Assembly (NCBI GenBank): GCA_964409645.1
Contig: CAYPEK010000006.1
Coordinates: forward strand, 16,823 to 80,822
Source of the DNA: an uncultured bacterium
GTDB taxonomy: Bacteria; UBP15; UBA6099
Direction: 5' to 3'
Length of the DNA stretch: 64,000 nt
In this document: piece by piece, positions 1 through 64,000 of the stretch
How the letters are laid out: every line of letters starts with the position of its first letter
How positions within the stretch are numbered: the stretch's first letter is position 1
Translations under genes and position numbers: made by a program
Notes under the pieces: generated by a model
Seen by the model: only the letters and a program-made list of their open reading frames with translations
Told to the model about the DNA's origin: nothing
The model's database searches: none

Positions 1-504
1 GACTACATCAGCGACAAGCGAGTAAAGATTGTTTATTTGATGCCGCTCAGCGAAGTGATTTTCGACTTCTTCGACAAGCTGAAATCATGCTCGCGCGGTT
101 ACGCGTCGCTCGACTACGAGTTCGATTCGTTCCGGGAGTCCGACCTCGTGCGGCTGGACATCCTCGTCGGCGGCAAGCAGGTGGATTCGCTGAGCATGAT
201 CGTGCACCGCGAGTCGTCGCAGTACCGCGGCCGCCGCATAGTGGAGAAGCTGCGCAAGCTGATTCCGAGACAGATGTTCGAGGTGCCGATCCAGTCGGCG
301 ATCGGCGGCCGGATCATAGCGCGCGAGACCATCCCGCCGGTGCGCAAGAACGTCACGGCGAAATGCTACGGCGGCGATATCACGCGCAAGCGCAAGCTGC
401 TCGAAAAGCAGAAGGAAGGCAAGAAGCGGATGAAAAGCGTCGGCAACGTCGAAATCCCGCAGGAAGCATTCCTCTCCGTCTTGCAGATCGAAAAAGAGAA
501 ATAA
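1..504 (+). CDS. lepA: Elongation factor 4 (LepA), C-terminal portion, truncated by the window start
   Basis: Frame-1 translation from base 1 is open to the TAA at 502-504. The C-terminus ...[40 protein letters not shown] matches the conserved LepA tail. Confidence 0.9.
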
Positions 505-508
505 GTAT

Positions 509-721
509 TTACCACAAAGGCGCTAATAGAGACGGAATTTTTTAAAGGCCTCTGACGAGGCCTTTTTAAATAATTATTACCACAAAGACACCAAGACACT
601 AAGTAAAGCGTAGGGCAAACAAAGGCCTCTGACGAGGCCATGAAAGACAATGATTCACCACCAAGGCACAAAGACACAAAGAAAGACAAAAAATTAAGTA
701 ATGGCCTCTGACGAGGCCATA
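509..721. repeat. Three tandem forward copies of a roughly 70-bp unit: an ACCACAAAGACAC(CAAGACAC) motif followed by a GGCCTCTGACGAGGCC hairpin
   Basis: The motif TTACCACAAAG(G/A)C occurs at about 511, 576 and 655. Palindromic hairpins AAAGGCCTCTGACGAGGCC occur at 542-563, 621-641 and 700-720. The first hairpin is followed by a T-run and could also terminate lepA. Confidence 0.6.
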
Positions 722-846
722 GAAAACTGTTAATAAACTCTCGCAATACCAATCAGCAAAAATAAATATTTTCGGCACCCCTTTGTCGATTGCGTTATTT
801 GTGTATAAATAGGTTGTTAGCGAATTGTCAACGAGAGGAAATACCT

Positions 847-1251
847 ATGACGTCTAGTGTGGATGGCAATGCAGTCCCGATCGAAGCAAGCAGAGCCGCA
901 ACACAAATCGTCGATGCGGCATATCGTGTTCATACTTCTCTTGGCCCCGGCCTTATGGAAAGCGTTTATGAAGCATGCATGGAACATGAGTTGACGAAGC
1001 GTGAGCTAAAAGTTAAGCGACAAGTTTCTCAGGCTGTGGTTTATGACGGTATAAATATAGATGCAGGATTAAGAATTGATTTACTTGTGAACGATTGTGT
1101 AATCGTCGAGTTGAAAGCTGTTGAAAATCTACTGCCCGTGCACAAGGCACAATTGATAACATATCTGAAACTTACCGGCTTACGGCTTGGGCTGTTAATC
1201 AATTTCAATGTCCCCGTAATTAAAGACGGCATTAAGCGAATAGCACTTTAA
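847..1251 (+). CDS. GxxExxY family protein (PD-(D/E)XK nuclease-like, PDDEXK_3)
   Basis: Translation MTSSVDGN...GLMESVYEACMEHEL...RIDLLVNDCVIVELKAVENLLPVHKAQLITYLKLTGLRLGLLINFN carries the family signature GxxExxY plus the D..(D/E)xK core. GAGAGGA lies 9 nt upstream of the ATG at 847. GC is about 45% versus about 62% for the neighbours. Confidence 0.8.
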   Translation: MTSSVDGNAVPIEASRAATQIVDAAYRVHTSLGPGLMESVYEACMEHELTKRELKVKRQVSQAVVYDGINIDAGLRIDLLVNDCVIVELKAVENLLPVHKAQLITYLKLTGLRLGLLINFNVPVIKDGIKRIAL

Positions 1252-1278
1252 CCAGCTTTTATCATTGAACTGTACTTC

Positions 1279-1490
1279 AAGGCCTCTTCAGAGGCCTATG
1301 TTCGTTCTTTTGTTTTTCTTGGTGTCTTAGTGTCTTAGTGGTAAATCTTCATCTTTCAAGGCCTCGTCTGAGGTCGGTACATATCCCTTTGTATTTCTTC
1401 GTGTCTTGGTGTCTTTGTGGTGAATTTTTGTATTTAAAGGCCTCGTCAGAGGCCGGTTATATGCCTTTGTGTCTTTGTGGTGAAATCTTT
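1279..1490. repeat. Three tandem copies of the same roughly 70-bp unit in inverted orientation (hairpin first, then the reverse-complement motif GTGTCTT(A/G)GTGTCTTTGTGGT)
   Basis: Hairpins AAGGCCTCTTCAGAGGCC (1279-1298), GGCCTCGTCTGAGGTCGG (1359-1376, imperfect) and AAAGGCCTCGTCAGAGGCC (1437-1457) are each followed by the reverse complement of the ACCACAAAGACAC motif. The last copy abuts the REC gene stop at 1491. Confidence 0.6.
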
Positions 1491-1862
1491 TCACATCGAC
1501 GCGAGGAGGTCGAGGAGTTTCTTCGGGTCCACCGGTTTGGGCATGAACATGTCGAGCGTGATCTCGTTCTCGAGCCCTTCGCCGGTTTTGAGGTCGGGCC
1601 GTCCGCTAAACGACGACAGGAAGATGACGCGCGACGCGGGCGTGACGTTTTCCTTCCGCAGTTCGCGATAGACTTCGTAGCCGTCGTGGCCGGGCAGCAG
1701 CATGTCGAGCAGGATAATGTCCGGGTGCATGTCGCGCGCTTTGCAGACGCCGTCCTCGCCGTCGCACGCCGTCTCCGTCTCGTACCCCTTTATCGTCAAC
1801 AGCACCTTCAGCGATTCCACTATCGCTTCGTCGTCGTCTATGATTAGCACCTTTTTAGCCAT
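1491..1862 (-). CDS. Single-domain response regulator (CheY-like receiver)
   Basis: MAKKVLIIDDDEAIVESLKVLL...DIILLDMLLPGHDGYEV...KP is a canonical REC domain with the acidic pocket, the phospho-acceptor Asp and a conserved Lys. The start codon is immediately adjacent to the upstream HK stop. Confidence 0.9.
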   Translation of the reverse strand: MAKKVLIIDDDEAIVESLKVLLTIKGYETETACDGEDGVCKARDMHPDIILLDMLLPGHDGYEVYRELRKENVTPASRVIFLSSFSGRPDLKTGEGLENEITLDMFMPKPVDPKKLLDLLASM

Positions 1863-2894
1863 TTATCGAGGCTCCTCCGCAAGCGGTTTCGGCGCGAACG
1901 GTATCTTCGCCGTGAATGTCGTGCCCTCGTCCTCCTTCGATCTGAACGTGATGCTCCCGCCGAGATTGACTATCAGGTTGTGAACGATCGCGAGTCCGAG
2001 GCCCGTGCCCTGTTTTATCCGCGACTTCGCGTTGTCCGCACGGAAGAACTCCTTGAATATGCGCGACTGATCCTTCTCCGGGATGCCGATTCCCTGATCG
2101 GCAACTTCGAGCCGCAGCGCATCGCCCTCCGCCGCGAGTTTCACCTTCACCGTTGTCGATTCCTTCGAGTACTTCACGGCGTTCTCCACGAGGTTCGTGA
2201 ATATGTGGTTGACTGATTTCCTGACGACACGCAACGCGGGCAGATTCTGCGCAATTTCCGTTTCGATCGTTACTTTTTTCTCGGCGGCCACCGGCGTGAG
2301 GATGGCCACAACGGCGTTCATCTCCGCCGCCGCGTCGGTCTGCTCCGCGCCCTCGTCCCGCTCGACTTTCGCCTCCGCGAGATTGAGGATGTCGTTGACC
2401 ATGTCGAGCATGTCCTCCGAGCGGTCGTAAGCCTGCTGGAGGAGATTTTTCACCGACGGGTCGTCGCCACCGATCGCGCCGGATACAATGACGCGAATCA
2501 CGCTTTGTATCGCGACGAGCGGCGACCGCATCTGGTGCGACGCCATCAGCAGGAAATTCTTCTTTATGCGCTCAACCTCTTCGAGTTTGCCGATCGTGTT
2601 TTCGAGTTGCCTGTTTCGGGATTCGAGGCAGGCGCGCATTCCGCGCTCCTCTTCGATAAGAGACTCCGCAGTGTCCGACGCCGATTCCGCGAGTGAGAGC
2701 CCCTGCCAGAGCAACAGGCAAAGCGACGCGGTGAATGCCGCCGCGAGCAATGAGAGCAATCGGTGCGCTTGTGGCCAGAGAGCAATCGCCGCAAGGTCCG
2801 CCGCGAGCAGTACGGTGAACACGACCGCCCCCGGCCGGTAGAAACGGTTGATTTTCTTACGGGCTTTTTTTATGGACGCTGTACTGTTGCTCAT
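1863..2894 (-). CDS. Sensor histidine kinase (one TM segment, HisKA plus HATPase_c)
   Basis: The track gives a 503-aa ORF. Its Arg-rich N-terminal 160 aa overlap the REC gene at 2891-3304 in another frame. The real start is ATG at 2892-2894 (MSNSTASIKK...), which overlaps the upstream TGA as ATGA. An H-box (MASHQMRSPL) and the N, G1 and G2 boxes (NLVENAVKYS, DQGIGI, GTGLGL) are present. Confidence 0.85.
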   Translation of the reverse strand: MSNSTASIKKARKKINRFYRPGAVVFTVLLAADLAAIALWPQAHRLLSLLAAAFTASLCLLLWQGLSLAESASDTAESLIEEERGMRACLESRNRQLENTIGKLEEVERIKKNFLLMASHQMRSPLVAIQSVIRVIVSGAIGGDDPSVKNLLQQAYDRSEDMLDMVNDILNLAEAKVERDEGAEQTDAAAEMNAVVAILTPVAAEKKVTIETEIAQNLPALRVVRKSVNHIFTNLVENAVKYSKESTTVKVKLAAEGDALRLEVADQGIGIPEKDQSRIFKEFFRADNAKSRIKQGTGLGLAIVHNLIVNLGGSITFRSKEDEGTTFTAKIPFAPKPLAEEPR

Positions 2895-3304
2895 GCGCCG
2901 CCTCCCGCGCCTCGTACGGAGAGGATTTTCCCGACGCGTTCGAGCAGGTCGGCCTTTCTCACGGGTTTCGATATGAAATCGTCCGCAGGCAAAAAATCGG
3001 GGTCGGCGGGCCAGAAATCGACTCCGTAAACGTCGCCGACGCTCGTCACCATGACGACCGGTATGTTCTTCGTGTCCGGGTCTTTTTTCAGAACGCGGCA
3101 GTACTCGAATCCGAGCGTGTCGCCGTAAAAAATCACGTCGAGCAGGATAAGGTCGGGTTTCTCGCGCTTTGCGGTTTCGACGCCCGACTTCGGGTCGGAT
3201 TCGCCGAGCACCTGATAGTCCTGAGTTTCGAGGATTGTTGCTACTATGCTCCTGAAATCGGGGTCGTCGTCTATGATGAGAATGCGCGGGGGAGTCTGAT
3301 TCAT
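2891..3304 (-). CDS. Response regulator receiver protein
   Basis: MNQTPPRILIIDDDPDFRSIVATIL...DLILLDVIFYGD...KP forms a REC domain. Its stop shares an ATGA overlap with the downstream HK start. Confidence 0.9.
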   Translation of the reverse strand: MNQTPPRILIIDDDPDFRSIVATILETQDYQVLGESDPKSGVETAKREKPDLILLDVIFYGDTLGFEYCRVLKKDPDTKNIPVVMVTSVGDVYGVDFWPADPDFLPADDFISKPVRKADLLERVGKILSVRGAGGGA

Positions 3305-3379
3305 AAGGCAATACCTCCGGAGCGCTCGCGTGCCGCCCCGGGCTGGGCGGCGCGCCGGCCGGCGCTCTTTCCAATACTT

Positions 3380-4876
3380 TTATTCCGACATTTCGGCTTT
3401 CCGCCTCACCGGCAGGTAAACCTTGAATGTGGAGCCCTCACCGAGTTTGGACTCCGCCGAAATCCTGCCGCCGTGCGCTTCAACTATTTCCTTAATTATC
3501 GAGAGGCCGAGCCCGGTGCCCGAAATTTTGTGCGTGGCCTCGTTTCTTACTCTGAAAAATTCCTCGAACAAGCGTGATACCGCCTCCTCGGGGATGCCGA
3601 TTCCCGTGTCGGCGCACTCGATCAGAACCTGATTCGACCCCTGCTTCCGCAGCGAGACTCTGACCGAGCCGCCCTTTTTGTTGTACTTGATCGCGTTCGA
3701 CACGAGGTTAGTCAACAGTTCTTCCATGTTGCCGCGGTCTGCGTCCACCTGCGGGAAATCCGGCTCGACGTCCAGCTTGAGCGTAACCTGCATTTCGTCC
3801 GCATTGACTTTCAGCAAAATTATCGTGTCGCGCGCGATCTCGTCCAGCGGCACCGGCTCAAAGTTGCGCCGCAGCAATCCGGAGCGCATCTTCATCACCG
3901 ACAGCAGGTCGCCGATCAGCTTCAACAGCGACGCCGCCCGCTCGCGGGACCGCTCGAGAACTTCCTTCTGCTTTTCCGGCTTGCCGTCCAGCAACCCGTC
4001 GAGTATCAGGTCGAGATACCCCTGTATAGCGCCCACCGGCGCCTTGAGCTCGTGCGCCACCATGCGCACGAAGTTGAATTTCGCCTTGTCCAACTCCTTG
4101 AGCTTCGTCACATCCCGCAGCACCGCCACCGATCCGAGCGTCTCGCCGCTCTCGTTGTACACCGGCGACAGCAGCACCGACAGCACCAGTTCGCTCTTCT
4201 TTCCGAGAGTGATTTCCTCCTCCATCTTGAAGAAACCGTGACCGTCGCTGTCCGAAACGCCCCTCAACGCGTCGCCGATCTTTTCCACCAGCTCCGCCGT
4301 CTTGTCGTTGTCCGGATCGTCCTCGTCGAGCAAGTCGCGCAGCGCAGGATTGGTCAGGACGATGCGCCCCTCGCTGTCCGTCACGATTATCCCGTCGCCG
4401 ATGCTTTCAAGGATCGTTTTCAGCCGTCCCTTCTCATACGCGATGTCCTTCAGGCTCCGCTCGCGCTCCTTGAGCAGCTTCCGCTCCACCTTGCGCAGCC
4501 GCACCGTCTCCTCCGCGCGCTGCATTATGTACAGAAGCTCGTCCGGCGTGAACGGTTTCGACAGGTAGTCGTACGCGCCGACTTTCATCGCCTCCACCGC
4601 CGACGAGATCGACGCGTAACCCGTGATGACGATCGGCACTATCTCCACGCCCTTGCGCCGGATCGCCTCGATGACCTCGATCCCGGACAGCTTCGGCATT
4701 TTCAGGTCGATTATCGCTATGTCGTATTCGCCCGCCTCGATTTTCTCAAGCCCGGCCTGCCCATCTTCGGCGGTGTCCACCACGTATCCGGCGTCTTTAA
4801 GGATTATCAGACACCCGTCCCTGATGGACTTCTCGTCGTCAACAACAATTACTTTTGTATGGGCAGCTTCCATCAA
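3380..4876 (-). CDS. Hybrid signalling protein: N-terminal receiver, PAS, then HisKA and HATPase_c
   Basis: The N-terminus VIVVDDEKSIRDGC...DIAIIDLKMP...KP is a REC domain. A central segment LKTILESIGDGIIVTDSEGRIV is PAS-like. HELKAPVGAI is the H-box, and NLVSNAIKY, DTGIGI and GTGLGLSI are the ATPase boxes. Confidence 0.9.
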   Translation of the reverse strand: MMEAAHTKVIVVDDEKSIRDGCLIILKDAGYVVDTAEDGQAGLEKIEAGEYDIAIIDLKMPKLSGIEVIEAIRRKGVEIVPIVITGYASISSAVEAMKVGAYDYLSKPFTPDELLYIMQRAEETVRLRKVERKLLKERERSLKDIAYEKGRLKTILESIGDGIIVTDSEGRIVLTNPALRDLLDEDDPDNDKTAELVEKIGDALRGVSDSDGHGFFKMEEEITLGKKSELVLSVLLSPVYNESGETLGSVAVLRDVTKLKELDKAKFNFVRMVAHELKAPVGAIQGYLDLILDGLLDGKPEKQKEVLERSRERAASLLKLIGDLLSVMKMRSGLLRRNFEPVPLDEIARDTIILLKVNADEMQVTLKLDVEPDFPQVDADRGNMEELLTNLVSNAIKYNKKGGSVRVSLRKQGSNQVLIECADTGIGIPEEAVSRLFEEFFRVRNEATHKISGTGLGLSIIKEIVEAHGGRISAESKLGEGSTFKVYLPVRRKAEMSE

Positions 4877-5109
4877 GAACTTCCTCCCGAGCTGAATACC
4901 TTAGATGCCTGCCGGTTCTGGTTCGTGCAATCCGCCGGGTAAATAAACCCGACTTCCAACAGCGTTATAAGATGATATTATAATAGCATTAACGCGCGGT
5001 GCGAATACCTTAATTAATAATTATTATATTCCATTTCCGGAAAATTAAACAATCTTTGGATTTTTTCAGAATTTCAGCCGACCGACCCGGATCGGCAAGT
5101 GGAATATAA

Positions 5110-7140
5110 TTAAACTGCGCCGACCTCGTCGGCTTCCGCTATGTGCATTACGGGCAACCGGATTGTGAATGTGCTTCCCTTGCCCACCGTACTTTTCACA
5201 ATGATCGAGCCGCCGTGCTTGTCCACGATGCCGTGGGAAAGTGAAAGCCCCAGTCCGGTGCCTTTTATGCTCCCTTTTGTCGAAAAAAACGGGTCGAATA
5301 TTCTATTCAAATCCTCTTCGTTTATTCCACAGCCATTATCTGTGACGTTAATATCGACAAAACCGTTGTCGTTCGCGATATCCACCACAATCTCGCCCTC
5401 GCCTGAAATCGCCTGTACCGCGTTTATGACGATGTTCAAAAGCACCTGCTGGAGCTGCATCTTGTCGCCGCGGATCATCGGCGGCTTTCGTTCGAGATAA
5501 GGCTTTTTCACATTTATGTTCAGGAGCAGGCTCTGCTTTTCGAGGAGCGCGAAAACACGGTTAAGAAGCTCAACGGCGTCCACCGGCTCGAATTTCGGAT
5601 TGGTCTGTCGGGAAAAATCGAGAACGCCCTTCACGATCTCGCGCGCGCGCAACGTCTCGTCGATTATGTTGCGCAGCTTCGCCTTCTGCTCGTCGTCTTT
5701 CAGCGATTTGTCCAGAATGTTGGCAAAAAGCATTATTCCGCTGAGCGGATTATTTATTTCATGCGCGATGCCCGCCGCGAGACGCCCTATCGACGCCAGC
5801 TTCTCCACCCGGAAAATCTTCTGCTGCGCTTCCTTCATCCTCTCGTTGTACTCGATGAGCTGATCGATGATGTAGGGCAGACACATTTCGTTCTCGGCGA
5901 TCCCCTGATACACCGCCTTAGCCTTTTCGCGGCAGGTGCGGTATCCGCAGGCGCCGCAGTTGAGTTCATCCTCCGGGTTGTCCTTTTTGATTTCATGAAG
6001 GATCGCCCTGATCTCCTCCTCGGTCGGCTCCTTGAGGTCCATGTGTTCGTCCCCGAAGCGCCGCGTCAGATCGACATCATCGTATTCCGCGAGAATCTTT
6101 TCGAGCTCCTCGGCAGTAATCATTTTCGCGTTCTTCCGGGCGAATTCCGCGACAATTTCCTTGCGCTCGGTCAAGTTTGTGCCCGCAGGCATGAGCGGCC
6201 CGTTGATACAGCCCTCGCAAAAAAGCAGATCGAAGAATTTTGCCTTGGTCGTCCCTTTTTCAATCGATTCGAGCACATCCGGAACCCGGTCGTGGCCCTC
6301 AGCCACAATCATCTCATCGTTCAGGATGTCGTTCTGGAGCCCGGCGGTCCTCAGTAGGCCGCCGGAAACGGGATAGATACGGCCCAGACGCGCCGCCGGG
6401 CCGTCGAATTCCACCGGCTCCATTGCCTCAGGATCGATCCCGGCTTCGTCAAAAAGCGACTTCAATTCGGCGAAAGTGAGAACGGCGTCCACATCACCCG
6501 CAAGCTCGGTTTCCTCGCGTTCGAGCTTTTTCGATACGCACGGACCGGCGAACACAACCTTCGCGCCGGGTTTGTATTTTTCCTTGACCGCGCGGGCGGC
6601 CGCAATCATGGGCGAAACCACCGGCACGAAGAACGGGACGAGCTTCGGATGATATTTTTCGATGTATTTAACGAGGGTCGGGCACGGAGTCGCGATCAGC
6701 GGCCCCTCCGGCCGGTCTTTAAGGACTTTTTTGTAAGCGCGGCTGACGAGTTCTGCGCCGAACGCCACTTCTATGACATCCGAGAAACCAAGCTTCTTCG
6801 AGGCGGCAATCACCTTTCCGGGGTCAATGTCTTTGAACGCCGCCGGGAACGACGGGGCAAGTATCAGAACCACCGGCTCCGGCCACCCGAGAAGCGCTTT
6901 GGCAACCGACGCGCCGTCCTGAATGCGCTTGGCGTTCTGCGCGCACATCCGCACGCAGTTCCCGCAGGCGATGCAACGCTCGCTCATCACCCACGCCTGC
7001 CCCTGCTTGACGCCGATCGCCTTCACCGGGCAGTTGCGAATGCACGAATAGCACTGCCGGCACTTGTTCTCGATCGTGCTGACGACTCCCCGGCTGGTGT
7101 CCGGGGTGTACAATTTGCCCATCACTTCGTCAGGCGCCAT
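5110..7140 (-). CDS. Sensor histidine kinase whose input module is two ferredoxin-type 4Fe-4S motifs plus an [FeFe]-hydrogenase large-subunit (H-domain)-like fold
   Basis: The N-terminus has CRQCYSCIRNCP and CIACGNCVRMC ferredoxin motifs. A roughly 330-aa region follows with an H-domain-like spacing of Cys motifs: ATPCPTLV (compare TSCCPxW), AGPCVSKKLE (compare MPCxxKxxE) and FCEGCINGP (compare ExMxCxxGCxxG). Next comes a Cys cluster NCGACGYRTCREK...MC. The C-terminus has HisKA (IAHEINNPLSGI) and HATPase boxes (NIVINAVQA, DNGCGI, GTGLGLS). Confidence 0.85.
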   Translation of the reverse strand: MAPDEVMGKLYTPDTSRGVVSTIENKCRQCYSCIRNCPVKAIGVKQGQAWVMSERCIACGNCVRMCAQNAKRIQDGASVAKALLGWPEPVVLILAPSFPAAFKDIDPGKVIAASKKLGFSDVIEVAFGAELVSRAYKKVLKDRPEGPLIATPCPTLVKYIEKYHPKLVPFFVPVVSPMIAAARAVKEKYKPGAKVVFAGPCVSKKLEREETELAGDVDAVLTFAELKSLFDEAGIDPEAMEPVEFDGPAARLGRIYPVSGGLLRTAGLQNDILNDEMIVAEGHDRVPDVLESIEKGTTKAKFFDLLFCEGCINGPLMPAGTNLTERKEIVAEFARKNAKMITAEELEKILAEYDDVDLTRRFGDEHMDLKEPTEEEIRAILHEIKKDNPEDELNCGACGYRTCREKAKAVYQGIAENEMCLPYIIDQLIEYNERMKEAQQKIFRVEKLASIGRLAAGIAHEINNPLSGIMLFANILDKSLKDDEQKAKLRNIIDETLRAREIVKGVLDFSRQTNPKFEPVDAVELLNRVFALLEKQSLLLNINVKKPYLERKPPMIRGDKMQLQQVLLNIVINAVQAISGEGEIVVDIANDNGFVDINVTDNGCGINEEDLNRIFDPFFSTKGSIKGTGLGLSLSHGIVDKHGGSIIVKSTVGKGSTFTIRLPVMHIAEADEVGAV

Positions 7141-7159
7141 TTGTCAACACCACTTTTTA

Positions 7160-7828
7160 TCAGGCGTTCTTTTTCGCCCGGACCGCCTCGCGTATGCGGT
7201 TCAGCCACGCGTCGAACCCGGCGCCGGAGCGCGCGGACAGTTCGAACACTTCGAGCTTCGGATTCACCTGTTTAATATGCTCACGCATCTTGTCCATGTC
7301 GTAATCGAGGACCGAGAGCAGATCGGTCTTGCTCACCACCGCCCAGTTGCACACCTGAAACATGAGCGGGTACTTGAGCGGCTTGTCTTCGCCTTCGGTG
7401 ACACTCAGCAACACAGTTTTGAAGTCTTCGCCGAGTTCGAACTCCGCCGGGCAAACGAGGTTACCGACGTTCTCGACGAACACGATGTCGAGGCCGTCGA
7501 GCGACAGGTCCTGTGCGGCCGAGTTGATCATCGACGCGTCGAGGTGGCAGTCGCCGCCGATCGGCGCGGTGTTGATCTGTACGATCTGGACTCCGTGCCG
7601 CGCGAGACGCTCCGCGTCCATCGTCGTCTGGATGTCGCCCTCGATGACCGCGATCTTGAACTCGCCCTTGAGCGCGTCGATCGTCCGGTCCAGCAGCGTG
7701 GTCTTCCCCGAGCCCGGCGAACTCATGAGGTTGATCACCAGCGTTTTGTTCGACCCGAACATGCTTCTGTTTTCGTTCGCCACACGGTCGTTTGCGGCGA
7801 GCACCTTCTGTAGAACTTTGATTTCCAT
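7160..7828 (-). CDS. hypB: Hydrogenase nickel-incorporation GTPase HypB
   Basis: P-loop SSPGSGKTTLL, the CH metal-binding motif (GGDCHLD) and G-domain motifs (ENVGNLVCP, SKTDL) are all typical of HypB. Confidence 0.92.
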   Translation of the reverse strand: MEIKVLQKVLAANDRVANENRSMFGSNKTLVINLMSSPGSGKTTLLDRTIDALKGEFKIAVIEGDIQTTMDAERLARHGVQIVQINTAPIGGDCHLDASMINSAAQDLSLDGLDIVFVENVGNLVCPAEFELGEDFKTVLLSVTEGEDKPLKYPLMFQVCNWAVVSKTDLLSVLDYDMDKMREHIKQVNPKLEVFELSARSGAGFDAWLNRIREAVRAKKNA

Positions 7829-7860
7829 GCGGGGTATATCCTTTTCCTTATTTTATTTTC

Positions 7861-8883
7861 TCAGCAAATCCTCGGCAACTGCTCTCCCGCGAGCATGTCC
7901 ACTATTCGGGAGCCGCCGACCGCCGTCTTCAGCGCGGCCTTTCCCGGATGCGACTCAGTGACGACGCCGACCCGCGCCGCGCGGGCGCCAAGCGGGTGTG
8001 CCCTCATCGCCTCCAGAATCGCCGCCGATTTTTCCTTCGCGACGACGAGCGCTATTTTTCCCTCATTCGCAACATAAAGCGGGTCGAGCCCCAGCAGCTC
8101 GCACAATCCCTGAACGCCGTCCGACACCGGAATCGACTCCTCGTCGATTTCGATGCCGACTTTCGCTCCATCCGCGATCTCGTTCAGCACCGTCGCGAGC
8201 CCGCCGCGCGTTGCGTCACGCATGAAATGCACCGACCCCTGACCACCCGCATCCACCGCCGTGCGCACAAGCTCGGTCAGAGGCGCGCAGTCCGATTCCA
8301 CCGGGACGCTGAATTTCAGTCCCTCACGACACGCCATCACCGTCACGCCGTGGTCGCCGAGTGTTCCGCTCACGATTATTTCATCGCCGGGCCTGATGCT
8401 TCCCATCCCCGGCGCGGGGTCCATTTTAAGGACGCCGACTCCGGACGTGGTTATGAAAATTCCGTCGGCCGCGCCCTTTTCGACGACCTTCGTGTCGCCC
8501 GTCACTATCTTCACGTTGGCCGCGTCCAGCGCCGACTTCATCGACGCGAGAATACGCGCGAACTCATCGGCCGGCAGCCCTTCCTCTATTATAAAACCGC
8601 AAGAGAGGTAAAGCGGTTCCGCGCCCATCACGGCAATATCGTTCACGGTGCCGCAGACGGCGAGTTTTCCGATGTCGCCGCCCGGAAAAAATCGCGGCTT
8701 GACAACATAGCCGTCCGTCGTGAAAACGAGCGGCGACCGCGAGCCGCCCGTCTGACCGAACAGCACCGCCGCATCGTCGAGCGATTCCAGCAGCGAGTTC
8801 CCGAACGCTTCAAGGATCGCCCCCGAGATCAGGTCATGCGATTGCCTGCCGCCGCTGCCGTGCGCGAGTAGTATTTTTTCCAT
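7861..8883 (-). CDS. hypE: Hydrogenase expression/formation protein HypE
   Basis: The start is re-placed at MEKILLAHGSGG. The protein has a PurM/AIR-synthase-like fold and the hallmark HypE C-terminal ...PRIC tail. Confidence 0.9.
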   Translation of the reverse strand: MEKILLAHGSGGRQSHDLISGAILEAFGNSLLESLDDAAVLFGQTGGSRSPLVFTTDGYVVKPRFFPGGDIGKLAVCGTVNDIAVMGAEPLYLSCGFIIEEGLPADEFARILASMKSALDAANVKIVTGDTKVVEKGAADGIFITTSGVGVLKMDPAPGMGSIRPGDEIIVSGTLGDHGVTVMACREGLKFSVPVESDCAPLTELVRTAVDAGGQGSVHFMRDATRGGLATVLNEIADGAKVGIEIDEESIPVSDGVQGLCELLGLDPLYVANEGKIALVVAKEKSAAILEAMRAHPLGARAARVGVVTESHPGKAALKTAVGGSRIVDMLAGEQLPRIC

Positions 8884-8884
8884 T

Positions 8885-10006
8885 CTATAGTTCGTCTCCG
8901 TACTTATAATATGCCGCGCATGTGCCCTCGGATGAAACCATGCACGCGCCAACCGGCGACTCCGGCGTGCATACTTTTCGGAAGAGCTTGCACTGCGGCG
9001 GCTCGATCATTCCCGTCAGCACCTCGGCGCACCGGCAGCCGGGGTTGCTGCGTGGCTTGCACGACTCGACCGGCCACCTCGCCTCGGCGTCGTAATCCGC
9101 GAACGCATTCCGTATCTTCAATCCGCTTCCCGGAATCACGCCTATACCGCGCCATTCCGAGTCGCACGGCTCGAATACAGTGTCCATCAACGAGAGCGCT
9201 TTCGCGTTGCCGTCCTCGCCGACCGCACGCGCGTACTGCGAACGCACTTCGGCGCGGCCGCCGAGCGCCTGCTCCGCGAGCATTATTATCCCCTGCAGCA
9301 GATCAAGCGGTTCGAAGCCGACTATCACACACGGTATGTGTTGCCTTTCAGCTATCGGCGCGTAGGCGCGCGACCCGATGATGACGCTCACGTGGCCCGG
9401 ACAGATAAAACCCTTGAGGTTGAGTTTCGGGTTTGAGGCAAGCGCTTCGAGCGCGGCCGGCACCGTTTTGTGCGCGGACACGGCGGCGAAGTTTTCGAGC
9501 CCCGTCGCGCGCGCCTGCGCGAGCGCCGCCGCCACCGTCGGAGCGGTGGTCTCGAACCCGATCCCGAAGAACACCACTTTTTTATCAGGGTGCTGTTTAG
9601 CTATCTCTATCGCATCCATCGTCGAATAGACGATCCGCACGTCTCCGCCTGCCGCGCGCGCCGCTTCGAGGCTTTCCTCCGACCCCGGCACGCGAAGCAT
9701 GTCGCCGAACGTGGTGAGCGTGAACCCCGGCGTTTTCGCGTATGCGATAGCCTTGTCGATCAGCGGATTCGGCGTCACGCACACCGGGCAGCCCGGCCCT
9801 GAGATCAGCCGTACCGCGGGCGGCAGCGCGCGCCGGATGCCGCTGCGAAACAGCGCTACCGTGTGCGTTCCGCAGACTTCCATCAGCGGTATGCTGCCCG
9901 CCGGTTGCCCGTCGAGCATTTCCCGCAGCCGCGCGAACAGACCCTTCGCCAGTTCGCCGTCGCGGAACCACTTCGAATACTTCATATCTGAGTTGTTGTT
10001 TGTCAT
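8885..10006 (-). CDS. hypD: Hydrogenase maturation factor HypD
   Basis: The conserved HypD motifs CGTH, GPGCPVC and FETTAP are present, and a Cys-rich C-terminal region (ending ...CKPRSNPGCRCAEV) is typical of HypD. Confidence 0.92.
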   Translation of the reverse strand: MTNNNSDMKYSKWFRDGELAKGLFARLREMLDGQPAGSIPLMEVCGTHTVALFRSGIRRALPPAVRLISGPGCPVCVTPNPLIDKAIAYAKTPGFTLTTFGDMLRVPGSEESLEAARAAGGDVRIVYSTMDAIEIAKQHPDKKVVFFGIGFETTAPTVAAALAQARATGLENFAAVSAHKTVPAALEALASNPKLNLKGFICPGHVSVIIGSRAYAPIAERQHIPCVIVGFEPLDLLQGIIMLAEQALGGRAEVRSQYARAVGEDGNAKALSLMDTVFEPCDSEWRGIGVIPGSGLKIRNAFADYDAEARWPVESCKPRSNPGCRCAEVLTGMIEPPQCKLFRKVCTPESPVGACMVSSEGTCAAYYKYGDEL

Positions 10007-10035
10007 ATTAAATCGTACGGCCGCCCCGGCGTCTG

Positions 10036-10293
10036 CTACGCGCCGCCCTCTGAAGCCGCCTGCTCGTCCAGCGCCTTTAACAACGCCATCTCGCGCATCA
10101 GCTCAAGCGTCTCCTCCGCCACCGCTTCGTCGATCTTCTCGATCGCGAATCCCGCGTGGACGAGAATGTAGTCGCCCACCTCGACGTCGGCGAGCAGTTG
10201 CAGACTCACATCTTTTTCGACTCCGCCGTATTCAAACGTACCGAGGTCGTCCGTCTTCTTTTCCTTAAGTCTTACCGGCACTGCAAGGCACAT
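10036..10293 (-). CDS. hypC: Hydrogenase assembly chaperone HypC
   Basis: The N-terminal MCLAVP motif (essential Cys2) is present on an 85-aa OB-fold-sized protein 29 bp upstream of hypD. Confidence 0.9.
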   Translation of the reverse strand: MCLAVPVRLKEKKTDDLGTFEYGGVEKDVSLQLLADVEVGDYILVHAGFAIEKIDEAVAEETLELMREMALLKALDEQAASEGGA

Positions 10294-10397
10294 GGTTTCG
10301 CCTCTCCATTTCTCCTTGAAACATCATATTATTGTAATGTATCTTTTAAATTATTTGTAGTGAAAATGTTAAGCGTTGTGGAACCCGCGCCGGAAAC

Positions 10398-12023
10398 TCA
10401 CTTCACCGAACAACAATCGGAGATCAGAGAACGCACGCCTGACGGGCTCAGACTATCCATGTCGTTCAGCTTGTTGAACGCCGCTTCGGCGGCTTCCTCG
10501 GTCAGCACCGCGCGGGCCTCCCTGTCGAACTTCGCCGAAACATTTCTGCGCAATTCGTCCGCCGGCCTGCCCGCCGCGCCGTAAGGAATCTCCTGCGCCG
10601 CCTCGTATTTTCTGTGCTCGGACTTCATCTCGAAAACCACTCGCGCGCCGAACGCCATCCGGAAATTCTCCGCACTCGACGCGAGGCTGTTCTCCGCGCG
10701 TTCCTCCGGCGGGCGGCCGAAGATTTTCTCTATCGTGCGTCGGCCTTCGTCGATGAACCCCATTATCTCGCGCCCCGCAGCAAGCCACACGAGCGGCGAT
10801 CCCGGCCCGATGTTTTTCACCAGCGTCCGCAGCGACCCGACCCGCATCTCGCTCATCAGATAACGGAGATCGAGCAGTTCGGAAACGCTCTCGATCAGTT
10901 TGCCGGTCAGCGAAATGTCGTGATGCACGCGGACCCGCTTCGCCATGTCCCACACGCGCTGATCGCCGATCCGCTCCGGCTCGAAATGCTCCGGCCCGAG
11001 CGCACGGTCGAGTATCCCGCACGCCAAATTGTACGGCGTCGAAAAATTCAGCGTGACCGGATGCGTCTGCTGATGCCGCACGTACCGGCGCGACATCTCG
11101 TCCATCTTCACCGTCGGCAGGCCCGCGTAAACGTCGATCTTGAATATTTCGTCCGGGTCGAATTCGTTGTTCTTCATTATGTCGAACACGCAGTCCATCG
11201 CGGAGTCGATGTATGCGCATCCCGGATAGATTTTGTACGAGAGCGTGTCGGACAGCCAGCACTCGCCGAGCCGCGTCAGCATCGGATAGAGCGGCACGAA
11301 CGAGAATGTTTCGATGAAGCCCTCCTGCTCTTCGAGGATGTCGCGCGGACCTTCCATTCCCTCGGCCGCATACTGCGCCGCGAGAAGCCCGGTGTGCATC
11401 CCGGCCGCGGTGAACAGTTTCGAGTCGCCGCCCATGAAGCCCGGCGTGAGCGGCCTCGCCGGCTGCGCAAGCGACATGCCGAGCGCATTCGCAACCTGAG
11501 TCGCGTCGAGCCCCATCAGCTTCGCCGCCGCAACCGCCGCGCCCGCGCTGTGGATGAACGCCCACATCTGCCCGTTCAGCGGTCCCGCCATTACCGAGCC
11601 GCCTATCCGCGCCTCGATCTCGTTCGCCACAGCAGCAGCAGTTATCAGTTGCTTGCCGTCAATCTCCATCCGCTCCGCGAGCGCAAGTGGCGCGAGTATC
11701 GCAGAGTGGCCCGTATGCCCCGCGAAAAGGTAGTCGTCGTAGTCGAGCAGCATGCTCAACGCCGAGTTGGCCGAGAGCGCGTCCCGGAGCGAGGCGTAGT
11801 CGCCGAACGGGATCATCTTGCTCGCGCCCGCGTCGGACAGACGGCGCACCGCCGCCGCCGACCGCCGGCCCGCCGACGTCCGCGACCCGGCGAATATCGC
11901 GCCGAGCACGCTCATCGCCTGCATCTTTATTTTCTCGACGACACGCTCGGGGATGTCCTCATACCTCAGTGCCGCGGCCCACTCCGCGATCTCCATCGTG
12001 TAATGTCGGCTCCTGCTGTTCAT
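10398..12023 (-). CDS. MmgE/PrpD family protein (2-methylcitrate dehydratase-like)
   Basis: The 541-aa translation has an MmgE/PrpD-like N-terminal region (MEIAEWAAALRYEDIPERVVEKIK...) and matching overall length. Confidence 0.8.
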   Translation of the reverse strand: MNSRSRHYTMEIAEWAAALRYEDIPERVVEKIKMQAMSVLGAIFAGSRTSAGRRSAAAVRRLSDAGASKMIPFGDYASLRDALSANSALSMLLDYDDYLFAGHTGHSAILAPLALAERMEIDGKQLITAAAVANEIEARIGGSVMAGPLNGQMWAFIHSAGAAVAAAKLMGLDATQVANALGMSLAQPARPLTPGFMGGDSKLFTAAGMHTGLLAAQYAAEGMEGPRDILEEQEGFIETFSFVPLYPMLTRLGECWLSDTLSYKIYPGCAYIDSAMDCVFDIMKNNEFDPDEIFKIDVYAGLPTVKMDEMSRRYVRHQQTHPVTLNFSTPYNLACGILDRALGPEHFEPERIGDQRVWDMAKRVRVHHDISLTGKLIESVSELLDLRYLMSEMRVGSLRTLVKNIGPGSPLVWLAAGREIMGFIDEGRRTIEKIFGRPPEERAENSLASSAENFRMAFGARVVFEMKSEHRKYEAAQEIPYGAAGRPADELRRNVSAKFDREARAVLTEEAAEAAFNKLNDMDSLSPSGVRSLISDCCSVK

Positions 12024-12355
12024 CTCGTTTCCTCCGGATTTTGCTCGTCCGAAACCGGCACGGATAATTTACCATAAAACGAATTTTGCGGAAAGCGCGC
12101 GGTTTTCTCATTGTTATGCGCCGATCTTGGAGTTAGCCTGCATTTTTCACCAGTGCAGGCAGAAATCGAAAAAAGGGATGAGATGCAAGGCGAATCAAGT
12201 GAGAACGAAGGAGCATACTATTCTGTATGTGATCGAGTTCGAGCCGATGATTCAACGCTGTAGATCGCCCTTTTTTCGATTTCTCGGATTTTTCTTGTGA
12301 AAAATCCGGGTTAGAATGTCATAATGAGAAAAAGCACACGGCGGCAGTCGAGGAA

Positions 12356-13276
12356 ATGATAAACGAAAACAACGGACATGCTTTCTCGCCGGAGTTGATG
12401 GAGAAGGTGGCGCGGCTCGAACTCCGCGCGCGCATGACCGCCGAGGGGCTGCTCACCGGCATGCACGGCAGCGCCTCACACGGCTTCAACGTCGAGTTCC
12501 TCGAACACCGCGAGTATTATCCCGGTGACGATCCGCGACACGTTGACTGGAAGGTGTTCGCGAAAAGCGGCCGCTACTACGTCAAACAGCACGAAGAGGA
12601 AAAGAATCTTCAGATTTACATAGTGATGGACGCGAGCGCCTCGATGGATTTCGGCCGCGCGGCGGACGGCGGCGGCGGCGCGAAATGGGAGCACGGGACG
12701 CTCTTCGCGGCGGCGCTCGCATACTTGTTCCTTAAGCAGGGCGACGCCGTGGGGCTGATCGTAGCCGGCGGAAGCGGGCCCGGACGCCCCATCGAGCCGC
12801 GTGTCTCCAGAGGGCAACTCTACCGCGTACTCGGCGCACTCGCGCAGACGCGGCCCGGCGGCGAAGCCCGCATTGCCGACGCGCTCCGAATGATCGGCGA
12901 GCAATCGCGCCGCCGGTGCTTCTTCATCGTCGTTTCGGACCTGCTCGAAGACCCCGCGCCCGTTCAGGACGCGCTCCGTGTCATCCGCGGACGCGGCGGC
13001 GAAGCCGTTGTGTTACACGTCCTCTCTCCCGCCGAACTCGATTTCCCGTTCACGCGGGCCTCGCGGTTCATCGACCCGGAAACAGGCCGCGACCTCACTT
13101 CCGACCCTACCGTCATCCGCGCGATGTACATGAAAAATCTCGGCGCGTTCCTCGACAACTATCGCGAGTTCTGCCTCAGGATCGGCGCCGATTTCGTTCC
13201 GGCGCCCACCGCGTCGTCCGCTGAAGAAACGCTTCTCGGCTATCTCGAACGCCGCGAGCGCGGGAAGAGGAGATGA
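12356..13276 (+). CDS. DUF58 domain protein (vWA-like; MoxR/BatA operon type)
   Basis: ARLELRARMTAEGLLTGMHGSASHGFNVEFLEHREYYPGDDPRHVDWKVFAKSGRYYVKQHEEE is the DUF58 signature. Confidence 0.8.
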   Translation: MINENNGHAFSPELMEKVARLELRARMTAEGLLTGMHGSASHGFNVEFLEHREYYPGDDPRHVDWKVFAKSGRYYVKQHEEEKNLQIYIVMDASASMDFGRAADGGGGAKWEHGTLFAAALAYLFLKQGDAVGLIVAGGSGPGRPIEPRVSRGQLYRVLGALAQTRPGGEARIADALRMIGEQSRRRCFFIVVSDLLEDPAPVQDALRVIRGRGGEAVVLHVLSPAELDFPFTRASRFIDPETGRDLTSDPTVIRAMYMKNLGAFLDNYREFCLRIGADFVPAPTASSAEETLLGYLERRERGKRR

Positions 13277-15378
13277 CGATGGGGTTCCTCCAGCCGGCTC
13301 TCCTCGCAACCCTCGCGCTCATCGCCATCCCGCTGCTTCTGCACCTTTTCGCGCGCAGGCAGGTTCAACAGGTCGTGTTTCCAGCATACATGCTACTTCT
13401 CGGCTCGAAAAAGCGCAGCCTGCGCGTGCTGACACTCCAGCAGTGGCTGGTGCTGCTCTGCCGCATGCTCGCCGTGGGGCTGCTCGCGCTTGCTTTTGCG
13501 CAACCCGTCCTTCACCGCTCGCACCTGTCTCTGCCCGGCACGCGGGACCGCGTCGCGATCCACATCATCCTCGACAACTCGCCGAGCATGAGCCGCCGGC
13601 GCGGCGGCGTGAGCCTCCTCGACCGCGCGAAATCCGCCGGCGCGGCGCTCGCCGCGCGCGCCGCGTACGACGACGAGATCACCGTCGAGCCGACATGCGG
13701 CGAAAACAGCCGCGGCGACGCCCTCTCGCCCGCCGCAGCCGCCAAATTCATCAGAAACGTTCAGCCCGGCAATTGCCTTGCCCGGCTCGACCTCAAAATA
13801 AACCGCGCGATCCGCGAGTTGCGCCAGTCGCCCTCGAGCGAGCGCCGGATCATCATCCTCTCCGACTTTCAGGCGAACGGTTTCGGACTCAAACCGCCGA
13901 AACCCGAAAAAGGCGACCCGGCGCTGATCGCGGTCAACCCGGCGTCAGGCGCGGCCTCTTTCAACGCGTGGATATCCAAGATCGACCTGCCTCTGTTCCC
14001 GCTTAGCGGCGAACAGGACTCGATCTGCTTCCGCGCCGAAACCGACGGCCCCGGCGGCGCGCCGCTCTCCGCCTCGCTCGTGATCGACGGCGAAAAACGC
14101 GGCGAACAGACGCTCGAACCCGGCGGACGCGGATGCTTCACGCTGTCGTTCGGCAAACCCGGCGCGGGCTGGGGAAAGATCGTGCTCTCCGGCGACAACA
14201 TGCCGGCCGACAACACAGGTTATTTCACTTTCGAAATCCACAAAAAAATCACGCTCGCACTCGTCGCCGCCGAAGAAGACACGCGCGACCCCGCGAAGGG
14301 CGCGTTCTACGCATACCGCGCGCTACGGACAATCGCGGGCGCGGGTCAGGGCGCGGGAGCGGTCGATATGACGATCGTGCCGCCGGGCAGCCTGACGCGG
14401 CAGTCTCTCCCACGCGCGGGCGTAGTTTTCATCCCCGACCCGTCGGGACTCTCGCGGAACGCCGTCGCCGCGCTCGGCGACTTCGCATCCGCAGGCGGCG
14501 GTGTTTTCATAACTTCCGGGCAGGATCAGCAGACCGCATCAATCATCGCAGGAACACTTTTCGGAGGCGGCATTTCCATATCTGTTCCAAAGCGAGAAAA
14601 AACGACGGCGACGGAAGGTTTTCTCTCGGTCGGCGGTGTTGACATTGCGCATCCTATTTTCGCGGGTCTCACCGGCGCTTACGGCATGTCGTTCAAGGAT
14701 ACGCGGTTCGGTCATCCGGCCGCAATTAGAATCGCGGGCGCGGATGTCGCCGCCCCTGCTTCACTCTCGGACGGGTCTGCGCTTCTTGCTGAGCGTGCAC
14801 TCGGCACCGGAAGAATCGTAATCCTTGCGTCAGGCATGGCCCCTGAATCCACCAATCTGCCTCTCAAACCTGCGTTCATTCCATTCATACTGCAAACAAT
14901 CAAATACCTCGGCGAGCCGGGCGGCCGCGGAAGTGATAATTTCACCGCCGGTTCGGTCATACGCATCCGCGCCGACGTCCCGGCGGACGTCCGCGAAATC
15001 GCGGCTCGCAACGTCGAAGGCGGCGGCAGGATCGATCTCGTCCGCATATCGGAGGGCAAAAACGGAGTGTTCGCGGCCCGCGCGGGCGCGGAATCCGCCG
15101 AAGGCGTTTACAGGTTGCTGCAAGGCGACAAACCCACGGGGATGTTCGCGGTTAACCCGGACCCGGCGGAAGGCCGCCTCGCGGCGGTACCGCCCGAGCG
15201 CTTCAAAAAAACATATAGCGGGTACACAGCGAACTTCGTACCAGCGGCCCGCTACTCGGACAACGCAAAAATCGCGTCGCTGACATTCGCACGCCGCGCC
15301 GCCGCCCTTTGGTTTCCCGCCCTGCTCGGCGCGCTCCTCTTACTCCTCACCGAAACGGTCATATCAAATAAGAAATAA
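13273..15378 (+). CDS. BatA-like membrane protein with N-terminal double-transmembrane (aerotolerance regulator N-terminal) domain and a vWA-like region
   Basis: The N-terminus has two TM helices (LQPALLATLALIAIPLLLHLFARR ... LVLLCRMLAVGLLALAFAQP) and the start overlaps the DUF58 stop. A vWA-like region with IHIILDNSPSM follows. Confidence 0.75.
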   Translation: MTMGFLQPALLATLALIAIPLLLHLFARRQVQQVVFPAYMLLLGSKKRSLRVLTLQQWLVLLCRMLAVGLLALAFAQPVLHRSHLSLPGTRDRVAIHIILDNSPSMSRRRGGVSLLDRAKSAGAALAARAAYDDEITVEPTCGENSRGDALSPAAAAKFIRNVQPGNCLARLDLKINRAIRELRQSPSSERRIIILSDFQANGFGLKPPKPEKGDPALIAVNPASGAASFNAWISKIDLPLFPLSGEQDSICFRAETDGPGGAPLSASLVIDGEKRGEQTLEPGGRGCFTLSFGKPGAGWGKIVLSGDNMPADNTGYFTFEIHKKITLALVAAEEDTRDPAKGAFYAYRALRTIAGAGQGAGAVDMTIVPPGSLTRQSLPRAGVVFIPDPSGLSRNAVAALGDFASAGGGVFITSGQDQQTASIIAGTLFGGGISISVPKREKTTATEGFLSVGGVDIAHPIFAGLTGAYGMSFKDTRFGHPAAIRIAGADVAAPASLSDGSALLAERALGTGRIVILASGMAPESTNLPLKPAFIPFILQTIKYLGEPGGRGSDNFTAGSVIRIRADVPADVREIAARNVEGGGRIDLVRISEGKNGVFAARAGAESAEGVYRLLQGDKPTGMFAVNPDPAEGRLAAVPPERFKKTYSGYTANFVPAARYSDNAKIASLTFARRAAALWFPALLGALLLLLTETVISNKK

Positions 15379-15455
15379 GTTTGATCACAGATGAACACTG
15401 ATTAACACAAATAAAGATATTTCCTCCGTCAACGCCACAAAAATTGTTACCAAAG

Positions 15456-15495
15456 CGAAAACGCGCGCCGGGTGAGACGCGCGCTTTATTTCGTT
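15456..15495. terminator. Putative bidirectional intrinsic terminator between convergent genes
   Basis: The GC stem CGCGCG...CGCGCG around a roughly 10-nt loop is followed by TTTATTTCGTTT, placed between the BatA-like gene (+) and the VOC gene (-). Confidence 0.4.
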
Positions 15496-15511
15496 TGTGA
15501 TTCCGGTTCCG

Positions 15512-15889
15512 TTATCCCGGGAAATCTTGAATAAGCTGGATCAGAACACCGTCCGGCGCTTTGATGAACGCGATCTTCCTCGTCGGCCTGATCTGGAACG
15601 GCGGGAGCAGGAACTCCGCGCCCCGCTCGCGCAGAGCTTTGGCTTCGGCCTCGATGTCGTCCGATTCGAGCGCGAAGTGGCTGAGACCGTACTCGGGCGC
15701 GGCCGAGGGCGGCCCATCCTTCGACTTCGACCTCTCAAGCTCGATCTCGACCGTGTCGTTCCCCACGAATATGCACGGCGCTCCCATCACTTCCAGTTCG
15801 TACAACTTCTTGAACCCAAGCACTTCCGTGTAATATTTCAGGGTCGCTTCCTGATCCGAACATTTGACTCCGATGTGCAGAAACTTCAT
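15512..15889 (-). CDS. VOC/glyoxalase family protein
   Basis: MKFLHIGVKCSDQEATLKYYTEVLGFKK...HFALESDDIEAEAKALRERGAEF shows the beta-alpha-beta-beta-beta glyoxalase fold pattern. Confidence 0.8.
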   Translation of the reverse strand: MKFLHIGVKCSDQEATLKYYTEVLGFKKLYELEVMGAPCIFVGNDTVEIELERSKSKDGPPSAAPEYGLSHFALESDDIEAEAKALRERGAEFLLPPFQIRPTRKIAFIKAPDGVLIQLIQDFPG

Positions 15890-15910
15890 GATTAGCGGCC
15901 GCCTTCCGTC

Positions 15911-17156
15911 AGGATTTTATCAGCGTTTTGACTTTCTCGAAGCAGATGTCCGCCACTTCAAGCGTGCGCTGTATGTCGTCTTCCGTATGCCCGTAGCAGA
16001 TGAACCAGTTATGGTGCGGATGCAGGAAAACACCGCGCCGGATGGCTTCCGTGCAGAACAACGTCCTCATCTAGAACGTGTTCGGATAGTTGAAGTTCAT
16101 GTACGGGATCGACGGCGGGCCTGAGTACGTCACGTCAACGGAGTGCTTTTTGGCAAGTTCGAGCAGCCCGTTTTTCAGCAGCAGGCCGGTTCTTTCGACA
16201 GTCCCGATCACGTCCTGCGTGCGTATGAATTCGAGACACGCGAGCGCCGCCGCGAGCGGTGCGCCGTTGTAGAAATGCGTGCCCGAGAAGAATACGTTGC
16301 ACGCCGCCTTTTTCAGTTCCGCTTTGCCGTACGCAACTGACAGCGGATGGCCATTTGCAATTCCCTTGCCGATCGTCACCAAGTCCGGCTTCGCTCCGAA
16401 ATATTCGTGCGAGCCCTCGAACTTCAGTCTGTAGCAGCACCTGATGTCGTCCATTATGAACACGATGCCTTCCTGATCGCAAACCTCGCGTACCGCATCG
16501 AAAAATCCCGGCGCCGGAAGCTCGGTGTTGCTGAACGCCTCGTGCCTCATCGGCGTCAGAATTATCCCCGCGATTTCGCCCTTGTTCTTTTCCACCGTGT
16601 TGCGCAGGCTGTCGATGTTGTTGAATTCGAAGCTGATGATGCCCGCCCGGTGCTGGTCGTTCACGCCGGTTGTTGTCGGCACACACCAGTCGTGGAACCC
16701 GTGATACGTCCCGGACGCCATCAATATTTTTTTCCTTTTAGTGTGGACTCTCGCCACACGCGTACACCACGTCGTCACATCCGACCCGTTCTTCGCGAAA
16801 ATAACCCAGTCGGCCAGCGGTGTGTGCTTCACTATGTATTCGGCCGCCTCGACCCACCGGTCCATCGGCATCGTCATCAGACCGCCGCGCGTCATCTGCT
16901 CGTTCACGGCTTCCTCGACAACCGGATGCCTGTAGCCAAGCAGATTGGCCCCGAACGCGCACATGTAATCGATGTAGTCGTTACCGTCCACATCCACAGC
17001 GTGCCCTTTGTACCCTTCGTGGAAAAAGCACGGATACTGGCCGCCCACCATAAAATTCGGGTTCCTCGGCCCGAATATTCCGTTCGGAATAATCTCCTGC
17101 GCGCGCTCGAACATCTTTAGCGATTTTGAAATGTCGTAAAGCTTTTCTTCCATCAC
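15911..17156 (-). pseudogene. Class III (GSA-aminotransferase-like) PLP aminotransferase interrupted by one in-frame TAG at 16071-16073
   Basis: The 361-aa ORF (16071-17156) stops 59 codons short of full family length. Reading in-frame through the TAG gives M RTLFCTEAIRRGVFLHPHHNWFICYGHTEDDIQRTLEVADICFEKVKTLIKS to a TGA at about 15911. This is the canonical class-III C-terminus (FxHP...F.S.AHTxxDI). The PLP-lysine region TIGKGIANG is present. Confidence 0.6.
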
Positions 17157-17333
17157 TGCCTCCCCTTCGCCGAAACACGGCGCGTAACGCCATATCGACA
17201 GTAGTTTTCCTCAGTAATCACATAATGCCCCTCAAAACACAGGCTATTATATAACATTGATTCTGAATTGTTAAACCAAAAATTCTCACTGTATCCAGCC
17301 GAAAAAAATGATTGAAATATTCGGAAGACGCGG

Positions 17334-17978
17334 TCAGGCGGTCGCTTTTTTGCAGAGTTTTGCGGCGTCGTCGCCTCCCTCGGAGATAAACCAAGAGGCG
17401 AGTTCATCAGGCGAACCGAACTCGGACATTTCGAGCGGCGACAACGCGTGGAGTATATCGGCAAGAAGAACGGCCCTATCCCTGTCGGAAGGCGCGGCCG
17501 GTCTGCCCGACACCATCGATCGCCAGAGATCGTCCTCAATCACATTCAGCATCCTGCGCCGGAATTGCCACACCATGTACGTCTTTTCCGGAAGCTGCGC
17601 GGCGATTGTTTTTATCGCTTTCGCCATCCCGACCCTGTACATCAGCGTGCGGCGCTCCTCGCGCTCGCCCTCTCCCGGCGCCGATCTGACATTTTCGTAC
17701 AACGCCGCCTCAACCCGCTGAAGGCAAACGAGAATGTAAAGAACCGGGTCCGGATACGATTCCATCGGAACAGACTGAACGATACCGCGGGCGTCGTAAG
17801 TCCCGCGCCGCTCGATATATGGCGCCCGGTCGTGGTCGTACGCAAAAACCTTTGCCGCCTCGTCCAGTTCCTCAAGCACCGGGTTTATCAGATTCTTATA
17901 TTCCTGCCGCGTGTAGGGCCGGAGTGTATCAAAGTCCCGTTCGAGCTTATCGATGGTCTGTTTCAGTCTCGATTCCAT
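17334..17978 (-). CDS. Hypothetical protein, no recognisable domain
   Basis: The 215-aa ORF starts at MESRLKQTIDKLERDFDTL. Confidence 0.5.
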   Translation of the reverse strand: MESRLKQTIDKLERDFDTLRPYTRQEYKNLINPVLEELDEAAKVFAYDHDRAPYIERRGTYDARGIVQSVPMESYPDPVLYILVCLQRVEAALYENVRSAPGEGEREERRTLMYRVGMAKAIKTIAAQLPEKTYMVWQFRRRMLNVIEDDLWRSMVSGRPAAPSDRDRAVLLADILHALSPLEMSEFGSPDELASWFISEGGDDAAKLCKKATA

Positions 17979-18170
17979 TATCCCCGCTTCCGTGCTCCGC
18001 ATGTCCGAAAAATACGCCGTCCGTCGAATTATGCAAAAAAACCGCGGAATGTCCGCGGCTTTCCTTGTCTATGATCCGCAATCGTTTTCCAGCCGGCTGC
18101 CGACGGCCGTGATGTCCGCGTCATGTACAGGCGTTGCGTAAACAACCAGTGTCCGACGCCCGGACATCGC

Positions 18171-18473
18171 TCAGCCGCTCACCGTGAACAAATCTTTTAA
18201 AGGTTTATATAAGAAATGCGCCGGATTCAGTTTGTAAATTTTCAGGCGGCCCTCCTTGTGGTAAAGGACAAGCCCGAACTCGACGAGCGAGTTCATCTGC
18301 CTGTTAACCTCCGAAACGGACGAGCCGCATGCAATTGCGAGCTCTTTCTCAAAGTAGCTTTCTTTATCGCGCTTGAACAAGGTGTAGAGAATCCGAATCT
18401 TGGTTTTGCTTCCCAATACTTCCTCTAGAAACACGCCTTGCACCTCCATCGCCGCTTCGAGGATAGCACCCAC
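18171..18473 (-). CDS. Small winged-helix transcriptional regulator (ArsR/MarR-like)
   Basis: KTKIRILYTLFKRDKESYFEKELAIACGSSVSEVNRQMNSLVEFGLV has a wHTH pattern. It sits at the edge of an AT-rich islet. Confidence 0.6.
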   Translation of the reverse strand: MGAILEAAMEVQGVFLEEVLGSKTKIRILYTLFKRDKESYFEKELAIACGSSVSEVNRQMNSLVEFGLVLYHKEGRLKIYKLNPAHFLYKPLKDLFTVSG

Positions 18474-18763
18474 AAAACAGAGCTCCCCCTATATCGCCAG
18501 CATTTTTAATTCTATCTTTATCGGCTTATTCGTCAAGTGGATATTAAATTCGCCACATGCCCACGATTCCATTTTTTTCTTTTTGTTAAAAGTGAATATC
18601 CTGTACCTGTCGAAATAAAACCACCTTTGCCTCGCATATAGGTACCAATATTCCGCTATGCGTGCGTGTTGTTTCTGCAAATGACTTTTTCATTAACGTG
18701 ATTTATTACATTTTGCCTCTTAAATTTTAAAAAAATTTATTAATTAAAATCTTTTTATCCTTC

Positions 18764-18792
18764 TTGACAAACCTGTTCAAATGGCATAATAT
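18764..18792 (+). promoter_or_regulatory. Sigma70-like promoter TTGACA-N17-TAATAT
   Basis: TTGACA lies at 18764-18769 and TAATAT at 18787-18792, a 17-nt spacer, about 20 nt upstream of the small HTH ORF in an AT-rich region. Confidence 0.45.
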
Positions 18793-18812
18793 CTCTCTAA
18801 CTATAGGCAATC

Positions 18813-19061
18813 GTGGGTACATTAATGCAAAATAAATACACCACTAAGCAAGTTGCAGACATGTTGAATATCGATAAGTCAACACTGCTTAGATGGATCC
18901 GGCAGAATAAAATCACGGACGTAGGGCACCGGGATGGTCGCAACTGGAGAGTATGGCTCCCGGAAGATGTGGAACAGGTTAAGCTCTATCATGAGAAAAT
19001 ACACCAACTGACGCTTAACCTCGACGATGAAAAAGCAAAAAGCTCGGATTCAGGCGACTGA
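18813..19061 (+). CDS. Small HTH DNA-binding protein (MerR/excisionase-type HTH_17-like)
   Basis: YTTKQVADMLNIDKSTLLRWIRQNKI is a classic excisionase/MerR-type HTH. The start could instead be the ATG at 18826 (MQNKY). Confidence 0.55.
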   Translation: MGTLMQNKYTTKQVADMLNIDKSTLLRWIRQNKITDVGHRDGRNWRVWLPEDVEQVKLYHEKIHQLTLNLDDEKAKSSDSGD

Positions 19062-19622
19062 TTGCCCAGTTCCACTCCGAAGCTTCGCTGAACTTTGAAA
19101 ATTGAATAGTAGTGGAAAGAAAATTAGCACTCAATTCAAAAAGACCTGTGCTAAGATACCATAATTCAGTATCGCTAAAGATCGCAAAGTATCACGGAGC
19201 GCCTTTAGAGATAAAAGGCAAAACGAACAGCCCAAAAGAAAAATAAAAATGACATTTAAAGGTTTTGAGGGTATAGAACATTAAAAAGAATAAAAAAAGG
19301 CTTTAAAAAGGAAATTCAACAAATATCTGTTTGAATAAAGGTAAATTTAAGCAAACAAATTTCGGCGAGAAGTCGGAGTTGACGACAAAAAAGCGACAAA
19401 AGCAGCAATTCTTGAGTGATAAACTCAAGTTCTGAACTTTGAAACATGGAATCGACAGAGAGCTTTTTTAAAGAACTGGCTCTTTTGTGGAGTGCGGCAT
19501 TCCAAAATTGGTACATCTTCGTCATATTTTCTGGGGCGAGAGTTGTACAGTTAAAAACGAAGCGTTTGAGGTAGTTTTACAAATATTAAAAAATATTGAT
19601 GAAAAAAAGTTGGAGGGGGATT

Positions 19623-20732
19623 ATGTCTGAAAATTTTAGCCCGGAAATTGACCGATTTGCTCGAATTAGAGTTATCGGTGTCGGAGGCGGCGGAAGCAAT
19701 GCTGTTGACCGGATGATCGAGATCGGTCTTCGCGGTGTTGATTTTATTATAGTCAATACCGACACGCAAGCCTTGGTATCATCCAAGGTGCGACACAAAA
19801 TTCAGGTCGGCCCGAAGACTACGAGCGGGCTCGGTGCCGGCGCGGATCCCGGTAAAGGCCTGATGGCCGCAAAAGAGAGCCGGCACGAAATCGAACAGGC
19901 TCTTGAAGGATCCGATATGGTTTTCATTACCGCCGGCATGGGCGGCGGGACGGGAACCGGCGCGGCGCCGATCATCGCGGAAGTCGCCAAGGAACTCGGC
20001 GCTCTGACTGTTGCGGTGATAACAAAACCGTTCTCGTTTGAGGGCAAACAGAGGAAGATGGTCGCCGAGGAAGGCGCTTCGGTTCTTAAAGGTAAGGTAG
20101 ATACCCTTATCACAGTGCCGAATGAAAGACTTCTCTCCGTGATCGACCCCGCGACGAGCGTGAAAGACGCCTTCAAAAAGGCGGACGACGTGCTCCGGCA
20201 GGGCGTGCAGGGCATTTCCGACATGATCTCCATTCCGGGAATGATAAATGTGGACTTCGCGGACATCTGCACGGTGATGCGCGAGACCGGCTCCGCTCTC
20301 ATAGGTATCGGCGAGGGAACCGGCGAGCACCGCGCGATGGAAGCGGCGGAGAAATCGATGAACTGCCCGCTGCTTGAGAAGCCGATCGACGGCGCTCAGG
20401 GACTGTTGATAAACATAACCGGCGGACGCGATATGACGCTCCACGAGGTCAATACCGCCGCCGAGATCATCAGCTCTAGAGCCGATGAAAACGCCAATAT
20501 CATTTTCGGCGCCGTGATCGACGAGAGCCTCGAAGGTGTGATTCGCGTGACGGTCGTCGCCACCGGATTCGACGCCACGTATGCCGCGCAGAACCCGATT
20601 ATCACCACCCACGACGAGCAACCGCAGGCTGCCCCTCAGCAGCAGCAACAGCGTGTGATTAAGGTTGCAGGGTCTTCGTATCGGGACGAGCTCGACATTC
20701 CATCGTTCCTGAGGTCTCAGCAAGGACAATAG
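19623..20732 (+). CDS. ftsZ: Cell division GTPase FtsZ
   Basis: [14 protein letters not shown] and the tubulin signature [13 protein letters not shown] are present, with a Gln-rich C-terminal linker and the conserved C-terminal peptide DIPSFLR. GGAGGGGGA sits 4 nt upstream of the ATG at 19623, and the gene stops at TAG. Confidence 0.95.
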
Positions 20733-21086
20733 TGCGCGTTTTGACGCGTTTTCAATTTTTCTCCTTCTCCTTTGCCGCCGCGTTCAACAAATGCGGCGGC
20801 CTTTGTTTTTTGTGGGTCTATCAATGAACTCGACAAAACACACCTGTTTATAACGTTTTTTAGATTTGGCCGTGATCTTTGTCCGCATAAAGCAAATTGC
20901 AACATTCGAATATTTTTTTTCGAATACAATTTGCTCGTTAAGACCATCTCATATAGATTAGTCGCTTTAAATTTTGTCAAAATATAGTGTGTTTTTTAAT
21001 TCAAAAACAAAAATTGACTCTTTTTTGTTGTTGAGCCGCTTGATTTTTTACATGGGGTAATGTTTAATGACTAATGGAACCCAGTT

Positions 21087-21428
21087 ATGAATATTAAAAT
21101 GAAAATCTGGCTTGAAAAGGATGGCCAGAACTTTATGGGGGAAGGCCGTATTGTCCTTTTGCGGGCAATCGAAGAGACCGGATCGATCAACGGCGCGTCG
21201 GAAAAGCTTAAGATTTCTTTCCGACACGCGTGGGGCCAGATCAAGAAATTAGAAAAAAGACTTGGGATCAGGCTGATCGAGCCGCAGGTCGGCGGCAAAG
21301 GCGGCGGCGGTTCGAAGCTGACCAAGGAAGCGAAAGACCTTTTGGCGGAATTCGAGGCGGTCAGCGAGGATTTACATTCTTATCTTGAAGTCAGGCAAAG
21401 CAAAACGAAACTACTCAAAAAACTTTAA
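21087..21428 (+). CDS. ModE-N-terminal-like / LysR-type wHTH regulator with a Gly-rich linker
   Basis: GRIVLLRAIEETGSINGASEKLKISFRHAWGQIKKLEKRLGIRLIE resembles ModE or the LysR HTH_1 domain, followed by GGKGGGGSKLT. Confidence 0.65.
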   Translation: MNIKMKIWLEKDGQNFMGEGRIVLLRAIEETGSINGASEKLKISFRHAWGQIKKLEKRLGIRLIEPQVGGKGGGGSKLTKEAKDLLAEFEAVSEDLHSYLEVRQSKTKLLKKL

Positions 21429-21578
21429 GTGTTTATAGAAAATACTTTCTGAACAATCTCATTATTCAATTCGACAATATCTATCTCAATTGAAATCAAT
21501 AAATCATTGTGGTAAATTTACAATTCCGGCCGCAGATGTCCGGAGGCCGGAAAATCTATCGACTTGGTGATGTGGGCT

Positions 21579-24059
21579 ATGAGAGAGTACGATTTCGAGA
21601 ATTTTGAGTCAAAGTGGAGAAAACGCTGGGAAGAATCGGGGCAACATACATGCAAGAACGACGATCCCAGACCGAAGTATTATTGTTTGGATATGTTCCC
21701 CTACCCGTCCGGGAGCGGCCTGCACGTCGGCCACTGGCGCGGGTACGTTTTGTCGGATGTATGGACGAGATACAAAACACTTCAAGGGCATAACGTTCTG
21801 CACCCGATGGGCTGGGATGCTTTCGGACTTCCCGCCGAGAATGACGCGATCAAGAAAAAGATACATCCCCGTATAAACACAGAAAAAAATATAGATAATA
21901 TCCGCCGGCAGCTTAAAGAGATCGGCGCAATGTACAACTGGGAACGCGAGTTCAGCACGACCGACCCGGAATATTTCAAATGGACGCAGTGGATTTTCGT
22001 AAATATGTTCAAGAAGGGTCTCGCGTACAAAAAGGAAATGCCGATCAATTGGTGCCCGTCGTGCAAGACCGGCGTTGCGAACGAAGAGGTCGTAAACGGC
22101 GCTTGCGAGCGGTGCGGCGCGGAAGTATCGAAGAAACACCTGAATCAGTGGATGCTGAAGATAACCGAGTACGCGGAACGGCTTCTGAACGATCTGGACA
22201 AGCTCGACTGGCCGGAACAGGTGAAGCTGCTGCAACGCAACTGGATCGGGCGGAGCGAGGGAGCGGATGTTGTTTTCAAAGCGATCAGCGCACGGGACGG
22301 TTCCGAGCAGGACTTCACGGTTTATACGACGCGGCCGGACACGCTGTTCGGGGCGACATACGTTGTGTTTGCGCCGGAGCATCCGATGGTGCAGGAAATC
22401 TGTGACCCGGCGAAGCTACAGGAGATAAAGGATTACATCGAGCAGTCGGCGAAGCAGACGGACATCGACCGGACGAACGCCAAGAAAGACAAGACGGGCG
22501 TTTTCATCGGCGCGTACGCAATCAACCCGGTGAACGGCGTGAAAGTCCCGATCTGGATTTCAGACTACGTTTTGATGGGATACGGAACGGGCGCGATTAT
22601 GGCGGTGCCGGCGCACGATGAGCGCGACTTCGAGTTCGCGACGAAGTTCAGCATCCCGATCATCGAGGTCATTTACAGCGATCAGGCGAAGCGGAACGCG
22701 GACGGGACGCTCGTCGAGGCGCATATCATCGACGGCAAGCTGATAAATTCCGGCGACTTCGACGGGATGGACTGGCAAGCTGCGAAGGAGAAGATCACGG
22801 CGATGCTTGCGGCGAAAGGCCGCGGGCGGAAAACCGTAAATTATAAGATGCGGGACTGGGTTTATTCGAGGCAGCGCTATTGGGGCGAGCCGATCCCGCT
22901 GGTCAACTGCGAGAAGTGCGGCTGGGTTGCGATCCCCGAAGAGCAACTTCCGGTGCTGCTCCCCGAGGTGGAGTCTTACGAGCCGACGGGCACGGGCGAG
23001 TCGCCTCTTGCGGCGATCACGAATTGGGTGAACACGACTTGTCCGGAGTGCGGCGGCCCGGCGAAGCGGGAGACGGACACGATGCCGCAGTGGGCGGGTT
23101 CGTCGTGGTATTTCCTGCGCTACCCGGATCCGAAGTGCGCGACGGGCATCGCGGACCCGGAGATTCTGCACAAATGGATGCCGGTTGACCTTTACGTGGG
23201 CGGCATCGAGCATGCGATTCTCCACTTGCTGTACTCGCGCTTCTTTGTAAAGTTCCTGTTCGACATCGGAGCGGTGAAATTCGACGAGCCGTTCTCGCGG
23301 CTGTTCAATCAAGGTATGATCTGCCGGTTTTCGGAGAAGACGGAGAAGGTCGAAAAGATGTCGAAGTCGAAGGGCAATGTAGTGAGCCCGGACGACATTG
23401 TGAAGGATTACGGTACGGACACGCTGCGGTTGTACGAGTTGTTCGTGGGGCCGCCGGAGATGGAATCCGAATGGAGCGACCGGAGCATCGAGGGTATTTT
23501 CCGGTTCCTGAAACGGGCGTGGAAATGGGTGTTCGAAGCAAAAGAGAAAGCAGGCGCGGCGGACGACGCGGAGATGCTGCGGCAGCGGCACATTCTGATA
23601 AAGAACTGCACGGAACGACTGGAGTCGTTCCGGTTCAACACGATAATCAGCGCGCTGATGGAGTTTGTGAATTTCGCGACTGAAGAGAAAAACGCGGGCC
23701 TTGCGGTTTCGCGCGAGACGATCGAGGCGTTCCTGATAATGATCTCGCCTCTGGCGCCTCATTTCGCGGAGGAGTTGTGGCGGGAACTGGGCGGAAACGA
23801 AACGATTTTCCGGTCGAAATGGCCGCCGTTCTCTGAAGAGCTGACGAAGGCGGGCGAATGGACGGTCGTGGTGCAGGTCAGCGGCAAGGTGCGCGGGAGA
23901 TTCGACGTTGCGACGGAAACGCCGGAAGCCGAGATCGAGAAGCTGGCCCTCGCGGATGATAAGGTTGCGAAGTGGCTCGAAGGCAAGCAGGTGATGAAGG
24001 TGATCGTTAAGATTAACCCGAAATCGAACTCGGCGCTTGTGAATGTGGTTGCTAAATAA
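21579..24059 (+). CDS. leuS: Leucyl-tRNA synthetase
   Basis: HVGH (HIGH motif: PYPSGSGLHVGHWRGY) and KMSKS (VEKMSKSKGN) are present. The CP1 editing domain and the Zn motif (CPSCKTGVANEEVVNGACERCG) are recognisable, consistent with the 827-aa length from the ATG at 21579. Confidence 0.95.
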   Translation: MREYDFENFESKWRKRWEESGQHTCKNDDPRPKYYCLDMFPYPSGSGLHVGHWRGYVLSDVWTRYKTLQGHNVLHPMGWDAFGLPAENDAIKKKIHPRINTEKNIDNIRRQLKEIGAMYNWEREFSTTDPEYFKWTQWIFVNMFKKGLAYKKEMPINWCPSCKTGVANEEVVNGACERCGAEVSKKHLNQWMLKITEYAERLLNDLDKLDWPEQVKLLQRNWIGRSEGADVVFKAISARDGSEQDFTVYTTRPDTLFGATYVVFAPEHPMVQEICDPAKLQEIKDYIEQSAKQTDIDRTNAKKDKTGVFIGAYAINPVNGVKVPIWISDYVLMGYGTGAIMAVPAHDERDFEFATKFSIPIIEVIYSDQAKRNADGTLVEAHIIDGKLINSGDFDGMDWQAAKEKITAMLAAKGRGRKTVNYKMRDWVYSRQRYWGEPIPLVNCEKCGWVAIPEEQLPVLLPEVESYEPTGTGESPLAAITNWVNTTCPECGGPAKRETDTMPQWAGSSWYFLRYPDPKCATGIADPEILHKWMPVDLYVGGIEHAILHLLYSRFFVKFLFDIGAVKFDEPFSRLFNQGMICRFSEKTEKVEKMSKSKGNVVSPDDIVKDYGTDTLRLYELFVGPPEMESEWSDRSIEGIFRFLKRAWKWVFEAKEKAGAADDAEMLRQRHILIKNCTERLESFRFNTIISALMEFVNFATEEKNAGLAVSRETIEAFLIMISPLAPHFAEELWRELGGNETIFRSKWPPFSEELTKAGEWTVVVQVSGKVRGRFDVATETPEAEIEKLALADDKVAKWLEGKQVMKVIVKINPKSNSALVNVVAK

Positions 24060-24107
24060 CAAATAAAGCCGGCGGGCCGGCCGCGGCGCAAAGGAGATTC
24101 ATCTCAG

Positions 24108-25967
24108 ATGGCGGAACAGAAGAAAAAAATCTCTCTCGGTTACGCATGGTACGCGCTGTTTGTCATGTTCATGATAAACATGTTCAACTATGTCGATCGG
24201 CTGAGCCTCGGGCCGGCGATGGAGCACCTCAAGAGATACTTCGATGTGACGGATACAAAGATGGGCCTGATCCTCGGCGCGTTCACATTTGTATATGCGA
24301 TCATATCGCTGCCAATGGGGTTCCTGTCCGACCGCGGGAAGCGGACTTTTTTCGTCGGCCTCGGCGCGTTCGTGTGGAGCATAGCGGCGACCACATCGGG
24401 CTTTTGCAAAACATTCACGGGCTTTTTCGCGGCGCGTGCGGCGGTGGGGAGCGGCGAAGGAATTTATGCGCCGACGGGATCAGCGATCATAGCCGATTAT
24501 TTTCCGAGGGACAAACGCGCAACAGCAATCTCCATATTCATGTCGGCGATGCTGCTGGGTGGTGCGTTGGCACTCGTAGTAGCGGGCATGATAATCGACA
24601 AAACGGATAAGTTTGACCTGAGCAGGACCGCGAAACTCGTTCCGTATGAAAAAGGCGCGACGGTCGAAGGCTGGACATACGAGGGACAGATACAGACGCG
24701 CGACAGACATGTGTCATACGATTTCAAGAACGGAGCGGATACTTTGTCCGTCGTTTTGTCCAAACCGGATCTGAAAAAGAAGTCGGATGCATATACGAAA
24801 CTTTTCAATGTGGATTTTCGACTGAACGGAACTGCAGAACCTCAGGATGAGCAAAAAAAAGTTGCTGAATCGATAGTCAATCAGATCAGAGATCATGAGG
24901 ATGATGATTTTTCGACAATAAAAGCTGATATTAAAGACGATAAAAAAAGCCTTCTGTGCAAACTTTTTCCCACCTTATGTACATCAACCGGCAACATTGT
25001 AATTCCAAAAGAATATGCCGACAGACTGACGTACGACAAAGAGAAAAAAGAACTGGCATTTAAAGGAATTATGACTGTTAAGGATAAGAAAATCCTTAGA
25101 AACCTGTCCGACAACCCGAAATACCAGAATGCGCTTGTAGAGATATACAACTACTCGGCGTTCTACTATCGGCGGTCGGATAACTGGAAATGGATTTTCT
25201 GGATTCTAGGGCCTCCGGGGATTCTATTCGCGATTCTGGCGTTCGCGCTCAGAGAGCCTGTAAAAGGCGGCACCGAGGACTACCTGACGGAAGAGCAGGC
25301 GCTGAAAGTGGATGCGAAGGGAAGTATTGATTACTCGCCGCTCTGGAAGACTCCGTCGCTGGTGATAATGATGCTGTCGAACGTGATATTCACGGCGGCG
25401 GTCGGCGGGCTGAACATGTGGCTGTTCCCGTTCATTGAGCGATACAAAGATATGGAGTCAGCAACTGCCGCGATGAAGATCGGGCCAATCGTAATTGTGT
25501 CGATGGTCGTGGGCGTCATCCTCAGCGGAATCGTCTCCGACAAAATGTTCAAGAAGTCTAAACGGGCTTACAACTACATTCTGTTCGTCTGCATAACGCT
25601 GTCGATCCCGTTCCTTTACATTTTCGTGATGACGTTGAACTACTACGCGCTCATTGCGTCGGTGACGCTCGGAATGTTTCTGCTTTCATGGGTGAACGGC
25701 CCGCAGAACACGCTGCTCGTGTCGGTTGTCGATCCGAAACTTCGCGCCACGATGAACGCGGTGCATATCGTACTGATACACTGCCTAGGCGATGGCCCCT
25801 CGCCCATCATCATCGGCGCTCTCTCGGACAAATTCAGCCTGAAGTTCGCGTTCATGCTGCTGCCGATCGCGCTGTTCATCGGCGGGCTCGGGTTCCTGAT
25901 CGCGGGATATTTCGTGCCTAAGGACCTGCAGAAGCTTGAAGACAGGATGAAAAAGCAGGTAGCGTAA
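24108..25967 (+). CDS. MFS transporter with a roughly 190-aa low-GC insertion in the central cytoplasmic loop
   Basis: 12-TM MFS organisation is visible, with motif A-like GFLSDRGKR. Residues about 170-360 are hydrophilic and Lys/Asp-rich, and their DNA is about 40% GC versus about 60% for the rest of the gene. Confidence 0.85.
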   Translation: MAEQKKKISLGYAWYALFVMFMINMFNYVDRLSLGPAMEHLKRYFDVTDTKMGLILGAFTFVYAIISLPMGFLSDRGKRTFFVGLGAFVWSIAATTSGFCKTFTGFFAARAAVGSGEGIYAPTGSAIIADYFPRDKRATAISIFMSAMLLGGALALVVAGMIIDKTDKFDLSRTAKLVPYEKGATVEGWTYEGQIQTRDRHVSYDFKNGADTLSVVLSKPDLKKKSDAYTKLFNVDFRLNGTAEPQDEQKKVAESIVNQIRDHEDDDFSTIKADIKDDKKSLLCKLFPTLCTSTGNIVIPKEYADRLTYDKEKKELAFKGIMTVKDKKILRNLSDNPKYQNALVEIYNYSAFYYRRSDNWKWIFWILGPPGILFAILAFALREPVKGGTEDYLTEEQALKVDAKGSIDYSPLWKTPSLVIMMLSNVIFTAAVGGLNMWLFPFIERYKDMESATAAMKIGPIVIVSMVVGVILSGIVSDKMFKKSKRAYNYILFVCITLSIPFLYIFVMTLNYYALIASVTLGMFLLSWVNGPQNTLLVSVVDPKLRATMNAVHIVLIHCLGDGPSPIIIGALSDKFSLKFAFMLLPIALFIGGLGFLIAGYFVPKDLQKLEDRMKKQVA

Positions 25968-26002
25968 TCGGTTAAACCGAACTAAAAGAAATCAAATAAA
26001 AC

Positions 26003-26030
26003 GCGCGGTCTCACGGCCGCGCTTTTTTTT
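26003..26030 (+). terminator. Rho-independent terminator of the MFS gene
   Basis: The 8-bp stem GCGCGGTC-tcac-GGCCGCGC is followed by TTTTTTTT. Confidence 0.6.
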
Positions 26031-26042
26031 GCTGACGAAGCA

Positions 26043-26285
26043 CCCTCAAACAAGTTCCTGATTATACTCAATTTTCCGCTACCGTGTGAAAAAGGGTGTC
26101 AGGCCATGAATTGGGAATTGAGATTCCGAAAGTATCGAGAGTTTTTCGCCAATCAAATATATATATGAGCCAACAATCCTTTTCCCGATGCTTCTCAATT
26201 CCCAATTCACGGCCTGACACCAAAGTACAGTCAAAGAAATCAATACCTGCGGAGAATCAGGCATAATCAGGAACAAGTTCGAGGA
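26043..26285. repeat. 243-bp nested inverted-repeat element (MITE-like or structured RNA) between convergent genes
   Basis: The inner 29-bp inverted repeat is GGTGTCAGGCC(A/G)TGAATTGGGAATTGAGA (26095-26123, with its reverse complement at 26193-26221), separated by a 69-nt loop. The outer imperfect inverted repeat is CCTCAAACAAGTTCCTGATTAT (26043-26064) against ATAATCAGGAACAAGTTCGAGG (26264-26285). Confidence 0.5.
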
Positions 26286-26318
26286 TGGCACAAAATTTAA
26301 ACCGACACTATTATCGCG

Positions 26319-27062
26319 TCAGTCCTGTTTTTTCTCCTCCGCGAGTTTGGCGAGTCTGCCGTCCCAATACCTGTTCGCTTCGCTGATGTAGAGGTCGTGA
26401 GGGACGAGCGGCCTGTCGAGCGCCGCTTTCGTTTCGTCCGAAAGAGCGCCGTTTTCAACCACCTCGCGACCGGCTTTTTCCACTATTTTCAGGTATGCAT
26501 CGATGATCGGGCCGAGCGGCGTATTCTCCATGTTTTTCATCAGGATGCCCCCTCCCCTGTAAATCTCCGCGAGCACTTTGCCGTGAATCTGCCGCGCGAT
26601 CCTGTGGAACGAGAGACTTATGACCTGAAAATGGGACTGCTCAGGATAGCCGCAAGTCGATATGACAACGAAGCGTAGTTCTTTATCTCCCTTTTTTACA
26701 TGCCGCGACTCGCCGAGTTCGTCTTTTTCGATGTGGCAGTCCGCGGTGGGCGTCAGGCGGTCTAGAAAGTTCTTCATGACGCCGCTCACATTGTCGAGAT
26801 AGACCGGCGTGGCAAATACCGCGATGTCTGATTCGAGAGCCTTGTCGAGCAGTTCTTTCATGTCGTCCTTGATCGCGCAGATGCCGGGAGTTTTCGCCCA
26901 GCAGGACATGCAGGCAATGCACGGCTTGATGTTTTTGCGCGCGAGGAAGACAGATTCGACGTCGGCGCCGGCGGTTTGCGCTCCTTTTGCAAACGCGTCA
27001 ACGACTACCTGCGTGTTTCCGCTTCCCGCGTGAGGGCTTGAGTTGAATACGGTTATTTTCAT
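26319..27062 (-). CDS. Flavodoxin-like fold / NADPH-dependent FMN reductase family protein (possible iron-sulfur flavoprotein)
   Basis: MKITVFNSSPHAGSGNTQ...FATPVYLDNVSGVMKNFLDR is a flavodoxin-like FMN-binding loop pattern, with Cys pairs CIACMSC. Confidence 0.8.
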   Translation of the reverse strand: MKITVFNSSPHAGSGNTQVVVDAFAKGAQTAGADVESVFLARKNIKPCIACMSCWAKTPGICAIKDDMKELLDKALESDIAVFATPVYLDNVSGVMKNFLDRLTPTADCHIEKDELGESRHVKKGDKELRFVVISTCGYPEQSHFQVISLSFHRIARQIHGKVLAEIYRGGGILMKNMENTPLGPIIDAYLKIVEKAGREVVENGALSDETKAALDRPLVPHDLYISEANRYWDGRLAKLAEEKKQD

Positions 27063-27312
27063 TGATCGCTCCTGTCAGATATGTTGAGAAAGATTGTACC
27101 ACAAAGTAGTCATGCCGCGCTTGCTTGTGCTGAGTAAAATCATCAGGAACTCCTTCAAACAAACTCGATGACGGCACAGAATTCGTGGATAGCCGCAAAA
27201 TGGAATGAAAAGGCATTTTATTGCATTTTCCGGATTCGTGATTATTTATATTCTATAGTTATCATTAACCGGAGAGCGCGGCGGCGGACACGCTGTGCCG
27301 CGCGGCGAGACA

Positions 27313-28742
27313 GTTTGAAAATAAGATTCGTTCACATACCGAAAAAGATATACCGGCGAGGCAAGCTCGCGGGATATTTCATAACGATCATGCCGCTGGG
27401 ACTGCTGCCGATGGCGGAGATACTGAAGCGAGACGGTCACGACGTCGAGATCGCGCACGCCGGAAACGAGGAGCAGTTCGACGCCGGATTCAGCGTGGAG
27501 AAATATGTGGAGGACGAAGGCGCGGAGCTTGTGTGCCTGCCGCTGCACTGGCACCAGCAGACGTACGAGGTGCGTGAGGCGCTGAAGAGGATCAAGGTTC
27601 GCACGCCGAAAGTGAAAACCGTTCTCGGCGGGCTGACCGCGTCGTGGTTTGCCGCCGACATAATCAATGAATGGCCGGAAGCGGATTACGTGATCCGTGG
27701 CGAGGGCGAGAAGCCGCTGAAGGAACTCGCGGAGGCGCTCGCGGAGGGAAAGAAGGATTTGAGCGGCGTTCCGAACCTCGTGTGGCGAAAGAGAGGCCGG
27801 ACGACAGAGAACAAGGAGATATACGTCGCGGGGCCGGGCGATCTCGCGGAACTGGTATTCACGGACAGGTCGCTGATACGCAACCATGAGAAATACACGG
27901 CGCACTATTACTCTAACCCGGAGAAGGAAAAAACGGGCGAGTCGTTCCACCACCCGCTGCACTATCTCTACATAGGGCGCGGATGCACGGCGGACTGCGC
28001 ATTCTGCGGAGGCGGCGTCGGAGCGCACAAGCTGATAGCGAACCGGGACGGAGCAATCTTCCGCGATCCCGACGCCGTTTACGAAGACATTAAGACAACG
28101 TACGAGAAATACGGGATAACCGATTTTTACGCGTGCTTCAATCCACCGGGAACGGACAACGGTTATTTCACGCGCCTCTTCGACAGGATCGGTCGCTCCG
28201 GGATGGACGTCTCGATGGTTTTCGAATATTACAACGGCGTGCCGGATGAGGCGTTCATTGAAGCATTCGCATCCGCGTTCAATAAGTCGGAATCACGGAT
28301 AGCGTTTTCGCCGACGTCGTTCAGCGATGAGTGGCGGCCTTGTTTTTATCCGCCGGGGATAACAGACACGGAGCTTGAGACGGCAGTGAAAAACATCTCG
28401 AAGCATGGGATTCAAACGCTCCTCTACTATGCGCTTCTGCCGAGCGAAACGGAGGGCGACATCCACGACGGATTGAGTCACGCGATGGATTTGCGAAAGA
28501 GACACGCGTCCACGATGAGGATATTCCCAATCGAGATGGAACCGGCGTCGCCGTGGTCGCTCGCGCCGAAGAAATACGGCATTTCGCTGAAACGCAAAAC
28601 GCTCGCGGACTATCTCGAACATCACGCGCGGGGCACGGACGGATTCGCGAAGTCGGACCTCGGATACTCATTCCCCGGCTTCGGGTCGAGCAAGCAGGTG
28701 TTCGACCTGCTGGCGAGATTCACCACCCGGCTGTACGAATGA
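27313..28742 (+). CDS. B12-binding domain radical SAM protein (class B radical SAM)
   Basis: The N-terminal Rossmann-like B12-binding region is IMPLGLLPMAEILKRDGHDVEI. The radical SAM cluster motif is GRGCTADCAFCGG (CxxxCxxC). The likely start is TTG at 27313 (LKIRFVHIP...), because no ATG precedes the B12 domain. Confidence 0.75.
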
Positions 28743-30535
28743 GGCGAAGTCCGAAAAAAACAAATGCGAAACAAAGCATAAAGACTTGCGGAAAAGAGAA
28801 TACAACGACAATGGCGACAGAGAATAACGTTTTTTCAAAGCGACTTGCGGCGGCGGCCATCCTGATTCCGGTAGCGGCGGCCGTGCTGGTGTTCTTCAAC
28901 TCTCTTAACGGCAATTTCGTTTACGACGACAACTCAATCGTCGTGAACCAGCCGCTTGTGAAGGACCTCTCCGCGCTGGGCATTGCGGATATTTTCACCC
29001 ACAAGGACCTCAGCCGCTCCTCGCCGCACTACCTCCCGGTCAGGCTTATCAGCTATGCGATCGATTACCGCTTATGGAAACTGAATCCGCTCGGATTCCA
29101 CCTGACGAACCTGTTTCTACATGTGCTGAATGTCATCTTCGCGACACTATTCGTTGCGTCGGCGGCAGCGGCGGCCGGGATCAAGGAAAGGAAGAACGTA
29201 TGGCTTGCGGCCGGAGCAACGGGACTCCTGTTCGCGGTGCATCCGCTGCAATCGGAAAGCGTTGCATGGGTATCTGGCCGCAAGGAACTGCTGTGCACGG
29301 GTTTTCTGCTGTGCGCGGCTCTTTGCTATCTGTCGTCGCTGAGACGTCCAGTCTCTAAGAAAACCGACTGGGCAATCCCGTCGGGTCTCGTGTTTTTCAC
29401 GTTGGGAATACTCTCGAAAGCGACGGCGGCGGCGTTTCCGCTCGCGCTTGTTGGGTTCGAAATTTTCATGCAGCCCGGAGAAGGCCGCGCGAAGACGGCT
29501 CAGAGAGCCAAACGGTTTGTGCCGTTCCTCATTGTGGATGCCGTCATCGTTTATATCGACATGAAATACTCGGCACAGGCCGGGATGATAAAAGAAGTAG
29601 CCTCAGGCTCGCTTGCGGCACACTACCTGACGTGCGCCGCCACTCCGCTGCTTTACATAGGCAAAGCGTTCTGGCCCGCGAAACTGAGCGTGGAGTACGG
29701 AACAGCACTGAGTCGTGGAGAGTTGATGCGGCTCGCACCGGCGGCGGTTTTGTTCTGGGGAGGGCTGGTGTTGTTATGGACGAAATACAGGAAGAGACAA
29801 GGCGCCGCGGCGGCGCTGGCCGCGTGGGCGGTCGCGGGGCTGCTGCCGGTTATCAATCTCGTACCCTCGACAAAACTGATAGCGGACAGGTATTTCTACC
29901 TGCCGTCGATCGGGCTGTTCGGGGCGTTGTGTATTGCTATTGCGCAAATCAAAGGAAAAGCGCCGAGGATCGCCACAGCCGTTATTCTTGTCGCCGCGGC
30001 GTGCGCTTTCGGGTTCCGCGCGGCGGAGCGGAACTTAGACTGGCGGAATGAGATGACGCTCTGGAGTTCAGCGATGCGTTTCGAGCCCGATCATCCTCTG
30101 GTGCTCCAGAATCTAGCGTACGCATATTATCTTGATAAAGATTACGTGAAGGCGGAAAAATATTACAAAGCCTCCATAAAAAGAGATCCGAAAAATGTGC
30201 CCGCATACGTCAACCTCGCCGTTCTGGAGTACGTGGCATGGAAACGCACGGACGAAACCATATCTCTTTTGCAGCAGGCGGTGCGTCTGGACCCGAAGAA
30301 CATTCCGGCAAGGATAAATCTGGCTATGGCTTACTATTCAAGCGGAGAATTTCAGGCCGCCGTGGATGAAATGATAAGCGCGATAGACAATGATCCCGGA
30401 AATATTCTTCTCGTCAGGAAGTTGTACGTTTTGACAAATACGCTGAAAAGCAAACATTTAAGATTTGTCATTCCGAAGGAAACCATAGACCGCATAAACG
30501 CACTTATAAAAGATTCACAAAAGAAGAAACGCTGA
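28739..30535 (+). CDS. TMTC-like membrane protein: multi-TM N-terminal domain (DUF1736-type, FVYDDN motif) plus C-terminal TPR repeats
   Basis: The ATG at 28739 overlaps the upstream TGA as ATGA. NGNFVYDDNSIVVNQP is the hallmark of TMTC / O-mannosyltransferase-like proteins. About 9 TM helices are followed by TPR repeats (AYAYYLDKDYVKAEKYYKASIKRDPKN...). Confidence 0.75.
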   Translation: MRRSPKKTNAKQSIKTCGKENTTTMATENNVFSKRLAAAAILIPVAAAVLVFFNSLNGNFVYDDNSIVVNQPLVKDLSALGIADIFTHKDLSRSSPHYLPVRLISYAIDYRLWKLNPLGFHLTNLFLHVLNVIFATLFVASAAAAAGIKERKNVWLAAGATGLLFAVHPLQSESVAWVSGRKELLCTGFLLCAALCYLSSLRRPVSKKTDWAIPSGLVFFTLGILSKATAAAFPLALVGFEIFMQPGEGRAKTAQRAKRFVPFLIVDAVIVYIDMKYSAQAGMIKEVASGSLAAHYLTCAATPLLYIGKAFWPAKLSVEYGTALSRGELMRLAPAAVLFWGGLVLLWTKYRKRQGAAAALAAWAVAGLLPVINLVPSTKLIADRYFYLPSIGLFGALCIAIAQIKGKAPRIATAVILVAAACAFGFRAAERNLDWRNEMTLWSSAMRFEPDHPLVLQNLAYAYYLDKDYVKAEKYYKASIKRDPKNVPAYVNLAVLEYVAWKRTDETISLLQQAVRLDPKNIPARINLAMAYYSSGEFQAAVDEMISAIDNDPGNILLVRKLYVLTNTLKSKHLRFVIPKETIDRINALIKDSQKKKR

Positions 30536-30604
30536 AGCGCGGCGGATTGAGAAAGACAGCGCCGTTTTTATAATACGAAGTGGAGAACGTCGGGTTCGGC
30601 GTAT

Positions 30605-31663
30605 ATGAAAAAAGAAAAAAGCAAATCGGGTATCAGCAGACGGCAGTTTCTCGGCGGCGCAGGCGCGGCGTTGATCGGGCTCGCCGCTCTGCCCGAAATC
30701 GGCCGCGTGTTCGGAGTTGATACAGCGGGCGCCGCTCTGTCCGAAAATTCAAAAAGCAAAACGAAACCGGGCGGACGCGGTGTTGTAGTGATCGCCCGAG
30801 ACAAAAGCATCTGGGACGGCGACAAACTTAATCGCGATAAGGTAAATAACCTAGTTTTCAAGGCGGTGCGCGCCCTCTCGGGAGCGTCCGGCGACGAAGC
30901 CGCATGGAAAACATTTTTCGACAGCGGCGATTCGGTGTCCATCAAGATGAACTGCATCGGCGGGAAATGGATGTCAACGACTCCCGCTGTGACGGAGGCG
31001 ATAATCACGGGCATCCTACTCGCGGGCGTGCAGCCGCGAAAGGTGATGGCGTGGGACCGCACTCAATGGGAAGTCCGCAACGCCGGTTACAAATACGGAA
31101 GCGACAAACGCGGCGTGCGTTTTATAGCGACGGACGACGACGATATCAGATACGAAGGTGATCTCTCCACGTGGGGCGAGGTCGGCTCGCTCGTAAGCAG
31201 AATCGCGGCGCGGCTCAGCACGGCGATGGTGAACGCGCCCGTGCTGAAGGACCACGATATGACAGGCATTTCCTGCGCGCTGAAGAATTGGTACGGGGCA
31301 ATCAACAACCCGAACAAGCTGCACGAGAATGCGTGCGATCCGTACATCGCCGACCTCAACATGCTGCCCGTGTTCCGTGACAAGACGAAGCTGATCGTCT
31401 GCGACGCGACCACCGGCCAGTACAACGGCGGACCGTCGCACAAGCCGAAATATACGTGGCGTTACTCAGGTGTGATAGCCGGGACGGACCCGGTGGCAGT
31501 GGACACGGTTGCGCATCGGATAATCGAGGATAAGCGAAAAGCGGAAGGCTTGAAATCGCTGAAAGCCGAGGGCCGCCCGCCGACATTTCTCCAAACAGCC
31601 GGCGACGGCAGGCACAAGCTCGGCGAGAACCGCTATGAAAAGATCAGGATCATCGAAGTGTGA
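30605..31663 (+). CDS. DUF362 domain protein with N-terminal twin-arginine (Tat) signal
   Basis: SRRQFLGGAGAALIGLAALP matches the (S/T)RRxFLK Tat consensus. The remainder resembles the DUF362 family (PF04015). Confidence 0.75.
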   Translation: MKKEKSKSGISRRQFLGGAGAALIGLAALPEIGRVFGVDTAGAALSENSKSKTKPGGRGVVVIARDKSIWDGDKLNRDKVNNLVFKAVRALSGASGDEAAWKTFFDSGDSVSIKMNCIGGKWMSTTPAVTEAIITGILLAGVQPRKVMAWDRTQWEVRNAGYKYGSDKRGVRFIATDDDDIRYEGDLSTWGEVGSLVSRIAARLSTAMVNAPVLKDHDMTGISCALKNWYGAINNPNKLHENACDPYIADLNMLPVFRDKTKLIVCDATTGQYNGGPSHKPKYTWRYSGVIAGTDPVAVDTVAHRIIEDKRKAEGLKSLKAEGRPPTFLQTAGDGRHKLGENRYEKIRIIEV

Positions 31664-31691
31664 AGCAGGCCCGTGCGAGTCGGACGCGGGG

Positions 31692-32822
31692 ATGACGCGG
31701 CGCGAGTTCATGGGACTCTGCGCGTGCGCCTGCGCGCTTCCCGCGGCCGCCGTGCTGCTGTCCGCCGCGGAACCCGCTTTTGCCAAACCGCAATCCACAC
31801 CGTCACGCGGCACTGAGCATGAAGTAGCCTTTTACGACAAGCTGCCGGAAAAGATGATCCGCTGCCAGATATGCCCGAAGAAATGCAGGGTCGGCGACGC
31901 CGAACGCGGCTTCTGCGGCAACAAGGAAAACCACAGCGGAAAATACGTGACGCTCGCCTACGGCAATCCGTGTTCGGTGAACAACGACCCGATCGAGAAG
32001 AAGCCGCTGTTCCACTTTCTGCCGGGGACGACTGCGTTCTCGCTCGCGGCGGCAGGCTGCAACTTCGACTGTAAATTCTGCCAGAACTGGGAGATATCGC
32101 AGTCGCGGCCGGAGCAGACACGCACTTACGACCTGTCCCCCACGCGCGTTGCCGAGGTGACTAAGCAGGCCGGAAGCAAGACGATCGCTTACACGTACAG
32201 CGAGCCGGTGGTTTTTTACGAATATATGTACGACTGCGCGGCGGCAGGCCGGAAGAGCGGGCTGCGCAGCGTGATGATCTCGAACGGTTACATCAACCCG
32301 AAGCCGATGAAGAAACTCTGCGGTGTGCTCGACGCTGTGAAGATCGACTTCAAGGCATTCACGGAGGATTTTTACGCGAAGCAATGCCTCGGCCACCTTC
32401 AGCCGGTGCTGGACACGCTTGTGTTGCTGAAAAGCGAGGATATATGGTTCGAGATGGTTGTACTCATCGTTCCGGGGCTCAACGACAAGGCGTCCGAATT
32501 TAAAGATATGGCGCAATGGATTGTGAAGAATCTCGGCAAGGACGTCCCGATTCATTTCTCGCGGTTTCACCCGATGTACAAGCTCAAAAACCTGTCGCCG
32601 ACACCGATAGAAACGCTCGAAACGGCGTACTCGGCCTGCAAGAAAGCCGGGCTGAATTACGTCTATCTCGGAAACGTGCCCGGTCACAAAGCGGAGAGCA
32701 CGTACTGCCCGAAGTGCGGCAAGCCGGTGATTCAGCGCTATGGATATGTGGTTCAGGCGATCAACATGACCGGTGGACGCTGCATGTTCTGCAAGACGCC
32801 GATCCCCGGCGTATGGTCGTGA
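31692..32822 (+). CDS. Radical SAM enzyme of the AmmeMemoRadiSam-type architecture, with an apparent N-terminal Tat signal
   Basis: TRREFMGLCACACALPAAAVLLSAAEPAFA is a Tat-like leader. An N-terminal Cys knuckle (CQICPKKCRV...GFCG) precedes DPIEKKPLFHFLPG. The radical SAM motif is GCNFDCKFCQNW, and the C-terminus has two Cys pairs, CPKCG and CMFCK. Confidence 0.8.
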   Translation: MTRREFMGLCACACALPAAAVLLSAAEPAFAKPQSTPSRGTEHEVAFYDKLPEKMIRCQICPKKCRVGDAERGFCGNKENHSGKYVTLAYGNPCSVNNDPIEKKPLFHFLPGTTAFSLAAAGCNFDCKFCQNWEISQSRPEQTRTYDLSPTRVAEVTKQAGSKTIAYTYSEPVVFYEYMYDCAAAGRKSGLRSVMISNGYINPKPMKKLCGVLDAVKIDFKAFTEDFYAKQCLGHLQPVLDTLVLLKSEDIWFEMVVLIVPGLNDKASEFKDMAQWIVKNLGKDVPIHFSRFHPMYKLKNLSPTPIETLETAYSACKKAGLNYVYLGNVPGHKAESTYCPKCGKPVIQRYGYVVQAINMTGGRCMFCKTPIPGVWS

Positions 32823-32890
32823 GCAGCCTCCACAAAGTTTGAACATCTCTGTGCTTTTCGCGGTTGCGCGCGTCTGATAAAATAAGTCTC

Positions 32891-34048
32891 ATGTCAAAAA
32901 CAAAAGTAGCTATTGCGAAATGCGGTTCGTATGTACCGGCCGAAGTCTGCGCGGCTGTGGACGCTCTTCTGGCACGGCTCGGAGGAATCGAGAAGTTTGT
33001 GAAACCGGGAATGCGAGTGTTCGTGAAGCCGAACCTGCTTCTGGCCGCATCGCCGAATAAGGCGTGTACAACACATCCGGAAGTGCTGATAGCGGTGATC
33101 AAACGGCTTCAGGCAGCGGGAGCAGAGGTATCGTTCGGCGACTTGCCGGGCGGTTTCCACGCCGGGAGCACGCGGAATGTACATCGCACATGTGAGATGA
33201 CACAGGTCGCGGAGGCAACAGGCGCGGAACTCGTGACGATAGAGAAACACGGGTTCAAAGAGATCGTGATCCCCGGCGCGAAGAAGATGAAGCGCATCCA
33301 CGCGCCGCTAAGGCTCGACGAAGCGGACATGATTGTAAATGTCTGCAAGATTAAGACGCACATGCAGACGATGATGACGGGCGCCGTTAAAAATATGTTC
33401 GGGATGACGACGACGCAGGACAGAATTGTGGCGCACAGATTTTCCGGCTACCGAGAATTTTCGGAAGCGCTGGTCGATATTTACTCCGGGCTGCCGAAAC
33501 CGTCGCTCAATATAGCGGACGCGGTGATCGGGATGGAAGGCACCGGTCCGTCGCAGGGCAAACCCGTTAAGCTCGGCTACCTGCTCGGCTCGGAGGACGC
33601 GGTCGCGCTGGACACAGTGGCGGCAGCGGCGATCGGATTCCGGCCGGAGGAGATCGCAATGATCGAGTCGGCGCGGCGGCGCGGCATCGGCACGGCGCGG
33701 ATGCACGATATCGAGATCGCCGGCGACTCGCTCGACTCGGTCAAAAAGCGGGTGCGCAGGCCGTCATCGGCGGTGTTCATGATGATGCCGGTTCTCACCA
33801 ACCCGTTCAACGAACTGACAAAGGTGCAGCCGTACATTGCCGCTAAGGAATGCAAGGCTTGCAAGAAATGCGCGGAGGTTTGTCCCGGCAATGCTATATC
33901 TTTTCCCAAACACGCGGGTGTGATAGACGAACGCCGCTGCATCCTCTGTTATTGCTGCCATGAGATATGCCCATACAGCGCGGTCGAATTGAAGAAGCCG
34001 ATACTCGTTAAGCTGGCTGAAAGGTTCATATCGCATGAAAGCCGGTAA
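32891..34048 (+). CDS. DUF362 domain protein with C-terminal 2x[4Fe-4S] ferredoxin domain (cytoplasmic; no signal)
   Basis: A DUF362-like body (VFVKPNLL..., KTHMQTMMTGAVKNMFG) is followed by CKACKKCAEVCP and CILCYCCHEICP ferredoxin motifs. The first ATG is at 32891. Confidence 0.8.
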   Translation: MSKTKVAIAKCGSYVPAEVCAAVDALLARLGGIEKFVKPGMRVFVKPNLLLAASPNKACTTHPEVLIAVIKRLQAAGAEVSFGDLPGGFHAGSTRNVHRTCEMTQVAEATGAELVTIEKHGFKEIVIPGAKKMKRIHAPLRLDEADMIVNVCKIKTHMQTMMTGAVKNMFGMTTTQDRIVAHRFSGYREFSEALVDIYSGLPKPSLNIADAVIGMEGTGPSQGKPVKLGYLLGSEDAVALDTVAAAAIGFRPEEIAMIESARRRGIGTARMHDIEIAGDSLDSVKKRVRRPSSAVFMMMPVLTNPFNELTKVQPYIAAKECKACKKCAEVCPGNAISFPKHAGVIDERRCILCYCCHEICPYSAVELKKPILVKLAERFISHESR

Positions 34049-34994
34049 TAACGTGACAAATAATAATAACGCGACAGTTTACGACTGCGTCGGGCTTGGG
34101 TTGTGCGTAGCCGACTACCAGTGTCTGCTCGATCACTATCCGGCAGCGGACGAGAAAACGGTTGCTGTAAAGCATATCCATCAGGGCGGCGCGCCGGTGG
34201 TGACGGCGCTGGTGTCGCTCGGAATATGGGGCCGCAAAACGGCGATGATCGGGATGGCGGGCGACGACGACGACGGCCGTTTCATAACGAGTGAGATGGA
34301 GAGTTACGGAGTGGATGCGTCGCGCGTGATTCTATCCAAGCACACGGAAACAAAGAAGGCGTTTGTGTGGATAGACGCGTCGAAAGGCAGCCGCGCGGTG
34401 GTGCTCTGCGGCGACCGGTCGCTGCCGCTTCCGGCGCGGGCGGCGGCGGAGAAGGCCCTGCCCCGCTGCCGTGTGTTTCACACTGACGGGCGCGAGACGG
34501 CAGTCGCGATCAAAGCGATGCGGCTCGTCAGGAAACGCGGTGGACAAACAGTGATCGACGCGGGCAGTCCGCGCGAGCGCATGGACGAACTGTTCTCGCT
34601 CTCGGATCACTTCGTGGCGTCGCACTCGTTCATGCGGAAGTTCTTCGGGGCGGGAATAAAACCTGAAAACGCGCTCGACAAAATCCTCGAACGCGGCCCG
34701 AAAGTCGCGCTGATCACTCTCGGCGAAAAAGGTTGCATCGGAGCAACCGAGGACGGCATGTTCCGCGTGCCGGGATTCAGCCGCAAGGGGTTCATCGTGG
34801 ACACGACCGGCGCGGGCGACGTGTTCCACGGCGGCTATATCCAAGGACTGCTTAGCGGCCTGCCGCCGGAGCGCTGCGCGGAGTTCGCCAACGCGGCGGC
34901 GTTCCTGTCCTGCGGCGAAATCGGCGCACGGGCGGGAATCCCTTCACTCAGGCAGATTACGGCGCTTATCAGAGAACGAAATTCCAAGAAATAA
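34035..34994 (+). CDS. PfkB-family (ribokinase-like) carbohydrate/nucleoside kinase
   Basis: The C-terminal anion-hole motif is DTTGAGDVFHGGYI, and the N-terminal GG dipeptide region GAPVVTALV is present. It overlaps the upstream gene by 14 bp. Confidence 0.85.
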   Translation: MKAGNNVTNNNNATVYDCVGLGLCVADYQCLLDHYPAADEKTVAVKHIHQGGAPVVTALVSLGIWGRKTAMIGMAGDDDDGRFITSEMESYGVDASRVILSKHTETKKAFVWIDASKGSRAVVLCGDRSLPLPARAAAEKALPRCRVFHTDGRETAVAIKAMRLVRKRGGQTVIDAGSPRERMDELFSLSDHFVASHSFMRKFFGAGIKPENALDKILERGPKVALITLGEKGCIGATEDGMFRVPGFSRKGFIVDTTGAGDVFHGGYIQGLLSGLPPERCAEFANAAAFLSCGEIGARAGIPSLRQITALIRERNSKK

Positions 34995-35108
34995 TCCTCG
35001 AACACGTAAGGCGCGTTTCGGTAACTTCATTATTATTGATGCGACGAAAATGATATAATTACCACGGCTGAGAAATAATCGGAAGCATAACGGGGCGGAG
35101 GACGGAAT

Positions 35109-37637
35109 ATGAAATTAACAAAAAAACCTGACGCAACAATCGTCGAAGGAAAACAACTGCGACTGACGATCACTCCCCTCGAAAACGGCGGCGTTTGTTA
35201 CGACATCGCCGCGCGCGAAAAAAACGGCTGGGTGACGGTTCTCGGCTCGGAACGTTCGACTGTGGCCGCGAATAAGAACACGAAAGGCTGCGGGCAGATG
35301 ATGCGAACCTCGCGGCGAATTATCGAGTTCCCGCAGGAACTCGTGTCGGCGGAGGCGAAGAACGGCATCGCGACTGTTATTCTGCGCGGAAAGGCGGACG
35401 GCCACACCGCCGAGCAGAAGATGACATTCGGCGACAATGACTCGTACATCAATGTTGTATCCACCGTTAAGCTCGGCCACCCGTCGAGGATCGCCGCCGC
35501 GGGCACGGCGCACGTTTTCATACCGGACGGGATGCTGTATTCGCAGTATGAACCGCTCGACTTCTGCTGGATACCCCATCTTCGCCGACTTCCCGAACAC
35601 ACGATCGGAGACCACGTTTTCAGGTCGCCCGCCGTGATATTCCAGTCTGGGAAAATTATGGGAGCGATCGTTCCCGACCTCGACGTGCTCGCGAAGAACC
35701 GGCCGATGCCGACCGCGCTCGACGCGAGGCTCGAAATACCGGGCATGCCCGCGCCGGCGTTCTGGTACGGTTTCTGCCGCTACAAGATCGACGGTCACGT
35801 ATTTTTCAAGCAGGACGAGCCGGGACGCAAGCCTTGCAAGGGCGATCTTGTGTACGGGTACGATCTGTTGGCAGGCGCGGACGAGCCGGAACGGCACGCG
35901 CACCGCAGGGTGGCAAAGCATCTGTGGGATCGGTACGGTGCGAAGCTGATCCGCAACGTCGAACCGCAGACGGTAACTTACGACGAATACGCGCGGCGCG
36001 CTTATGGGTTTGCGTTCGACCGCGGTAAAATATGGCGGGAGTTCGACCTCGGCGGTAAACGCGCGGGCGGCACGGTCTCGGTGACTTTCGCCGGCCCGGC
36101 GAAAACTAAGTTCATGAATCACGGCGAAATCGAGCGGATGCTGAAGATGCAGAAACTGATCCCGGGCATACACGGCGCGGCGACGGACAAACTTCTGCAA
36201 ACCGAATTCGCGAATGACGCTCTCGAATTTATCGTACATAACACCACAATAACGGCCCCTCCGCACATTCTGAATCAGTCGTGGTTCTGCAATCTACGGA
36301 CGGCATACGGGGCATTCGCCTATTCGGAGAAGCTCGGCAACGCTTCGCTCAAGGATTACGCATTGAAGATGAAAGAACTCGCACTGGGAGCACCCGGCGA
36401 CCTCGGATTTATGTACTCCGACTGCTACTGCCCGGACGACGGCGATCCGATATGGATGCAGGGAATGAAAGCGTTCGAGGCGGTCCGCGATTACCACTTG
36501 CCGGACAACGCGTGGACGGGCTGGTGGATGCTGCGCTGGTACGAAGAACTCGAAAAAGACGAGCGGCTGCTTGAACGCGCGAAAGCCGTCGGCGACGCGC
36601 TGGCGGCCTCGCAGCTCGAAAGCGGCGCGATCCCCGGCTGGGTGCGGGTGAGGCGCGGCGTGCCGACCGCGGGGGCGACGCTACGCGAGAGCGCGCAGAC
36701 GGCCGCGCCGGGGATGTTCCTCGCGAGGCTGGCGCGAGTGACCGGCGAAGCAAAATATCTGAAAGCGGCCGAGAGCGCCGCTAAGTTTCTGATCGACAAC
36801 ATATTCCCTGATAACATCTGGTGGGACTACGAAACATTCTTCTCGTGCTCTAAAAAAGATGTCGGAATGAAGGACGCCGGAACGGGACTGCACTGCATGA
36901 ACAACCTCTGCATATTCTGGACGGCGGAGATGATGCGCGAACTCGCGGACAAGACAAAGAAGAAAACATATCTCGAACATGGGCTGCGCGCGCTCGACCT
37001 GATGATCCTCTGGCAGCAGGCGTGGGACCCGCCCTATCTTTCCATCAACGGGTTCGGCGGGTTCGGCGTGATGAACACTGACGGCGAATGGAACGACGCG
37101 AGGCAGAGCATGTTCGCGGAATGCCTGACGGCGTACTACGAGCTGACGGGCGAGCGCGAGTATTTCGAGCGCGGGGTGGCGGCACTGCGGTCGTCGTTCA
37201 CAACGATGCTGATTCCGGAAAACCGTGCGGTCGCCCCCGGCAACATGAAAAGGTTTATCGCGAAGGACGAAGGCGCATCGTACGAGAATTACGGCCACCT
37301 CGGGTTTGACCGATGCGCGCCGGGATATCTGATGTTCGACTGGGGGAGCGGCGGAGCGTGCAGCGCGGCGGCGCGTCTGACCCGCAGGTTCGGCGATATA
37401 TACATCGACGCGGCGCGCGGAAACGCGTTCGGGCTCGACCTGTGCACGGCGGTGAAGTACAAGACCGGCGAAGGCTCGCTGTCGCTCGAAATCGACGCCC
37501 CGCATAACGACGGAAGAACTCTCATGCTGAAAGCCACGGGTTTGAAACAAGGAAAATACAAGCTCACGGTCAACGGCGCCGCGCGCGGCACGCATACGGC
37601 GGCAGCTTTGCGGGACGGTATAGATGTAGAGCTTTGA
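35109..37637 (+). CDS. Large hypothetical protein (842 aa), possibly an (alpha/alpha)6-toroid glycoside-hydrolase-like fold
   Basis: GGAGGA lies 7 nt upstream of the ATG. There is no signal peptide. The Trp/Tyr-rich C-terminal half (WTGWWMLRWYEELEKDERLLERAKAVGDALAASQLESGAIPGW) is reminiscent of (alpha/alpha)6 hydrolases. No catalytic motif is confidently identified. Confidence 0.55.
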   Translation: MKLTKKPDATIVEGKQLRLTITPLENGGVCYDIAAREKNGWVTVLGSERSTVAANKNTKGCGQMMRTSRRIIEFPQELVSAEAKNGIATVILRGKADGHTAEQKMTFGDNDSYINVVSTVKLGHPSRIAAAGTAHVFIPDGMLYSQYEPLDFCWIPHLRRLPEHTIGDHVFRSPAVIFQSGKIMGAIVPDLDVLAKNRPMPTALDARLEIPGMPAPAFWYGFCRYKIDGHVFFKQDEPGRKPCKGDLVYGYDLLAGADEPERHAHRRVAKHLWDRYGAKLIRNVEPQTVTYDEYARRAYGFAFDRGKIWREFDLGGKRAGGTVSVTFAGPAKTKFMNHGEIERMLKMQKLIPGIHGAATDKLLQTEFANDALEFIVHNTTITAPPHILNQSWFCNLRTAYGAFAYSEKLGNASLKDYALKMKELALGAPGDLGFMYSDCYCPDDGDPIWMQGMKAFEAVRDYHLPDNAWTGWWMLRWYEELEKDERLLERAKAVGDALAASQLESGAIPGWVRVRRGVPTAGATLRESAQTAAPGMFLARLARVTGEAKYLKAAESAAKFLIDNIFPDNIWWDYETFFSCSKKDVGMKDAGTGLHCMNNLCIFWTAEMMRELADKTKKKTYLEHGLRALDLMILWQQAWDPPYLSINGFGGFGVMNTDGEWNDARQSMFAECLTAYYELTGEREYFERGVAALRSSFTTMLIPENRAVAPGNMKRFIAKDEGASYENYGHLGFDRCAPGYLMFDWGSGGACSAAARLTRRFGDIYIDAARGNAFGLDLCTAVKYKTGEGSLSLEIDAPHNDGRTLMLKATGLKQGKYKLTVNGAARGTHTAAALRDGIDVEL

Positions 37638-37656
37638 ACTCGGCCGGAGGTGACAA

Positions 37657-38796
37657 ATGACATCTCGCGAACGCGTGAAAGCCGCGGCGAAGCGCAAGCC
37701 GGTGGATAAGATTCCGCTGATGCTCTGGCTCGAACCGCACACGACGTTGAAGCTTGCCACGGGGCCGATGCCGCCGCGCAATCCGCTGTACAGAGGCGTT
37801 TTCGACGGACTGCGCCTGCTGAGCGACAACCTGCCCTCGAAGGAACTCCGCAACGGCGCGCCGCTGCTCGCTTACGCGGTGCAGGCGGATTACCAGCGCG
37901 AGCTCGGCGCGGACATCGTCGATTTCCACTTCTGCATCTACCCGCTGATGGTGAAGAACTTTACTCTGAACAGAGACGGCTTTTCGGTGACCGACATTTA
38001 CGGCGTAACGCGCGGCATGGGTGGCATGTACCTCGAATCGACGGGCCACCCGTGCGAAACGAAGGAAGCCCTCGACCAATACGTCTTCCCCGACCTGTCG
38101 AACCCGCTGCGATACTCGCACATCGCGGCCTACCGCGCGATGCACCCGGATGCGGCGATAGCGGTGATGTGCCCCGGCGTGCAGGACTGGTCGCAGCAGT
38201 GGCACAAAATGGAGAAGCTGTATGGCGGAATGATACTCTACCCCGACACGATCGAGCGGTTCTTCCGCAAAATGGCGGAACACACGCTTCAGATAATCCG
38301 CGGCGTGCTCCGCGCGGGCGCCGACATCGTTCTCATCGGCGACGATTACGGAACACACAACAGCATGTTGATGTCTAAAAAGATGTGGGAACGGTTTACG
38401 TTTCCGTGCCTGAAAATGCAATGCGAAGAGATACACCGGCACGGAGGGATCGCGATGCTGCATTCTTGCGGATTCGTCATGCCGTTACTGGATAAGATAG
38501 TCGAGGCCGGGGTGGACATGCTGCATCCGCTTCAGCAGACGGCGGGCAACGACCTATCGGCGGCGAAGGCCGCATACGGGGACCGGCTGACGTTTGTCAC
38601 CGGCTTGGACGTGATGACGCTTTCGACGGCCGGACCGGAGGAGGTGCGGGAGTCGATACTGGCGGCGGCGCGGGCGGCGGCGCCCGGCGGCGGTTTTGTC
38701 CTTTGCACGACAAATTATCTTCAGGTTGACACACCGCTGGAAAATATAGATGTAATGTTCAATACTATTAAAGATATACAGAACGGGAGGTTTTGA
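37657..38796 (+). CDS. Uroporphyrinogen decarboxylase (URO-D) family protein, MtaA/CmuA-like
   Basis: The URO-D TIM-barrel region is GADIVLIGDDYGTHNSMLMSKKMWERF ... MLHSCG. GGAGGTGA lies upstream of the start. Confidence 0.8.
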   Translation: MTSRERVKAAAKRKPVDKIPLMLWLEPHTTLKLATGPMPPRNPLYRGVFDGLRLLSDNLPSKELRNGAPLLAYAVQADYQRELGADIVDFHFCIYPLMVKNFTLNRDGFSVTDIYGVTRGMGGMYLESTGHPCETKEALDQYVFPDLSNPLRYSHIAAYRAMHPDAAIAVMCPGVQDWSQQWHKMEKLYGGMILYPDTIERFFRKMAEHTLQIIRGVLRAGADIVLIGDDYGTHNSMLMSKKMWERFTFPCLKMQCEEIHRHGGIAMLHSCGFVMPLLDKIVEAGVDMLHPLQQTAGNDLSAAKAAYGDRLTFVTGLDVMTLSTAGPEEVRESILAAARAAAPGGGFVLCTTNYLQVDTPLENIDVMFNTIKDIQNGRF

Positions 38797-38804
38797 GAAA
38801 CGCC

Positions 38805-39941
38805 ATGCCATGCAAAAGCATACTCACAAAAGTAATGATCTTCGCATTTCTGGCAATGTTCGTCGCGGCAGCGCCCGGATGTGCCAAGGAAACCACGGAA
38901 AAAAACAAGAGTAAGACCAAGACAACGGCTAAAAAGTCGGAGCCTAAAAAGGCAACGAGCCAGACCACGGAAGCCGAAGGCGCGTTCATCTACGGCAAGC
39001 AAGCGCCTGACATCAACGTGGTGGACGCCGGCGGCAAACCGATTTCTCTCGACGACTACAAGAATAAAACGGTCGTCCTCGTGTTCTGGGCCGCCGAGTG
39101 CGACGTCTGCAAAAAGCAGATTAAGGATCTCGAAGTCGGCATCTCGAAAAAGAAGAACGACGTAGCGATACTTGCAATAACGCAGAATGTGAATCCTGAT
39201 AAAAACCGGGACGCGGCAGACGAATTGAAAAAGTCCAGCAAGACGGCGGTCGCCTTGTTCGATACAAACAACCAGACGGCAACCGTATATCAAATGTCCG
39301 GAATCCCGTATTTCGTGCTGATCGACAAGAAAGGCCGTCTGTCCGGGTCGGGAGTTTTCTCGGTTACGCAGAAGCTGCAGAGCGACACATTTGTAAACGA
39401 CGTGATCACGATCGACAAAGGCGGAAAAATCAATCAGTGCGAGTTCGCCGAGCTCGCAACGCCCGAAAAATACGCGAAAATGATCGGCAAAGAGCCGCCG
39501 AATTTCAAGCTGACGGACCTCAACGGAAACGAGGAGTCGCCCCTGTTTTATAAAGGATTCACAAACCTGCTGCTGGTGTTCTGGTCGCCATCTTGCCCGC
39601 ACTGCCGGCGCGAGCTGCCGAGGCTCGAAAATTTATACAACAAAAAAGGCAAAGACCTTAACCTGAAAATAGTAAGCGTGGTGGGTGTGCCGGACAAGAA
39701 GGACAAAACATTCGACGAAATAGTGGCCACCGCGCGGCTGATCGCCCTGCAGGATAAGATCAGTTTCCCGGTGGTTCTGGACACCGGGATGAAACAGCGA
39801 GTCGCATACAATGTCGAGGGTGTTCCCTCCCTGTTTCTGGTGGACATGAACGGAAAAATTCGCAACGCGTGGAGCGGCGAATCACCCAACGTTGGAATGA
39901 ACATAGAGTGTGCGATCGAAGAAGCCGGCAAAGGCAGGTGA
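38805..39941 (+). CDS. Lipoprotein with two tandem thioredoxin-fold (TlpA/ResA-like) domains
   Basis: The lipobox is AAAPGC, preceded by GGGAGG about 14 nt upstream. Domain 1 carries WAAECDVCKK (CxxC) and domain 2 carries WSPSCPHCRREL (CPHC). Each domain has the TlpA-like LVFW / ...PxxFLID pattern. Confidence 0.8.
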   Translation: MPCKSILTKVMIFAFLAMFVAAAPGCAKETTEKNKSKTKTTAKKSEPKKATSQTTEAEGAFIYGKQAPDINVVDAGGKPISLDDYKNKTVVLVFWAAECDVCKKQIKDLEVGISKKKNDVAILAITQNVNPDKNRDAADELKKSSKTAVALFDTNNQTATVYQMSGIPYFVLIDKKGRLSGSGVFSVTQKLQSDTFVNDVITIDKGGKINQCEFAELATPEKYAKMIGKEPPNFKLTDLNGNEESPLFYKGFTNLLLVFWSPSCPHCRRELPRLENLYNKKGKDLNLKIVSVVGVPDKKDKTFDEIVATARLIALQDKISFPVVLDTGMKQRVAYNVEGVPSLFLVDMNGKIRNAWSGESPNVGMNIECAIEEAGKGR

Positions 39942-39942
39942 C

Positions 39943-42639
39943 ATGCCGGTGAGCGCGGAGAAAAAAAGCGGCAGCGGCGAAAATACCGCTCGCGCGGCGG
40001 AGCCCAACCGGAACCTGTGGTTCTGGACAGCGGGCGTTTTTCTCGCATCGGCCGCTTTCTATATCAAATCCGTTGCGCCTGATTTTCTCTTCGACGACAA
40101 CCCTGAATTCATAGCTACATCGCGGTATCTCGGCATCGCTCACCCTCCGGGATATCCGCTTATTTCGCTTATCGGCAAGCTGTTCTCTTACACCGCCCCG
40201 GGAACCGCGGGCATGCCGGTTAACCTGCTCTCCGCTTTCGCCGGCGCGGTTGCGGTCACTCTCGGATTCCTCCTCATATACAGAGCGACCCGCTGGATCG
40301 CCCCGTCGCTGATCGGCGCGGGAATGATTCTCACATCGAGGCTGTTCTGGGAACAGGCCGGTCAGGTGGATGTTTACGCCGTCAACGGCATGTTTTTGTT
40401 CGCAACCCTTCACTTGATCTGGAGCCTTGACCGATCGCGCCGGGACGCAGCGCGAATCATCGCGCTCTCGGCGATTTTCATTCTCGCCCTCTTCAACCAC
40501 TACACGATGGTGCTCGTTTTCCCTGCTTACGCCGTGTATATCTTCTGGCTTTACAGAAGAAGTTTCGACCGGCTGTTGAAGATAATTCCGACGGTTATAC
40601 TCGCGGCGGCGGTCGCGTTTTCGGTTCTTATGTATCTGCCGCTGCGTTCAGCGTCCGGCCCGGTGATGAACTGGGACGAGCAGACGAAAGTAAGCGATTT
40701 TTTTAAGCACGTGAAGGGAGTTGACCTGCGGACGGCTACGCCGCGCGTGCCTCTTGCGGTCAAGTGGCGGTTCGTCGAGGACTATGCGGTGCGCGCGTGG
40801 CAGGACAGATCGCCCGCGCTGCTCGTGTTGCTTCCTCTCGGTTTCTGGAGCCTGTTTAAAAAAAAGTCGGCGTTCGGCCGGCGGCGCGGCGCAATCGTCG
40901 CCGCATCGTGGTTCCTGCTATTCGCGGGCTATGTGCTGTTGCCTAACTATCTCTATGGGCCGCGCGCTTCGTACGTCGTGAAATCATTCCACAGCACATC
41001 GCTCATGATGCTCGGATTCATAATGGGGTTCGGCGCATTCGAAGCGTTGTCGCTCGTGAAGCGGGCAAAGCTCCCGTGGGGCGCTCTGGCCGCGGTCGCG
41101 GCGGTGCTGATCGGCCACTCGGCCCTTGCCGGCCGCTCGACGGCGGACCACGCAAACGACCTGATGGCGACTCGGTACGGCCGCAACATGCTGCTGTCCG
41201 CTTCAAGGGACGCGATTGTTTTCTCAACACTCGAGACGGAAACGTTTCCCATGATGAACCTTCGCGCCACACATTACCTTCGGCGCGACATCACGCTGCA
41301 CGGCAGACACGGAGACCCGCTGATCGCCGCCCTCGCCATGGGCCGCAAGGAACAATCCTACCTGCGAATAAACGAAGTGGCCGATATTCAGAAATATGCG
41401 CTTATCAGCACTATATATCAACGCCCGATATTCTTCACAAAGCGTCTGGATATTCAGGACCGCCCCGACCTTGCTGTCGTAACGAACGGACTTCTCTACC
41501 AGCTCGCGTTCGGCGGCAAACCTCTCTACTGGCCGGACCCGTGGCTGCGAATCGACCAGACAGGCATCGACTACAAATATAAGGGATATGACACAATCCA
41601 GAGGAATGTCATCAGCCGTTACCTCGTCATGCATGGAGAGCATTACCTCGAAATCGGACAGTGGGATGACGCTATAAACCTGTTCGACCGCGCGGCGGAA
41701 TTTAACCCCGGCTCACGGTTCCTGCGGGCAAACCTTGGAGCAATTTTTCTGCGGATTAACGACTTTAAGCGCGCGCGCAAGGAATACGAAGAAGGACTCG
41801 CCGCGGACCCGGAAAATGTCGAGACGAGCATAGACACGGTCGCGATGTACAGCAACCTGTCGTTTATATACGGCACGTTCGGCGAGAAGGACAAGGCGCG
41901 CGAAGCGATGGAAACCGCGGTGCGCCTCGACCCGGAAAACGGATTGCTTCGTGTCAACTTAGGTAAAACGTATTGGCATCTCGAGCGGTGGGTGGACGCG
42001 ATCCGTCAGCTCGAAGCCGCGAAGAAATACGGCATTACGGATAACGCCGCAGTCTATAATATTCTCGGAATCTGCTACGAAAAGATAGGCAAATACAAGA
42101 AGGCGGAGGAGAACTACGAGCTCGCGATCACTACAAACCCCGCGCTCGTGGATGTGTACAGAGACTACGGCGTCTTCTGCGCCTACATCAAAAATGATCC
42201 GAAAAAAGCAATCGAGTTGCTGAACATTTATCTCGAACTCGCACCCGGTGTTCAGGACGAGCCCGACATCAGGGTGAACCTCGGTTTTCTGAACAAAAGT
42301 GTGGGCAACTATCAAGCGTCGGCGGCGGCATTCAGGTCCGCCTTGCTTCTCGGCGCGGACACCACGCTGAGAAAAACGGCGATCATCTACACCGCGCTCG
42401 CGGACTCACTCGACAAGATCGACCTTCCCGCCGATGCAAAAGAAGCCTACGAGAAAGGCCTAGTCGGCACGGAAGACTATCCCAAGATTCTCGTCGAATA
42501 CGCGGACTTCCTCGACAGGCGCAAAATGAACACCGCCTACGCGCTGAAACTGCTCGACCGCTACATGACAATTTCTCCCAACCCGGAGGATAGAATCCGG
42601 GTCGATCTCCTTAGAGCAAAGTTGAAAGCCAGAAAATAG
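39943..42639 (+). CDS. DUF2723-type polytopic membrane protein (GT-C-like) fused to C-terminal TPR repeats
   Basis: The N-terminal third carries hydrophobic segments predicted as TM helices and the motifs FLFDDNPEFI and HPPGYPL typical of DUF2723. The C-terminal 350 aa are TPR repeats. The gene stops at TAG. Confidence 0.75.
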   Translation: MPVSAEKKSGSGENTARAAEPNRNLWFWTAGVFLASAAFYIKSVAPDFLFDDNPEFIATSRYLGIAHPPGYPLISLIGKLFSYTAPGTAGMPVNLLSAFAGAVAVTLGFLLIYRATRWIAPSLIGAGMILTSRLFWEQAGQVDVYAVNGMFLFATLHLIWSLDRSRRDAARIIALSAIFILALFNHYTMVLVFPAYAVYIFWLYRRSFDRLLKIIPTVILAAAVAFSVLMYLPLRSASGPVMNWDEQTKVSDFFKHVKGVDLRTATPRVPLAVKWRFVEDYAVRAWQDRSPALLVLLPLGFWSLFKKKSAFGRRRGAIVAASWFLLFAGYVLLPNYLYGPRASYVVKSFHSTSLMMLGFIMGFGAFEALSLVKRAKLPWGALAAVAAVLIGHSALAGRSTADHANDLMATRYGRNMLLSASRDAIVFSTLETETFPMMNLRATHYLRRDITLHGRHGDPLIAALAMGRKEQSYLRINEVADIQKYALISTIYQRPIFFTKRLDIQDRPDLAVVTNGLLYQLAFGGKPLYWPDPWLRIDQTGIDYKYKGYDTIQRNVISRYLVMHGEHYLEIGQWDDAINLFDRAAEFNPGSRFLRANLGAIFLRINDFKRARKEYEEGLAADPENVETSIDTVAMYSNLSFIYGTFGEKDKAREAMETAVRLDPENGLLRVNLGKTYWHLERWVDAIRQLEAAKKYGITDNAAVYNILGICYEKIGKYKKAEENYELAITTNPALVDVYRDYGVFCAYIKNDPKKAIELLNIYLELAPGVQDEPDIRVNLGFLNKSVGNYQASAAAFRSALLLGADTTLRKTAIIYTALADSLDKIDLPADAKEAYEKGLVGTEDYPKILVEYADFLDRRKMNTAYALKLLDRYMTISPNPEDRIRVDLLRAKLKARK

Positions 42640-42669
42640 GAAGCGCTCCCGCGCGCAGGCGGCCGCAAA

Positions 42670-43602
42670 ATGCTGCTCTCGATCTCGATAGTCAACCATA
42701 ACAACCGCGAAATGCTGGGCGGCTGCCTCGCGAGTCTGCGGGAAAGCATTCGCGGCATGGACTGCGAGGTCATCGTCATCGACAACGCTTCCGCCGACGG
42801 CAGTGCGGACATGGTACGTGCGAAATATCCCGAGATGCTGCTTTCCGTCAACGACAAGCGGCTCGGATTCGCAGCGAACCAGAATCAGGGGCTACGGCTC
42901 GCAAAAGGCGAGTTCATAGCGCTGCTCAATAACGATACAATCGTCAAGCCGGGCGCGTTTCAGAACCTCGTGACGTTCATGCGCGACAATTCACACGCCG
43001 GACTCGTCGGCCCGAAGCTGCTCAACCCGGACGGGTCGGTTCAGGAATCCTGCTTCCGCACCCCCACACTCGGCGTCCTCTTTAACGACGCCTTTTTCAT
43101 CAGTTCGATCCTTCCAAGCAATACAACGGTGGGTGGATTCAAAAAATGGAAGCACGACGAGACACGCGAAGTACCATCGCTGAGCGGCGCATGTCTTTTC
43201 GCCCGCGCGGCGGCGATTTCGGAGGTCGGGCTTTTAGACGAGCGGTTCTTTATGTACTTTGAGGATCACGACTGGTGCCTGCGGTTCCGCCGCGCGGGAT
43301 GGAAGGTGTGCTTCACGCCGGGCGCGGAGATAATCCACTTCGGCGGCGGCAGCGCCGGACTTCTGGGACACGATCGCTTCAACGAATTCTACAGAGGAAT
43401 GAATACGTTTTACGAGAAGCATTACGGGCGCGGATCGTTGCCGGCGGTTGCGCTGCTCAACGTAACCGGCGCTGCGCTGCGTATAGCCGCGTGGGGTGCA
43501 TTATCGCCATTCAGTCCTCGCTTCAGAGAGAATTCTCACACGCGCTCGCCATATTTCAAACGCCGCATCAGTTGGTATTTGTCATCAAAAAACAAAAGCT
43601 GA
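42670..43602 (+). CDS. Family 2 glycosyltransferase (GT-A fold)
   Basis: LSISIVNHNNREML, a DNASxDGS motif (DxD region) and FMYFEDHDWCLR are present. Confidence 0.85.
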   Translation: MLLSISIVNHNNREMLGGCLASLRESIRGMDCEVIVIDNASADGSADMVRAKYPEMLLSVNDKRLGFAANQNQGLRLAKGEFIALLNNDTIVKPGAFQNLVTFMRDNSHAGLVGPKLLNPDGSVQESCFRTPTLGVLFNDAFFISSILPSNTTVGGFKKWKHDETREVPSLSGACLFARAAAISEVGLLDERFFMYFEDHDWCLRFRRAGWKVCFTPGAEIIHFGGGSAGLLGHDRFNEFYRGMNTFYEKHYGRGSLPAVALLNVTGAALRIAAWGALSPFSPRFRENSHTRSPYFKRRISWYLSSKNKS

Positions 43603-43627
43603 AAAAGCCGATATGCAGAGGGTCGAT

Positions 43628-43831
43628 TCAGCGTTCGATTCCGTGATAGCAATAATAGCAGAGAACTTTCAGCACCACCGGCCTGCCCTGCGCATCCTGA
43701 GAGTATGAAATCTTTAGGCAGTCGCGGCAGCAGAATGCGCCGCACGCTTCGCACCGGCTATGCAGTCCGATCTCGAAATCCGCCCCGCACACCGAACACG
43801 TCCCCGGCGCAATGCCTTCGGAATAACTCAT
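43628..43831 (-). CDS. Small Cys-rich (four CxxC) zinc-ribbon-like protein
   Basis: CSVCG...CEACG...CRDC...CYYC; the 67-aa ORF lies on the same strand immediately downstream of the SxtJ-like gene. Confidence 0.45.
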   Translation of the reverse strand: MSYSEGIAPGTCSVCGADFEIGLHSRCEACGAFCCRDCLKISYSQDAQGRPVVLKVLCYYCYHGIER

Positions 43832-43864
43832 ATTGATATTCCGCGGATAAATATTTTCATGATT

Positions 43865-44293
43865 TTAAAACCGCTGCTCGTATCGCTTTTTGTCGAACGA
43901 GCTCTCGGGGCGCGAGTCCCAGTATGAAGGCGCTTTCGGGTCGCGGCGGCGCTTCATCGGGTCTTTGCCGAACAGCCGCATGAGCAGCCCCATCGGGGTG
44001 AAAACGAGAAAATATACAACCGAAAGAAGGATCGTGGTACTGATGCGATTCAGTACCATCGCTGCCGCGGTCCAGCCTTTGAACACCGGCATTAGCAGCG
44101 GTGTCGCGACGAATCTTATGAGGATGAAAAACGCAGAGAGTCCGCCGAAAATGTACGCCCCCGTGTGGCGACCCCGGAGATAAAGCAAAGCCGCGAGAAT
44201 GCCGAAGAAAAACACGCCGACAACGCCGAACTGGCGCGCGACTTTTGTCCCGCTGGGGGGCGATTCCTTTTTTATTTCACCTTCGGTCAACAT
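43865..44293 (-). CDS. SxtJ-like small membrane protein
   Basis: The 142-aa protein has three hydrophobic helices and a basic C-terminus. It lies 17 bp downstream of the carbamoyltransferase, the usual partner of SxtJ-family proteins (recollection, not searched). Confidence 0.65.
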   Translation of the reverse strand: MLTEGEIKKESPPSGTKVARQFGVVGVFFFGILAALLYLRGRHTGAYIFGGLSAFFILIRFVATPLLMPVFKGWTAAAMVLNRISTTILLSVVYFLVFTPMGLLMRLFGKDPMKRRRDPKAPSYWDSRPESSFDKKRYEQRF

Positions 44294-44309
44294 AACGCCG
44301 CGCCGGCCG

Positions 44310-46127
44310 TCAGTCCGGCGCGAACTCCTTCAGCCAGTCCTCCGGAATCTGCACCGGCGGCTGTTGCTTTTTGTCGATCAAGAACCGGCCCATTATAAGG
44401 TAGTCCATGTTGGTGCGCATGAAGCAGCGGTAAGCATCTTCCGGCGAGCAGACGATCGGTTCTCCACGCACGTTGTACGACGTATTTATTATCAGCCCGC
44501 ATCCGGTCAGCTTGCGGAACTCTTCGATTGTATCATGGTAGAGTGGATTGTCGTCCCGGGAAACAGTCTGCACGCGCGCGGAGAAATCGACATGCGTGAT
44601 CGCGGGAACGGACGAGCGGATGTTGTACAGTTTATCCAGTCCCTTCCGGCCGAGTTCCTCCTGCGTGAGATCGCGCCGGATTTCGTTTTTCACGGGCGCG
44701 ACGAGGAGCATGTACGGGCTTTCGCGGTCGAGGTCGAAGTATTCCGACACGCATTCGGCGAGCACGGTCGGCGCAAACGGCCGGAACGACTCGCGGAACT
44801 TTGTCTTGAGATTCATCACGCTCTGCATTTCGCGCGAACGGGCGTCGCCGATAATGCTGCGCGAGCCGAGCGCGCGCGGGCCGAACTCCATCCGCCCCTG
44901 AAACCAGCCGATCACATTCTGCCCATCTATGAGCCGCGCGACCCGCGACGGTATTTCCGCCTGTTCGAGCTTTTCGTGCGCGATGTCTTTTTCTTTCAGG
45001 AATTTTCCGATCTCGTCGTCCGAAAACGCCGGGCCGAGATATGAGGCGTGTTGCCTGTCACGTCCCGATGCCGGGTCGCGTGGTTTGTCGAGATAGTGAT
45101 GCCACGCGGTCATTGCCGCGCCGAGCGCGCCGCCCGCGTCGCCCGCCGCCGGCTGTATCCATATATCGTCGTAAATTCCCTCCCGCAGCAGCAGCCCGTT
45201 CGCGACGCAGTTCAACGCAACGCCACCCGCGAGACAGAGATTTCTCATGCCGGTTTCTTTTCTGATGTGGCGCGCCATTTTGACGATGATCTCTTCGGTG
45301 ACAACCTGCACCGAGCGCGCGAGGTCCATGTAGATATCGGATATCGGCGTCTCCGGCTTGCGCGGCGACACGCCGAACAGCCTGTCGAATTTGCCGTTCG
45401 TCATCCTGAGCCCTGCCATGTATCCGAAATACCTGAGGTTCAGGCGGAACGAGCCGTCATCTTTGACGTCGATCAGTTCACGCTTGATTACGTCCACGTA
45501 CTTCGGTTCGCCGTAAGGCGCGAGACCCATAAGTTTGTACTCGCCGGAGTTCACCCTGAATCCGCAGAAATAAGTAAACGCCGAATAGAGAAGTCCGAGC
45601 GAGTGCGGAAATTTGATTTCGGATTTGAGACTGACGCGGTTTTCGCGACCGATGCCCCAGCTTGTCGTGGTCCATTCGCCGACGCCGTCCGTCGTCAGAA
45701 TCGCGGCCTCGTCGAACGGCGATGGAAAAAATGCCGCGGCGGCATGTGATTCGTGGTGCTCGGGGAAAATCATCGGGCCGTTGTAGTCGAGCTCCTTCGC
45801 GAGCGTTTCCTTGAGCCACAGCTTGTATTTTAGCCACTGCGGAAGCGCCATCATGAACGACGGAAGCCCGACGGGCGCATAAGAGAGATATGTTAGAAGC
45901 AGTCTCTCGAATTTTATAAACGGTTTTTCGTAGAAGGCGACGTAGTCGAGCCCGTCCGGACCGATGCCGGCCTCGCGAAGACAATAGGCAACCGCGCTCG
46001 CCGGGTAAGAAGCGTCGTGCTTCTTTCTGGTGAAGCGTTCTTCCTGTGCGGCGGCAAGGATGTCGCCATCGCGCACGAGACACGCGGCGCTGTCGTGGTA
46101 ATATGCTGAAATTCCGAGGATGTTCAT
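44310..46127 (-). CDS. Carbamoyltransferase, NodU/CmcH family
   Basis: The N-terminal Kae1/YgjD-like domain starts MNILGISAYYHDSAACLVRDGDILAAAQEERFTRKKHD. The C-terminal carbamoyltransferase domain has FGPRALGSRSI and INTSYNVRGEPIV. Confidence 0.9.
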   Translation of the reverse strand: MNILGISAYYHDSAACLVRDGDILAAAQEERFTRKKHDASYPASAVAYCLREAGIGPDGLDYVAFYEKPFIKFERLLLTYLSYAPVGLPSFMMALPQWLKYKLWLKETLAKELDYNGPMIFPEHHESHAAAAFFPSPFDEAAILTTDGVGEWTTTSWGIGRENRVSLKSEIKFPHSLGLLYSAFTYFCGFRVNSGEYKLMGLAPYGEPKYVDVIKRELIDVKDDGSFRLNLRYFGYMAGLRMTNGKFDRLFGVSPRKPETPISDIYMDLARSVQVVTEEIIVKMARHIRKETGMRNLCLAGGVALNCVANGLLLREGIYDDIWIQPAAGDAGGALGAAMTAWHHYLDKPRDPASGRDRQHASYLGPAFSDDEIGKFLKEKDIAHEKLEQAEIPSRVARLIDGQNVIGWFQGRMEFGPRALGSRSIIGDARSREMQSVMNLKTKFRESFRPFAPTVLAECVSEYFDLDRESPYMLLVAPVKNEIRRDLTQEELGRKGLDKLYNIRSSVPAITHVDFSARVQTVSRDDNPLYHDTIEEFRKLTGCGLIINTSYNVRGEPIVCSPEDAYRCFMRTNMDYLIMGRFLIDKKQQPPVQIPEDWLKEFAPD

Positions 46128-46152
46128 TCCGGAAGCGCGCCCTGCGCCCTGC

Positions 46153-46305
46153 TCAGAATATCGTATAAATGAACGGGGCGACCGACGGCGCCAAGGCCGA
46201 CACGACGATCACCGCGCCGAGAAAAACAAGTACTACGATGATCGGTATCAGCCACCAGAGTTTCCGTTCCTTTAGAAAGAGAAAGAATTCCTTAAAAAAA
46301 CTCAT
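46153..46305 (-). CDS. 50-aa DUF5989-like single-TM protein, absent from the ORF track because it is under 60 aa
   Basis: Manual translation of the minus strand gives MSFFKEFFLFLKERKLWWLIPIIVVLVFLGAVIVVSALAPSVAPFIYTIF. It starts at ATG 46303-46305, stops at TGA, and ends 26 bp upstream of the carbamoyltransferase start. Confidence 0.6.
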   Translation of the reverse strand: MSFFKEFFLFLKERKLWWLIPIIVVLVFLGAVIVVSALAPSVAPFIYTIF

Positions 46306-46442
46306 CGCTGTTTTCCGCGGCCCGGGAGGCCGGCGCCATCTCCTTATATTCCGCGCGGCACTCCACCCTGCCCGGCCGCCGGATCCTTTTGATTATTTTA
46401 GGATATAGGTGTTCGCGTGACAACAATACTCCCGGACAGCCG

Positions 46443-47567
46443 TTATTCCGGCTCGAAACGCGAGAGGCGTCTGAGCGCGTCGAGCTGTTCCGTCCGGCCG
46501 AGTTTTGCATCGAGAACCGCTTTTTTCAGCATGGAGATCGTCTTATCATAACCGGGCCGGTCCACCGGATACGGGATGCCGTCCTTTCCGCCGTGTGCGA
46601 AGCTGAACCGCACGGGATCACGGAAGCTTGCCTCGTCGCCATAGAGGATTTCGGACAGCAGCGTGAGCGCCCGCAGCGTGGCCGGGCCTACGTTGGGAGT
46701 GCCGATCAGCGACACAAAATCGCCGGGCGCGCGTTCGTACGCGCTGACAAGCGTCTTTCGGATGCGGTCCGGATGGATGTCCGCGGCAAGTATCCGGTGC
46801 CGCGCGGGCAGGTTGAGCGCCTGCACGCGTTTGAGTTCCGCGACGAGCTTTTCAGGGTTTTCGAGCGCGATGTTCGCGGTACGCGCGCGGACCGCCGCGC
46901 TCTCCTCAGCCACGAGGTTCAGGGTGAGCTGGCCGCGCGAGTCGCAGCACACCGCCGCGTGCGGCTCGCAGACGAAATCCGAGACGTCCTCGCCGAGCCA
47001 GTGATACCGCCGCGCGTAACGCGTCTCTTCGTTCATGCCCTGCTGCACCACCACCCATCCGCCGTTTGACGTGAATGCGAACATGTGCTGGTATATCTGG
47101 TAGCCGTCCTGAACGGCGGCGCTATCCACTTTGGCCGACATGCGGCTTGCATAGACGAGCTGCGCGGCGTCGGCGGAGATCGAGTCGCCGGCGGCGATAA
47201 TCTCGTCGGGCGTTTTGCGGGACGCGCCACCCTTGCCGCCGCAGAAATACAGCCCCAGCTCTCTCTGAATGTCCTTTGTGCCTTCCTTGAGCGCGCCGCA
47301 GGTCGTGGTGGTCACACCGCTCGAATGCCAGTCGAACCCGAGCACGCAGCCGAGTGCCTGAAACCAGAACGGGTCCGCGAGCCGCTTCAGAACAAACTCC
47401 GGGCCGGACTCGCACACCATCGTCTCGACGATCGCCCTCGAGAGCTTCACCATCCTGTCGAACAGCCACCTCGGCGCTTTCCCGCCGTGCAGCGGTAGAT
47501 TCGCAACACCTGTTCGCGCCATTGCGCCCCCCTCTTTCATCCGAATTATAACTCCGGGGTGTGACAT
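46443..47567 (-). CDS. DUF763 domain protein
   Basis: ARTGVANLPLHGGKAPRWLFDRMVKLSRAIVE resembles the DUF763 N-terminus. The start is ambiguous: ATGs at 47567, 47540 and 47522, with the last preceded by GAGGGGGG. Confidence 0.75.
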   Translation of the reverse strand: MSHPGVIIRMKEGGAMARTGVANLPLHGGKAPRWLFDRMVKLSRAIVETMVCESGPEFVLKRLADPFWFQALGCVLGFDWHSSGVTTTTCGALKEGTKDIQRELGLYFCGGKGGASRKTPDEIIAAGDSISADAAQLVYASRMSAKVDSAAVQDGYQIYQHMFAFTSNGGWVVVQQGMNEETRYARRYHWLGEDVSDFVCEPHAAVCCDSRGQLTLNLVAEESAAVRARTANIALENPEKLVAELKRVQALNLPARHRILAADIHPDRIRKTLVSAYERAPGDFVSLIGTPNVGPATLRALTLLSEILYGDEASFRDPVRFSFAHGGKDGIPYPVDRPGYDKTISMLKKAVLDAKLGRTEQLDALRRLSRFEPE

Positions 47568-47650
47568 CGGCGTAAATTATCAAAAAGTATGCGCGCGCGG
47601 CGCGGGCCGTGGTACAATGGACGTCAACAAGAGACAGGAGAGACGACACC

Positions 47651-48553
47651 ATGAAAAGAACGGCGGCAATTCTCTTATCAGCAATTATCGCGGCGGCATA
47701 TTTCGGGGCGTCCGCGCGCGCGGCGGAAATAAAGGTCGTCAAGAACATCGTGTTCTCGAACGCGGGCGGTGTCGAGATAAAAGGCGACATCTACATTCCG
47801 GAGGGGAAAGGCCCGTTTCCCGGCATGATATACATCCACGGCGGCGGCTTCGTCGCGGGCTCGAAGGATTTTAAGCCGCAGACTCAGATACCGACCTTCC
47901 TCGCCGAGAACGGTTTCATTTCATTCAGCGTGAACTACAGGCTGCTGCAGGAGGGCGGAGTGTTTCCGAACTGCACGTACGACGTGAAGTGCGCGCTGTG
48001 CTGGTTCAAAAAGAACGGCGCGCAGTACGGGCTCGACCCGAAGCGAGTGGGCGTGCTGGGCGAGAGCGCGGGCGCGTACCTCGCGGCGATGCTCGGCGTG
48101 ACGGCGGGGATGCCGCAGTTCGCGGGGCAGTGCCCGGCTGCGGAAGGGTGCGACGACAGCGTGACGGCGGTGGTTGCTGTGTATCCGCCGACAGATTTCG
48201 CAACGCTGAAAACGAAGTTGACCCAGATGATAAAGAATGAAATGATCCGCTACGGAAAGATAAAAGATAAGGAAGTCATGAAGAAATATATGGTGGAGCA
48301 GTCGCCGGTGACATACGCTAAGAACGCCGCGCCGACACTCCTTATCCACGGAGCAAAGGACCTGCTCGTGAACGTGGAGCAGAGCCGTGAGTTTTACGAC
48401 GTGCTGAAAGCAGCCGGGAGAGAAGTCGAGTATCTCGAATTGCCGAACGCACCGCACAGTTTCTTCAGCGAGGATTACGACAGCGGCGACGGCGCCACTG
48501 CGCGTGCCCGTGCGCTCGCGTTTCTGAACAAATGGCTGAAGAGCGAAAAATAA
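47651..48553 (+). CDS. Secreted alpha/beta hydrolase (esterase/lipase; Abhydrolase_3/BD-FAE-like)
   Basis: The signal peptide is MKRTAAILLSAIIAAAYFGASARA. The oxyanion-hole motif is HGGGF, the nucleophile elbow is GESAG and the C-terminal His box is PHSF. Confidence 0.8.
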   Translation: MKRTAAILLSAIIAAAYFGASARAAEIKVVKNIVFSNAGGVEIKGDIYIPEGKGPFPGMIYIHGGGFVAGSKDFKPQTQIPTFLAENGFISFSVNYRLLQEGGVFPNCTYDVKCALCWFKKNGAQYGLDPKRVGVLGESAGAYLAAMLGVTAGMPQFAGQCPAAEGCDDSVTAVVAVYPPTDFATLKTKLTQMIKNEMIRYGKIKDKEVMKKYMVEQSPVTYAKNAAPTLLIHGAKDLLVNVEQSREFYDVLKAAGREVEYLELPNAPHSFFSEDYDSGDGATARARALAFLNKWLKSEK

Positions 48554-48584
48554 GCATCTCCAGCCGAGCAAAAACTTAGCGAAC

Positions 48585-48617
48585 AAAAAAGGGGCGTGTC
48601 TCCCGCGCCCCTTTTTG
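48585..48617. terminator. Bidirectional intrinsic terminator between convergent genes
   Basis: AAAAAA-GGGGCG-tgtctcc-CGCGCCCC-TTTTTG has an A-run and a T-run flanking a GC stem. Confidence 0.55.
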
Positions 48618-48657
48618 ATTGCATTTAAAGACTAATGAGTTTTGATGTTCGTTCGAA

Positions 48658-49458
48658 TTACTTAACTTCCGGCGAGTACTCCTTGAGAACACCGCTCATG
48701 ACTCCGAAATTCAGTTTGACCTCAAAGCGATACGGAATGCGTTTCTCGTCCGCGCCGATGTAGAACTTTGATTCCCCGAGTGAGCTGGTGATGTAGAATA
48801 CGTCTTTCTCGCCGTGAATGGTTTTAAGCTTTTTCTTTGAGGCGACTTTGATTTCCGCCGTTGTGAGTGCGTTGTCCACGCACGCCGGAACTTTGTAAGT
48901 CTTGCCTACTTCGAGGTCGAGCTGCCGCACGTAATAAATGAGCGACAGTTCGTCCTGCGGCCGCTCTTTGTAAGTGACTTTTCCTTTTTCTTTCCTGTCC
49001 AGCTCCATTCCTTTTTTCGTGTCGAATGTGAAGTAATCTTTGTAGAACTTGTCCGTTTCGTCAGACTTCCAGTCCTTTTCGTTCGCCGTCTCGTGATACA
49101 TGACCGGCACGAGCGTGGATGCGTCCATGAAAGTTTCCATCGAGTTGTTGATGGACACAATCACAACCCACGGGCTCGACTTGATCGCCGAGAAAATGTT
49201 CACGGTCTGAACGCCGTCCTTCGCGACAAGGCCGCGCGTGGTGTTCGTCTGCGACCCTATCGCGATGCCGAACGCCTTTATGTTGTACGTGAGCACTTCG
49301 TTTAGCGGGAGCTTGTAGTTGACCGTCTGCTTTTTAGCGGACGCCACCGCCTTTGGAGCCGCCGCGCCGGCCGTAATGCCGGAACAAATCAGAGCCGCCG
49401 CAAGCGCCGCCGCTGCCACTCCGCGTACGATACTTCCCGTGAAACTGGTTTTATTCAT
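48658..49458 (-). CDS. DUF3108-like secreted/lipoprotein
   Basis: The start is re-placed at MNKTSFTGSIVRGVAAAALAAALICSG (signal peptide). The roughly 100-codon N-terminal extension in the track is Arg-rich and lacks a signal. Confidence 0.65.
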   Translation of the reverse strand: MNKTSFTGSIVRGVAAAALAAALICSGITAGAAAPKAVASAKKQTVNYKLPLNEVLTYNIKAFGIAIGSQTNTTRGLVAKDGVQTVNIFSAIKSSPWVVIVSINNSMETFMDASTLVPVMYHETANEKDWKSDETDKFYKDYFTFDTKKGMELDRKEKGKVTYKERPQDELSLIYYVRQLDLEVGKTYKVPACVDNALTTAEIKVASKKKLKTIHGEKDVFYITSSLGESKFYIGADEKRIPYRFEVKLNFGVMSGVLKEYSPEVK

Positions 49459-49575
49459 TGTTGCACCGTCCTTGTCTTTGTAATACGGGATTTTGCACAA
49501 CGGCGGGCTCGAAGTCAACAGCAAGTTGCCCCCGGGCTGTTGCACGGCGCGCGGCGGCCTAATAAAATTCTGGGA

Positions 49576-50154
49576 ATGGATACGTCTGGCGGCAGATCGG
49601 TTTATCGGGTATCGCGGACGCGGCGAGCGGCTTGTCTCGCTGCCGCCGCTCTGTTTCCCGCCGTCGCGGCCGTGATTTATCTGCACGAAGGCAGCCTCGT
49701 CGTGCCGCGCCTCGCGGCCTTCATGACCCCGGCGGCGCTGCTCCTGTATCTTTATCTTCAAAAAATCGCTCTTATCATAGACGACACAAAGATCACTTTG
49801 GTCTGGCCGATGCAGGGCAGGAAAAGCCTGAGCTGGGACGAAATCGTTCAGGTACGCAGGTCGGACGCACCGCCCGGAAAATTTTTCTTCATCGACCTCA
49901 TCGCGTCACCGGACAGATGCATTCAGTTCAATCCGTTCTTCTTCAATAAACCCGGAGACATCATACACGAATTGAACAAGCATCTGCGTTTCGAACTGCT
50001 CGGCGATCCCGCAAACGAGAAATCGCTCGCATGGGAACTCGCCGCGGACGCGGAAACGCATCACGTGCCGCTCTCAAAGAACCAGAAAAACCTTATCGCC
50101 GCGCTGCTCGTTATCCTCGCCGCAGTTGCGCTCTATATTTATCTTCACGGATGA
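49576..50154 (+). CDS. Hypothetical membrane protein (two N-terminal TM helices, one C-terminal TM helix)
   Basis: MDTSGGRSVYRVSRTRRAACLAAAALFPAVAAVIYL... There is no domain call. Confidence 0.45.
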   Translation: MDTSGGRSVYRVSRTRRAACLAAAALFPAVAAVIYLHEGSLVVPRLAAFMTPAALLLYLYLQKIALIIDDTKITLVWPMQGRKSLSWDEIVQVRRSDAPPGKFFFIDLIASPDRCIQFNPFFFNKPGDIIHELNKHLRFELLGDPANEKSLAWELAADAETHHVPLSKNQKNLIAALLVILAAVALYIYLHG

Positions 50155-50166
50155 TCGGAAGTAATC

Positions 50167-50520
50167 TTATTTATCTTCAGCCTTGAATGTGCCAACTTCT
50201 TTGCCGTCGATATCGATGATCTCGCCGGCGGTTTCGTTCGGGGTGAACGCGCCGTCCGGGTGACGCCTGCCGAAGAAATCCGGCTTCTTGTCCATGTAAT
50301 ATTTGAAATTCACCTTGCCGGGTTTACCGGTGAGCAATGCAAAACCGCCCATCAGCAGCATCAATATTCCGAGTCCGACGAAGAAAATGAACGCCACGAG
50401 CATCATTGGTATCGCCACCAACGCCGCCCCGGCCCCATGCACCTCGCCCGATTTTTCGAACGTATGCGCGAACTCGACGTTCTTCGTCAGCATGTTGTCA
50501 TTGCCTTTTCTGCGTTCCAT
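50167..50520 (-). CDS. Hypothetical small membrane protein
   Basis: The 117-aa protein has a central double-TM hairpin, ALVAIPMMLVAFIFFVGLGILMLLMGGFALL. Confidence 0.45.
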   Translation of the reverse strand: MERRKGNDNMLTKNVEFAHTFEKSGEVHGAGAALVAIPMMLVAFIFFVGLGILMLLMGGFALLTGKPGKVNFKYYMDKKPDFFGRRHPDGAFTPNETAGEIIDIDGKEVGTFKAEDK

Positions 50521-50606
50521 TCAATTTAAATAATAACTCTTGTATGGGGATATGACGAGCGTTTCGACGCTTTTGAAAAGCCGCACATTTTGCTTTAGTG
50601 TTAATG

Positions 50607-50843
50607 TTATCGTTTTTTCTTCGTTGACTTCGATTTCTTGCCGGGTGTTTTCTTACTGGCTGCTTTTCGGCATGCGCCCTGCTCGCGCAGACACATGTTG
50701 CACCGGCTGTCCGCGCACCACTGGCAGAATGTGCAGTCCGGACACGGGTGTTTCTTCGGCGCCGCGTTGCTCTTGCAGTAATCCATTTCGTATGCCCTTC
50801 CCTTCGTTTCGGCTCTATTATAGAACAGTCCCGAAGATTTCAA
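50607..50843 (-). CDS. Small Cys-rich protein with a Lys-rich basic tail (hypothetical)
   Basis: CPDCTFCQWCADSRCNMCLREQGAC is followed by KKTPGKKSKSTKKKR. It is the longest frame in a 440-bp gap. Confidence 0.35.
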   Translation of the reverse strand: MKSSGLFYNRAETKGRAYEMDYCKSNAAPKKHPCPDCTFCQWCADSRCNMCLREQGACRKAASKKTPGKKSKSTKKKR

Positions 50844-50961
50844 TGTTCCCGGCTCAGAACAGAGAACAAAAAAATGCCGGAATCAACACATAGAACGCAT
50901 TTTTCGGTATTATAGAGGCCTGTTTATTGCCGGAATAAAGCGCGGGAGGCAGAGCGGGGAG

Positions 50962-52290
50962 ATGAAAACACAATACGACGTCGTTATAGTGGGAGCGGGA
51001 GTTGCGGGTTGCGTCATGGCGCGAGATCTTGCGCGTGAGGGTTTCTCCGTGGCCGTGATTGAGAAATCCAACCGGGAGTCGATGGGCCATGACTGGTGGG
51101 ACACAGTCGAGGCGCGAGTGTTCGACGAACTGGACATCCCCGCGCCGCCGCCGGAAGAGATAAAGGGCGCGTTCAATTTCCTTCTGTTTTCTCCCATGTC
51201 GTGCGTCAACATAATGGCGAGGATGCCTTCGTCACATCTGAATCTGGACCGGAAGAGTCTCGCAAAAAGACTGATCGCGCTCGCGGAGGCGGCCGGGGCC
51301 GAGATGTTTTTCGAGACGACGGCGCTCGAACCGATCGTCAACGACGGCGTTGTGGCCGGAGCTAAATATTCGCAAGACGGAAGCAACGGAACAGTCGCAG
51401 CGAAGATAACCGCCGACGCATCCGGAATCGACGGTGTTCTGCGCAGACATCTTCCGGAAACATACGGATTTAAGAATAAGCTCGAAAAAAACGAGACGAT
51501 AATCGCATACCGAGAGATTCGTGAGGACCTGACCGGCGGCAAGGGGCGCTCCATCCTCGTGCTCGGCAAATATGACGGCGTGCAGTGGGTCAGCCGGGAC
51601 ACGCCCGGCCTTGCGGACGTGAATGTGTGCATCCTCGCGTCATATCCGGACGGCGATCCGCATAAAATCCTCGAAGAGATCGTCGCGGAGGAAGGCGGAA
51701 TGGGCGACAAGGCGGTGCGCGGCGGAAAAGGCGGAAGAATTCCGCTGAGGAACGCGTTCGACTCGTTCGTCGCGCCGGGCTTTGTGCTGATCGGCGATAG
51801 CGCGAGCATGCCGAACCCTCTCAACGGCTCGGGCATCACGTCCGGGATGCGCGCGGCTCACTACGCTGCGAAAGCCGCGCGGGCCGCGCTCGCTCAAGGC
51901 CAAAACGACATCGCCTCGCTATGGAGCTACAACGTCGATTACAAAACGACTCAGGACTACAGATTCGTTCAACTGTACGTGTTGCAGAAGTACATATTCG
52001 CGGAAGAAAGAATATACCTCGACAAGATAATGAAGAGCGGCGCGTTCGACATCGACTGGGACATGGAATACAAGCTGTCTCCGAAGCACAATCTGAAAAA
52101 GCTTCCGGGGTTTATTAAGATGCTGCGCTACCCGGGATTTTTCGGGCGGCTCGCGAAGACGCTTTACCTGTCGAACGCGGTCGGAAAACATTTTAGGAAA
52201 TATCCGAAGGAATACGACCGGGAGAAGTTCGAACGCTGGTGCGCTCGGCTCGAAAAACTGATGAGGAAAATTCCGTTTAATCAGGGATAG
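50962..52290 (+). CDS. FAD-dependent oxidoreductase, geranylgeranyl reductase family
   Basis: The N-terminal dinucleotide fold is YDVVIVGAGVAGCVMARDLAREGFSVAVIEK. The GD motif is VLIGDSASMPNPLNGSGI. Confidence 0.85.
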   Translation: MKTQYDVVIVGAGVAGCVMARDLAREGFSVAVIEKSNRESMGHDWWDTVEARVFDELDIPAPPPEEIKGAFNFLLFSPMSCVNIMARMPSSHLNLDRKSLAKRLIALAEAAGAEMFFETTALEPIVNDGVVAGAKYSQDGSNGTVAAKITADASGIDGVLRRHLPETYGFKNKLEKNETIIAYREIREDLTGGKGRSILVLGKYDGVQWVSRDTPGLADVNVCILASYPDGDPHKILEEIVAEEGGMGDKAVRGGKGGRIPLRNAFDSFVAPGFVLIGDSASMPNPLNGSGITSGMRAAHYAAKAARAALAQGQNDIASLWSYNVDYKTTQDYRFVQLYVLQKYIFAEERIYLDKIMKSGAFDIDWDMEYKLSPKHNLKKLPGFIKMLRYPGFFGRLAKTLYLSNAVGKHFRKYPKEYDREKFERWCARLEKLMRKIPFNQG

Positions 52291-52299
52291 CTCGATAAA

Positions 52300-54339
52300 T
52301 CACTGCATTGCGGAGAAAATCAGATCCTCGAAATCACTTTTGTCGAATGGTTTCTGCAGAAACGCAAACGCTCCCTTGCGCATGAAGTTCCGCACCTGAT
52401 CCTCCGCCACGGTTTCCGAACAGACGATAATTTTCACATCCGGGCTGATCATTCTAAGACTCTGGAACACATGAGCGCCGTTCATGTCGCGCATCAGCAT
52501 ATCGAGAATCACTATGTCAAACCCGCCTGGATTGCTTTTCAACAGGTGGACCCCCTCCGCGCCCGACGAAACGACGACAGGCGTGATCCCCCCCACTGTC
52601 AGAATATCCTTCATTGCCTCGACCGAGGCCGCGTCGTCGTCGATGATAAGTATTTTCGAGCCGCCCGATTCTTTCGGCACAGCTTCCGCAGCAGCCTGTT
52701 GTTTCGCCGGACCGGATGGCAGATAGATCGAAAACTTGGTTCCATCGCCGCTCTTCACATCTATGATGCCGCCGTGCATCCGGATTATTCCCTGAGTGAT
52801 TGAGAGGCCAAGCCCGGACCCTTTCCCAAGTTCCTTGGTCGTGAAAAACGGATCGAATATTTTCGATATCACATCTTCGGGAATGCCGCAGCCGGTATCG
52901 GCGATTGTGATAACGCAATACTCGCCCTCATGGAGCTCCGGCCGCGCCTCATCTTTGCCGATTGTCACCGGCGCTGTGGATACCGTCAGAGTGCCGGTTT
53001 CAGGCATCGCATCACACGCGTTGATACATACGTTAAGGAGCGCCTGATGTATCTGATTGGCGTCGGCGTTTATCGTCTGCCCGCCTTCCGCGGACACGCA
53101 AACTTCTATCCTTTTCGGAACAATATCTCGGAGCATCTGCCCAAGGTCCGACATGATTGTTTCAACCGGAATAGATCTGATAATCAGATTGTCCGTCCTT
53201 GCGAATGTGAGCAGCCGTTGGCAGATGGATCGCGCGCGAAGGGCATTGTTTATGATCCTGTCGAGACGTGCGGCGTTATTATTCCCGTCGGCCGTTGCGG
53301 CGCGGACTATTTCCGCCGACCCGAGCATCACCGCAATTATATTATTGAACTCGTGGGATATTTCACCTGCGAGTTTTCCGAGCGCGTCCATTTTCTGCGA
53401 CTGGAGAAGCTGCCTGTGAGCCTCCACAAGGTCGCGCGTCCGTTCTTTCACTAGTTCTTCGAGGTGCTCCTTGTGGCGCTTGAGTTCAAGTTCGGCATTA
53501 CGCCTGTCGGTGATGTCGTAAGCAATCGCGATCAGGTATTTGAGGTCTTCGCTTGCTTTGAAAAGCGATTTTTCCGCCACCTGCCACCTTATATTGCCTT
53601 GAGGGTCCGTGATGCATTCTTCATTCACGTTCGGCTTGCCAGTCTCGAACACCTCTGCCTCTTTTGTCTTGAATATGTCCGCTTCTTCCTTCCTGATGAA
53701 GTCATGGTCCGTCTTTCCTATCAATTCCTCTCGCGGTTTCCCGAATATGTCCGATATGACTTTGTTGATGAGTATCCATCTGTGATTCTGGTCCTTCACC
53801 GCCAGCGGATGCGGCACGGCGTCCACAACAGCGTTCAGAAAATCGCGGGTTGTCCTGAGTTCCTTTTCGCTTTTTTCGCGCTCCTCCATCTCTTTTTTAA
53901 GTTGCCGGTTGGATTCTTCGAGTTCCTTTACTTTTTCGCGGAGCCGGCTTTCGAGTTGCAGGGATTTGTCCATAAAGGACTTTTCAAGCTCTTTCAATAC
54001 CGTGACGTTTGACACTTTAATCAGTATCAAACCGTTCTTCAAAGGAAGCATTGTTGCATTCCAATATCCTTCCCGGTTCTTGTCAATTATATGAACCGGT
54101 TTATTCCCCTCGATGCATCTGAGAACGGCATTTTTTCTCGGGCCGGCCACATCCTCCGGAAAATAGTCCCACATGTTGGTTCCAATTACTGATTCCGTGT
54201 TTTTATTCACACGTTGCGCCATTGCTTCATTACAGTAAACCACCTTCCCGCCCGCCTCTATCACGCATATAAATTCAGGCAGCAGACGCAGAATCTGCTC
54301 GAAGAAACTTGTATCGTTTTGTTTTTCTTCTTCTGCCAT
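52300..54339 (-). CDS. Hybrid sensor histidine kinase: two PAS domains, coiled coil, HisKA, HATPase_c and a C-terminal receiver
   Basis: The PAS-like regions are [24 protein letters not shown] and [25 protein letters not shown]. The H-box is EISHEFNN, and the ATPase boxes are [15 protein letters not shown] and GSGLGLSI. The REC domain is [16 protein letters not shown]...DIVILDMLM...KP. Confidence 0.85.
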
Positions 54340-54656
54340 ATTTCCACCCATTCGGCTGTCTCCCGTTTATTAAAGCAAACCCGATACGCCAAACGAACGA
54401 GGACGTCTTTTCGAACAACCTATGTTCTCATTATAAGAAATCTCAAAAAGATTATATCCTTGTTAAGGCCGGGAGGCAAATCCGCCACGAGCCGCCGGCT
54501 AAGTTTATTTTGCGTTTATCGAAATGGTGCAAGTTGAGGAATCATACTTTTGCCGTGACGCGGTCCGGCAGCCGACTATACATTTCATTGTTGACGTTCA
54601 TTTTGTTAAAATAGAGATATACTTTGCCGTTCTGAAGGAGGCGGCACGAGCGGATT

Positions 54657-56780
54657 ATGTTTACTTACATAGCACTTGCCTTTCTGGTCATTTACGTCAT
54701 CTTGAGCATCTGCACCAATGCATACGTCGGGAAGGCGGAAAAAGCTATTGAGGAAGGCAATCACGACAAGGCTTTGAAAGCATATTCGAAGGCGCTTCTG
54801 TTTACTGTAAAAACCTATGACATTTTCAATCGGAAGGGGCTCGTCTATCTCGAAAAGGGAGATTACGGACAGGCAATAGACCATTTCGACAGAGCCATTA
54901 ACCTCAGACAAAATGATGCGGTGCTATACTACAATCGAGGAATCGCACACTACAGCAACGGAAATAATGAGGCCGCCGTTGAAGACTTCAAAAAATCGAT
55001 TTCGCTGAAATATAAAACAGAGAACGCGTACAACTACCTCGGCATCGCATACTGCCGAGTCAACAACTACGAGGGCGCAATCGACAGCTTTACAGCCGCC
55101 ATAGACATAAACCCGAAGAGAAGTATTTATTACATCAACCGCGGTTCCGCCCACGAATACAGAAACGACTACAGGCGCGCGATCGAGGATTACACGAGGG
55201 CGGTAGCAATCGAACCGGATAATCCTTCGACATATCTTGAAAGGTCGGACGCGTATCTCGAAAACGGAGATTACGACGAAGCGATAGACGACCTGAAAAA
55301 GGTGCGCGAGATCGATCCGAAATGCGGCGACATCGACAACAAGATAGGGATTGCGTATTACAGGAAAGGCGATTTCGAAAAAGCGTCGGAGTACTTCTCA
55401 CTCGAAATTCAGGAGGATCCCGGGACGGCGATTCTTTATCTGAATAGAGGTCTGTCATACTACGAAAAAGATGAATACGACAAGGCGATCGAAGATTATA
55501 CGCGCTCTCTGGAGTTGCGGCCCGGCAATCCCGAAGCTTACAAGCACAGGGGACACGCATACAGGAAGAAAGGCAATCCGGAATTCGCAGAGGCGGACTT
55601 CGACAAGATGGTAGAACTGGCTCAGGATGCGGCGGAGTCCTATATAGACCGCGGGCTTTTCCACAAAAAGCAGGAAAACTATACCAAGGCGCTTGAAGAT
55701 TTTAGAAAAGCAGTCTCGCTGGAACCCAGCCTGAGCGCGGGCTTCTATTTCATGGGCGAAACGCACAAGGAAATGGGTTTGTGCGAACTCGCGATCGACG
55801 ATTATACCCGAACGATCGAGCTGAGCCCGAACTACGATCAGGCATACTACGACCGCGGATTCATGCATCTGAAGGCAGGCAACGACAGACGAGCGATCGA
55901 GGATCTGGAGCAGACTGTTTCAAGCTATCAGGATTTCGGGGAGGCGTTCTTTTTTCTCGGCGTGGCCTACTCGAATGAGGGAAAATACGAGGAGGCGGTA
56001 AAAAATCTCGGAAAAGCGATCGAGTTGAATCCGGGATATACCGCCGCGTACAGATACCGGGGCTTCGCACGCTACTCACTCGGAGAGCTCGACGCAGCGA
56101 TAGAAGATTTGAACGCAGCGGTCGGAATGGCCCCCGAATACGACGAGGCACACTATAACCTCGGACTGGTGTATGCGGCTAAGGGCGATTACGACAAGGC
56201 GATTGAGTGCTACGACAGGGCGGCGGCGATAAATCCGAATCAGGCTGTGATCTACAACAGCCGAGGGCTCGCCCACGCGTGGAAAGGCGACAGCGATAAA
56301 GCGATCGAAGATTTCAATAAAAGCATCGATATCGAAGAGGACAATTTCAACTCGCACCTTTTCAGGGGCACCGCCTTCTTCGAGGGAGGGATCAGGCACC
56401 GGGCGCTTGACGACTTCAATCGTGCGGTGGAGATCGATCCGCTGCATCCGTCGGGATATAAACACCGCGGGATTTTTTATCTCAGGACGGAGAATTACGG
56501 CCGCGCGATAGAGGACTTCAGCAAAGCGCTCGAATGCCAGCCCGACTATGTCGAGGCGCTGAACCTGCGCGGAATCACATTCATCCATGCCGAGGAGTAC
56601 GACCGCGCAATAGAAGACCTTTCGAGTGTGATCGAGAAGTCGCCGGATTTCGCGTCGGCATACTACAATAGAAGTATCGCCTACGGAAAAAAAGACATGA
56701 CCGAGTACGCAATGAAGGATTACAAGAAATTCATGGAACTGGAACCGGACGGATTCCGGGGCGAGGAAAAACACTTTTAA
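54657..56780 (+). CDS. TPR repeat protein (about 18 TPR units) with one N-terminal TM anchor
   Basis: The TM anchor is MFTYIALAFLVIYVILSIC. The rest is uninterrupted 34-residue repeats of the W-LG-Y-A-F-A-P type. Confidence 0.8.
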   Translation: MFTYIALAFLVIYVILSICTNAYVGKAEKAIEEGNHDKALKAYSKALLFTVKTYDIFNRKGLVYLEKGDYGQAIDHFDRAINLRQNDAVLYYNRGIAHYSNGNNEAAVEDFKKSISLKYKTENAYNYLGIAYCRVNNYEGAIDSFTAAIDINPKRSIYYINRGSAHEYRNDYRRAIEDYTRAVAIEPDNPSTYLERSDAYLENGDYDEAIDDLKKVREIDPKCGDIDNKIGIAYYRKGDFEKASEYFSLEIQEDPGTAILYLNRGLSYYEKDEYDKAIEDYTRSLELRPGNPEAYKHRGHAYRKKGNPEFAEADFDKMVELAQDAAESYIDRGLFHKKQENYTKALEDFRKAVSLEPSLSAGFYFMGETHKEMGLCELAIDDYTRTIELSPNYDQAYYDRGFMHLKAGNDRRAIEDLEQTVSSYQDFGEAFFFLGVAYSNEGKYEEAVKNLGKAIELNPGYTAAYRYRGFARYSLGELDAAIEDLNAAVGMAPEYDEAHYNLGLVYAAKGDYDKAIECYDRAAAINPNQAVIYNSRGLAHAWKGDSDKAIEDFNKSIDIEEDNFNSHLFRGTAFFEGGIRHRALDDFNRAVEIDPLHPSGYKHRGIFYLRTENYGRAIEDFSKALECQPDYVEALNLRGITFIHAEEYDRAIEDLSSVIEKSPDFASAYYNRSIAYGKKDMTEYAMKDYKKFMELEPDGFRGEEKHF

Positions 56781-56906
56781 GGCAGCCGAAGATAGGATGG
56801 CTGTTTTATGGTAGGATGATTTAAACAAAGGCATCAAGCCGCGAGTTTCTGTTTTTGCTGAATAGAGACACAGAAGCGGCGCTGAAAGGCTGATTGGATA
56901 ACGCCT

Positions 56907-58079
56907 GTGAAAATACTCGCGACGACGGACCTGTTCGAAAGTAACGACATCGGCGGCGCCATACGTTACTACTTCGACCTGCTCGAAAGTCTCGCGGCGC
57001 GAGGGCACACAGTCGATTCACTGCTTCCGTGCGCGCGCGACGGCGAATGCCTGAGAGAGCAGTATCCGGGTGTGCGGTTTCATCTTTACAACGTCCCCGC
57101 GAAAGGCGGTCCGCGCGAGCTTTTCACTGCGGCGCTCTCGCGGAGTAATATCGAAAAGCTGCTGAACTCCGAGCGACACGACTGTATCCAGCTCCATCAG
57201 CCGAAAACAACTCTTGGACCGATGCTGCTGGGCGCGAAACCGGACGTGCCTGTCTTCTACCATTTCCATTCGCCGTGGGCGACTGAGTACGCTGTGAAAT
57301 CGGAAGGCCGCGCGGGTCTTGGGTGGTGGTCCCGACAGGTAATCGAATCAGCGTACATGAAGAAACTGACAGCTATAATCGTGTTGAGCGAGTTTATGAA
57401 AAGCCGCCTGTTCGAGGCGCATCCGGGGCTGAAAGCCCCAGTGCATATCGTCCCCGGTGGTGTCAATACGGAACGGTTCAGACCGCCGGAGAGCCGGACA
57501 TCGGCGAAAGATGAAGCCGGCTTCCCTCAGGACCGTTTTGTTCTGTTCACAGCGAGGCGGTTCACCCCGCGCACCGGGCTGGATATGCTGGTTAAAGCAC
57601 ACGCTAAACTCGCCAAAAAGCACCCTGAGCTCATGCTTGTGATGGCGGGTGGCGGCGAGCAGAAGGCGGAGATCGAGGCAATGGTGCAGTCGCTCGGAAT
57701 TTCCGACAGTGTGAGATTCGAAGGTTTCATAGACGAATCGCGCCTGCACGTTTATTATCAGGCGGCGGATTTATTTGTGCTGCCGACCCGCGCTTTGGAG
57801 GGTTTCGGCCTTGTTTCAGTCGAGGCACTCGCATGCGGAACGCCTGTGCTCGGGACGCCGATGGGCGCTATCACGGACGTGCTTAAGCCGTTCAAGCCGG
57901 CGTTGCTTACTCGGGAGGCTTCAGTGGAGGCAATCGAGGAAGGTATCGAATTCTGGCTTGAGCGAAGAGATGAACTGGAAGCGCTTGGCAAGAGCGGGCG
58001 CGAGTACGTTTTGAACAATTTCGGATGGAGCATTGTAGCCGGAAAAATTGAAGAAGTGTATCGAAAATATCTCCCCTGA
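56907..58079 (+). CDS. Family 4 glycosyltransferase (GT-B, GT4)
   Basis: GTG start. The conserved C-terminal GT4 region is EGFGLVSVEALACGTPVLGT, with ESRLHVYYQAADLFVLP. Confidence 0.85.
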   Translation: MKILATTDLFESNDIGGAIRYYFDLLESLAARGHTVDSLLPCARDGECLREQYPGVRFHLYNVPAKGGPRELFTAALSRSNIEKLLNSERHDCIQLHQPKTTLGPMLLGAKPDVPVFYHFHSPWATEYAVKSEGRAGLGWWSRQVIESAYMKKLTAIIVLSEFMKSRLFEAHPGLKAPVHIVPGGVNTERFRPPESRTSAKDEAGFPQDRFVLFTARRFTPRTGLDMLVKAHAKLAKKHPELMLVMAGGGEQKAEIEAMVQSLGISDSVRFEGFIDESRLHVYYQAADLFVLPTRALEGFGLVSVEALACGTPVLGTPMGAITDVLKPFKPALLTREASVEAIEEGIEFWLERRDELEALGKSGREYVLNNFGWSIVAGKIEEVYRKYLP

Positions 58080-58147
58080 ACGAATAGATGCATCAATGAT
58101 AAGACAGCGGCATCCGTGCGGACGGGTAGAAACAGAGGGTTGATTAG

Positions 58148-59155
58148 GTGCGTATTGGTAACAGGTTTATCATGGCGAAAGCGGCAGCGGTCGGGACGTT
58201 AATTCTGACTTTTGGGTTCATGCTCCATCCGGCAGCCGCGGCGAATAAAATGTCCGGCGCGGCGCTCGACGAAGTGCTTGCGTGGCTTTCAACGAAACCG
58301 GCGGTCGTGCCCGGGGATGCGGCGCGCAACGAGATGATGAAAAAGCTGGATGCCCCTTTTCTCGAAGATACAGCGGTCCTGAATTCCGCTGTCGGGAAGT
58401 ATTTCAAAGCGCGGATGAAAGCGTTCACCGCCGATATCGCCGCGACGGCGGCGCCCGTCGGCGGGCACGTGATTGTATGGAAACTTTACAACATGGGCAC
58501 GGTAATGAAATCCGGCGAGGCGACGATAGCGTTCGACCTGATCAGCGGCAGGGACAAGGTCAAATGGACCTCGGAAGACCTGAAGAAAACAATCGGCGCA
58601 TGCGACGCGCTGGTTATTACCCATAGTCATCTCGACCATGCCGATATGACGGTCGCCAAAAAATTCCTCGCTGCGGGGAAGACGGTCGTGACCCCACCCG
58701 GTATATGGGAAAAACTGCCGGGCATGGGCGGGATCACACTGCTCCGGGATGGCACAATCGACATCAAAGGCGTGAAACTCACGGCATTTCCGGGTTTCCA
58801 ATCAGAGACTATGAATAATGTTTATCTGATCGAGTTTCCCGGCGGCGTTAAGGTGCTCGACACAGGCGACGAGAACGGGAAGGCATATCCCACTGGCGGC
58901 GGATGGCTCGCCGGCGTCAGGCCGCCCCGAAATGTGGATTTGCTGATGTTCAACTCATGGTCGGCGATTATGAAGGAAATACTCGCCGCGTTCCCGGCGA
59001 AAATGCTCATGCCGGCGCATGAGCACGAGCTCACTCACGGACCGCAAAGCCGCTCTTCGTATGAGGAAATGATCTCGACATCGGAATCGCTCGGCGTTCC
59101 TTACGTGCTCATGGCGTGGGGCGAGCGGTTCGAAGTAAGCCCCGACCGGGATTGA
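58148..59155 (+). CDS. Secreted MBL-fold metallo-hydrolase
   Basis: The signal peptide is AKAAAVGTLILTFGFMLHPAAAA. The metal-binding motif ITHSHLDHAD (HxHxDH) is present, with downstream His/Asp ligands. The start is GTG 58148 (GAGGGT 9 nt upstream) or ATG 58172. Confidence 0.8.
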   Translation: MRIGNRFIMAKAAAVGTLILTFGFMLHPAAAANKMSGAALDEVLAWLSTKPAVVPGDAARNEMMKKLDAPFLEDTAVLNSAVGKYFKARMKAFTADIAATAAPVGGHVIVWKLYNMGTVMKSGEATIAFDLISGRDKVKWTSEDLKKTIGACDALVITHSHLDHADMTVAKKFLAAGKTVVTPPGIWEKLPGMGGITLLRDGTIDIKGVKLTAFPGFQSETMNNVYLIEFPGGVKVLDTGDENGKAYPTGGGWLAGVRPPRNVDLLMFNSWSAIMKEILAAFPAKMLMPAHEHELTHGPQSRSSYEEMISTSESLGVPYVLMAWGERFEVSPDRD

Positions 59156-59196
59156 GAAACTCCGGCCGGTTTGGGAAGCTGCTTAGCTTAAAGCAA

Positions 59197-59952
59197 TCAA
59201 TGTTTCTTTTGTTTTACCGGTTTTTTGTGACTCGTGCCGGATTTGTGGGCTTTCGGCTCAACAGGCAGTTTCGCTTCATCGAGCCATTCCACCTTCCCGC
59301 TCTCGATGTCGTACACAGCGCCGTAAACTTTCAATTTGCCTTCCTCGACAAGTTCACGAACAATCCGGCTGCGCCTGAATATATCGTTGATCGACTGCCA
59401 CACGTTTGCGCAGATGCTCGACTTGATGACATAGGCTTCGCTCGCGTTGGGCATAAGTTTCTTTGTCGCGGTTACAGGCGGTACAATGTTGTCCACGAGA
59501 CTCGGAATGCTTCCTTCGGTTTTCGCCCCTTTGACAACCGCCGTGACCGCCCCGCATTTGGAGTGCCCCATGACTATGAGAATCGGCGTGCGCAGGTGCT
59601 CGACTCCGTATTCGATCGTTCCGATTTCGTCCGTGTCCGCCACGTTGCCGGCAACGCGCACCGCAAAGATGTCGCCCACGCCCTGATCGAAAATCACTTC
59701 CGGAGGAACGCGCGAATCGGAGCATCCGAGGATTGTTACTATCGGAAACTGCCCCTTTTCGCCTGTTTCTTTCAGCCTTTCGGCATCGATGCGCGGGTGT
59801 TCGCTTTTGCCCTCGACGAACCGTGCGTTTCCCTCCTGTAGAATTTTCATCGCCTGTTCAGGAGTGATTTCCGGCCCGCTTTCCGATGCCATGGCGATAG
59901 CGGAAGAAACTATAATGCCTAACAGCAACAACACGATTCTTTTCATTCTCAT
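59197..59952 (-). CDS. Beta-class carbonic anhydrase, secreted
   Basis: The signal peptide is MKRIVLLLLGIIVSSAIAMA. The zinc ligand motifs are CSDSR and HSKCGA. Confidence 0.85.
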   Translation of the reverse strand: MRMKRIVLLLLGIIVSSAIAMASESGPEITPEQAMKILQEGNARFVEGKSEHPRIDAERLKETGEKGQFPIVTILGCSDSRVPPEVIFDQGVGDIFAVRVAGNVADTDEIGTIEYGVEHLRTPILIVMGHSKCGAVTAVVKGAKTEGSIPSLVDNIVPPVTATKKLMPNASEAYVIKSSICANVWQSINDIFRRSRIVRELVEEGKLKVYGAVYDIESGKVEWLDEAKLPVEPKAHKSGTSHKKPVKQKKH

Positions 59953-60082
59953 GTCTGCGGCCTCTTTCTGTTTTCTCGTTATGCAATCCTGTTAACTTCA
60001 GTATTATAAAATATGAGATGCCGGCCACGCAATCCGACAGAGGTATGTCCCGGCAAAGATTCCCGGTGTTAGATCAACAGGG

Positions 60083-61183
60083 TTATTCGCCGAAATCGTG
60101 AAGTTTAAAATATGAATAGTATGAAGCGAGCACTAGAAAGTCCATTCCCGAGCGTTCCACGCTCAAGCCACTCGGCGGTTCCGCTTTTTGTTCCGGACTT
60201 CTCTCCCAGCGATAGTTTACGTTGTAGCCACCGTTGTTCTCCCATTCGTTCGGCAAGTTCTTCGGGAAGGCGCGCAGCTTTTCCTCCACGAACGACGTGT
60301 CCTTGCCCGCCACGCGCGCTGCGAACCAGTCGAACATTGTGTCATCGTCGTTACGGACGACCTTGTACCACTTTTTTATCTCATCATCGAGGCCCGGCAG
60401 GCCGGGATAAAGAATCTTCGCCACGAATAAACGCTCGAAGAAAAGGTTGAGCGTAAAGTATCTCGGCGTCTGTCTCACAAGCACGGCTTTTTTGAATTGC
60501 AGGTAGAACCGTTCCCGCGCTTTGTCAAAATCCTCACCCGGCAGATAAGTATCTATTCCAAGCCCCATTTTCATACTCAGGAGTTGGAACAAAAACCGGA
60601 TGTCGTTGCAGTCCACGTATGGCCCCTTCCCCATCTGCCAGTCGTGGGCGTTGCCATACTTGATCATGTCTCTCGTTATTTCCGCTACTTCTTTCTTAAG
60701 CGGTTCCGGGCCGAGAAGCCACACCGCCGCTATGCCCATAATCATCTCGCCGTACTGGTCTATGCTCGTCGGGTCAGGGTCATCATTCGAGTGCTCGGGG
60801 AATCTTTTATATCTGCCGGGCTCCACTTCGAGCAGCGGCCAGTATGAAAGATTCGTCCGCACGAGTTCCCAGTCGCCCTGAAACGCAAATCCCGACATTG
60901 TAAGTCCAGTCCATCCCTGACTGTCTCCGTGTCCGTAATACCTGACAACACGCGTTTTTGTCTCTTCGTCCAGCACAGCCTCCACAGTGCCGCCGCGGTC
61001 AATGTGACGCTCTTTGTATTGTTCGATGTAACTGTAGTACTTTTCAACGAGGTCCGTCGGCAAAACCTTATCGACCGGAGTCTGCGCCTCAGCCGCACAT
61101 GCTTTGATTTTTACGAATGCCGCAATCAACAAAACGGCAATTAAAACGCACACCGCCTTCAACTCTTTCATGTAGTATGCCAT
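60083..61183 (-). CDS. Hypothetical secreted protein
   Basis: The signal peptide is MKELKAVCVLIAVLLIAAFVKIKACAAEA. The 366-aa Trp/Tyr-rich protein has no recognised domain. Confidence 0.5.
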   Translation of the reverse strand: MAYYMKELKAVCVLIAVLLIAAFVKIKACAAEAQTPVDKVLPTDLVEKYYSYIEQYKERHIDRGGTVEAVLDEETKTRVVRYYGHGDSQGWTGLTMSGFAFQGDWELVRTNLSYWPLLEVEPGRYKRFPEHSNDDPDPTSIDQYGEMIMGIAAVWLLGPEPLKKEVAEITRDMIKYGNAHDWQMGKGPYVDCNDIRFLFQLLSMKMGLGIDTYLPGEDFDKARERFYLQFKKAVLVRQTPRYFTLNLFFERLFVAKILYPGLPGLDDEIKKWYKVVRNDDDTMFDWFAARVAGKDTSFVEEKLRAFPKNLPNEWENNGGYNVNYRWERSPEQKAEPPSGLSVERSGMDFLVLASYYSYFKLHDFGE

Positions 61184-61265
61184 ATAGCAATTTCTCCCGT
61201 CAGCCCTTCATCATACACACCATTCGTTATCATATAGATGATTCGATTCCCTGTCCTTATATAAG

Positions 61266-63374
61266 TCAAAAACTCGATTTATCCACCGATTTGCAATAAT
61301 ACACTGCGGGCACTTCGGAGCTTGTCAGCTTGCTGCATCTGCCGGCGCTCGCGCGATACCACGATCGCGCTTCATCAATAACGTATCGGCGGCCGGAGTC
61401 CTCCGCAGGCAGGACAACATAAACGGGGCCGCTTTCCACGCCCGCGTCTTTTAGTTTCGATATGGCGAAATAGTTATTGTACTGAAAAAGCACGTTGTTA
61501 TTTTTCTGAAACATTCTGTTTCTGCGCGTATCGAAATTATCGCGTCCAGATTCTCCACCAAGAGGATTCAGGGCGTACTTCTGTTCTATAAAAAAGAAGA
61601 AATGGTCAAGTGGATATACCACAACCGGCAGATTGTTCTTGTTGTTTTCGTCCAGAATCTTCGCCACTGCGTAAATGCCTTTTTTCATCCGATCGTTCGC
61701 GCTATCTCCATATAGCCGTTTGAAATCGCCTCGTACAATTAACAAAGCCGATATTATTACGACAGATGCGACGGCAGCCACCCGGCCGAGCTTGAATCCG
61801 CCTCGCCGTTCGATCTTCAGTAGTGCTTCTTCGGCGAGATATCCGACGTAGATAAAGACAAACGGCAACACAAAAAGATAGTATCTGTCCAGCCGGTCCA
61901 AAACATTGAATGCCAGCAAAGCCGCCGCGGCGGCAATACCGGCAAACGCCGAAAGCGCCACAGCTCCGCGGAAATCCTTACGGAAATAAAACGCGCCCGC
62001 CGTCAACGGGACTGCACAAAGCAGCATGACCGGCGTCAGACCCGAAAAGAATGGGGCTACCGTTTCGCGCCGTTCCGCGCTGTGCCACATTGTCGCGTGA
62101 AGTATCACAGTCGAGAAAAACAATACTATCAAAATGATAAAAAAGGAATGAGTGTCGAAGATGCGCCTGTCCTGTGGATTGAGTTGCTTTCTAAGGAAGA
62201 AGAAGTAATGAAACAGCATAGCCGCGATTAACGCTACAATCACCGGGTTCGACATAACCGCGAGAGCTGAAACAACCGTCCACAAGAAAAGCGTTGTCCG
62301 TTGCGGCTTCCCTACTGACAGTCCGTACATCAGCAGTGACAAAACTCCGAAACAAATAAATACCGAGTATCCCCTTACGTCGGCAATCGCAAAAGTAAAG
62401 CTGCCGCAGCAAAGCATGGCAACAGGCACCAGCCATGCGATCTGCGGTCTCACACTCCATATCGAAATGCAATAGACAGCCCACATCGCCACTACCAGAA
62501 AAACGACGGGAAAACCACGGAGCACGAGAAGGTTCCCGGTGCTGATAAGCAATGGCAGAACAGCCCTGTAAGGGATTGCGGGCATGCCGGGATCGCCGGT
62601 AACATACGCCATGTACATCCCCCGAGCAGCGGAGCGCGGAAGAAAAAAGTACTCGTCGCATGTAAAATAAGCCCAGTACGAATTTTTAAAAGCTCCGATA
62701 AGCAATATCGTCGCAAATGCGCAACCGAGTGCCGCATACAACCAACGGCCCCGGCCCGGCGGCTGACCGGCGGTTTTACAACCGGTTGAAACGCCCTCTC
62801 CCGCAGCATTAAAAAAGTTCGAAACATCATAAATTAATAAGACGAGCAGCAAATAAATAATTACGGCAATCATCATGTCCGGAAGGCTTCGCAGAACGAG
62901 CGTGAGAGTCTTCAACGGCCCGTACTTCAAAGTGCGTTCGTTTTGCTTAACAGCCTCCACGATTCGCAGAAGCCCACTCTCTTCGGCGGTCGTGAGCCGC
63001 CGGGGAGATTTGTATAATACATTCGATAACTGAGTTCTCGCGAAGCAAGGAATAGACGGCGCCGCGGGTTGAAAAAAAACTTCCATCTCTGCGCCGTCCG
63101 CCGCCGCAAAACCATACTTCCACACGTGATCCCGCGATAACTCCCTACCGGTGTATTTCCAGCCGAACGGAAGTTTTTCGCCCGCCTTGTAATCCGGCAG
63201 CGTGTCTTTCGTTTTTGCGTCGTACATCTGGTAAAAAGTGAGTCTGAGGCTCGCCACGCTTACCACCACAACAACAATAGTCGCCGCCGCGAGAAGCGCG
63301 AACAACCATACCACAACACTTTTAATCAGTTTCCGCATATACCGCGATTCCGTCTCTCCATTGCTTTCTATCAT
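61266..63374 (-). CDS. Large polytopic membrane protein (12 or more TM helices), possibly a GT-C-type glycosyltransferase or lipid-carrier-dependent transferase
   Basis: The 702-aa protein has hydrophobic helices throughout the central 450 aa. Periplasmic-like loops flank it and the C-terminal tail is soluble. No signature motif is identified. Confidence 0.55.
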   Translation of the reverse strand: MIESNGETESRYMRKLIKSVVVWLFALLAAATIVVVVVSVASLRLTFYQMYDAKTKDTLPDYKAGEKLPFGWKYTGRELSRDHVWKYGFAAADGAEMEVFFQPAAPSIPCFARTQLSNVLYKSPRRLTTAEESGLLRIVEAVKQNERTLKYGPLKTLTLVLRSLPDMMIAVIIYLLLVLLIYDVSNFFNAAGEGVSTGCKTAGQPPGRGRWLYAALGCAFATILLIGAFKNSYWAYFTCDEYFFLPRSAARGMYMAYVTGDPGMPAIPYRAVLPLLISTGNLLVLRGFPVVFLVVAMWAVYCISIWSVRPQIAWLVPVAMLCCGSFTFAIADVRGYSVFICFGVLSLLMYGLSVGKPQRTTLFLWTVVSALAVMSNPVIVALIAAMLFHYFFFLRKQLNPQDRRIFDTHSFFIILIVLFFSTVILHATMWHSAERRETVAPFFSGLTPVMLLCAVPLTAGAFYFRKDFRGAVALSAFAGIAAAAALLAFNVLDRLDRYYLFVLPFVFIYVGYLAEEALLKIERRGGFKLGRVAAVASVVIISALLIVRGDFKRLYGDSANDRMKKGIYAVAKILDENNKNNLPVVVYPLDHFFFFIEQKYALNPLGGESGRDNFDTRRNRMFQKNNNVLFQYNNYFAISKLKDAGVESGPVYVVLPAEDSGRRYVIDEARSWYRASAGRCSKLTSSEVPAVYYCKSVDKSSF

Positions 63375-63509
63375 AGCATTTGAACGCGGAGGTTCAAAGA
63401 CAGCTAAAGCCGCATTTTAGGTGTTATGCTTGTCGGCACAATAACCGCCGATATATGGTATTATCCATATATGGCGCTTTGAGATATGTTTATGAATGGG
63501 AGAATGTCC

Positions 63510-64000
63510 ATGAATAAGAGCTATTCATCATTTATATGGCGGTTGGCGGCGATATGTTTAATCGCATCGTGGGTTGCCTGTGCCGGCGTGTCCGCGCAAC
63601 CGGTACAGAACACGGAAGTGAGATTCATCGACACCGACGGAAACGGCACGGACTCCCCCGGAGATGTGTTGACTTACGGTAACAGCCTCATAACGCTCAA
63701 ATTTCGATTCGTCGAACTCGCGTCGGAACGTAGAAACGCCGACGCGAAATTCAACGGATACTATCTCGACTCGGCGACTTACCACGGCGAAAAGTGTTTC
63801 CAGCATCCCGACTGGAAAACCGAGCACGACATCTATCCGACGATTCTTACTAACGACGTCGTCGGCATGTCAGCATTCCTGAAAAATACAAAGTTATACA
63901 TCGACAATCCGTTTCTGTGGATGTGGAACGCACGGGGCGACCGGTCGGCTCTGTATGCGAAGCTGGATATTCCGGGAACTCAGGAGGGTTTGAAACAATC
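63510..64000 (+). CDS. Hypothetical secreted protein, N-terminal part (runs off the window end)
   Basis: The frame is open from the ATG at 63510 (or in-frame ATGs at 63492 and 63504) to base 64000. The signal peptide is MNKSYSSFIWRLAAICLIASWVACAGVSAQP. The ORF track lacks it because no stop falls inside the window. Confidence 0.55.
   Translation, partial: MNKSYSSFIWRLAAICLIASWVACAGVSAQPVQNTEVRFIDTDGNGTDSPGDVLTYGNSLITLKFRFVELASERRNADAKFNGYYLDSATYHGEKCFQHPDWKTEHDIYPTILTNDVVGMSAFLKNTKLYIDNPFLWMWNARGDRSALYAKLDIPGTQEGLKQ

Follow-up and report, generated by a model that had tools for sequence, protein, structure and literature searches.

Structure of the locus

The window, i.e. the whole 64-kb stretch of DNA analysed here, opens with the 3′ part of lepA (positions 1–504, forward strand; stop codon TAA at 502–504; LepA_C domain, PF06421, E = 1.1e-51), LepA being complete, at 603 amino acids, upstream in locus L001. 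On the other side lies a gene for a response-regulator receiver (REC) protein (1491–1862, reverse strand; PF00072, E = 7e-21), the first in a REC-HK-REC-HK signalling block. These two host genes are convergent, and a segment of ca. 1 kb (505–1490) occupies precisely the gap between their stop codons (lepA ends at 504 and the REC gene at 1491), as stated in the original prediction. The G+C content of the segment is 41.3% and that of its central ORF 43.5%, close to the ca. 45% given in that prediction, versus 57.3% in lepA and 59.2% in the REC and HK genes. The segment is insertion-like, in line with the prediction, and foreign-looking, with 41% G+C against 57–59% in the flanks. The only protein family matched within it is PF13366.

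The central ORF (847–1251, forward strand) is an intact GxxExxY (PDDEXK_3) gene coding for 134 amino acids. It is preceded by an AT-rich spacer (741–846), in which a Shine-Dalgarno-like GAGAGGA (833–839) is situated 7 nt before the ATG; a promoter scan scored no sigma-70 consensus promoter in this spacer. The gene is flanked by three forward units on the left and three reverse-complement units on the right, and all six units postulated could be located. In each, an arm made up of ACCAC and CAC-N-AAG-R repeats of 8 nt precedes a GGCCTC-N4-GAGGCC hairpin. The outermost left unit, L1 (511–578), has a degenerate arm (511–533, ACCACAAAGGCGC...) and a GC hairpin at 547–562 followed by TTTTT. In L2 (579–656) the arm (579–606) reads ACCAC AAAGACAC CAAGACAC TAAG and the hairpin lies at 624–639, while in the innermost L3 (657 to ca. 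740) the arm (657–692) reads ACCAC CAAGGCAC AAAGACAC AAAG... and the hairpin lies at 703–718. On the right, all on the reverse strand, the innermost R3 (ca. 1262–1342) has its hairpin at 1281–1296 and its arm at 1315–1342, R2 (1345–1421) a hairpin with one mismatch at 1360–1375 and an arm at 1394–1421, with a 21-nt core identical to that of L2, and the outermost R1 (1425–1484) a hairpin at 1439–1454 and an arm at 1461–1484. T-rich runs follow L1 and R1, facing the ends of lepA and the REC gene.

The six units are 60–84 nt long and show 58–75% pairwise identity. The sequence GGCCTCNNNNGAGGCC occurs in six copies in the segment and once elsewhere in the 64-kb window (a one-mismatch chance match at 52615; 0.16 copies expected), and ACCACAAAGACACMAAGACAC, with up to three mismatches allowed, in five copies, all within the segment (0.00 expected in the window). 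The arrays form terminal inverted repeats of up to 106 nt with 75–80% complementarity. No further copy of either the arm or the gene was found in the window by pattern search, blastn, or tblastn. The flanks are non-coding units without IS copies, so that the composite transposon suggested earlier is not what is present here. The proposed repeat unit of ca. 70 bp stands in part: the repeats are real, but only the periodic arm of ca. 24 nt is conserved in other loci, while the 16-nt GGCCTC hairpin carried by each unit and the 70–80-nt unit as a whole are specific to this locus.

The left array as a whole is predicted to pair with the right one, enclosing the ORF, at a minimum free energy (MFE) of -364 kcal/mol, and pairing of individual Li units with their Ri counterparts gives weak support for nested layers. 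Rfam 15 covariance models yielded only chance-level matches to positions 300–1700 of the window and to seven palindrome-rich loci.

The GxxExxY protein

The protein encoded in the window matches PF13366 with 147.3 bits (cut-off 22; E = 3e-43) and TIGR04256 with 152.8 bits (cut-off 35; E = 4e-45). It has the motif G35-x-x-E38-x-x-Y41, and all the family-invariant residues are intact, including the putative catalytic residues D78, E88, and K90; a PD-(D/E)XK nuclease fold is assigned to it with confidence. The family is large, with 19,436 clusters at 50% identity (E ≤ 1e-3), and includes two-domain members of ca. 275–295 amino acids, which hint at a dimeric functional unit. Paralogues on other contigs are divergent, as are those lying on one and the same contig, with 49–60% identity to the query, a divergence unlike that of recently active IS elements. 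One identical protein (P0037) was found in many samples, always at a single locus, hsdS-hsdM, in 10 of the 10 places listed.

Database searches with the window protein contributed little to its functional assignment: PADLOC returned only marginal Cas4/PD-T4-6 matches (best E = 0.005), PHROGs and a PDB sequence search gave nothing informative, and no match was obtained in a phage genome collection. Among plasmids there was no match at the DNA level and protein-level matches occurred in just seven. The searchable literature on the family, apart from unrelated matches, consisted of a 2012 catalogue entry only, where the function is given as "unknown, multiple transfers".

The arm motif and its association with the gene

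The arm has a common design, with (T-K-M)ACCAC as its outer cap and then a tandem row of two to seven CAC-N-RAG-R units of 8 nt, and the consensus ttaACCAC-NAAGRCAC-NAAGRCAC-NAAG was derived from 167 instances. For a site recognised as duplex DNA an 8-nt period would be uncommon, a point against the arms as the target of the nuclease. The association of the arm with the gene was assessed with the pattern CACNNAGRCAC in 77 GxxExxY loci with a single gene, each from a different species and together covering at least 12 phyla. In 53 of the 77 loci the pattern is found no more than 300 bp from the gene, in forward orientation upstream in 44, in reverse orientation downstream in 47, and in both positions in 38. 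Out to 300 bp, inward-pointing arms reach densities of 3.56 and 3.93 per kb on the two sides of the gene, compared with 0.03–0.10 per kb at greater distances and none within the gene. Relaxed patterns of period 8 or 9 reveal arms at ca. 76 of 89 genes, and inspection of seven loci scored as negative, Akkermansia and Dolichospermum among them, showed all seven to have arms that are variants of this periodic design. Thus, the gene is near-universally accompanied by arms, which are ca. 50- to 100-fold enriched beside it, and the view that the inverted repeats belong with GxxExxY genes is upheld by this enrichment and by the fixed inward orientation in many phyla. The window copy shows the same layout: on either side of its gene, and no farther than 300 bp away, ACCAC-(CACNRAGR)n arms point inward.

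In most members of the family there is just one arm per side, overlapping the end of the ORF, and in many loci the arm-to-arm span is only 434–483 bp, with the right arm beginning directly after the stop codon. The forward arm often provides ATGAACCAC as the start codon, and translation of the arms yields the "MNHQDTKTPR" seen at annotated N-termini and the "VPSCLCG" of C-terminal tails. Many arm ends read 5′-TGAACCAC...GTGGTTCA-3′, i.e. TG...CA. The arm subtype (AAG or GAG) does not co-vary with the protein clade.

Gene-less palindromes and nesting

The converse association is weak. When loci were selected by the motif only, the gene was present in 2 of 183 (0 of 63 from a viral collection and 2 of 120 from metagenomes). 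In these motif-selected loci, 122 arm-loop-arm palindromes were counted (median length 76 nt); the palindromes are poor in long ORFs, mostly intergenic, and without U-tracts. The kinship with MITEs proposed for the window element is consistent with the existence of such gene-less versions of the same repeats. The prediction had also named a finding that would count against it, namely repeats widespread without any link to GxxExxY genes; half of this is observed, the arms being widely gene-less, whereas the gene is hardly ever without arms. Since the gene implies arms and arms rarely imply the gene, the pattern is an asymmetry of the REP/RAYT type rather than an absence of association.

Palindromes may be nested, with layers of different subtypes (GAG and AAG), as in loci L151, L160, L194, and L201; in L194 the inner element is situated at the midpoint of the outer palindrome. 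Cargo other than the GxxExxY gene is found between arms in L127 (130 amino acids, phrog_38816), L116 (59 amino acids), and L258 (320 amino acids), and the mobilising enzyme is therefore not necessarily GxxExxY. Agreement between the paired arms of gene-less palindromes at N and R positions has a frequency of 0.33, compared with 0.36 by chance, so each arm keeps its own consensus, as a protein-binding site would, rather than mere complementarity to its partner. Wobble-compatible mismatches showed no robust strand asymmetry.

Insertion sites

The window element is flanked by GTATTT (505–510) and GAAATC (1485–1490), which are not direct repeats, and hence the target-site duplication looked for at 505–510 and 1485–1491 is absent; none is found either in a Bacteroides pair of filled and empty sites. 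In general, the sequences flanking the arm ends are inverted relative to each other, not direct. TGAA was considered as a 4-bp duplication; it fits a few loci (L008, L299) and fails in arm profiles in general.

In the Bacteroides pair the element is present in one close relative and absent from the other. Bacteroides finegoldii has the order radA-[arm-gene-arm]-FAD protein gene, while in a relative whose RadA is 98% identical the element is replaced by an unrelated, non-homologous 80-bp spacer. At the window locus, no empty allele in which lepA adjoins the REC gene, as envisaged in the original prediction, was found: all the contigs that encode the identical REC protein and extend past its stop codon carry the element, one of them (L089) ending inside the right repeat array. 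In the closest strain (97.6% nucleotide identity in the flanking block) homology stops at position 1474, within the arm of R1, and is followed by unrelated AT-rich DNA, that is, a rearrangement and not a clean empty site. The strain with the 99% identical HK is rearranged at the locus rather than empty, and HK orthologues of 70–72% identity have other neighbours (MerR-REC). Neither a transposition event nor a precise empty site was found at the window locus or in the Bacteroides pair. Elements also reside within operons, with the arms a few nucleotides from the stop or start codons of their neighbours, as in hisH-hisA, hsdS-hsdM, and radA-FAD protein gene.

Relation to known systems

The arrangement resembles that of REP sequences and RAYTs, in which a single small enzyme gene also lies between short palindromic repeats in inverted orientation, the repeat is far commoner as gene-less extragenic palindromes, and target-site duplications are absent. 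The two differ in the enzyme, a PD-(D/E)XK nuclease here and an HUH/Y1 transposase (Y1_Tnp) in RAYTs, and in the repeat, a tandem 8-nt periodic arm here and a hairpin with a conserved tetranucleotide in REPs. Moreover, GxxExxY genes are often multi-copy and horizontally transferred, with one arm consensus across phyla, unlike the lineage-specific RAYT/REP sets. With IS200/IS605 elements and their PATEs the element shares its very small size, a single enzyme of ca. 130–150 amino acids, and hairpin-forming ends, and, as in these and in autonomous IS elements with MITEs, duplications are absent and short gene-less derivatives occur. Its ends, however, are symmetric inverted arms, it encodes neither an HUH enzyme nor TnpB, and its copies within one genome are divergent, in contrast to those of IS/MITE families. 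No recognised transposase of the classical IS types (DDE, HUH, serine or tyrosine recombinase) is encoded, the sole ORF of the element matching PF13366 alone. The compact form of ca. 435–485 bp is, to our knowledge, smaller than any autonomous IS.

IS1397 and ISKpn1, which target REP/BIME sequences, insert at palindrome centres, as the nested loci L194 and L160 suggest for the present family. They are, however, IS3-family DDE elements generating target duplications, while here the inserted and the target elements share one arm family. In the 23S rRNA intervening sequences, too, inverted repeats able to form a stem in the transcript enclose a small gene (TIGR02436) that is multi-copy and of unknown function, and these sequences are tolerated inside transcription units; they differ in encoding a four-helix bundle instead of the present fold and in their rRNA context. 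As for other minimal PD-(D/E)XK nucleases, of Cas4/RecB type, Hjc type, and Rpn (YhgA-like, PDDEXK_2 "putative transposases"), GxxExxY proteins have no Fe-S cluster, extra domains, or CRISPR context, and their similarity to Cas4 models is only marginal (PADLOC E of about 0.005).

Origin and possible role of the element

Several explanations of the arms compete with mobility driven by the nuclease. The arms may act mainly at the RNA level, as a stem for processing, mRNA stabilisation, translational control, or insulation of neighbours, with the gene coding for a cellular or defence nuclease and spreading by ordinary horizontal transfer and recombination. This is a possible though rather unlikely account, favoured by the predicted pairing of the two arrays, by the start codon often supplied by the forward arm, by the location of elements inside operons close to the neighbouring codons, by the fact that the RNA of either strand is C/A-rich in its 5′ arm and G/U-rich in its 3′ arm, and by the fixation of the P0037 lineage at one locus. 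Against it stand the chance-level complementarity at the variable positions of gene-less palindromes and the lack of Rfam matches, and it leaves unexplained the same arm in at least 12 phyla, the excess of gene-less copies, and the nesting of mixed subtypes. If upstream repeats processed to an antitoxin RNA are assumed instead, as in type III toxin–antitoxin modules, the three tandem hairpin repeats of ca. 78 nt preceding the gene would be accounted for. ToxIN-like systems have upstream repeats only and a known endoribonuclease toxin; here mirror-image repeats follow the gene as well, most family members have one arm per side overlapping the ORF ends, gene-less palindromes are scattered, and neither PADLOC (marginal matches only) nor PHROGs gave a significant match, which leaves this explanation hardly credible.

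Two alternatives remain. Were the arms MITE-like ends moved in trans by a conventional transposase, GxxExxY would be merely their commonest passenger, and the other cargo between arms, the TG...CA ends, and the gene-less copies far outnumbering gene-bearing ones would be expected; yet passenger status is hard to reconcile with arms at nearly every GxxExxY gene, target-site duplications are absent, and inspection of gene tables or ORFs in a subset of the loci brought no transposase gene to light, so we regard it as unlikely. An origin of the repeats as common REP or terminator hairpins of the host that happen to surround the gene is largely refuted and very improbable: the GC hairpin of each unit, the T-rich runs after L1 and R1, and the mostly intergenic position of the palindromes elsewhere would fit, but a further 63 kb of the same genome contain no other copy, solo palindromes lack U-tracts, the G+C content of the segment is 16–18 percentage points below that of the host flanks, and host hairpins would not show a 50- to 100-fold enrichment by GxxExxY genes with fixed inward orientation in many phyla.

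The reading preferred here, to which we would give about an even chance, is that positions 511–1484 are a copy of a multi-phylum family of palindrome-bounded elements, with the GxxExxY nuclease of ca. 125 amino acids as their signature gene product and their own arms as its probable target; the element is best read as selfish and horizontally acquired. In its favour are the observed anatomy and compactness, the gene–arm association throughout the family, the gene-less and nested palindromes, the G+C anomaly, the presence or absence of the element in close relatives, and the intact catalytic residues. Counting against it are the divergence of paralogues, the single locus of P0037, the other cargo between arms, the independence of arm subtype and protein clade, the absence of transposition events, target-site duplications, and precise empty sites, and the lack of a second copy in the window. 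The nuclease, probably dimeric, would work on the two-fold symmetric pair of arms, its targets being the ends of its own element and the far commoner gene-less arm-loop-arm palindromes, and its relation to the arms would be that of RAYT to REP/REPINs or of an autonomous IS to MITEs. Gene boundaries, or the apex of a palindrome already present, would be the sites where new copies insert; insertion at an apex would generate nested layers of the F F F ... R R R type, as in the window with its three arm units on each side of the gene. In a read-through transcript the arms could pair into a long 5′–3′ stem enclosing the ORF, and both expression and polar effects may be limited by it. A broader proposal, to be taken as tentative and with considerable doubt, is that GxxExxY proteins might be the mobilising nucleases of an unrecognised class of elements, made up of autonomous units of ca. 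450–500 bp and gene-less palindromes, spread over more than 12 phyla and inserting at gene boundaries or palindrome apices without target duplications. We know of no strand-transfer chemistry for a 125-amino-acid PD-(D/E)XK domain. No description of an element combining the gene with periodic arms was found in the literature, nor any such family in Rfam or among defence systems.

The periodic inverted arm provides the first concrete, testable hypothesis for the target of the GxxExxY/PDDEXK_3 nuclease. The arms account for the spurious "MNHQDTK..." N-terminal and "SCLCG" C-terminal extensions in thousands of annotated proteins, may contribute to the many contigs of ca. 1–2 kb bearing GxxExxY genes, and mark rearrangement hotspots within operons such as hsdS-hsdM. 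If the nuclease does drive the palindromes, the family would solve the REP/RAYT problem in a second way, by a different mechanism, and no smaller autonomous mobile element may be known.

The GxxExxY element and its protein

The stop codons of lepA (at 504, plus strand; PF06421) and of the receiver-domain (REC) gene (at 1491, minus strand) are separated by 986 bp. The anatomy originally predicted for this segment, a GxxExxY gene with three forward repeat units on its left and three reverse-complement units on its right, was borne out. The gene is an intact plus-strand ORF of 134 aa (847–1251; PF13366 at 3e-43, TIGR04256 at 4e-45) with a Shine–Dalgarno-like GAGAGGA 7 nt before its start, while repeat comparison places the left units (plus strand) at 511–578, 579–656, and 657–~740, and the right ones (minus strand) at ~1262–1342, 1345–1421, and 1425–1484. 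Each unit comprises an arm at its outer end (ACCAC and tandem 8-nt CAC-N-AAG-R), a spacer, and a GGCCTC-N4-GAGGCC hairpin. Both motifs occur in the segment in numbers far above chance; the rest of the 64-kb window contains no copy of either, except for one hairpin-pattern match with one mismatch at 52615. The low G+C content ascribed to the insert also holds, being 43.5% in the ORF and 41.3% in the whole segment versus 57.3% in lepA and 59.2% in the REC and HK genes, a composition foreign to its surroundings. A target-site duplication, sought at the two flanks, is absent, as GTATTT and GAAATC form no direct repeat. Elsewhere in the window, a 676-aa ORF (5110–7140, minus strand), whose orthologues at the comparison loci L090 and L092 join [FeFe]-hydrogenase large-subunit, Fe-S, and HisKA/HATPase domains, resembles a sensor histidine kinase of hydrogenase-like type at the head of the REC/HK block.

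The window protein keeps all 27 residues that are invariant across 33 aligned sequences, including E38, Y41, D78, E88, and K90. Sequence search found no solved relative, and there was no significant PADLOC or PHROG match. The family comprises 19,436 clusters at 50% identity (E ≤1e-3). In its members of ~275–295 aa (P0361–P0363, P0365, and P0369 of the collected proteins, and others) the 134-aa query matched in two stretches; these are apparently tandem two-domain fusions, or neighbouring genes that the gene caller joined, and the two-domain members suggest that the working unit may be dimeric.

Arms as companions of GxxExxY genes

The nuclease gene has on either side a conserved periodic arm that points inward. 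Among the phyla with homologues of ~70% identity are Planctomycetota, Verrucomicrobiota, Armatimonadota, Cyanobacteria, and Chloroflexota. At two related loci, whose gene context differs (PFK–thioredoxin), ACCACGGAGACACYAAGACAC is present in two copies upstream, matched by two downstream copies of its reverse complement, and the GGCCTC hairpin is missing. The N-terminus MNHQDTKTPR of many annotated homologues is translated ATGAACCACCAAGACACCAAGACACC, and the C-terminus ...VPSCLCG of some is the translated reverse arm.

The family survey took one genome per species and yielded 80 loci in at least 12 phyla; the 77 with a single gene were used for arm counts. The stringent 11-mer CACNNAGRCAC lies within 300 bp of the gene at 53 of these 77, forward and upstream at 44, reverse and downstream at 47, and in both arrangements at 38. 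Inward-pointing copies within 300 bp reach densities of 3.56 and 3.93 per kb, compared with 0.03–0.10 per kb farther away and 0 within the gene. All seven inspected loci missing the 11-mer carry arm variants built on the same periodic plan, such as GAACCGCCAAGACGCCAAGATCGCCAAG in Akkermansia (37 nt, 95% complementary) and CACGCAGAGACGCAGAGGCGCAGAG in Dolichospermum, and relaxed patterns detect arms at ~76 of 89 genes. The consensus of 167 instances is tt(a)ACCAC-NAAGRCAC-NAAGRCAC-NAAG. In compact elements, measuring 434–483 bp from arm to arm, the reverse arm directly follows the stop codon and the forward arm overlaps the N-terminus. These findings make the ~24-nt periodic arm the conserved entity; the 60–84-nt unit with its GC hairpin is peculiar to the window locus.

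Gene-less palindromes and nesting

Gene-less and nested palindromes sharing the arms of the gene-bearing elements are abundant. A scan with ACCACNAAGRCACNAAGRCAC alone gave 63 loci in a viral-contig collection and at least 120 metagenome loci, which were checked by tblastn with 33 diverse GxxExxY proteins. The gene was found at 0 of the 63 viral-collection loci and, among the matches listed, at 2 of 120 metagenome loci; the converse association, from arm to gene, is thus weak. Most motif-only loci are arm–loop–arm palindromes (at least 122 in 1.27 Mb; median total length 76 nt) in genomes of 47–71% G+C. They tend to avoid long ORFs, 47% lying wholly outside ORFs of at least 200 aa versus 15% of random segments. 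Other arm pairs enclose a 130-aa protein whose sole match is phrog_38816, of unknown function (L127, 3034–3490), a 59-aa ORF (L116, 954–1200), or a 320-aa minus-strand ORF that itself contains additional periodic repeats (L258, 3277–4640).

Units within one element all share one subtype, AAG or GAG, and the two subtypes coexist and nest within one genome, which fits replicating lineages. Nested palindromes with two forward and two reverse arms, their layers differing in subtype, occur at L151, L160, L194, and L201, and L194 has its inner element in the middle of the outer palindrome. Such mixed nesting and central placement argue that one element was inserted at another's apex, and this offers an explanation of the triple layering in the window, where unit-to-unit similarities weakly back the positional left–right pairing.

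Other arrangements were also seen. L156 (1968–2165) has an array of four tandem 44-bp reverse-arm units, and L109 (3547–3620) one arm with seven consecutive GAAGGCAC units. At L069 of Cytophagales (2820–2910 and 3400–3520), three to four tandem arm units lie on either side of the GxxExxY gene in an arrangement opposite to that in the window, [F..RRR] gene [FFFF..RR]. On Gemmatirosa kalamazoonensis plasmid 1 (L289, 19850–20480) a homologue matching in two pieces, which may be frameshifted or a pseudogene, is flanked by an arm variant of 9–10-nt period (GAACCGCAGAGGACGCAGAGGGCCGCAGAGG) and an adjoining gene-less palindrome.

Gain, loss, and genomic context

The element varies in presence among close relatives. 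All contigs with an identical REC protein that reach past its stop carry it, one (L089) ending inside the right repeat array. The empty lepA–REC allele that had been looked for was not found in the nearest strain (L092; 97.6% identical over the signalling block), whose allele is rearranged: it keeps ...TGA AAAATTCACCACAAA, followed by unrelated AT-rich DNA, and its homology to the window stops at 1474, within the outermost arm. This DNA (L092, 5420–9032), encoding a ~1150-aa protein with C-terminal pentapeptide repeats, replaces both the element and lepA beside REC. The same strain has a 1.5-kb insertion (L092, 319–1819, versus window ~5074–5109) between the PAS-HK and hydrogenase-like kinase genes, comprising a DUF3800 gene and two small ORFs. 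A cleaner presence/absence case is found in Bacteroides, where B. finegoldii has the order radA–[arm–GxxExxY–arm]–FAD-dependent protein and, in a relative whose RadA is 98% identical, an unrelated 80-bp spacer takes the element's place; neither duplication nor leftover arm was found in this pair.

Elements are common inside operons, with arms a few nucleotides from the stop and start codons of neighbours, as in hisH–hisA, in hsdS–hsdM, and downstream of atpD. In the hsdS–hsdM lineage an identical GxxExxY protein stays at a single locus, and GxxExxY paralogues on one contig are divergent, unlike those of a recently active IS. In the verrucomicrobial type I R-M operon hsdS–GxxExxY–hsdM (L099, L101, L103, L105 versus L096, L097, L100, L102; alignment A3), some genomes have a gene-less arm palindrome after a second, diverged copy of the initial ~95 bp of hsdM, while others have one hsdM start resembling a recombinant of both copies. 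L008 (3385–3580) has the same hsdM junction, then the C-terminal part of hsdM only. Arm palindromes seem to lie where duplications and deletions have their breakpoints.

Possible mechanism and relation to known systems

In the mechanism we propose, the nuclease would act as a dimer on the arm pair, which has two-fold symmetry. This action may underlie the spread of gene-bearing and gene-less elements, which would probably favour gene boundaries and the apices of palindromes. The nuclease would then relate to the palindromes as RAYT to REP/REPIN, or as an autonomous IS to MITEs. Against this mechanism stand the enclosure of other cargo by arms, the failure of arm subtype to follow protein clade, and the lack of any observed transposition event; strand-transfer chemistry is, to our knowledge, not known for the PD-(D/E)XK fold, and an 8-nt period would be unusual in duplex recognition. 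The strongest rival reading is a role of the arms at the RNA level, to which the long 5′–3′ stem predicted around the ORF and the operon-friendly placement point. In gene-less palindromes, agreement between the two arms at the N and R positions does not exceed the chance level (0.33 versus 0.36 permuted), which favours protein sites. An RNA-level role and mobility could be compatible. Ordinary REP or terminator hairpins are largely excluded by the enrichment, orientation, and G+C data.

No Rfam family matches the arms, and no description of them or assignment of GxxExxY function was found in openly searchable papers. REP/RAYT is the closest functional analogue, though its defining HUH enzyme is absent here. 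Small size and gene-less derivatives are also features of IS200/IS605 with PATEs and of IS/MITE pairs, which differ in the enzyme, the symmetric arms, and the copy-identity pattern. It is less likely than not that GxxExxY elements form a mobile-element class that is truly new; the finding more probably extends an already known kind, an enzyme with its cognate palindromic repeats.

Follow-up and report, generated by a model that had tools for sequence, protein, structure and literature searches.

What does a histidine kinase whose sensor module resembles an [FeFe] hydrogenase do directly behind hypB, among genes for the maturation of [NiFe] hydrogenases? This question is raised by a gene at 5110..7140 of the window, by which we mean the whole stretch of DNA that was analysed, 64 kb in length. 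The best explanation, and one that we regard as reasonably probable, is that the gene encodes a Group C1-type kinase which senses H2 or redox state by means of an H-cluster and controls a [NiFe] hydrogenase.

Domains and predicted fold of the sensor kinase

According to Pfam, the protein consists of two Fer4 motifs, an [FeFe]-hydrogenase H-domain, an FeS motif, HisKA and HATPase_c, in this order:

5110..7140, minus strand: sensor histidine kinase, 676 aa, ATG start (open reading frame and translation, Pfam, AlphaFold2, Foldseek)
6931..7071, minus strand: N-terminal 2x[4Fe-4S] ferredoxin (F-) domain, residues 24-70 (Pfam Fer4_10/Fer4_9/Fer4)
6196..6876, minus strand: H-domain, residues 89-315 (Pfam Fe_hyd_lg_C and alignments to solved HydA enzymes)
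5875..5964, minus strand: C-terminal Cx2Cx4Cx16C [4Fe-4S] motif, residues 393-422 (Pfam FeS, PF04060, E=2.6e-9)
5149..5787, minus strand: transmitter, with HisKA at residues 452-514 (E=2e-15) and HATPase_c at 558-664 (E=4.4e-28)

A preliminary description of this DNA had quoted a series of Cys motifs, all of which are present in the 676-aa protein. The two ferredoxin motifs, CRQCYSCIRNCP (residues 27-38) and CIACGNCVRMC (56-66), hold cysteines 27, 30, 33, 37, 56, 59, 62 and 66, and all eight are invariant in 120 homologues. Within the H-domain lie ATPCP (150-154), GPCVSKKLE (199-207) and FCEGCINGP (307-315), and behind it follows CGACGYRTC...C (395-420), whose spacing is C395-x2-C398-x4-C403-x16-C420 and whose four cysteines are likewise invariant in the 120 homologues. 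A profile check with Fe_hyd_lg_C, Fer4, HisKA and HATPase_c, as the description had proposed, gave matches to all of them and to PF04060 besides, with scores far above chance level. The suspected kinship of the central region with the H-domain of [FeFe] hydrogenases was borne out: Fe_hyd_lg_C (PF02906) matches with E=1.6e-52 and 179 bits (cutoff 22.1) over profile positions 2-245 of 245. The AlphaFold2 model (mean pLDDT 85.4) is matched by Foldseek to CbA5H, T. kivui HydA, DdH and CpI at E values of about 1e-19 to 1e-23, and also to ZraS; as modelled, the predicted fold superposes on those of solved [FeFe] hydrogenases. There was no Pfam match to Fe_hyd_SSU in the protein, and TIGR04105 reached 190 bits against a cutoff of 450.

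The transmitter is complete, as had been claimed. Its boxes read AHEINNPL (with H460 as the phospho-acceptor), NIVINA, DNGCG, FDPFFSTK and GTGLGL, such that H, N, G1, F and G2 are intact, and with PF00512 and PF02518 above their cutoffs it has the features of a class I (HisKA) kinase. It is most similar to NtrC-family kinases of the ZraS/AtoS type (ZraS, PDB 9jfj, E=1.2e-39; AtoS/ZraS NCBIfam models), but it scores below all equivalog cutoffs and the protein has no membrane or periplasmic sensor; an NtrC-type partner is not encoded near it. The only strongly hydrophobic stretch of 19 residues (KD 1.78, from residue 167) falls within the H-domain, and we therefore read the protein as having no transmembrane segment. 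As judged from its sequence, it is a soluble, cytoplasmic sensor kinase. In the predicted secondary structure, a long helix (421-479) starts right behind the C-terminal FeS motif.

Putative ligands and substitutions in the H-domain

The putative H-cluster ligands are C153 (L1, TPCP), C201 (L2, GPCxxKKxE) and C308 and C311 (L3, LFCEGCINGP). They align with the ligand cysteines of solved HydA enzymes and are invariant in 120 homologues. Residues equivalent to those that contact the CN ligands are found at A95-P96-S97, S176-P177 and K204, and neither these nor the four cysteines nor E207 vary in the 64 to 120 homologues compared. We take their counterparts in CpI to be A230/P231/S232, S323/P324, K358 and E361. 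A motif of the PCxxKKxE type is also kept in eukaryotic Nar1-like proteins, which lack the [2Fe] subcluster, and its conservation may for this reason not discriminate between the two kinds of site.

Around these residues the H-domain deviates from catalytic enzymes. In the alignment to 8a6t and 1hfe, TPCP, GPC and LLFC stand for TSCCP, MPC and VMAC; the proton-relay residue Cys299 is replaced by P152, Met353 by G199 and Met497 by L306, and alignments to solved HydA enzymes show that the proton-pathway glutamates are missing. The prototypical Group A features (TSCCP, MPCxxKxxE, ExMxCxxGCxxG and an intact proton pathway) are thus absent from the protein. What it has instead are features of the sensory (Group C/D) type, namely loss of both Cys299 and the proton pathway, changes at Met353 and Met497, and two N-terminal [4Fe-4S] clusters together with a C-terminal Cx2Cx4Cx16C motif. 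The same loss and the same layout are described for the HydS proteins of Thermotoga maritima (TmHydS; Group C3/M2f) and Thermoanaerobacter mathranii (TamHydS; Group D/M2e), the Cx2Cx4Cx16C motif being reported for M2e/M2f sensory hydrogenases (PMC8163306). Met353 is replaced by Gly in TmHydS and Met497 by Leu in TamHydS (PMC8163306), as in the sensor kinase. Differences lie in the output, which is a fused HisKA/HATPase_c here but a PAS domain in TmHydS, while TamHydS has no output domain, and in the L1 (TPCP) and L3 motifs of the kinase. The L3 spacing is Cx2C (FCEGC) as against the canonical Cx3C, and also occurs in members linked to hydEFG, e.g., the one from Kuenenia. Relatives without a kinase from Clostridia, which are taken to be of the C3 type (named 'phosphatase-linked' in HydDB, PMC5037454), retain Cx3C.

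Membership in a catalogued class

The preliminary description had implied that fusion of such a domain to a two-component transmitter is out of the ordinary, which it is not. Since 2016, HydDB has included a class named "[FeFe] Group C1, histidine kinase-linked (putative)" (PMC5037454), C1 proteins bearing HATPase_c have been reported in Hydrogenedentota (PMC11406978), and among the 6,742 homologues found in one search almost all of the best 120, from many phyla, have the same architecture. The protein combines Fe_hyd_lg_C and four H-cluster cysteines with HisKA and HATPase_c in one polypeptide. By its sequence it probably belongs to Group C1, a class of putative sensory [FeFe] hydrogenases; this assignment follows from its architecture and from the fact that homologues bearing HATPase_c have been classified as C1 (PMC11406978). 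The class is catalogued and abundant, and the architecture is not new; the unusual point is only its setting among [NiFe]-type genes. As to whether this is already a well-characterised family, it is named and common, but we know of no kinase-fused or Group C1 member that has been characterised biochemically.

An H-domain, histidine-kinase signalling and proposed H2 sensing are common to the published C1 proteins and the one studied here (PMC5037454). The genomic settings differ, since published C1 genes lie beside group A3 [FeFe] hydrogenases or in settings left unresolved (PMC11406978), whereas the window has hyp genes and the closest relatives have hyp genes and a [NiFe] group 3b-like hydrogenase. 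The Hydrogenedentota study could not recognise the P1-P3 motifs in its C1 proteins and questioned whether these are sensors of H2 at all (PMC11406978), and the sensory role is called "putative" even for TmHydS (PMC8924675).

The hyp genes and the relay cassette

The preliminary description had placed the gene on one strand between hypCDEB and four more two-component genes, and this arrangement holds:

10036..10293, minus strand: hypC (Pfam HupF_HypC; 84% identical to HypC of locus L081)
8885..10006, minus strand: hypD (Pfam HypD, E=4.4e-149; 79% identical to L081 HypD)
7861..8952, minus strand: hypE, start by homology near 8880 (AIRS/AIRS_C; 76% identical to L081 HypE)
7160..7828, minus strand: hypB, [NiFe] maturation GTPase (Pfam cobW/HypB; 82% identical to L081 HypB)
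3380..4876, minus strand: hybrid REC-PAS-HisKA-HATPase_c kinase (Pfam; 76% identical to its L081 counterpart)
2891..3304, minus strand: stand-alone receiver REC1 (open reading frame list; 75% identical to L081 REC1)
1863..2894, minus strand: second histidine kinase HK2 (HisKA and HATPase_c; 72% identical over 337 aa to L081 HK2)
1491..1862, minus strand: stand-alone receiver REC2, the last gene of the cassette in the window (Response_reg, E=7.3e-21; 65% identical to L081 REC2)

All nine genes, the sensor gene included, are intact and of full length. The stop codon of hypB lies 19 nt ahead of the ATG of the sensor kinase, and the two genes are therefore probably co-transcribed. A promoter scan found a promoter-like site upstream of hypC at 10323-10350 and another at 4977-5005 (TTCGCA, 17 nt, TATAAT), in the AT-rich gap of 233 nt that separates the sensor kinase from the REC-PAS-HK gene. 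Two further kinases are thus encoded downstream of the sensor. The mechanically derived open reading frame of HK2 (503 aa) is over-extended at its N-terminus.

No hydE, hydF or hydG was found in the 64-kb window, in agreement with the earlier observation. Two radical-SAM open reading frames, considered as HydE/HydG, turned out to encode a B12-binding radical-SAM protein and an AmmeMemoRadiSam enzyme. The window also holds no hydrogenase structural genes, including HydB/HydC-like partners, and the large and small subunits of [NiFe] sensors (NiFeSe_Hases, Oxidored_q6) were found neither in the sensor kinase nor elsewhere in the window.

Neighbourhoods of the relatives

The closest relatives of the sensor kinase are P0002 (72% identity), P0003 (69%) and P0004 (69%), and in all three the sensor gene is preceded by hypF, hypC, hypD, hypE and hypB. 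Behind the sensor gene, P0002 and P0003 have relay genes and then a MerR-REC gene. The latter encodes a MerR-HTH/REC regulator, closes the cassette and immediately adjoins the genes for a [NiFe] hydrogenase of group 3b-like type, with four subunits, and hycI. The contig of P0004 stops just past the sensor gene. The [NiFe] subunits match the models of the sulfhydrogenase subunits alpha, beta, gamma and delta best. Of the genes shared by these relatives, hypCDEB, the sensor gene and the relay genes are retained in the window, which has no hypF, MerR-REC regulator, [NiFe] structural genes or hycI. Like the window, the three hyp-linked relatives show no hydE/F/G, in their case within 10 kb. No hydrogenase genes are in view around P0005 (63% identity) or P0007 (about 45% over the full length, 56% over the sensor region), which limits the hyp linkage to a subclade at an identity of at least 69%. 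A near-identical copy of the sensor kinase (P0001) is present in a second assembly.

The family at large is tied to hydrogen metabolism in another way. When flanks were compared in 22 species-representative genomes with kinase-fused homologues, a second H-domain ([FeFe]-hydrogenase) gene was present in 18, mostly directly upstream of the homologue, and hydE/F/G lay within 10 kb in 8, while hyp or [NiFe] genes adjoined it in none of the 22. At locus L086, HydG and HydE score above the NCBIfam equivalog cutoffs. In an organism related to that of the window (LeuRS 79% identical), hydEFG and a group-A hydrogenase adjoin the orthologous sensor cassette. Finally, as an independent case, the Peptococcaceae bacterium CEB3 encodes this sensor module joined to a sigma-54 activator, in a gene between hydF-hydG and an operon of [NiFe] small subunit, large subunit, cytochrome b, hycI and hypCDE. 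This gene is surrounded by hydF, hydG and hydE and precedes the [NiFe] operon, which suggests that the wiring of an [FeFe] sensor to a [NiFe] hydrogenase arose more than once. In the open literature searched we found no description of an [FeFe] sensor beside hyp or [NiFe] genes.

A probable sensor of H2 or redox state, and its alternatives

The H-domain, recognised from sequence and predicted fold, the full transmitter and the family neighbourhoods tied to hydrogen metabolism make an H2- or redox-sensing phosphorelay the best reading of the locus, as the preliminary description had proposed. We infer the following course of events. The H-domain would hold an H-cluster through C153, C201, C308 and C311, and since the catalytic proton-relay residues are missing, its reaction with H2 would be slow and would serve detection, not catalysis. 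The pair of [4Fe-4S] clusters at the N-terminus and the cluster at the C-terminal Cx2Cx4Cx16C motif would come into equilibrium in electrons or redox state. C420, the final ligand of the C-terminal cluster, would sit at the start of the helix 421-479 that runs into the DHp helix bearing H460, and the redox state of the cluster would for this reason switch autophosphorylation on or off. Phosphoryl groups would then move on to the downstream cassette of REC-PAS-HK, REC, HK and REC. Given the MerR-REC/[NiFe] endpoint in the relatives and the probable co-transcription with hypCDEB, the system most likely tunes the synthesis and maturation of a [NiFe] hydrogenase to H2 or reductant.

Such a logic is known from HoxBC-HoxJ/HoxA and HupUV-HupT/HupR, where a slow hydrogenase ([NiFe] group 2b) detects H2 and controls a kinase that governs [NiFe] expression (PMC5037454). 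The likeness is functional only, however, because the sensors are not homologous, the present one having an [FeFe]-type H-domain and not NiFeSe_Hases; moreover, unlike with HoxJ and HupT, sensor and kinase form one polypeptide here, and the downstream network comprises three kinases and three or four receivers. Control across hydrogenase classes also has a precedent in HfsB of Thermoanaerobacterium saccharolyticum, a PAS-linked protein encoded in the [FeFe] hfs operon. Deletion of the gene cluster of this [FeFe]-type putative sensor lowered the expression of other hydrogenase genes, [NiFe] ech included (PMC8924675). HfsB differs from the sensor kinase in having no fused kinase and no hyp/[NiFe] cluster around it.

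A rival that we consider rather unlikely, though worth serious thought, is an iron-sulfur-only redox sensor kinase in which the H-cluster site is occupied by a [4Fe-4S] cluster alone, as it is in proteins of the Nar1/NARF type. Instead of H2, a chain of four clusters would then report how reduced the ferredoxin or NAD(P)H pool is, or else O2 or NO damage, and the kinase would tune an NAD(P)-coupled [NiFe] hydrogenase through which reductant is disposed of. The missing hydEFG in the window and within 10 kb on either side of the hyp-linked relatives, a neighbourhood that supplies [NiFe] maturases only, the non-canonical Cx2C spacing of L3 and the published doubt over the H-cluster motifs of C1 proteins (PMC11406978) all fit this idea. 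It sits less well with the hydEFG genes next to kinase-fused homologues in 8 of the 22 genomes, Cx2C-type members among them, or beside the orthologous cassette of the related genome, with the position of the CEB3 sensor amid hydF, hydG and hydE ahead of a [NiFe] operon, and with the CN-contact equivalents (APS, SP, K204), which are invariant even in the hyp-linked subclade. Given that no hydE/F/G was seen in the window or within 10 kb in the hyp-linked relatives, the [2Fe] subcluster may nevertheless be absent in this lineage. We consider it possible, at slightly less than even confidence, that an [FeFe]-type sensor was recruited to [NiFe] control, with HydEFG kept solely for the sensor or with the H-domain now a [2Fe]-free redox sensor. 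Neither outcome is described in the open literature searched.

Two further readings appear very improbable to us. The protein might be a metabolic [FeFe] hydrogenase with catalytic activity, whose main role is H2 turnover and to which the kinase domain is a mere appendage; it does have a full H-domain, four Cys ligands and an F-domain electron relay, and for a C1 enzyme whose gene adjoins those of bifurcation subunits a possible metabolic role has been raised (PMC8542988). Yet the proton-relay Cys (P152 here) and the pathway glutamates are lost, both Met residues flanking [2Fe] are replaced (PMC8163306), no HydB/HydC-like partners were found in the window, and a complete transmitter is fused to the domain and followed by four signalling genes. 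Hardly more credible is a decaying remnant, a sensor cassette cut from its hydrogenase operon by rearrangement and now without function. The lack of hypF, the MerR-REC regulator, the [NiFe] operon and hycI as compared with the relatives would agree with this, as would the PD-(D/E)XK nuclease-family gene, with its repeated flanking hairpins, that adjoins the end of the relay cassette. However, the nine genes are 65-84% identical to their L081 counterparts over intact, full-length frames, all family-invariant residues are kept, and a near-identical copy exists in the second assembly (P0001).

Sensory [FeFe] hydrogenases have long been "putative", and to our knowledge biophysical work covers TmHydS and TamHydS only, neither with a known output pathway. 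With sensor and kinase in one polypeptide, autophosphorylation that depends on H2 or redox state could be read out directly in vitro, and would tell whether such proteins sense H2. The conserved position in the closest relatives, with hyp genes on one side and a [NiFe] group 3b operon on the other, names a concrete candidate regulon and regulator, and makes cross-talk between two hydrogenase classes a testable idea. If hydEFG proves to be absent from the genome, we would be dealing with a prokaryotic case of an H-domain that serves as a plain FeS redox sensor. With the class being common and catalogued, the finding refines knowledge and does not add a new kind of system.

Further searches

Some candidates from these searches were set aside. 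Membrane-bound kinases beside [NiFe] 3b genes (L070, L075) match in the transmitter only, and their sensors are unrelated. A HydG in GCA_020047475.1 (70% identical to that of L086) was rejected as a HydG of the window's lineage, since the record looks like a whole metagenome; it also holds a LeuRS 89% identical to that of the window, and its contig numbers exceed 25,000. The best matches to the LeuRS of the window, at 79-89% identity, are labelled only "bacterium", and various candidate phyla come next at about 61-63%. A scan of genome contigs with the sensor kinase gave no relatives above 46% identity, and one of metagenome contigs gave three loci only, including a duplicate of L081. One metagenome locus is a fragment of 1.5 kb with a divergent REC gene upstream.

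Domain structure and fold of the sensor kinase

Pfam profiles divide the product of the sensor kinase gene as follows:

5110-7140, minus strand: sensor kinase ORF, 676 aa
residues 24-70: Fer4-type dicluster domain
residues 89-315: Fe_hyd_lg_C (E=1.6e-52, 179 bits, profile positions 2-245 of 245)
residues 393-422: small FeS domain PF04060 (E=2.6e-9)
residues 452-514: HisKA
residues 558-664: HATPase_c

The Cys motifs that the preliminary description had quoted for this protein are all present, in the order stated there, and its central region is, as judged from profile matches and the predicted fold, an H-domain, as had been suggested; neither Pfam nor phmmer nor Foldseek pointed to an unrelated FeS fold. 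In phmmer searches of the PDB, residues ~19-320 align to solved [FeFe] hydrogenases, with matches to T. kivui HydA1 (8a6t, E=5e-26), HDCR HydA2, D. desulfuricans 1hfe, T. maritima HydA and CpI. An AlphaFold2 model built from a 64-sequence alignment, in which hyp-linked sequences were included, has a mean pLDDT of 85.4 and a pTM of 0.67. Foldseek matched it to CbA5H, HydA1, DdH and CpI over 370-460 columns, with a target-normalised TM-score of up to 0.68 for DdH, and its C-terminus to ZraS.

The phospho-acceptor motif AHEINNPL with H460 is intact, as are the N, G1, F and G2 boxes. Since the one strongly hydrophobic stretch is part of the H-domain, the protein is read as having no transmembrane segment. 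In the model, a continuous helix (421-479) that holds H460 starts directly after C420, the last Cys of the C-terminal cluster motif, and this junction is likely the point where the redox state of the clusters would be coupled to kinase activity.

A putative H-cluster site of sensory type

In residue-level alignments to solved [FeFe] hydrogenases, ATPCP of the sensor kinase lies opposite TSCCP in the first Cys motif (L1), GPCVSKKLE opposite MPCxxKKFE in the second (L2), and LLFCE-GC opposite VMACPGGC in the third (L3). Because these motifs align, the four cluster-ligating Cys (C153, C201, C308 and C311) are retained, together with K204 and E207. At the positions that we take to be those of the proton-relay Cys299, Met353 and Met497 (CpI numbering), the sensor kinase carries P152, G199 and L306, and the glutamates of the proton pathway have no equivalent in these alignments. 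Also kept are the motifs A-P-S (95-97) and S-P (176-177), presumably the equivalents of A230/P231/S232 and S323/P324, which contact the CN ligands in CpI. All 16 cluster Cys are invariant among 120 homologues, and the 64-sequence alignment shows the same for A95, P96, S97, S176, P177, G199, P200, K204, K205, E207, L306, G310, G314 and P315.

This pattern of clusters and substitutions exactly matches that of the sensory M2e/M2f subclasses, for which Land et al. described two N-terminal [4Fe-4S] clusters, a C-terminal Cx2Cx4Cx16C motif and the loss of C299 and the proton pathway, with M353G in TmHydS and M497L in TamHydS (PMC8163306). One departure is the spacing in L3, which is Cx2C instead of the canonical Cx3C. 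The shorter spacing is also found in kinase-fused homologues that adjoin hydEFG, e.g., in Kuenenia and Planctomycetales, and a homologue with 61% identity (P0006) has a canonical CEGGC.

An abundant family with [FeFe]-hydrogenase neighbours

The sensor kinase belongs to a catalogued, abundant class. With residues 1-428 as the query, 6,742 of 8,000 scored proteins fell at E<=1e-10, and nearly all of the best 120 of these carry Fer4, Fe_hyd_lg_C, FeS, HisKA and HATPase_c at a length of ~670 aa, under JGI labels such as "two-component system NtrC family sensor kinase". Other homologues have a GGDEF output (P0064) or none. Among species-representative genomes, the family is spread over many lineages, among them Planctomycetota, Ignavibacteria-type bacteria, Desulfobacteraceae, Syntrophorhabdaceae, Spirochaetota, Verrucomicrobiota, Victivallales, Kuenenia and Anaeromyxobacteraceae. 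The fusion of an H-domain to a transmitter, which had seemed new, is thus common, and a 2024 study of Hydrogenedentota had already assigned HATPase_c-bearing proteins to [FeFe] Group C1, with 21/53 adjoining group A3 hydrogenases and with standard H-cluster motifs not recognisable in C1 proteins (PMC11406978). No dedicated NCBIfam model exists for the Fer4/H-domain/FeS/HisKA/HATPase_c architecture, and our literature search turned up no C1 or kinase-fused member that had been studied biochemically.

For a survey of genomic context, proteins from L081 (the locus of a hyp-linked relative) and L086 (a hydE/F/G locus of a related uncultured bacterium) served as tblastn probes against all fetched loci, each of which was scanned for a second H-domain. 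Such a gene flanks the sensor at 18 of the 22 genome loci with kinase-fused homologues, mostly directly upstream on the same strand; hydE/F/G lie within 10 kb at eight of them, and hyp or [NiFe] genes at none. HydG and HydE of L086 score 539 and 360 bits, against NCBIfam equivalog cutoffs of 312 and 255. Through these neighbours, the whole family is linked to [FeFe] hydrogenases and H-cluster maturases.

At four loci (L010, L014, L019, L030), H-domain genes of catalytic type beside the sensors carry TSCSP in L1, not the canonical TSCCP, with MPCTAKKFE and CPGGC kept; in L010 and L014 they lie at ~8640-9960. Related uncultured bacteria also share a recurring block of a group-A HydA (574 aa), a kinase and/or REC gene, hydG, hydE and hydF (L086:14992-22025, L093, L094), with small kinase and REC genes scattered among the maturase genes. 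In L086 and L093, hydE and hydF are separated by an 85-aa ORF and an aspartase-like gene, which are not found at this place in L094.

A subclade embedded in hyp/[NiFe] clusters

In contrast to the wider family, the subclade of the window has a hyp/[NiFe] context instead of an [FeFe]-hydrogenase/hydEFG context. The nearest relatives are P0002 (72% identity), P0003 (69%, on three contigs) and P0004 (69%), and in all three hypF, hypC, hypD, hypE and hypB precede the sensor gene. Downstream in P0002 and P0003 follow REC-PAS-HK, REC, HK and REC genes, a MerR-HTH/REC regulator, a four-subunit [NiFe] hydrogenase (Fer4_22; FAD_binding_6/NAD_binding_1/DHODB_Fe-S_bind; Oxidored_q6; NiFeSe_Hases), and then hycI and another REC gene. 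The P0004 contig stops ~1.9 kb past the sensor gene. The best models for the four subunits are sulfhydrogenase (group 3b) beta, gamma, delta and alpha, with scores below the equivalog cutoffs. The settings differ in somewhat more distant relatives: in P0005 (63%), an RNase D-like gene lies upstream of the sensor gene, and a fragment with a 67%-identical sensor carries a divergent REC gene.

This embedding is kept only in a small subclade and is incomplete in the window. Here, hypC, hypD and hypE lie upstream on the same strand and the hypB stop is 19 nt from the sensor kinase ATG. The four two-component genes noticed downstream were confirmed by homology to related loci:

3380-4876, minus strand: REC-PAS-HK
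2891-3304, minus strand: REC
1863-2894, minus strand: HK
1491-1862, minus strand: REC

A mechanical 503-aa ORF (1863-3374) is over-extended and masks the REC gene in another frame. A promoter-like match (10/12) lies in an AT-rich gap of 233 nt between the sensor kinase and the relay genes, so that the hypCDEB-sensor transcript probably ends with the sensor kinase. The window's hypCDEB, sensor kinase and first four relay genes are 65-84% identical to their L081 counterparts. The MerR-REC gene, [NiFe] operon and hycI were not found in the window, and hypF and hypA are missing from all of its 64 kb. After the last REC gene come a PD-(D/E)XK-family gene and the lepA 3' end.

At hypF's place in related clusters, upstream of hypC, the window has an MmgE/PrpD-family gene (10398-12023, minus strand). 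A GC-rich hairpin, GGCCTC-GTCA/TTCA-GAGGCC, occurs three times (624-639, 701-720, 1280-1297) flanking the PD-(D/E)XK-family gene (790-1251), exactly where the hydrogenase-regulatory cluster breaks off relative to its relatives, and may be a small repeat element or a rearrangement scar.

Probable hydrogen or redox sensing

Most likely, the sensor kinase is an H2-responsive kinase, or a redox-responsive one if it is without the [2Fe] subcluster, and it would start a multi-kinase phosphorelay controlling the synthesis and maturation of the [NiFe] hydrogenase; cofactor content, signal, phosphotransfer order and target promoter are what we infer for this system. The main rival is that the protein is an FeS-only redox sensor, in favour of which no hydEFG is in view on any hyp-linked contig. 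In P0006, the same sensor-relay cassette adjoins hydF, an aspartase-like gene, hydE, hydG and a 574-aa group-A-type hydrogenase, and its assembly (GCA_035380865.1) also encodes a LeuRS 79% identical to that of the window, in a shared LeuRS-MFS synteny; a related organism therefore has the H-cluster machinery.

An independent case that bears on H2 sensing is a locus of Peptococcaceae bacterium CEB3 (L023:6792-21261, LDXJ01000062.1). Its 736-aa sensor joins the same Fer4, H-domain and FeS module to an AAA+ domain of sigma-54 activators and a Fis-type HTH (Sigma54_activat/HTH_8), and represents an [FeFe]-type sensor in one-component form before a [NiFe] hydrogenase. It is flanked by hydF-hydG on one side and by an operon of [NiFe] small subunit, large subunit, cytochrome b, hycI, hypC, hypD and hypE on the other, with hydE a few kb further along. 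H-cluster maturases thus accompany a sensor immediately upstream of a [NiFe] operon, which is what an H2 sensor predicts. A physiological precedent for an [FeFe]-type sensor acting on [NiFe] genes is HfsB of T. saccharolyticum, where deletion of the hfs cluster, this putative sensor included, lowered hyd and [NiFe] ech expression (PMC8924675). In the searchable literature, we found no description of an [FeFe]-type sensor inside a hyp/[NiFe] cluster.

Other genes in the window

At 30605-34048 (plus strand), a radical SAM enzyme of the AmmeMemoRadiSam system (TIGR04337, 385 bits) is encoded between two DUF362 genes, one of which has a Fer4 dicluster, and a B12-binding radical SAM gene occupies 27168-28742; considered as HydE or HydG, these two radical SAM genes proved to be neither. 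A 683-aa hybrid kinase (PAS-PAS-HisKA-HATPase_c-REC; 52300-54351, minus strand) lies at a position unrelated to the hyp cluster. Long ORFs with no Pfam family or sub-threshold matches only are found at 35109-37637 (plus strand, 842 aa), 60083-61183 (minus, 366 aa), 61266-63374 (minus, 702 aa) and 17334-18002 (minus, 222 aa), and TPR proteins are plentiful (28553-30535, 39910-42639, 54657-56780).

Follow-up and report, generated by a model that had tools for sequence, protein, structure and literature searches.

A single amber codon lying in frame within a conserved enzyme gene raises the question of whether it is decoded, whether it is a genuine lesion or whether it was written into the sequence by error. 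Such a codon interrupts a class III aminotransferase gene of an uncultured bacterium, on a 64-kb stretch of DNA that we analysed as a whole and refer to below as the window. Our comparison was of assembled contigs and proteins. The reading we favour, with a probability of about 0.8, is a recent nonsense mutation in one strain lineage of the bacterium, which would make this a strain-level loss-of-function allele and a nascent pseudogene.

The first-pass annotation of the window had an aminotransferase ORF cut by a TAG at 16071-16073, without giving its strand. The codon is seen directly, in a gene encoded by the minus strand. A 361-aa ORF (17156-16071, minus strand) ends at the TAG, and abutting it in the same frame is a 53-aa ORF (16070-15909, minus strand) that runs from ATG to TGA; straight-through translation from 17156 to 15909 meets one stop, then 53 residues (MRTLFCTEAIRRGVFLHPHHNWFICYGHTEDDIQRTLEVADICFEKVKTLIKS), then the TGA. 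The coding strand around the stop reads TTC TAG ATG AGG. The annotation was right that what follows the TAG is a family C-terminus closed by TGA, but its count of 59 codons was too high by six. Two alternative starts, GTG 17156 and ATG 17153, share the frame that stays open down to the TAG; since a Shine-Dalgarno-like element stands just upstream and database homologues start at MEEK, ATG 17153 appears the likely start. The features of the locus are:

17246..17274, minus strand: promoter-like site TTAACA-17-TATAAT, found by consensus scan with 11/12 matches, a consensus match only
17159..17165, minus strand: Shine-Dalgarno-like GGGGAGG, 5 nt upstream of ATG 17153
15909..17153, minus strand: the interrupted aminotransferase gene, comprising 360 codons, TAG, 53 codons and TGA; its counterpart is an intact 414-aa allele (protein P0121)
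16074..17153, minus strand: the N-terminal 360 codons, with the PLP-binding core (D235/D236 and K263 invariant)
16071..16073, minus strand: the premature amber codon, codon 361 counted from ATG 17153 (CTA on the plus strand)
15912..16070, minus strand: the stranded C-terminal 53 codons, the first being the ATG directly after the TAG; TGA at 15909-15911
15512..15889, minus strand: a glyoxalase/VOC-family gene of 125 aa, 19 nt after the aminotransferase TGA (Pfam Glyoxalase, 4.2e-17)

The further claim that, its stop aside, the gene is an intact class III aminotransferase is well founded. It scores 141.8 bits against Pfam PF00202 (Aminotran_3), for which the cut-off is 30.5 (E = 3.2e-41), and it retains K263, in the motif G-K-G/A, and D235/D236, in the motif DD-I/V-R, both of them columns without variation among 37 homologues. 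In HemL 3l44 and in FumI 6hbs the residue that aligns with K263 is the lysine of G-K; from what is general in the family we take K263 to be the Schiff-base lysine, and D235 to be the aspartate that binds the PLP pyridine. The best match among solved structures is the FumI aminopentol aminotransferase 6hbs (E = 8.5e-85), over residues 14-408, the post-TAG segment included. FumI (PDB 6hbs/6hbv) has the same overall length and an H-P-x-H-N motif in common with the window gene, but the relationship is a moderate one and the window gene's clade invariably has a small VOC/glyoxalase gene as partner. Alignments to HemL profiles run from one end to the other (e.g. 3-428 of 429), and JGI names many of the relatives accordingly, but scores of 213-226 bits compare with curated cut-offs of 398-637 bits. 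Identity with HemL was rejected at 215.8 against 527.3 (TIGR00713) and at 223.6 against 398 (NF000818), and identity with the guanitoxin transaminase GntE at 230.9 against 525 (NF041362). Because its scores fall so far under the curated cut-offs, we regard the gene as a HemL-like paralogue, not as HemL; judged by sequence likeness, it is a FumI/HemL-like class III, fold-type I, PLP-dependent aminotransferase. The nearest relatives of the protein among species-representative genomes are MAGs at 78-80% protein identity.

That the frame stays open past the stop is weak evidence taken alone, since in a rough greedy gene call of the window about one ORF in three shows an in-frame extension of at least 40 codons, mostly through neighbouring or opposite-strand genes; it is homology that gives the extension significance. 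By itself the 53-aa piece is 73% identical to the C-terminus of an orthologue, P0006, that is 69% identical overall (E = 2e-25), and it aligns with the C-termini of both FumI 6hbs and HemL 3l44. NCBIfam profiles of the HemL type span the TAG and fall only a few positions short of their ends (e.g. 428/429). When the intact protein P0121 was searched against the window by tblastn, 414/414 residues were covered at 99.76% identity, the sole mismatch being the stop.

What stood at codon 361 before the stop can be read from relatives of the gene. A search over 5.8 billion proteins returned 849 of these, and lengths were read for the best 120 of the 849: all are of 400-424 aa, save for P0001, the truncated 360-aa product. 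When the closest 27 are aligned, the nine nearest orthologues (66-80% identity) read Phe-Gln where the window gene has its TAG, these being the ones that lie outside the window's own cluster and align at the site with Phe before it; more distant orthologues have other sense residues there. The comparison of orthologues that had been proposed at the outset thus returns Gln for the TAG position, and the finding that was to count against an interrupted gene, namely orthologues ending at this same position, is not what is seen: the orthologues are all of about 410 aa and possess the conserved downstream segment.

Closer still is the 90% cluster of the truncated product, which has three members, the 360-aa P0001 and P0122 and the 414-aa P0121. 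The last is the window protein residue for residue, with Gln at 361, and at least four other samples (ERR7570006, ERR7570005, ERZ27257505 and JGI 3300028624) yielded contigs encoding it. Both alleles are therefore present in public data, on the following contigs:

L004, JGI 3300028624: CAG; 1 base different in 1,414 bp, at 16073 (on the coding strand, C against T in the window)
L003, ENA ERZ27257505: CAG; 2 bases different in 2,584
L001 and L002, Logan ERR7570006 and ERR7570005: CAG; about 97-98% identical to the window
L006, Logan SRR11235434: TAG; 100% identical over 3,086 bp
L005, NCBI GCA_020047475.1, JAHZTK010078563.1: TAG; 1 base different, giving A120V

To judge from these alleles, the TAG is a former CAG (Gln361) in which one base, at position 16073, has undergone a C→T transition as read on the coding strand, or G→A on the plus strand. 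The view that this is a point nonsense event and not a frameshift is upheld: there are no indels with respect to the six related contigs, and TAG in place of CAG is the only coding difference from P0121. Against the 97.8%-identical strains (L001, L002) the gene shows 24 synonymous codon differences and, besides the stop, no non-synonymous ones, a pattern that places the intact gene under clear purifying selection. The 53 codons downstream are undegraded and carry no further lesion; since nothing there has decayed, the stop probably arose recently. An exact search of JGI metagenomes with a 27-mer carrying N at the variable base found one contig, L004 (CAG), too few for an allele frequency. Public gene calls for L005 and L006 split the gene into a 360-aa protein (P0001/P0122) and a 53-aa protein (P0123), with no pseudogene flag. 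Looking up the 53-aa fragment led to L005 and to no other contig. The A120V change on L005 (GCG→GTG), equivalent to window position 16795, falls in the conserved motif F-A/G-KNGSD, where all aligned homologues have Ala or Gly.

An allele that differs from one in other samples by 16073 alone might also arise in the making of the sequence, in which case the organism itself would carry CAG and the TAG would be a mistake of sequencing or consensus calling, or else a minority variant that found its way into the consensus. A one-base C→T transition belongs to the commonest class of error and damage, and the window comes from a metagenome-assembled contig. On the other side, the TAG allele has been assembled three times (in the window, in Logan SRR11235434 and in NCBI GCA_020047475.1), from different pipelines and once together with A120V, and random read errors do not outlast consensus calling at normal coverage. 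A slip of the assembler is argued against by the presence of the stop on two distinguishable consensus haplotypes, one of them marked by A120V, and a generally error-ridden assembly by the finding of no other broken gene among the about 52 ORFs of the window. The three assemblies may nevertheless share raw data, from one sample or one study; a literature search for the six accessions found no paper citing them. The TAG is probably not an assembler artefact, and we consider an erroneous base of any of these origins unlikely.

Programmed recoding, in which the TAG would be decoded as pyrrolysine by a Pyl system, or as another amino acid through reassignment of amber, draws on one feature of the locus, namely that a conserved gene contains a TAG in frame and stays open beyond it. 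In this genome TAG serves as an ordinary stop codon. It terminates ftsZ (19596-20732), where the next in-frame stop comes 3 codons later, and hypD (8885-10006), whose match extends to profile position 351/351, three residues short of the stop, as well as hypC (10036-10293) and a TPR/TMEM260-like gene (39910-42639); in the rough gene call of the window, 11/52 ORFs end in it. A reassigned amber codon would not close conserved genes where their profiles end, as it does here. In a gene that used pyrrolysine the TAG would be expected at the same site in orthologues, and what is found there is CAG or Gln, in P0121 and contigs L001-L004, and Gln in the nine orthologues.

Two checks had been suggested in connection with pyrrolysine, and neither, run within the window, lends it support. 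A tRNA scan of the 64 kb detected no tRNA, and so no suppressor or tRNA-Pyl candidate, and Pfam scans of the about 52 ORFs yielded no PylS/B/C/D, no methylamine methyltransferase and no other interrupted gene, the window being made up of ordinary chromosomal genes. The scan for other in-frame TAGs turned up one apparent continuation, 39907-42639 / 42640-43602, which proved to be a plain boundary, at 42637-42639, between two adjacent genes sharing a frame: a 909-aa TPR/TMEM260-like gene ending in TAG (plus strand), followed by the gene of a GT2 glycosyltransferase, which has an ATG of its own at 42670. Other pairs of ORFs in the same frame were rejected as shadow ORFs opposite real genes, e.g. 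5407/6358 opposite the kinase gene at 5110-7140. The genes for Pyl-containing methylamine methyltransferases also have a single in-frame amber inside a conserved enzyme gene, but there the TAG is conserved in orthologues and the genome has pylTSBCD, whereas here the orthologues have CAG and TAG is a normal stop. Pyrrolysine or reassignment is unsupported at this site, given that orthologues use a Gln codon in its place, and we attach almost no credence to recoding of any kind.

With the TAG read as a normal stop, translation of the mutant allele would end after residue 360. The 53 residues lost hold 7/46 of the columns that are invariant in the 37 homologues (F366, G374, P379, H381, N382, W383 and F384) and five further columns conserved at ≥90%. 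AlphaFold2, applied to the intact allele, gives a model (mean pLDDT 93, pTM 0.91) with residue 361 at the start of helix 359-371, and truncation removes most of this helix, strand 375-376, the HPHHNWF loop and the terminal helix 391-413, all of the C-terminal small domain. The 360-aa product thus does not possess a complete small domain, though the DNA for the missing elements is still in frame. With two helices, a strand and the invariant HPHHNWF loop gone, the truncated product is probably unstable, misfolded or inactive, as far as conservation and the model can tell. No second aminotransferase copy that might compensate was found within the window.

These properties are those of a strain-specific nonsense pseudogene: a one-base premature stop beside an intact, selected homologue, seven invariant columns lost, an intact allele of >99.9% nucleotide identity, and a frame that is kept and shows no decay. 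In nothing essential does the case differ from that class, its oddities being the chance ATG after the stop and the circumstance that the residue replaced, Gln, is the one usually inserted in UAG read-through. Both oddities bear on whether a real stop might leave function partly rescued, either by re-initiation at the adjacent ATG, giving a split enzyme, or by read-through by a near-cognate tRNA-Gln.

In bacteria, translational coupling is supported where a stop and a start codon lie tightly together, and TTC TAG ATG AGG puts a start codon right after the stop; moreover, the model has the break where a helix begins, at a boundary of surface type in the C-terminal domain, and the 53 codons beyond it are without further lesion. 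However, the Met that follows the stop is ancestral (Q-M in both P0121 and P0002), so that the ATG appears to be a coincidence, not an adaptation. No Shine-Dalgarno-like element precedes that ATG (CCGAACACGTTC), whereas the true start has GGGGAGG; no orthologue is split at this position; and the undecayed 3' part is equally explained by a very recent mutation. As for read-through, natural UAG read-through mostly inserts Gln, which in this gene would restore the wild-type residue. A120V, the sole extra change on the TAG haplotype, is non-conservative and in a conserved motif; it hints at, and would fit, relaxed selection after the stop, though as a single data point. Partial rescue is on this evidence improbable. 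Slightly less probable again is its fullest form, in which re-initiated fragments of 360 aa and 53 aa reassemble into an active enzyme, Gln read-through adds some wild-type protein and the allele is free of cost.

The nonsense allele may also affect its neighbour. In the four species-level relatives that are nearest (L008-L011), the next gene after the orthologue is again the VOC gene, and so it is in L001-L003 and L005-L006. The spacing between aminotransferase and VOC genes stays within about 20 nt even in relatives at only 66-80% identity, marking a conserved two-gene unit. Given this conserved pairing, the stop could through polarity cut expression of a co-transcribed VOC partner.

Several other genes of the window deserve mention in their own right. 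A 676-aa ORF at 5110-7140 (minus strand) joins an [FeFe]-hydrogenase large-subunit C-terminal domain, with 4Fe-4S and FeS motifs, to HisKA and HATPase_c, a domain make-up that suggests a fusion of a sensory hydrogenase with a histidine kinase. The ORF adjoins hypB, a hypE-like gene, hypD and hypC (7160-10293, minus strand) and is near two further (hybrid) histidine kinases (1863-4876, minus strand). Elsewhere, a small SxtJ-like protein adjoins a carbamoyltransferase (1e-97 for the N domain, 3e-70 for the C domain) at 43865-46127 (minus strand). Four ORFs gave no Pfam match at E ≤ 1e-5: 35109-37637 (plus strand, 842 aa), 61266-63374 (minus strand, 702 aa), 60083-61183 (minus strand, 366 aa) and 58148-59155 (plus strand, 335 aa).

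The history that we propose for the nonsense allele is accordingly brief. One C→T transition turned Gln361 from CAG into an amber TAG; the product, shortened by its last 53 residues, would most likely be misfolded or inactive, leaving the gene a nascent pseudogene; and the intact CAG allele persists in sister populations, the loss-of-function allele segregating beside it. An event of this kind is ordinary and already well understood, and it is not genetic recoding: the in-frame TAG here is no evidence for amber recoding in this organism. Rather than appear as two ORFs (360 aa and 53 aa), the gene is best labelled a pseudogene, or a nonsense allele whose intact form encodes a 414-aa aminotransferase. 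It serves too as a worked example of how, for a lone in-frame stop, a near-identical intact allele from other metagenomes can settle the choice between recoding and mutation. Should the allele prove frequent in its source community, it would mark a very recent loss of the conserved aminotransferase-VOC two-gene unit.

Follow-up and report, generated by a model that had tools for sequence, protein, structure and literature searches.

A strain-polymorphic 215-bp hairpin element, probably of MITE type, between convergent genes of an uncultured bacterium

The locus lies in a 64-kb window (the whole stretch of DNA that was analysed, 64,000 nucleotides) from an uncultured bacterium, where a gene for an MFS transporter (24108-25967, + strand) and a gene for a flavodoxin-like FMN reductase (26319-27062, - strand) converge. 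The MFS gene is followed by an intrinsic terminator, with a hairpin at 26003-26022 and then T8, which was called on the - strand too and is thus bidirectional. A nested inverted repeat is located between this terminator and the FMN-reductase stop codon at 26319. The nesting had been described in an initial annotation and was recovered here by repeat search: the inner arms (26095-26123 and 26193-26221) are 29 nt long with 1 mismatch and enclose a 69-nt AT-rich loop (37.7% GC), and the outer arms (26041-26079 and 26249-26287) are 39 nt long and 77% complementary. The expected number of chance occurrences of the inner-arm sequence in the window is 0.00. Folding of a 261-nt region gave -100.1 kcal/mol for the + strand and -116.8 kcal/mol for the - strand, compared with about -52 and -66 for shuffled sequences (z = -10.4 for both strands), and the whole element matches its own reverse complement at ~63%, making it a single long imperfect palindrome. 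The 366 bp that span the locus are identical in three independent public assemblies (ENA, NCBI and JGI), so the structure is not an artefact of assembly.

Orthologues of the MFS protein form a graded series, and the closest of them (P0002) comes from the Logan runs ERR7570006/03/ERR7569998. On its contigs, L132, L133 and L134, the gene order LeuRS-MFS-FMN reductase is kept and the DNA is 97.2% identical to the window over 10.7 kb; they therefore represent another strain of the same species. The spacer between the MFS and FMN-reductase genes is 140 bp in this sister strain versus 351 bp in the window, with near-identical flanks and a clean gap, and all three contigs lack the element and read CCCTCAAACAAGTT|TGAGG without interruption. 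The empty site reads ...CCCTCAAACAAGTT|TGAGGATGG... (in a longer form, ...GCGCCCTCAAACAAGTT|TGAGGATGGCGC...) and the window reads ...CCCTCA[AACAAGTT]-215 bp-[AACAAGTT]CGAGGATGG... (in a longer form, ...GCACCCTCA[AACAAGTT]CCTGATTATAC...215 bp...GCATAATCAGG[AACAAGTT]CGAGGATGGCAC...). The sequence AACAAGTT, present in one copy in the empty site, is found in two in the window, an exact 8-bp duplication. Read literally the direct repeat is 9 nt (AACAAGTTC), the ninth position of the empty site being T, and from these alignments the target-site duplication would be 8 bp, possibly 9 bp; the shorter length is a better fit to the symmetry of the target and to a second copy, described below. Whether the window strain gained the element or the sister strain lost it precisely, both imply mobility. 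In the distant MFS orthologues (among P0003, P0004, P0005 and P0006) the MFS/FMN_red adjacency is lost, or the sequence ends at the gene.

A small palindrome, CCTCAAAC-AA-GTTTGAGG, already existed at the target and has the insertion at its exact centre, and this bears on the extent of the element, which had been annotated at first as 243 bp (26043-26285) with outer arms of about 22 bp and 4 mismatches. Such stretches do exist (26043-26064 and 26264-26285), inside the 39-nt outer arms, but the outermost 14 nt of each are target palindrome and duplication and fall outside the element, whose true limits by alignment to the empty site are 26057-26271 (215 bp). Each 22-nt arm is composed of 6 nt of the old palindrome, the 8-nt duplication and the first 8 nt of the true terminal repeat, and two adjacent mismatches occur in these arms because the duplication, AAC-AA-GTT, is only nearly self-complementary. 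The double inverted-repeat organisation that had been proposed needs the same correction, since part of its outer repeat is target DNA plus duplication. The terminal inverted repeats begin exactly at the insertion junctions, the element opening with CCTGATTAT and finishing with ATAATCAGG, and CCTGATTAT is perfect at both ends. The features of the locus are as follows; L037 and L099 are, among the matches listed in a metagenome scan, two further contigs from the JGI metagenome that also holds the window's locus.

25995-26030, unstranded: bidirectional intrinsic terminator of the MFS gene (+) and presumably also of the FMN-reductase gene (-), from repeat and terminator scans
26044-26051, unstranded: left half of the target palindrome, CCTCAAAC of CCTCAAAC-AA-GTTTGAGG; overlaps the duplication, and the palindrome is intact in the L132 empty site
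26049-26056, unstranded: left copy of the target-site duplication, AACAAGTT, single in the empty site; 9 nt (AACAAGTTC) if 26057 is counted
26057-26271, unstranded: inserted element proper, 215 bp, 41.9% GC, CCTGATTATAC...GCATAATCAGG; missing at the orthologous site of L132, L133 and L134, junctions placed by alignment
26057-26079, + strand: left terminal inverted repeat, CCTGATTATACTCAATTTTCCGC; 17/23 against the reverse complement of 26249-26271, first 9 positions perfect
26061-26090, - strand: outward sigma-70-like motif TTCACA-N18-TATAAT in the left end, 11/12, a match to the consensus only
26087-26229, unstranded: core module common with the short copy L099, TGAAAAAGGGTGTCAGG...CCTGACACCAAAGTACA; 90% identity to L099 3070-3210
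26095-26123, + strand: inner left arm, GGTGTCAGGCCATGAATTGGGAATTGAGA, where conservation in the family is highest; 29/29 in L099, 26/29 in L037
26124-26192, unstranded: central AT-rich segment, 69 nt, partly self-pairing, from the fold and composition
26193-26221, - strand: inner right arm, TCTCAATTCCCAATTCACGGCCTGACACC, pairing with 26095-26123
26249-26271, - strand: right terminal inverted repeat, reverse complement CCTGATTATGCCTGATTCTCCGC, paired with 26057-26079
26272-26279, unstranded: right copy of the target-site duplication, AACAAGTT, from the empty-site alignment; 9 nt if 26280 is counted
26277-26284, unstranded: right half of the target palindrome, GTTCGAGG, which is GTTTGAGG in the empty site, from the empty-site alignment

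The -10 hexamer of the sigma-70-like motif is part of the left terminal repeat. The equivalent end of L037 carries TTGACA-N15-TATAAT, a spacing outside what the promoter scan accepts.

Further differences between the two strains were observed on either side of the insertion. Within the MFS gene, positions 24827-25031 of the window form a low-GC stretch (0.35-0.40 vs about 0.55), the only part that could not be aligned with the sister strain (97% identical), nor did it align with an 81%-identical relative; the difference in MFS length to the sister strain is 45 bp (619 vs 604 aa), and the next 1 kb is only 90.8% identical. This stretch is a hypervariable or replaced transporter loop region. On the other side, L132 (12782-12822), L133 and L134 all leave the window sequence at the same base, equivalent to window position 27145, which lies between the FMN-reductase gene and a B12-radical SAM gene. 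The three contigs end 41 bp past this divergence with GGTGCGCCGGGTGTTAAACGGCGAGTAGAATTGACCCCTTA, which neither the window nor any other locus contains. It may be the terminus of another repeat or IS, or else reflect a rearrangement, specific to the strain, on the upstream side of the radical SAM gene.

Additional copies were sought in several collections. The 64-kb window contains no second copy; in 185,579 representative genomes an exact 20-mer from the arm gave three single-arm chance matches and no real copy; and no copy was found by BLASTN among plasmids and phages or by three pattern scans of viral contigs. A viral match, L140, was discarded as an 18-mer coincidence without a partner arm. 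The arm scan of metagenomes listed at least 120 loci, nearly all of them chance 18-mers; others were set aside as unrelated to the element, L021, L043 and L106 being inverted arrays of a GAATTGG-type heptamer repeat and L084 a 1-kb inverted duplication of a gene.

A full-length relative, about 201 bp long, is present in L037 (415-615), and both of its arms match those of the window at 26/29 positions (26/29 and 26/29). The loop is homologous only in the opposite orientation, at 43/69 positions (62%), with an alignment score of 16 against -9.8 +/- 4.3 for shuffles, 0/2000 of which were as good. One end, AGATTATACGATATGCCGC, resembles the left terminal repeat of the window, and the flanks, GGTTGCGC and TGTTGCGC, form a 7/8 duplication of this copy's own. 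The copy (positions 408-419 and 617-640 of L037) interrupts an epimerase (HldD-like) gene in its last codons, an [FeFe]-hydrogenase-like gene lying downstream, and the epimerase stop codon (TGA, 417-419) now lies inside the element, so that the protein ends ...EKVAR*. Removing the element would restore ...EKVALVARK*, and the uninterrupted 3' end of the epimerase gene that is expected for an empty L037 site would be ...GAGAAGGTTGCGCTGGTGGCACGAAAATGA.

In L099 only the 143-bp core is present (3069-3211), 90% identical and without terminal repeats. This core directly follows the terminator of a GH3 beta-glucosidase gene and precedes a convergent gene, a placement like that of the window element. 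On both sides it is bordered by TTTTAATT, an AT-rich terminator sequence, and given this composition the match could be due to chance and is weaker evidence of a duplication. Unlike the target in the window, those of L037 and L099 are not palindromes. No empty site was found for L099, as the only close GH3 orthologue also carries the element: it is present on the sister-strain contigs of the GH3 locus, L136 and L137, both of which break inside the left arm. Both are 97.2% identical to L099, which places these loci in the same species pair. L136 itself begins with the right arm and continues into a different flank, which lies upstream of a GH38 gene; this contig-end fragment represents a fourth locus.

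The family therefore comprises four or more loci of this species or metagenome, in a long form (about 200-215 bp) and a short form (143 bp), all with the strongly conserved 29-bp inverted repeat. The Logan contigs start or end inside the arms of the element (L136 at 1-34 and 8214-8251, L137 at 4436-4471), which indicates that the repeat fragments short-read assemblies of this species. Presence of the family in both strains, a site filled in one strain only and assemblies broken at the arms are all expected of a dispersed repeat. The initial annotation had proposed searching for additional copies and for flanking target duplications, and both were found, at no fewer than three other loci (L037, L099 and L136) and as AACAAGTT on both sides of the element in the window.

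A MITE or a structured ncRNA had been the two readings offered at first for this structure, and it is the former that the empty site, the 8-bp duplication and the copies at unrelated loci support. An ncRNA gene or cis-regulatory RNA, with the long hairpin as its functional product made from the - strand, would be in keeping with the very stable fold, which is better on that strand (-116.8 vs -100.1 kcal/mol) because most of the arm mismatches turn into G-U there, with the sigma-70-like motif on the - strand and with one symmetric double change in the arms (GGTGTC..GACACC vs GGGGTC..GACCCC). This is nevertheless very improbable, as the orthologous site of the 97.2%-identical strain has no element, a target duplication flanks it, and the gene contexts differ: convergent genes surround two copies, and the third lies between co-directional genes and overlaps a stop codon. 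The arms argue in the same direction: 27/28 pairs show no compensatory change, so that conservation is of sequence and the covariation that the initial annotation had suggested looking for did not emerge, and the mismatched arm pair reads A-C in L099 and the window but G-T in L037, which favours neither strand consistently. At gathering thresholds Rfam gave no match in the whole window, and its best sub-threshold match to the element was a plant microRNA hairpin model (36 bits vs 135), eukaryotic microRNA precursors merely reflecting the long hairpin. A separate sub-threshold Rfam match, to PrrB/RsmZ, covers the 3' end of the MFS gene and its terminator (25913-26029; 27.3 bits vs 44 for gathering, E = 4.6e-4), and is most likely driven by the terminator hairpin.

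The position of the element between convergent genes and beside a terminator, in both the window and L099, is what would be seen if it served as a terminator or attenuator hairpin for these genes. The main hairpin however has no T-run on either strand and was not called by the terminator scan, which found just a weak 7-pair site in the right end of the element, and the L037 copy lies between co-directional genes and overlaps a stop codon. A canonical bidirectional terminator moreover exists at 26003-26022 and suffices in the strain that lacks the element, where it is the sole terminator between the convergent genes. A role in termination is thus barely credible, and the earlier statement that the element follows the MFS gene's own terminator and is not needed for termination is borne out. 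As the element is located between the FMN-reductase stop codon and the shared bidirectional terminator, it probably forms part of the FMN-reductase 3' UTR and would be transcribed there as a very stable hairpin.

The conserved part of the family is not where it would usually be in a MITE, in that copies differ more in their terminal repeats than in the internal arms. The window and L037 differ at 6/58 positions in the arms and at 26/69 in the loop (Fisher p = 4e-4), and the symmetric double change noted above is T-A to G-C in L037. In a common register the single arm mismatch concerns the same base pair (26106 / 26210 in the window, 464 / 568 in L037) but on opposite arms, the window and L099 differing in this from L037, and each time it is CACGG to CATGG, a C-to-T change at a CpG in one of the two motifs. 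This site could be hypermutable (perhaps methylated), or there could be selection against a perfect long palindrome. The pattern suggests that propagation depends on the inner arms as well as on the termini, which would also explain a mobile short form.

Several ways of accounting for this pattern were weighed. Since the arms are near-invariant while the loops drift to 62% identity, and in view of the symmetric double change and the CACGG-to-CATGG change on opposite arms, the core hairpin could be a selected module, although this is rather unlikely; it would be either a recognition hairpin for a type of transposase not yet described or a 3'-UTR or protein-binding element recruited by the host. 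The former would mean that such a transposase also mobilises the short form that lacks termini, and for the latter it can be said that the element lies between a stop codon and a shared bidirectional terminator in both the window and L099. The conservation of an internal imperfect hairpin with a recurrent single mismatch, and not of the termini, is also reminiscent of REP/RAYT elements or of hairpin elements derived from IS200/IS605 (PATE), which would have been moved as single-stranded DNA by a tyrosine/HUH transposase. REP/RAYT and IS200/IS605-derived elements are not known to make target-site duplications or to have terminal inverted repeats, however, and here there is an exact 8-bp duplication against the empty site, a 7/8 duplication in L037, and terminal repeats are present, which makes an origin of this kind highly unlikely.

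It is possible, if somewhat doubtful, that the element in the window is a composite, in which the 143-bp core hairpin (26087-26229), itself mobile, landed in a 72-bp mini-MITE (26057-26086 + 26230-26271) and the whole then moved via its outer ends. The core is found alone in L099 with TTTTAATT on both sides, once it is taken out of the window copy the outer parts make up a plausible inverted repeat of 23 nt with a short loop, and nested insertion of small repeats has been documented for pneumococcal repeats (PMC10969869). On the other hand the core has no duplication around it inside the window copy (GCTACCGT on one side and TCAAAGAA on the other), and no solo outer element was seen. The sequence flanking L099 is AT-rich and belongs to a terminator, where an 8-nt match is less surprising, and L099 could equally be a terminally deleted copy.

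A single non-autonomous element of MITE type is the preferred reading, and the features by which prokaryotic MITEs are defined (PMC10969869) can be recognised in it. Such elements are typically under 500 bp, and the copies here are 215 bp, about 201 bp (L037) and 143 bp (L099). Terminal inverted repeats, which in MITEs are about 4-30 bp, are present in the window copy and absent from the short copy L099, and direct repeats were found both in the window, where AACAAGTT is single in the empty site and double in the filled one, and in L037 (GGTTGCGC / TGTTGCGC). The element is non-coding, the longest ORFs being 70, 56 and 51 aa with no match in Pfam, is dispersed over at least four loci, and is AT-rich (41.9% vs 55.3% GC for the window) with a stable stem-loop (z = -10.4). 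With its structure, junctions, empty allele, duplication, dispersed copies and lack of coding capacity all demonstrated, the element is very probably a non-autonomous DNA transposon of MITE type that is polymorphic between strains. Judged by sequence, it appears to belong to a new MITE family, with no match in the representative-genome, plasmid, phage and viral collections searched.

Known prokaryotic MITEs such as the Correia (NEMIS) elements of Neisseria, MITEAba12, QMITE1/2 and BrickBuilt (PMC10969869) resemble the element in being shorter than 500 bp, AT-rich and mostly intergenic, in having terminal inverted repeats and duplications but no transposase, and in their very stable stem-loop, sigma-70-like end motif and strain polymorphism. 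The element in the window differs from them in that its internal arms are better conserved than its termini. Correia elements have a TA target duplication and 26-bp terminal repeats of the Neisseria type; the window element does not match these, with its 8-9 bp duplication AACAAGTT(C) and no sequence similarity in the searched collections. The ERIC / IRU and Ypal-type palindromes of enterobacteria are about 130-170 bp long, occur in transcribed intergenic regions near gene ends and have long and short variants with indels at defined places. The likeness to the element is one of shape only, an imperfect palindrome in long and short variants. ERIC elements are not known to have a clear target duplication or demonstrated mobility, and the window element differs from them in its junction evidence and empty site, with no sequence relationship and no Rfam match.

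With regard to the IS4 family, the left end of the element, CTGATTATACTCAATT, aligns with the outside end of Tn5/IS50, CTGACTCTTATACACAAGT, with a 3-nt gap and 14 matches (shuffle p about 0.002, uncorrected for the choice of comparator), and the sequence of this outside end, CTGACTCTTATACACAAGT, was confirmed in Tn5 papers. The right end of the element is unlike it (p = 0.23), and no IS4-type transposase could be tied to the element. IS50 and IS10 make 9-bp duplications, and the direct repeat in the window can be read as 8 or 9 nt (AACAAGTTC); a relationship to IS4/IS50 may be taken as a lead only. IS1397 and ISKpn1 are autonomous IS3-family elements with 3-4-bp duplications that target the palindrome loops of REP/BIME units. 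The window element is alike in that its insertion is centred on a palindrome, but it is the only such case, the targets of L037 and L099 being non-palindromic.

The search for an autonomous element with matching ends was negative in plasmids, phages and viral contigs, and a sequence resembling the terminal repeat at window positions 52275-52285 was rejected because it falls within a coding region and is no better than chance. ORFs read through the element gave no candidate among 5.8 billion protein clusters, and among 1.8 billion representatives they gave three long proteins with weak multi-stretch matches, which were taken as unrelated. No paper was matched by the inner-arm sequence in the literature. 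Movement of the element would be transposase-mediated, either by cut-and-paste or by copy-in. A transposase encoded elsewhere presumably binds the repeats and moved the element into the centre of the palindrome downstream of the MFS terminator; a staggered cut of 8 or 9 bp in the target, filled in by repair, would give the duplication. The 29-bp inverted repeat is probably required by the transposase or by a transposition intermediate.

By analogy with other MITEs, plausible effects on the host would be those of a structured insertion in a 3' UTR, of an outward promoter and of the truncation of the last codons of the epimerase in L037. For annotation, the element accounts for a conspicuous hairpin that one might take for an sRNA or a regulatory structure. 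It also represents an insertion polymorphism between strains of an uncultured bacterium and explains breaks in short-read assemblies at these sites, and it can serve as the seed for a repeat-family model that would aid genome assembly and comparison.

Elsewhere in the window, a different set of repeats was observed around a gene of the PD-(D/E)XK nuclease superfamily, which lies between inverted arrays at 536-1490 (PF13366 PDDEXK_3, 847-1251, E = 3e-43). A small GC hairpin, GGCCTCTGACGAGGCC, occurs there in five copies, three of them direct (541, 618 and 697, at 77-79-bp spacing) and two inverted (1275 and 1433), accompanied by CACAAAGACACCAAGACAC-type repeats, and the overall arms (624-718 / 1360-1454) are 95 nt long and 80% matched. 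This locus looks like a gene cassette framed by repeat arrays and is unrelated in sequence to the hairpin element. Finally, coding repeats with spacings in multiples of 102 nt (34 aa), which are putatively TPR-like, are present at 55168-56516.
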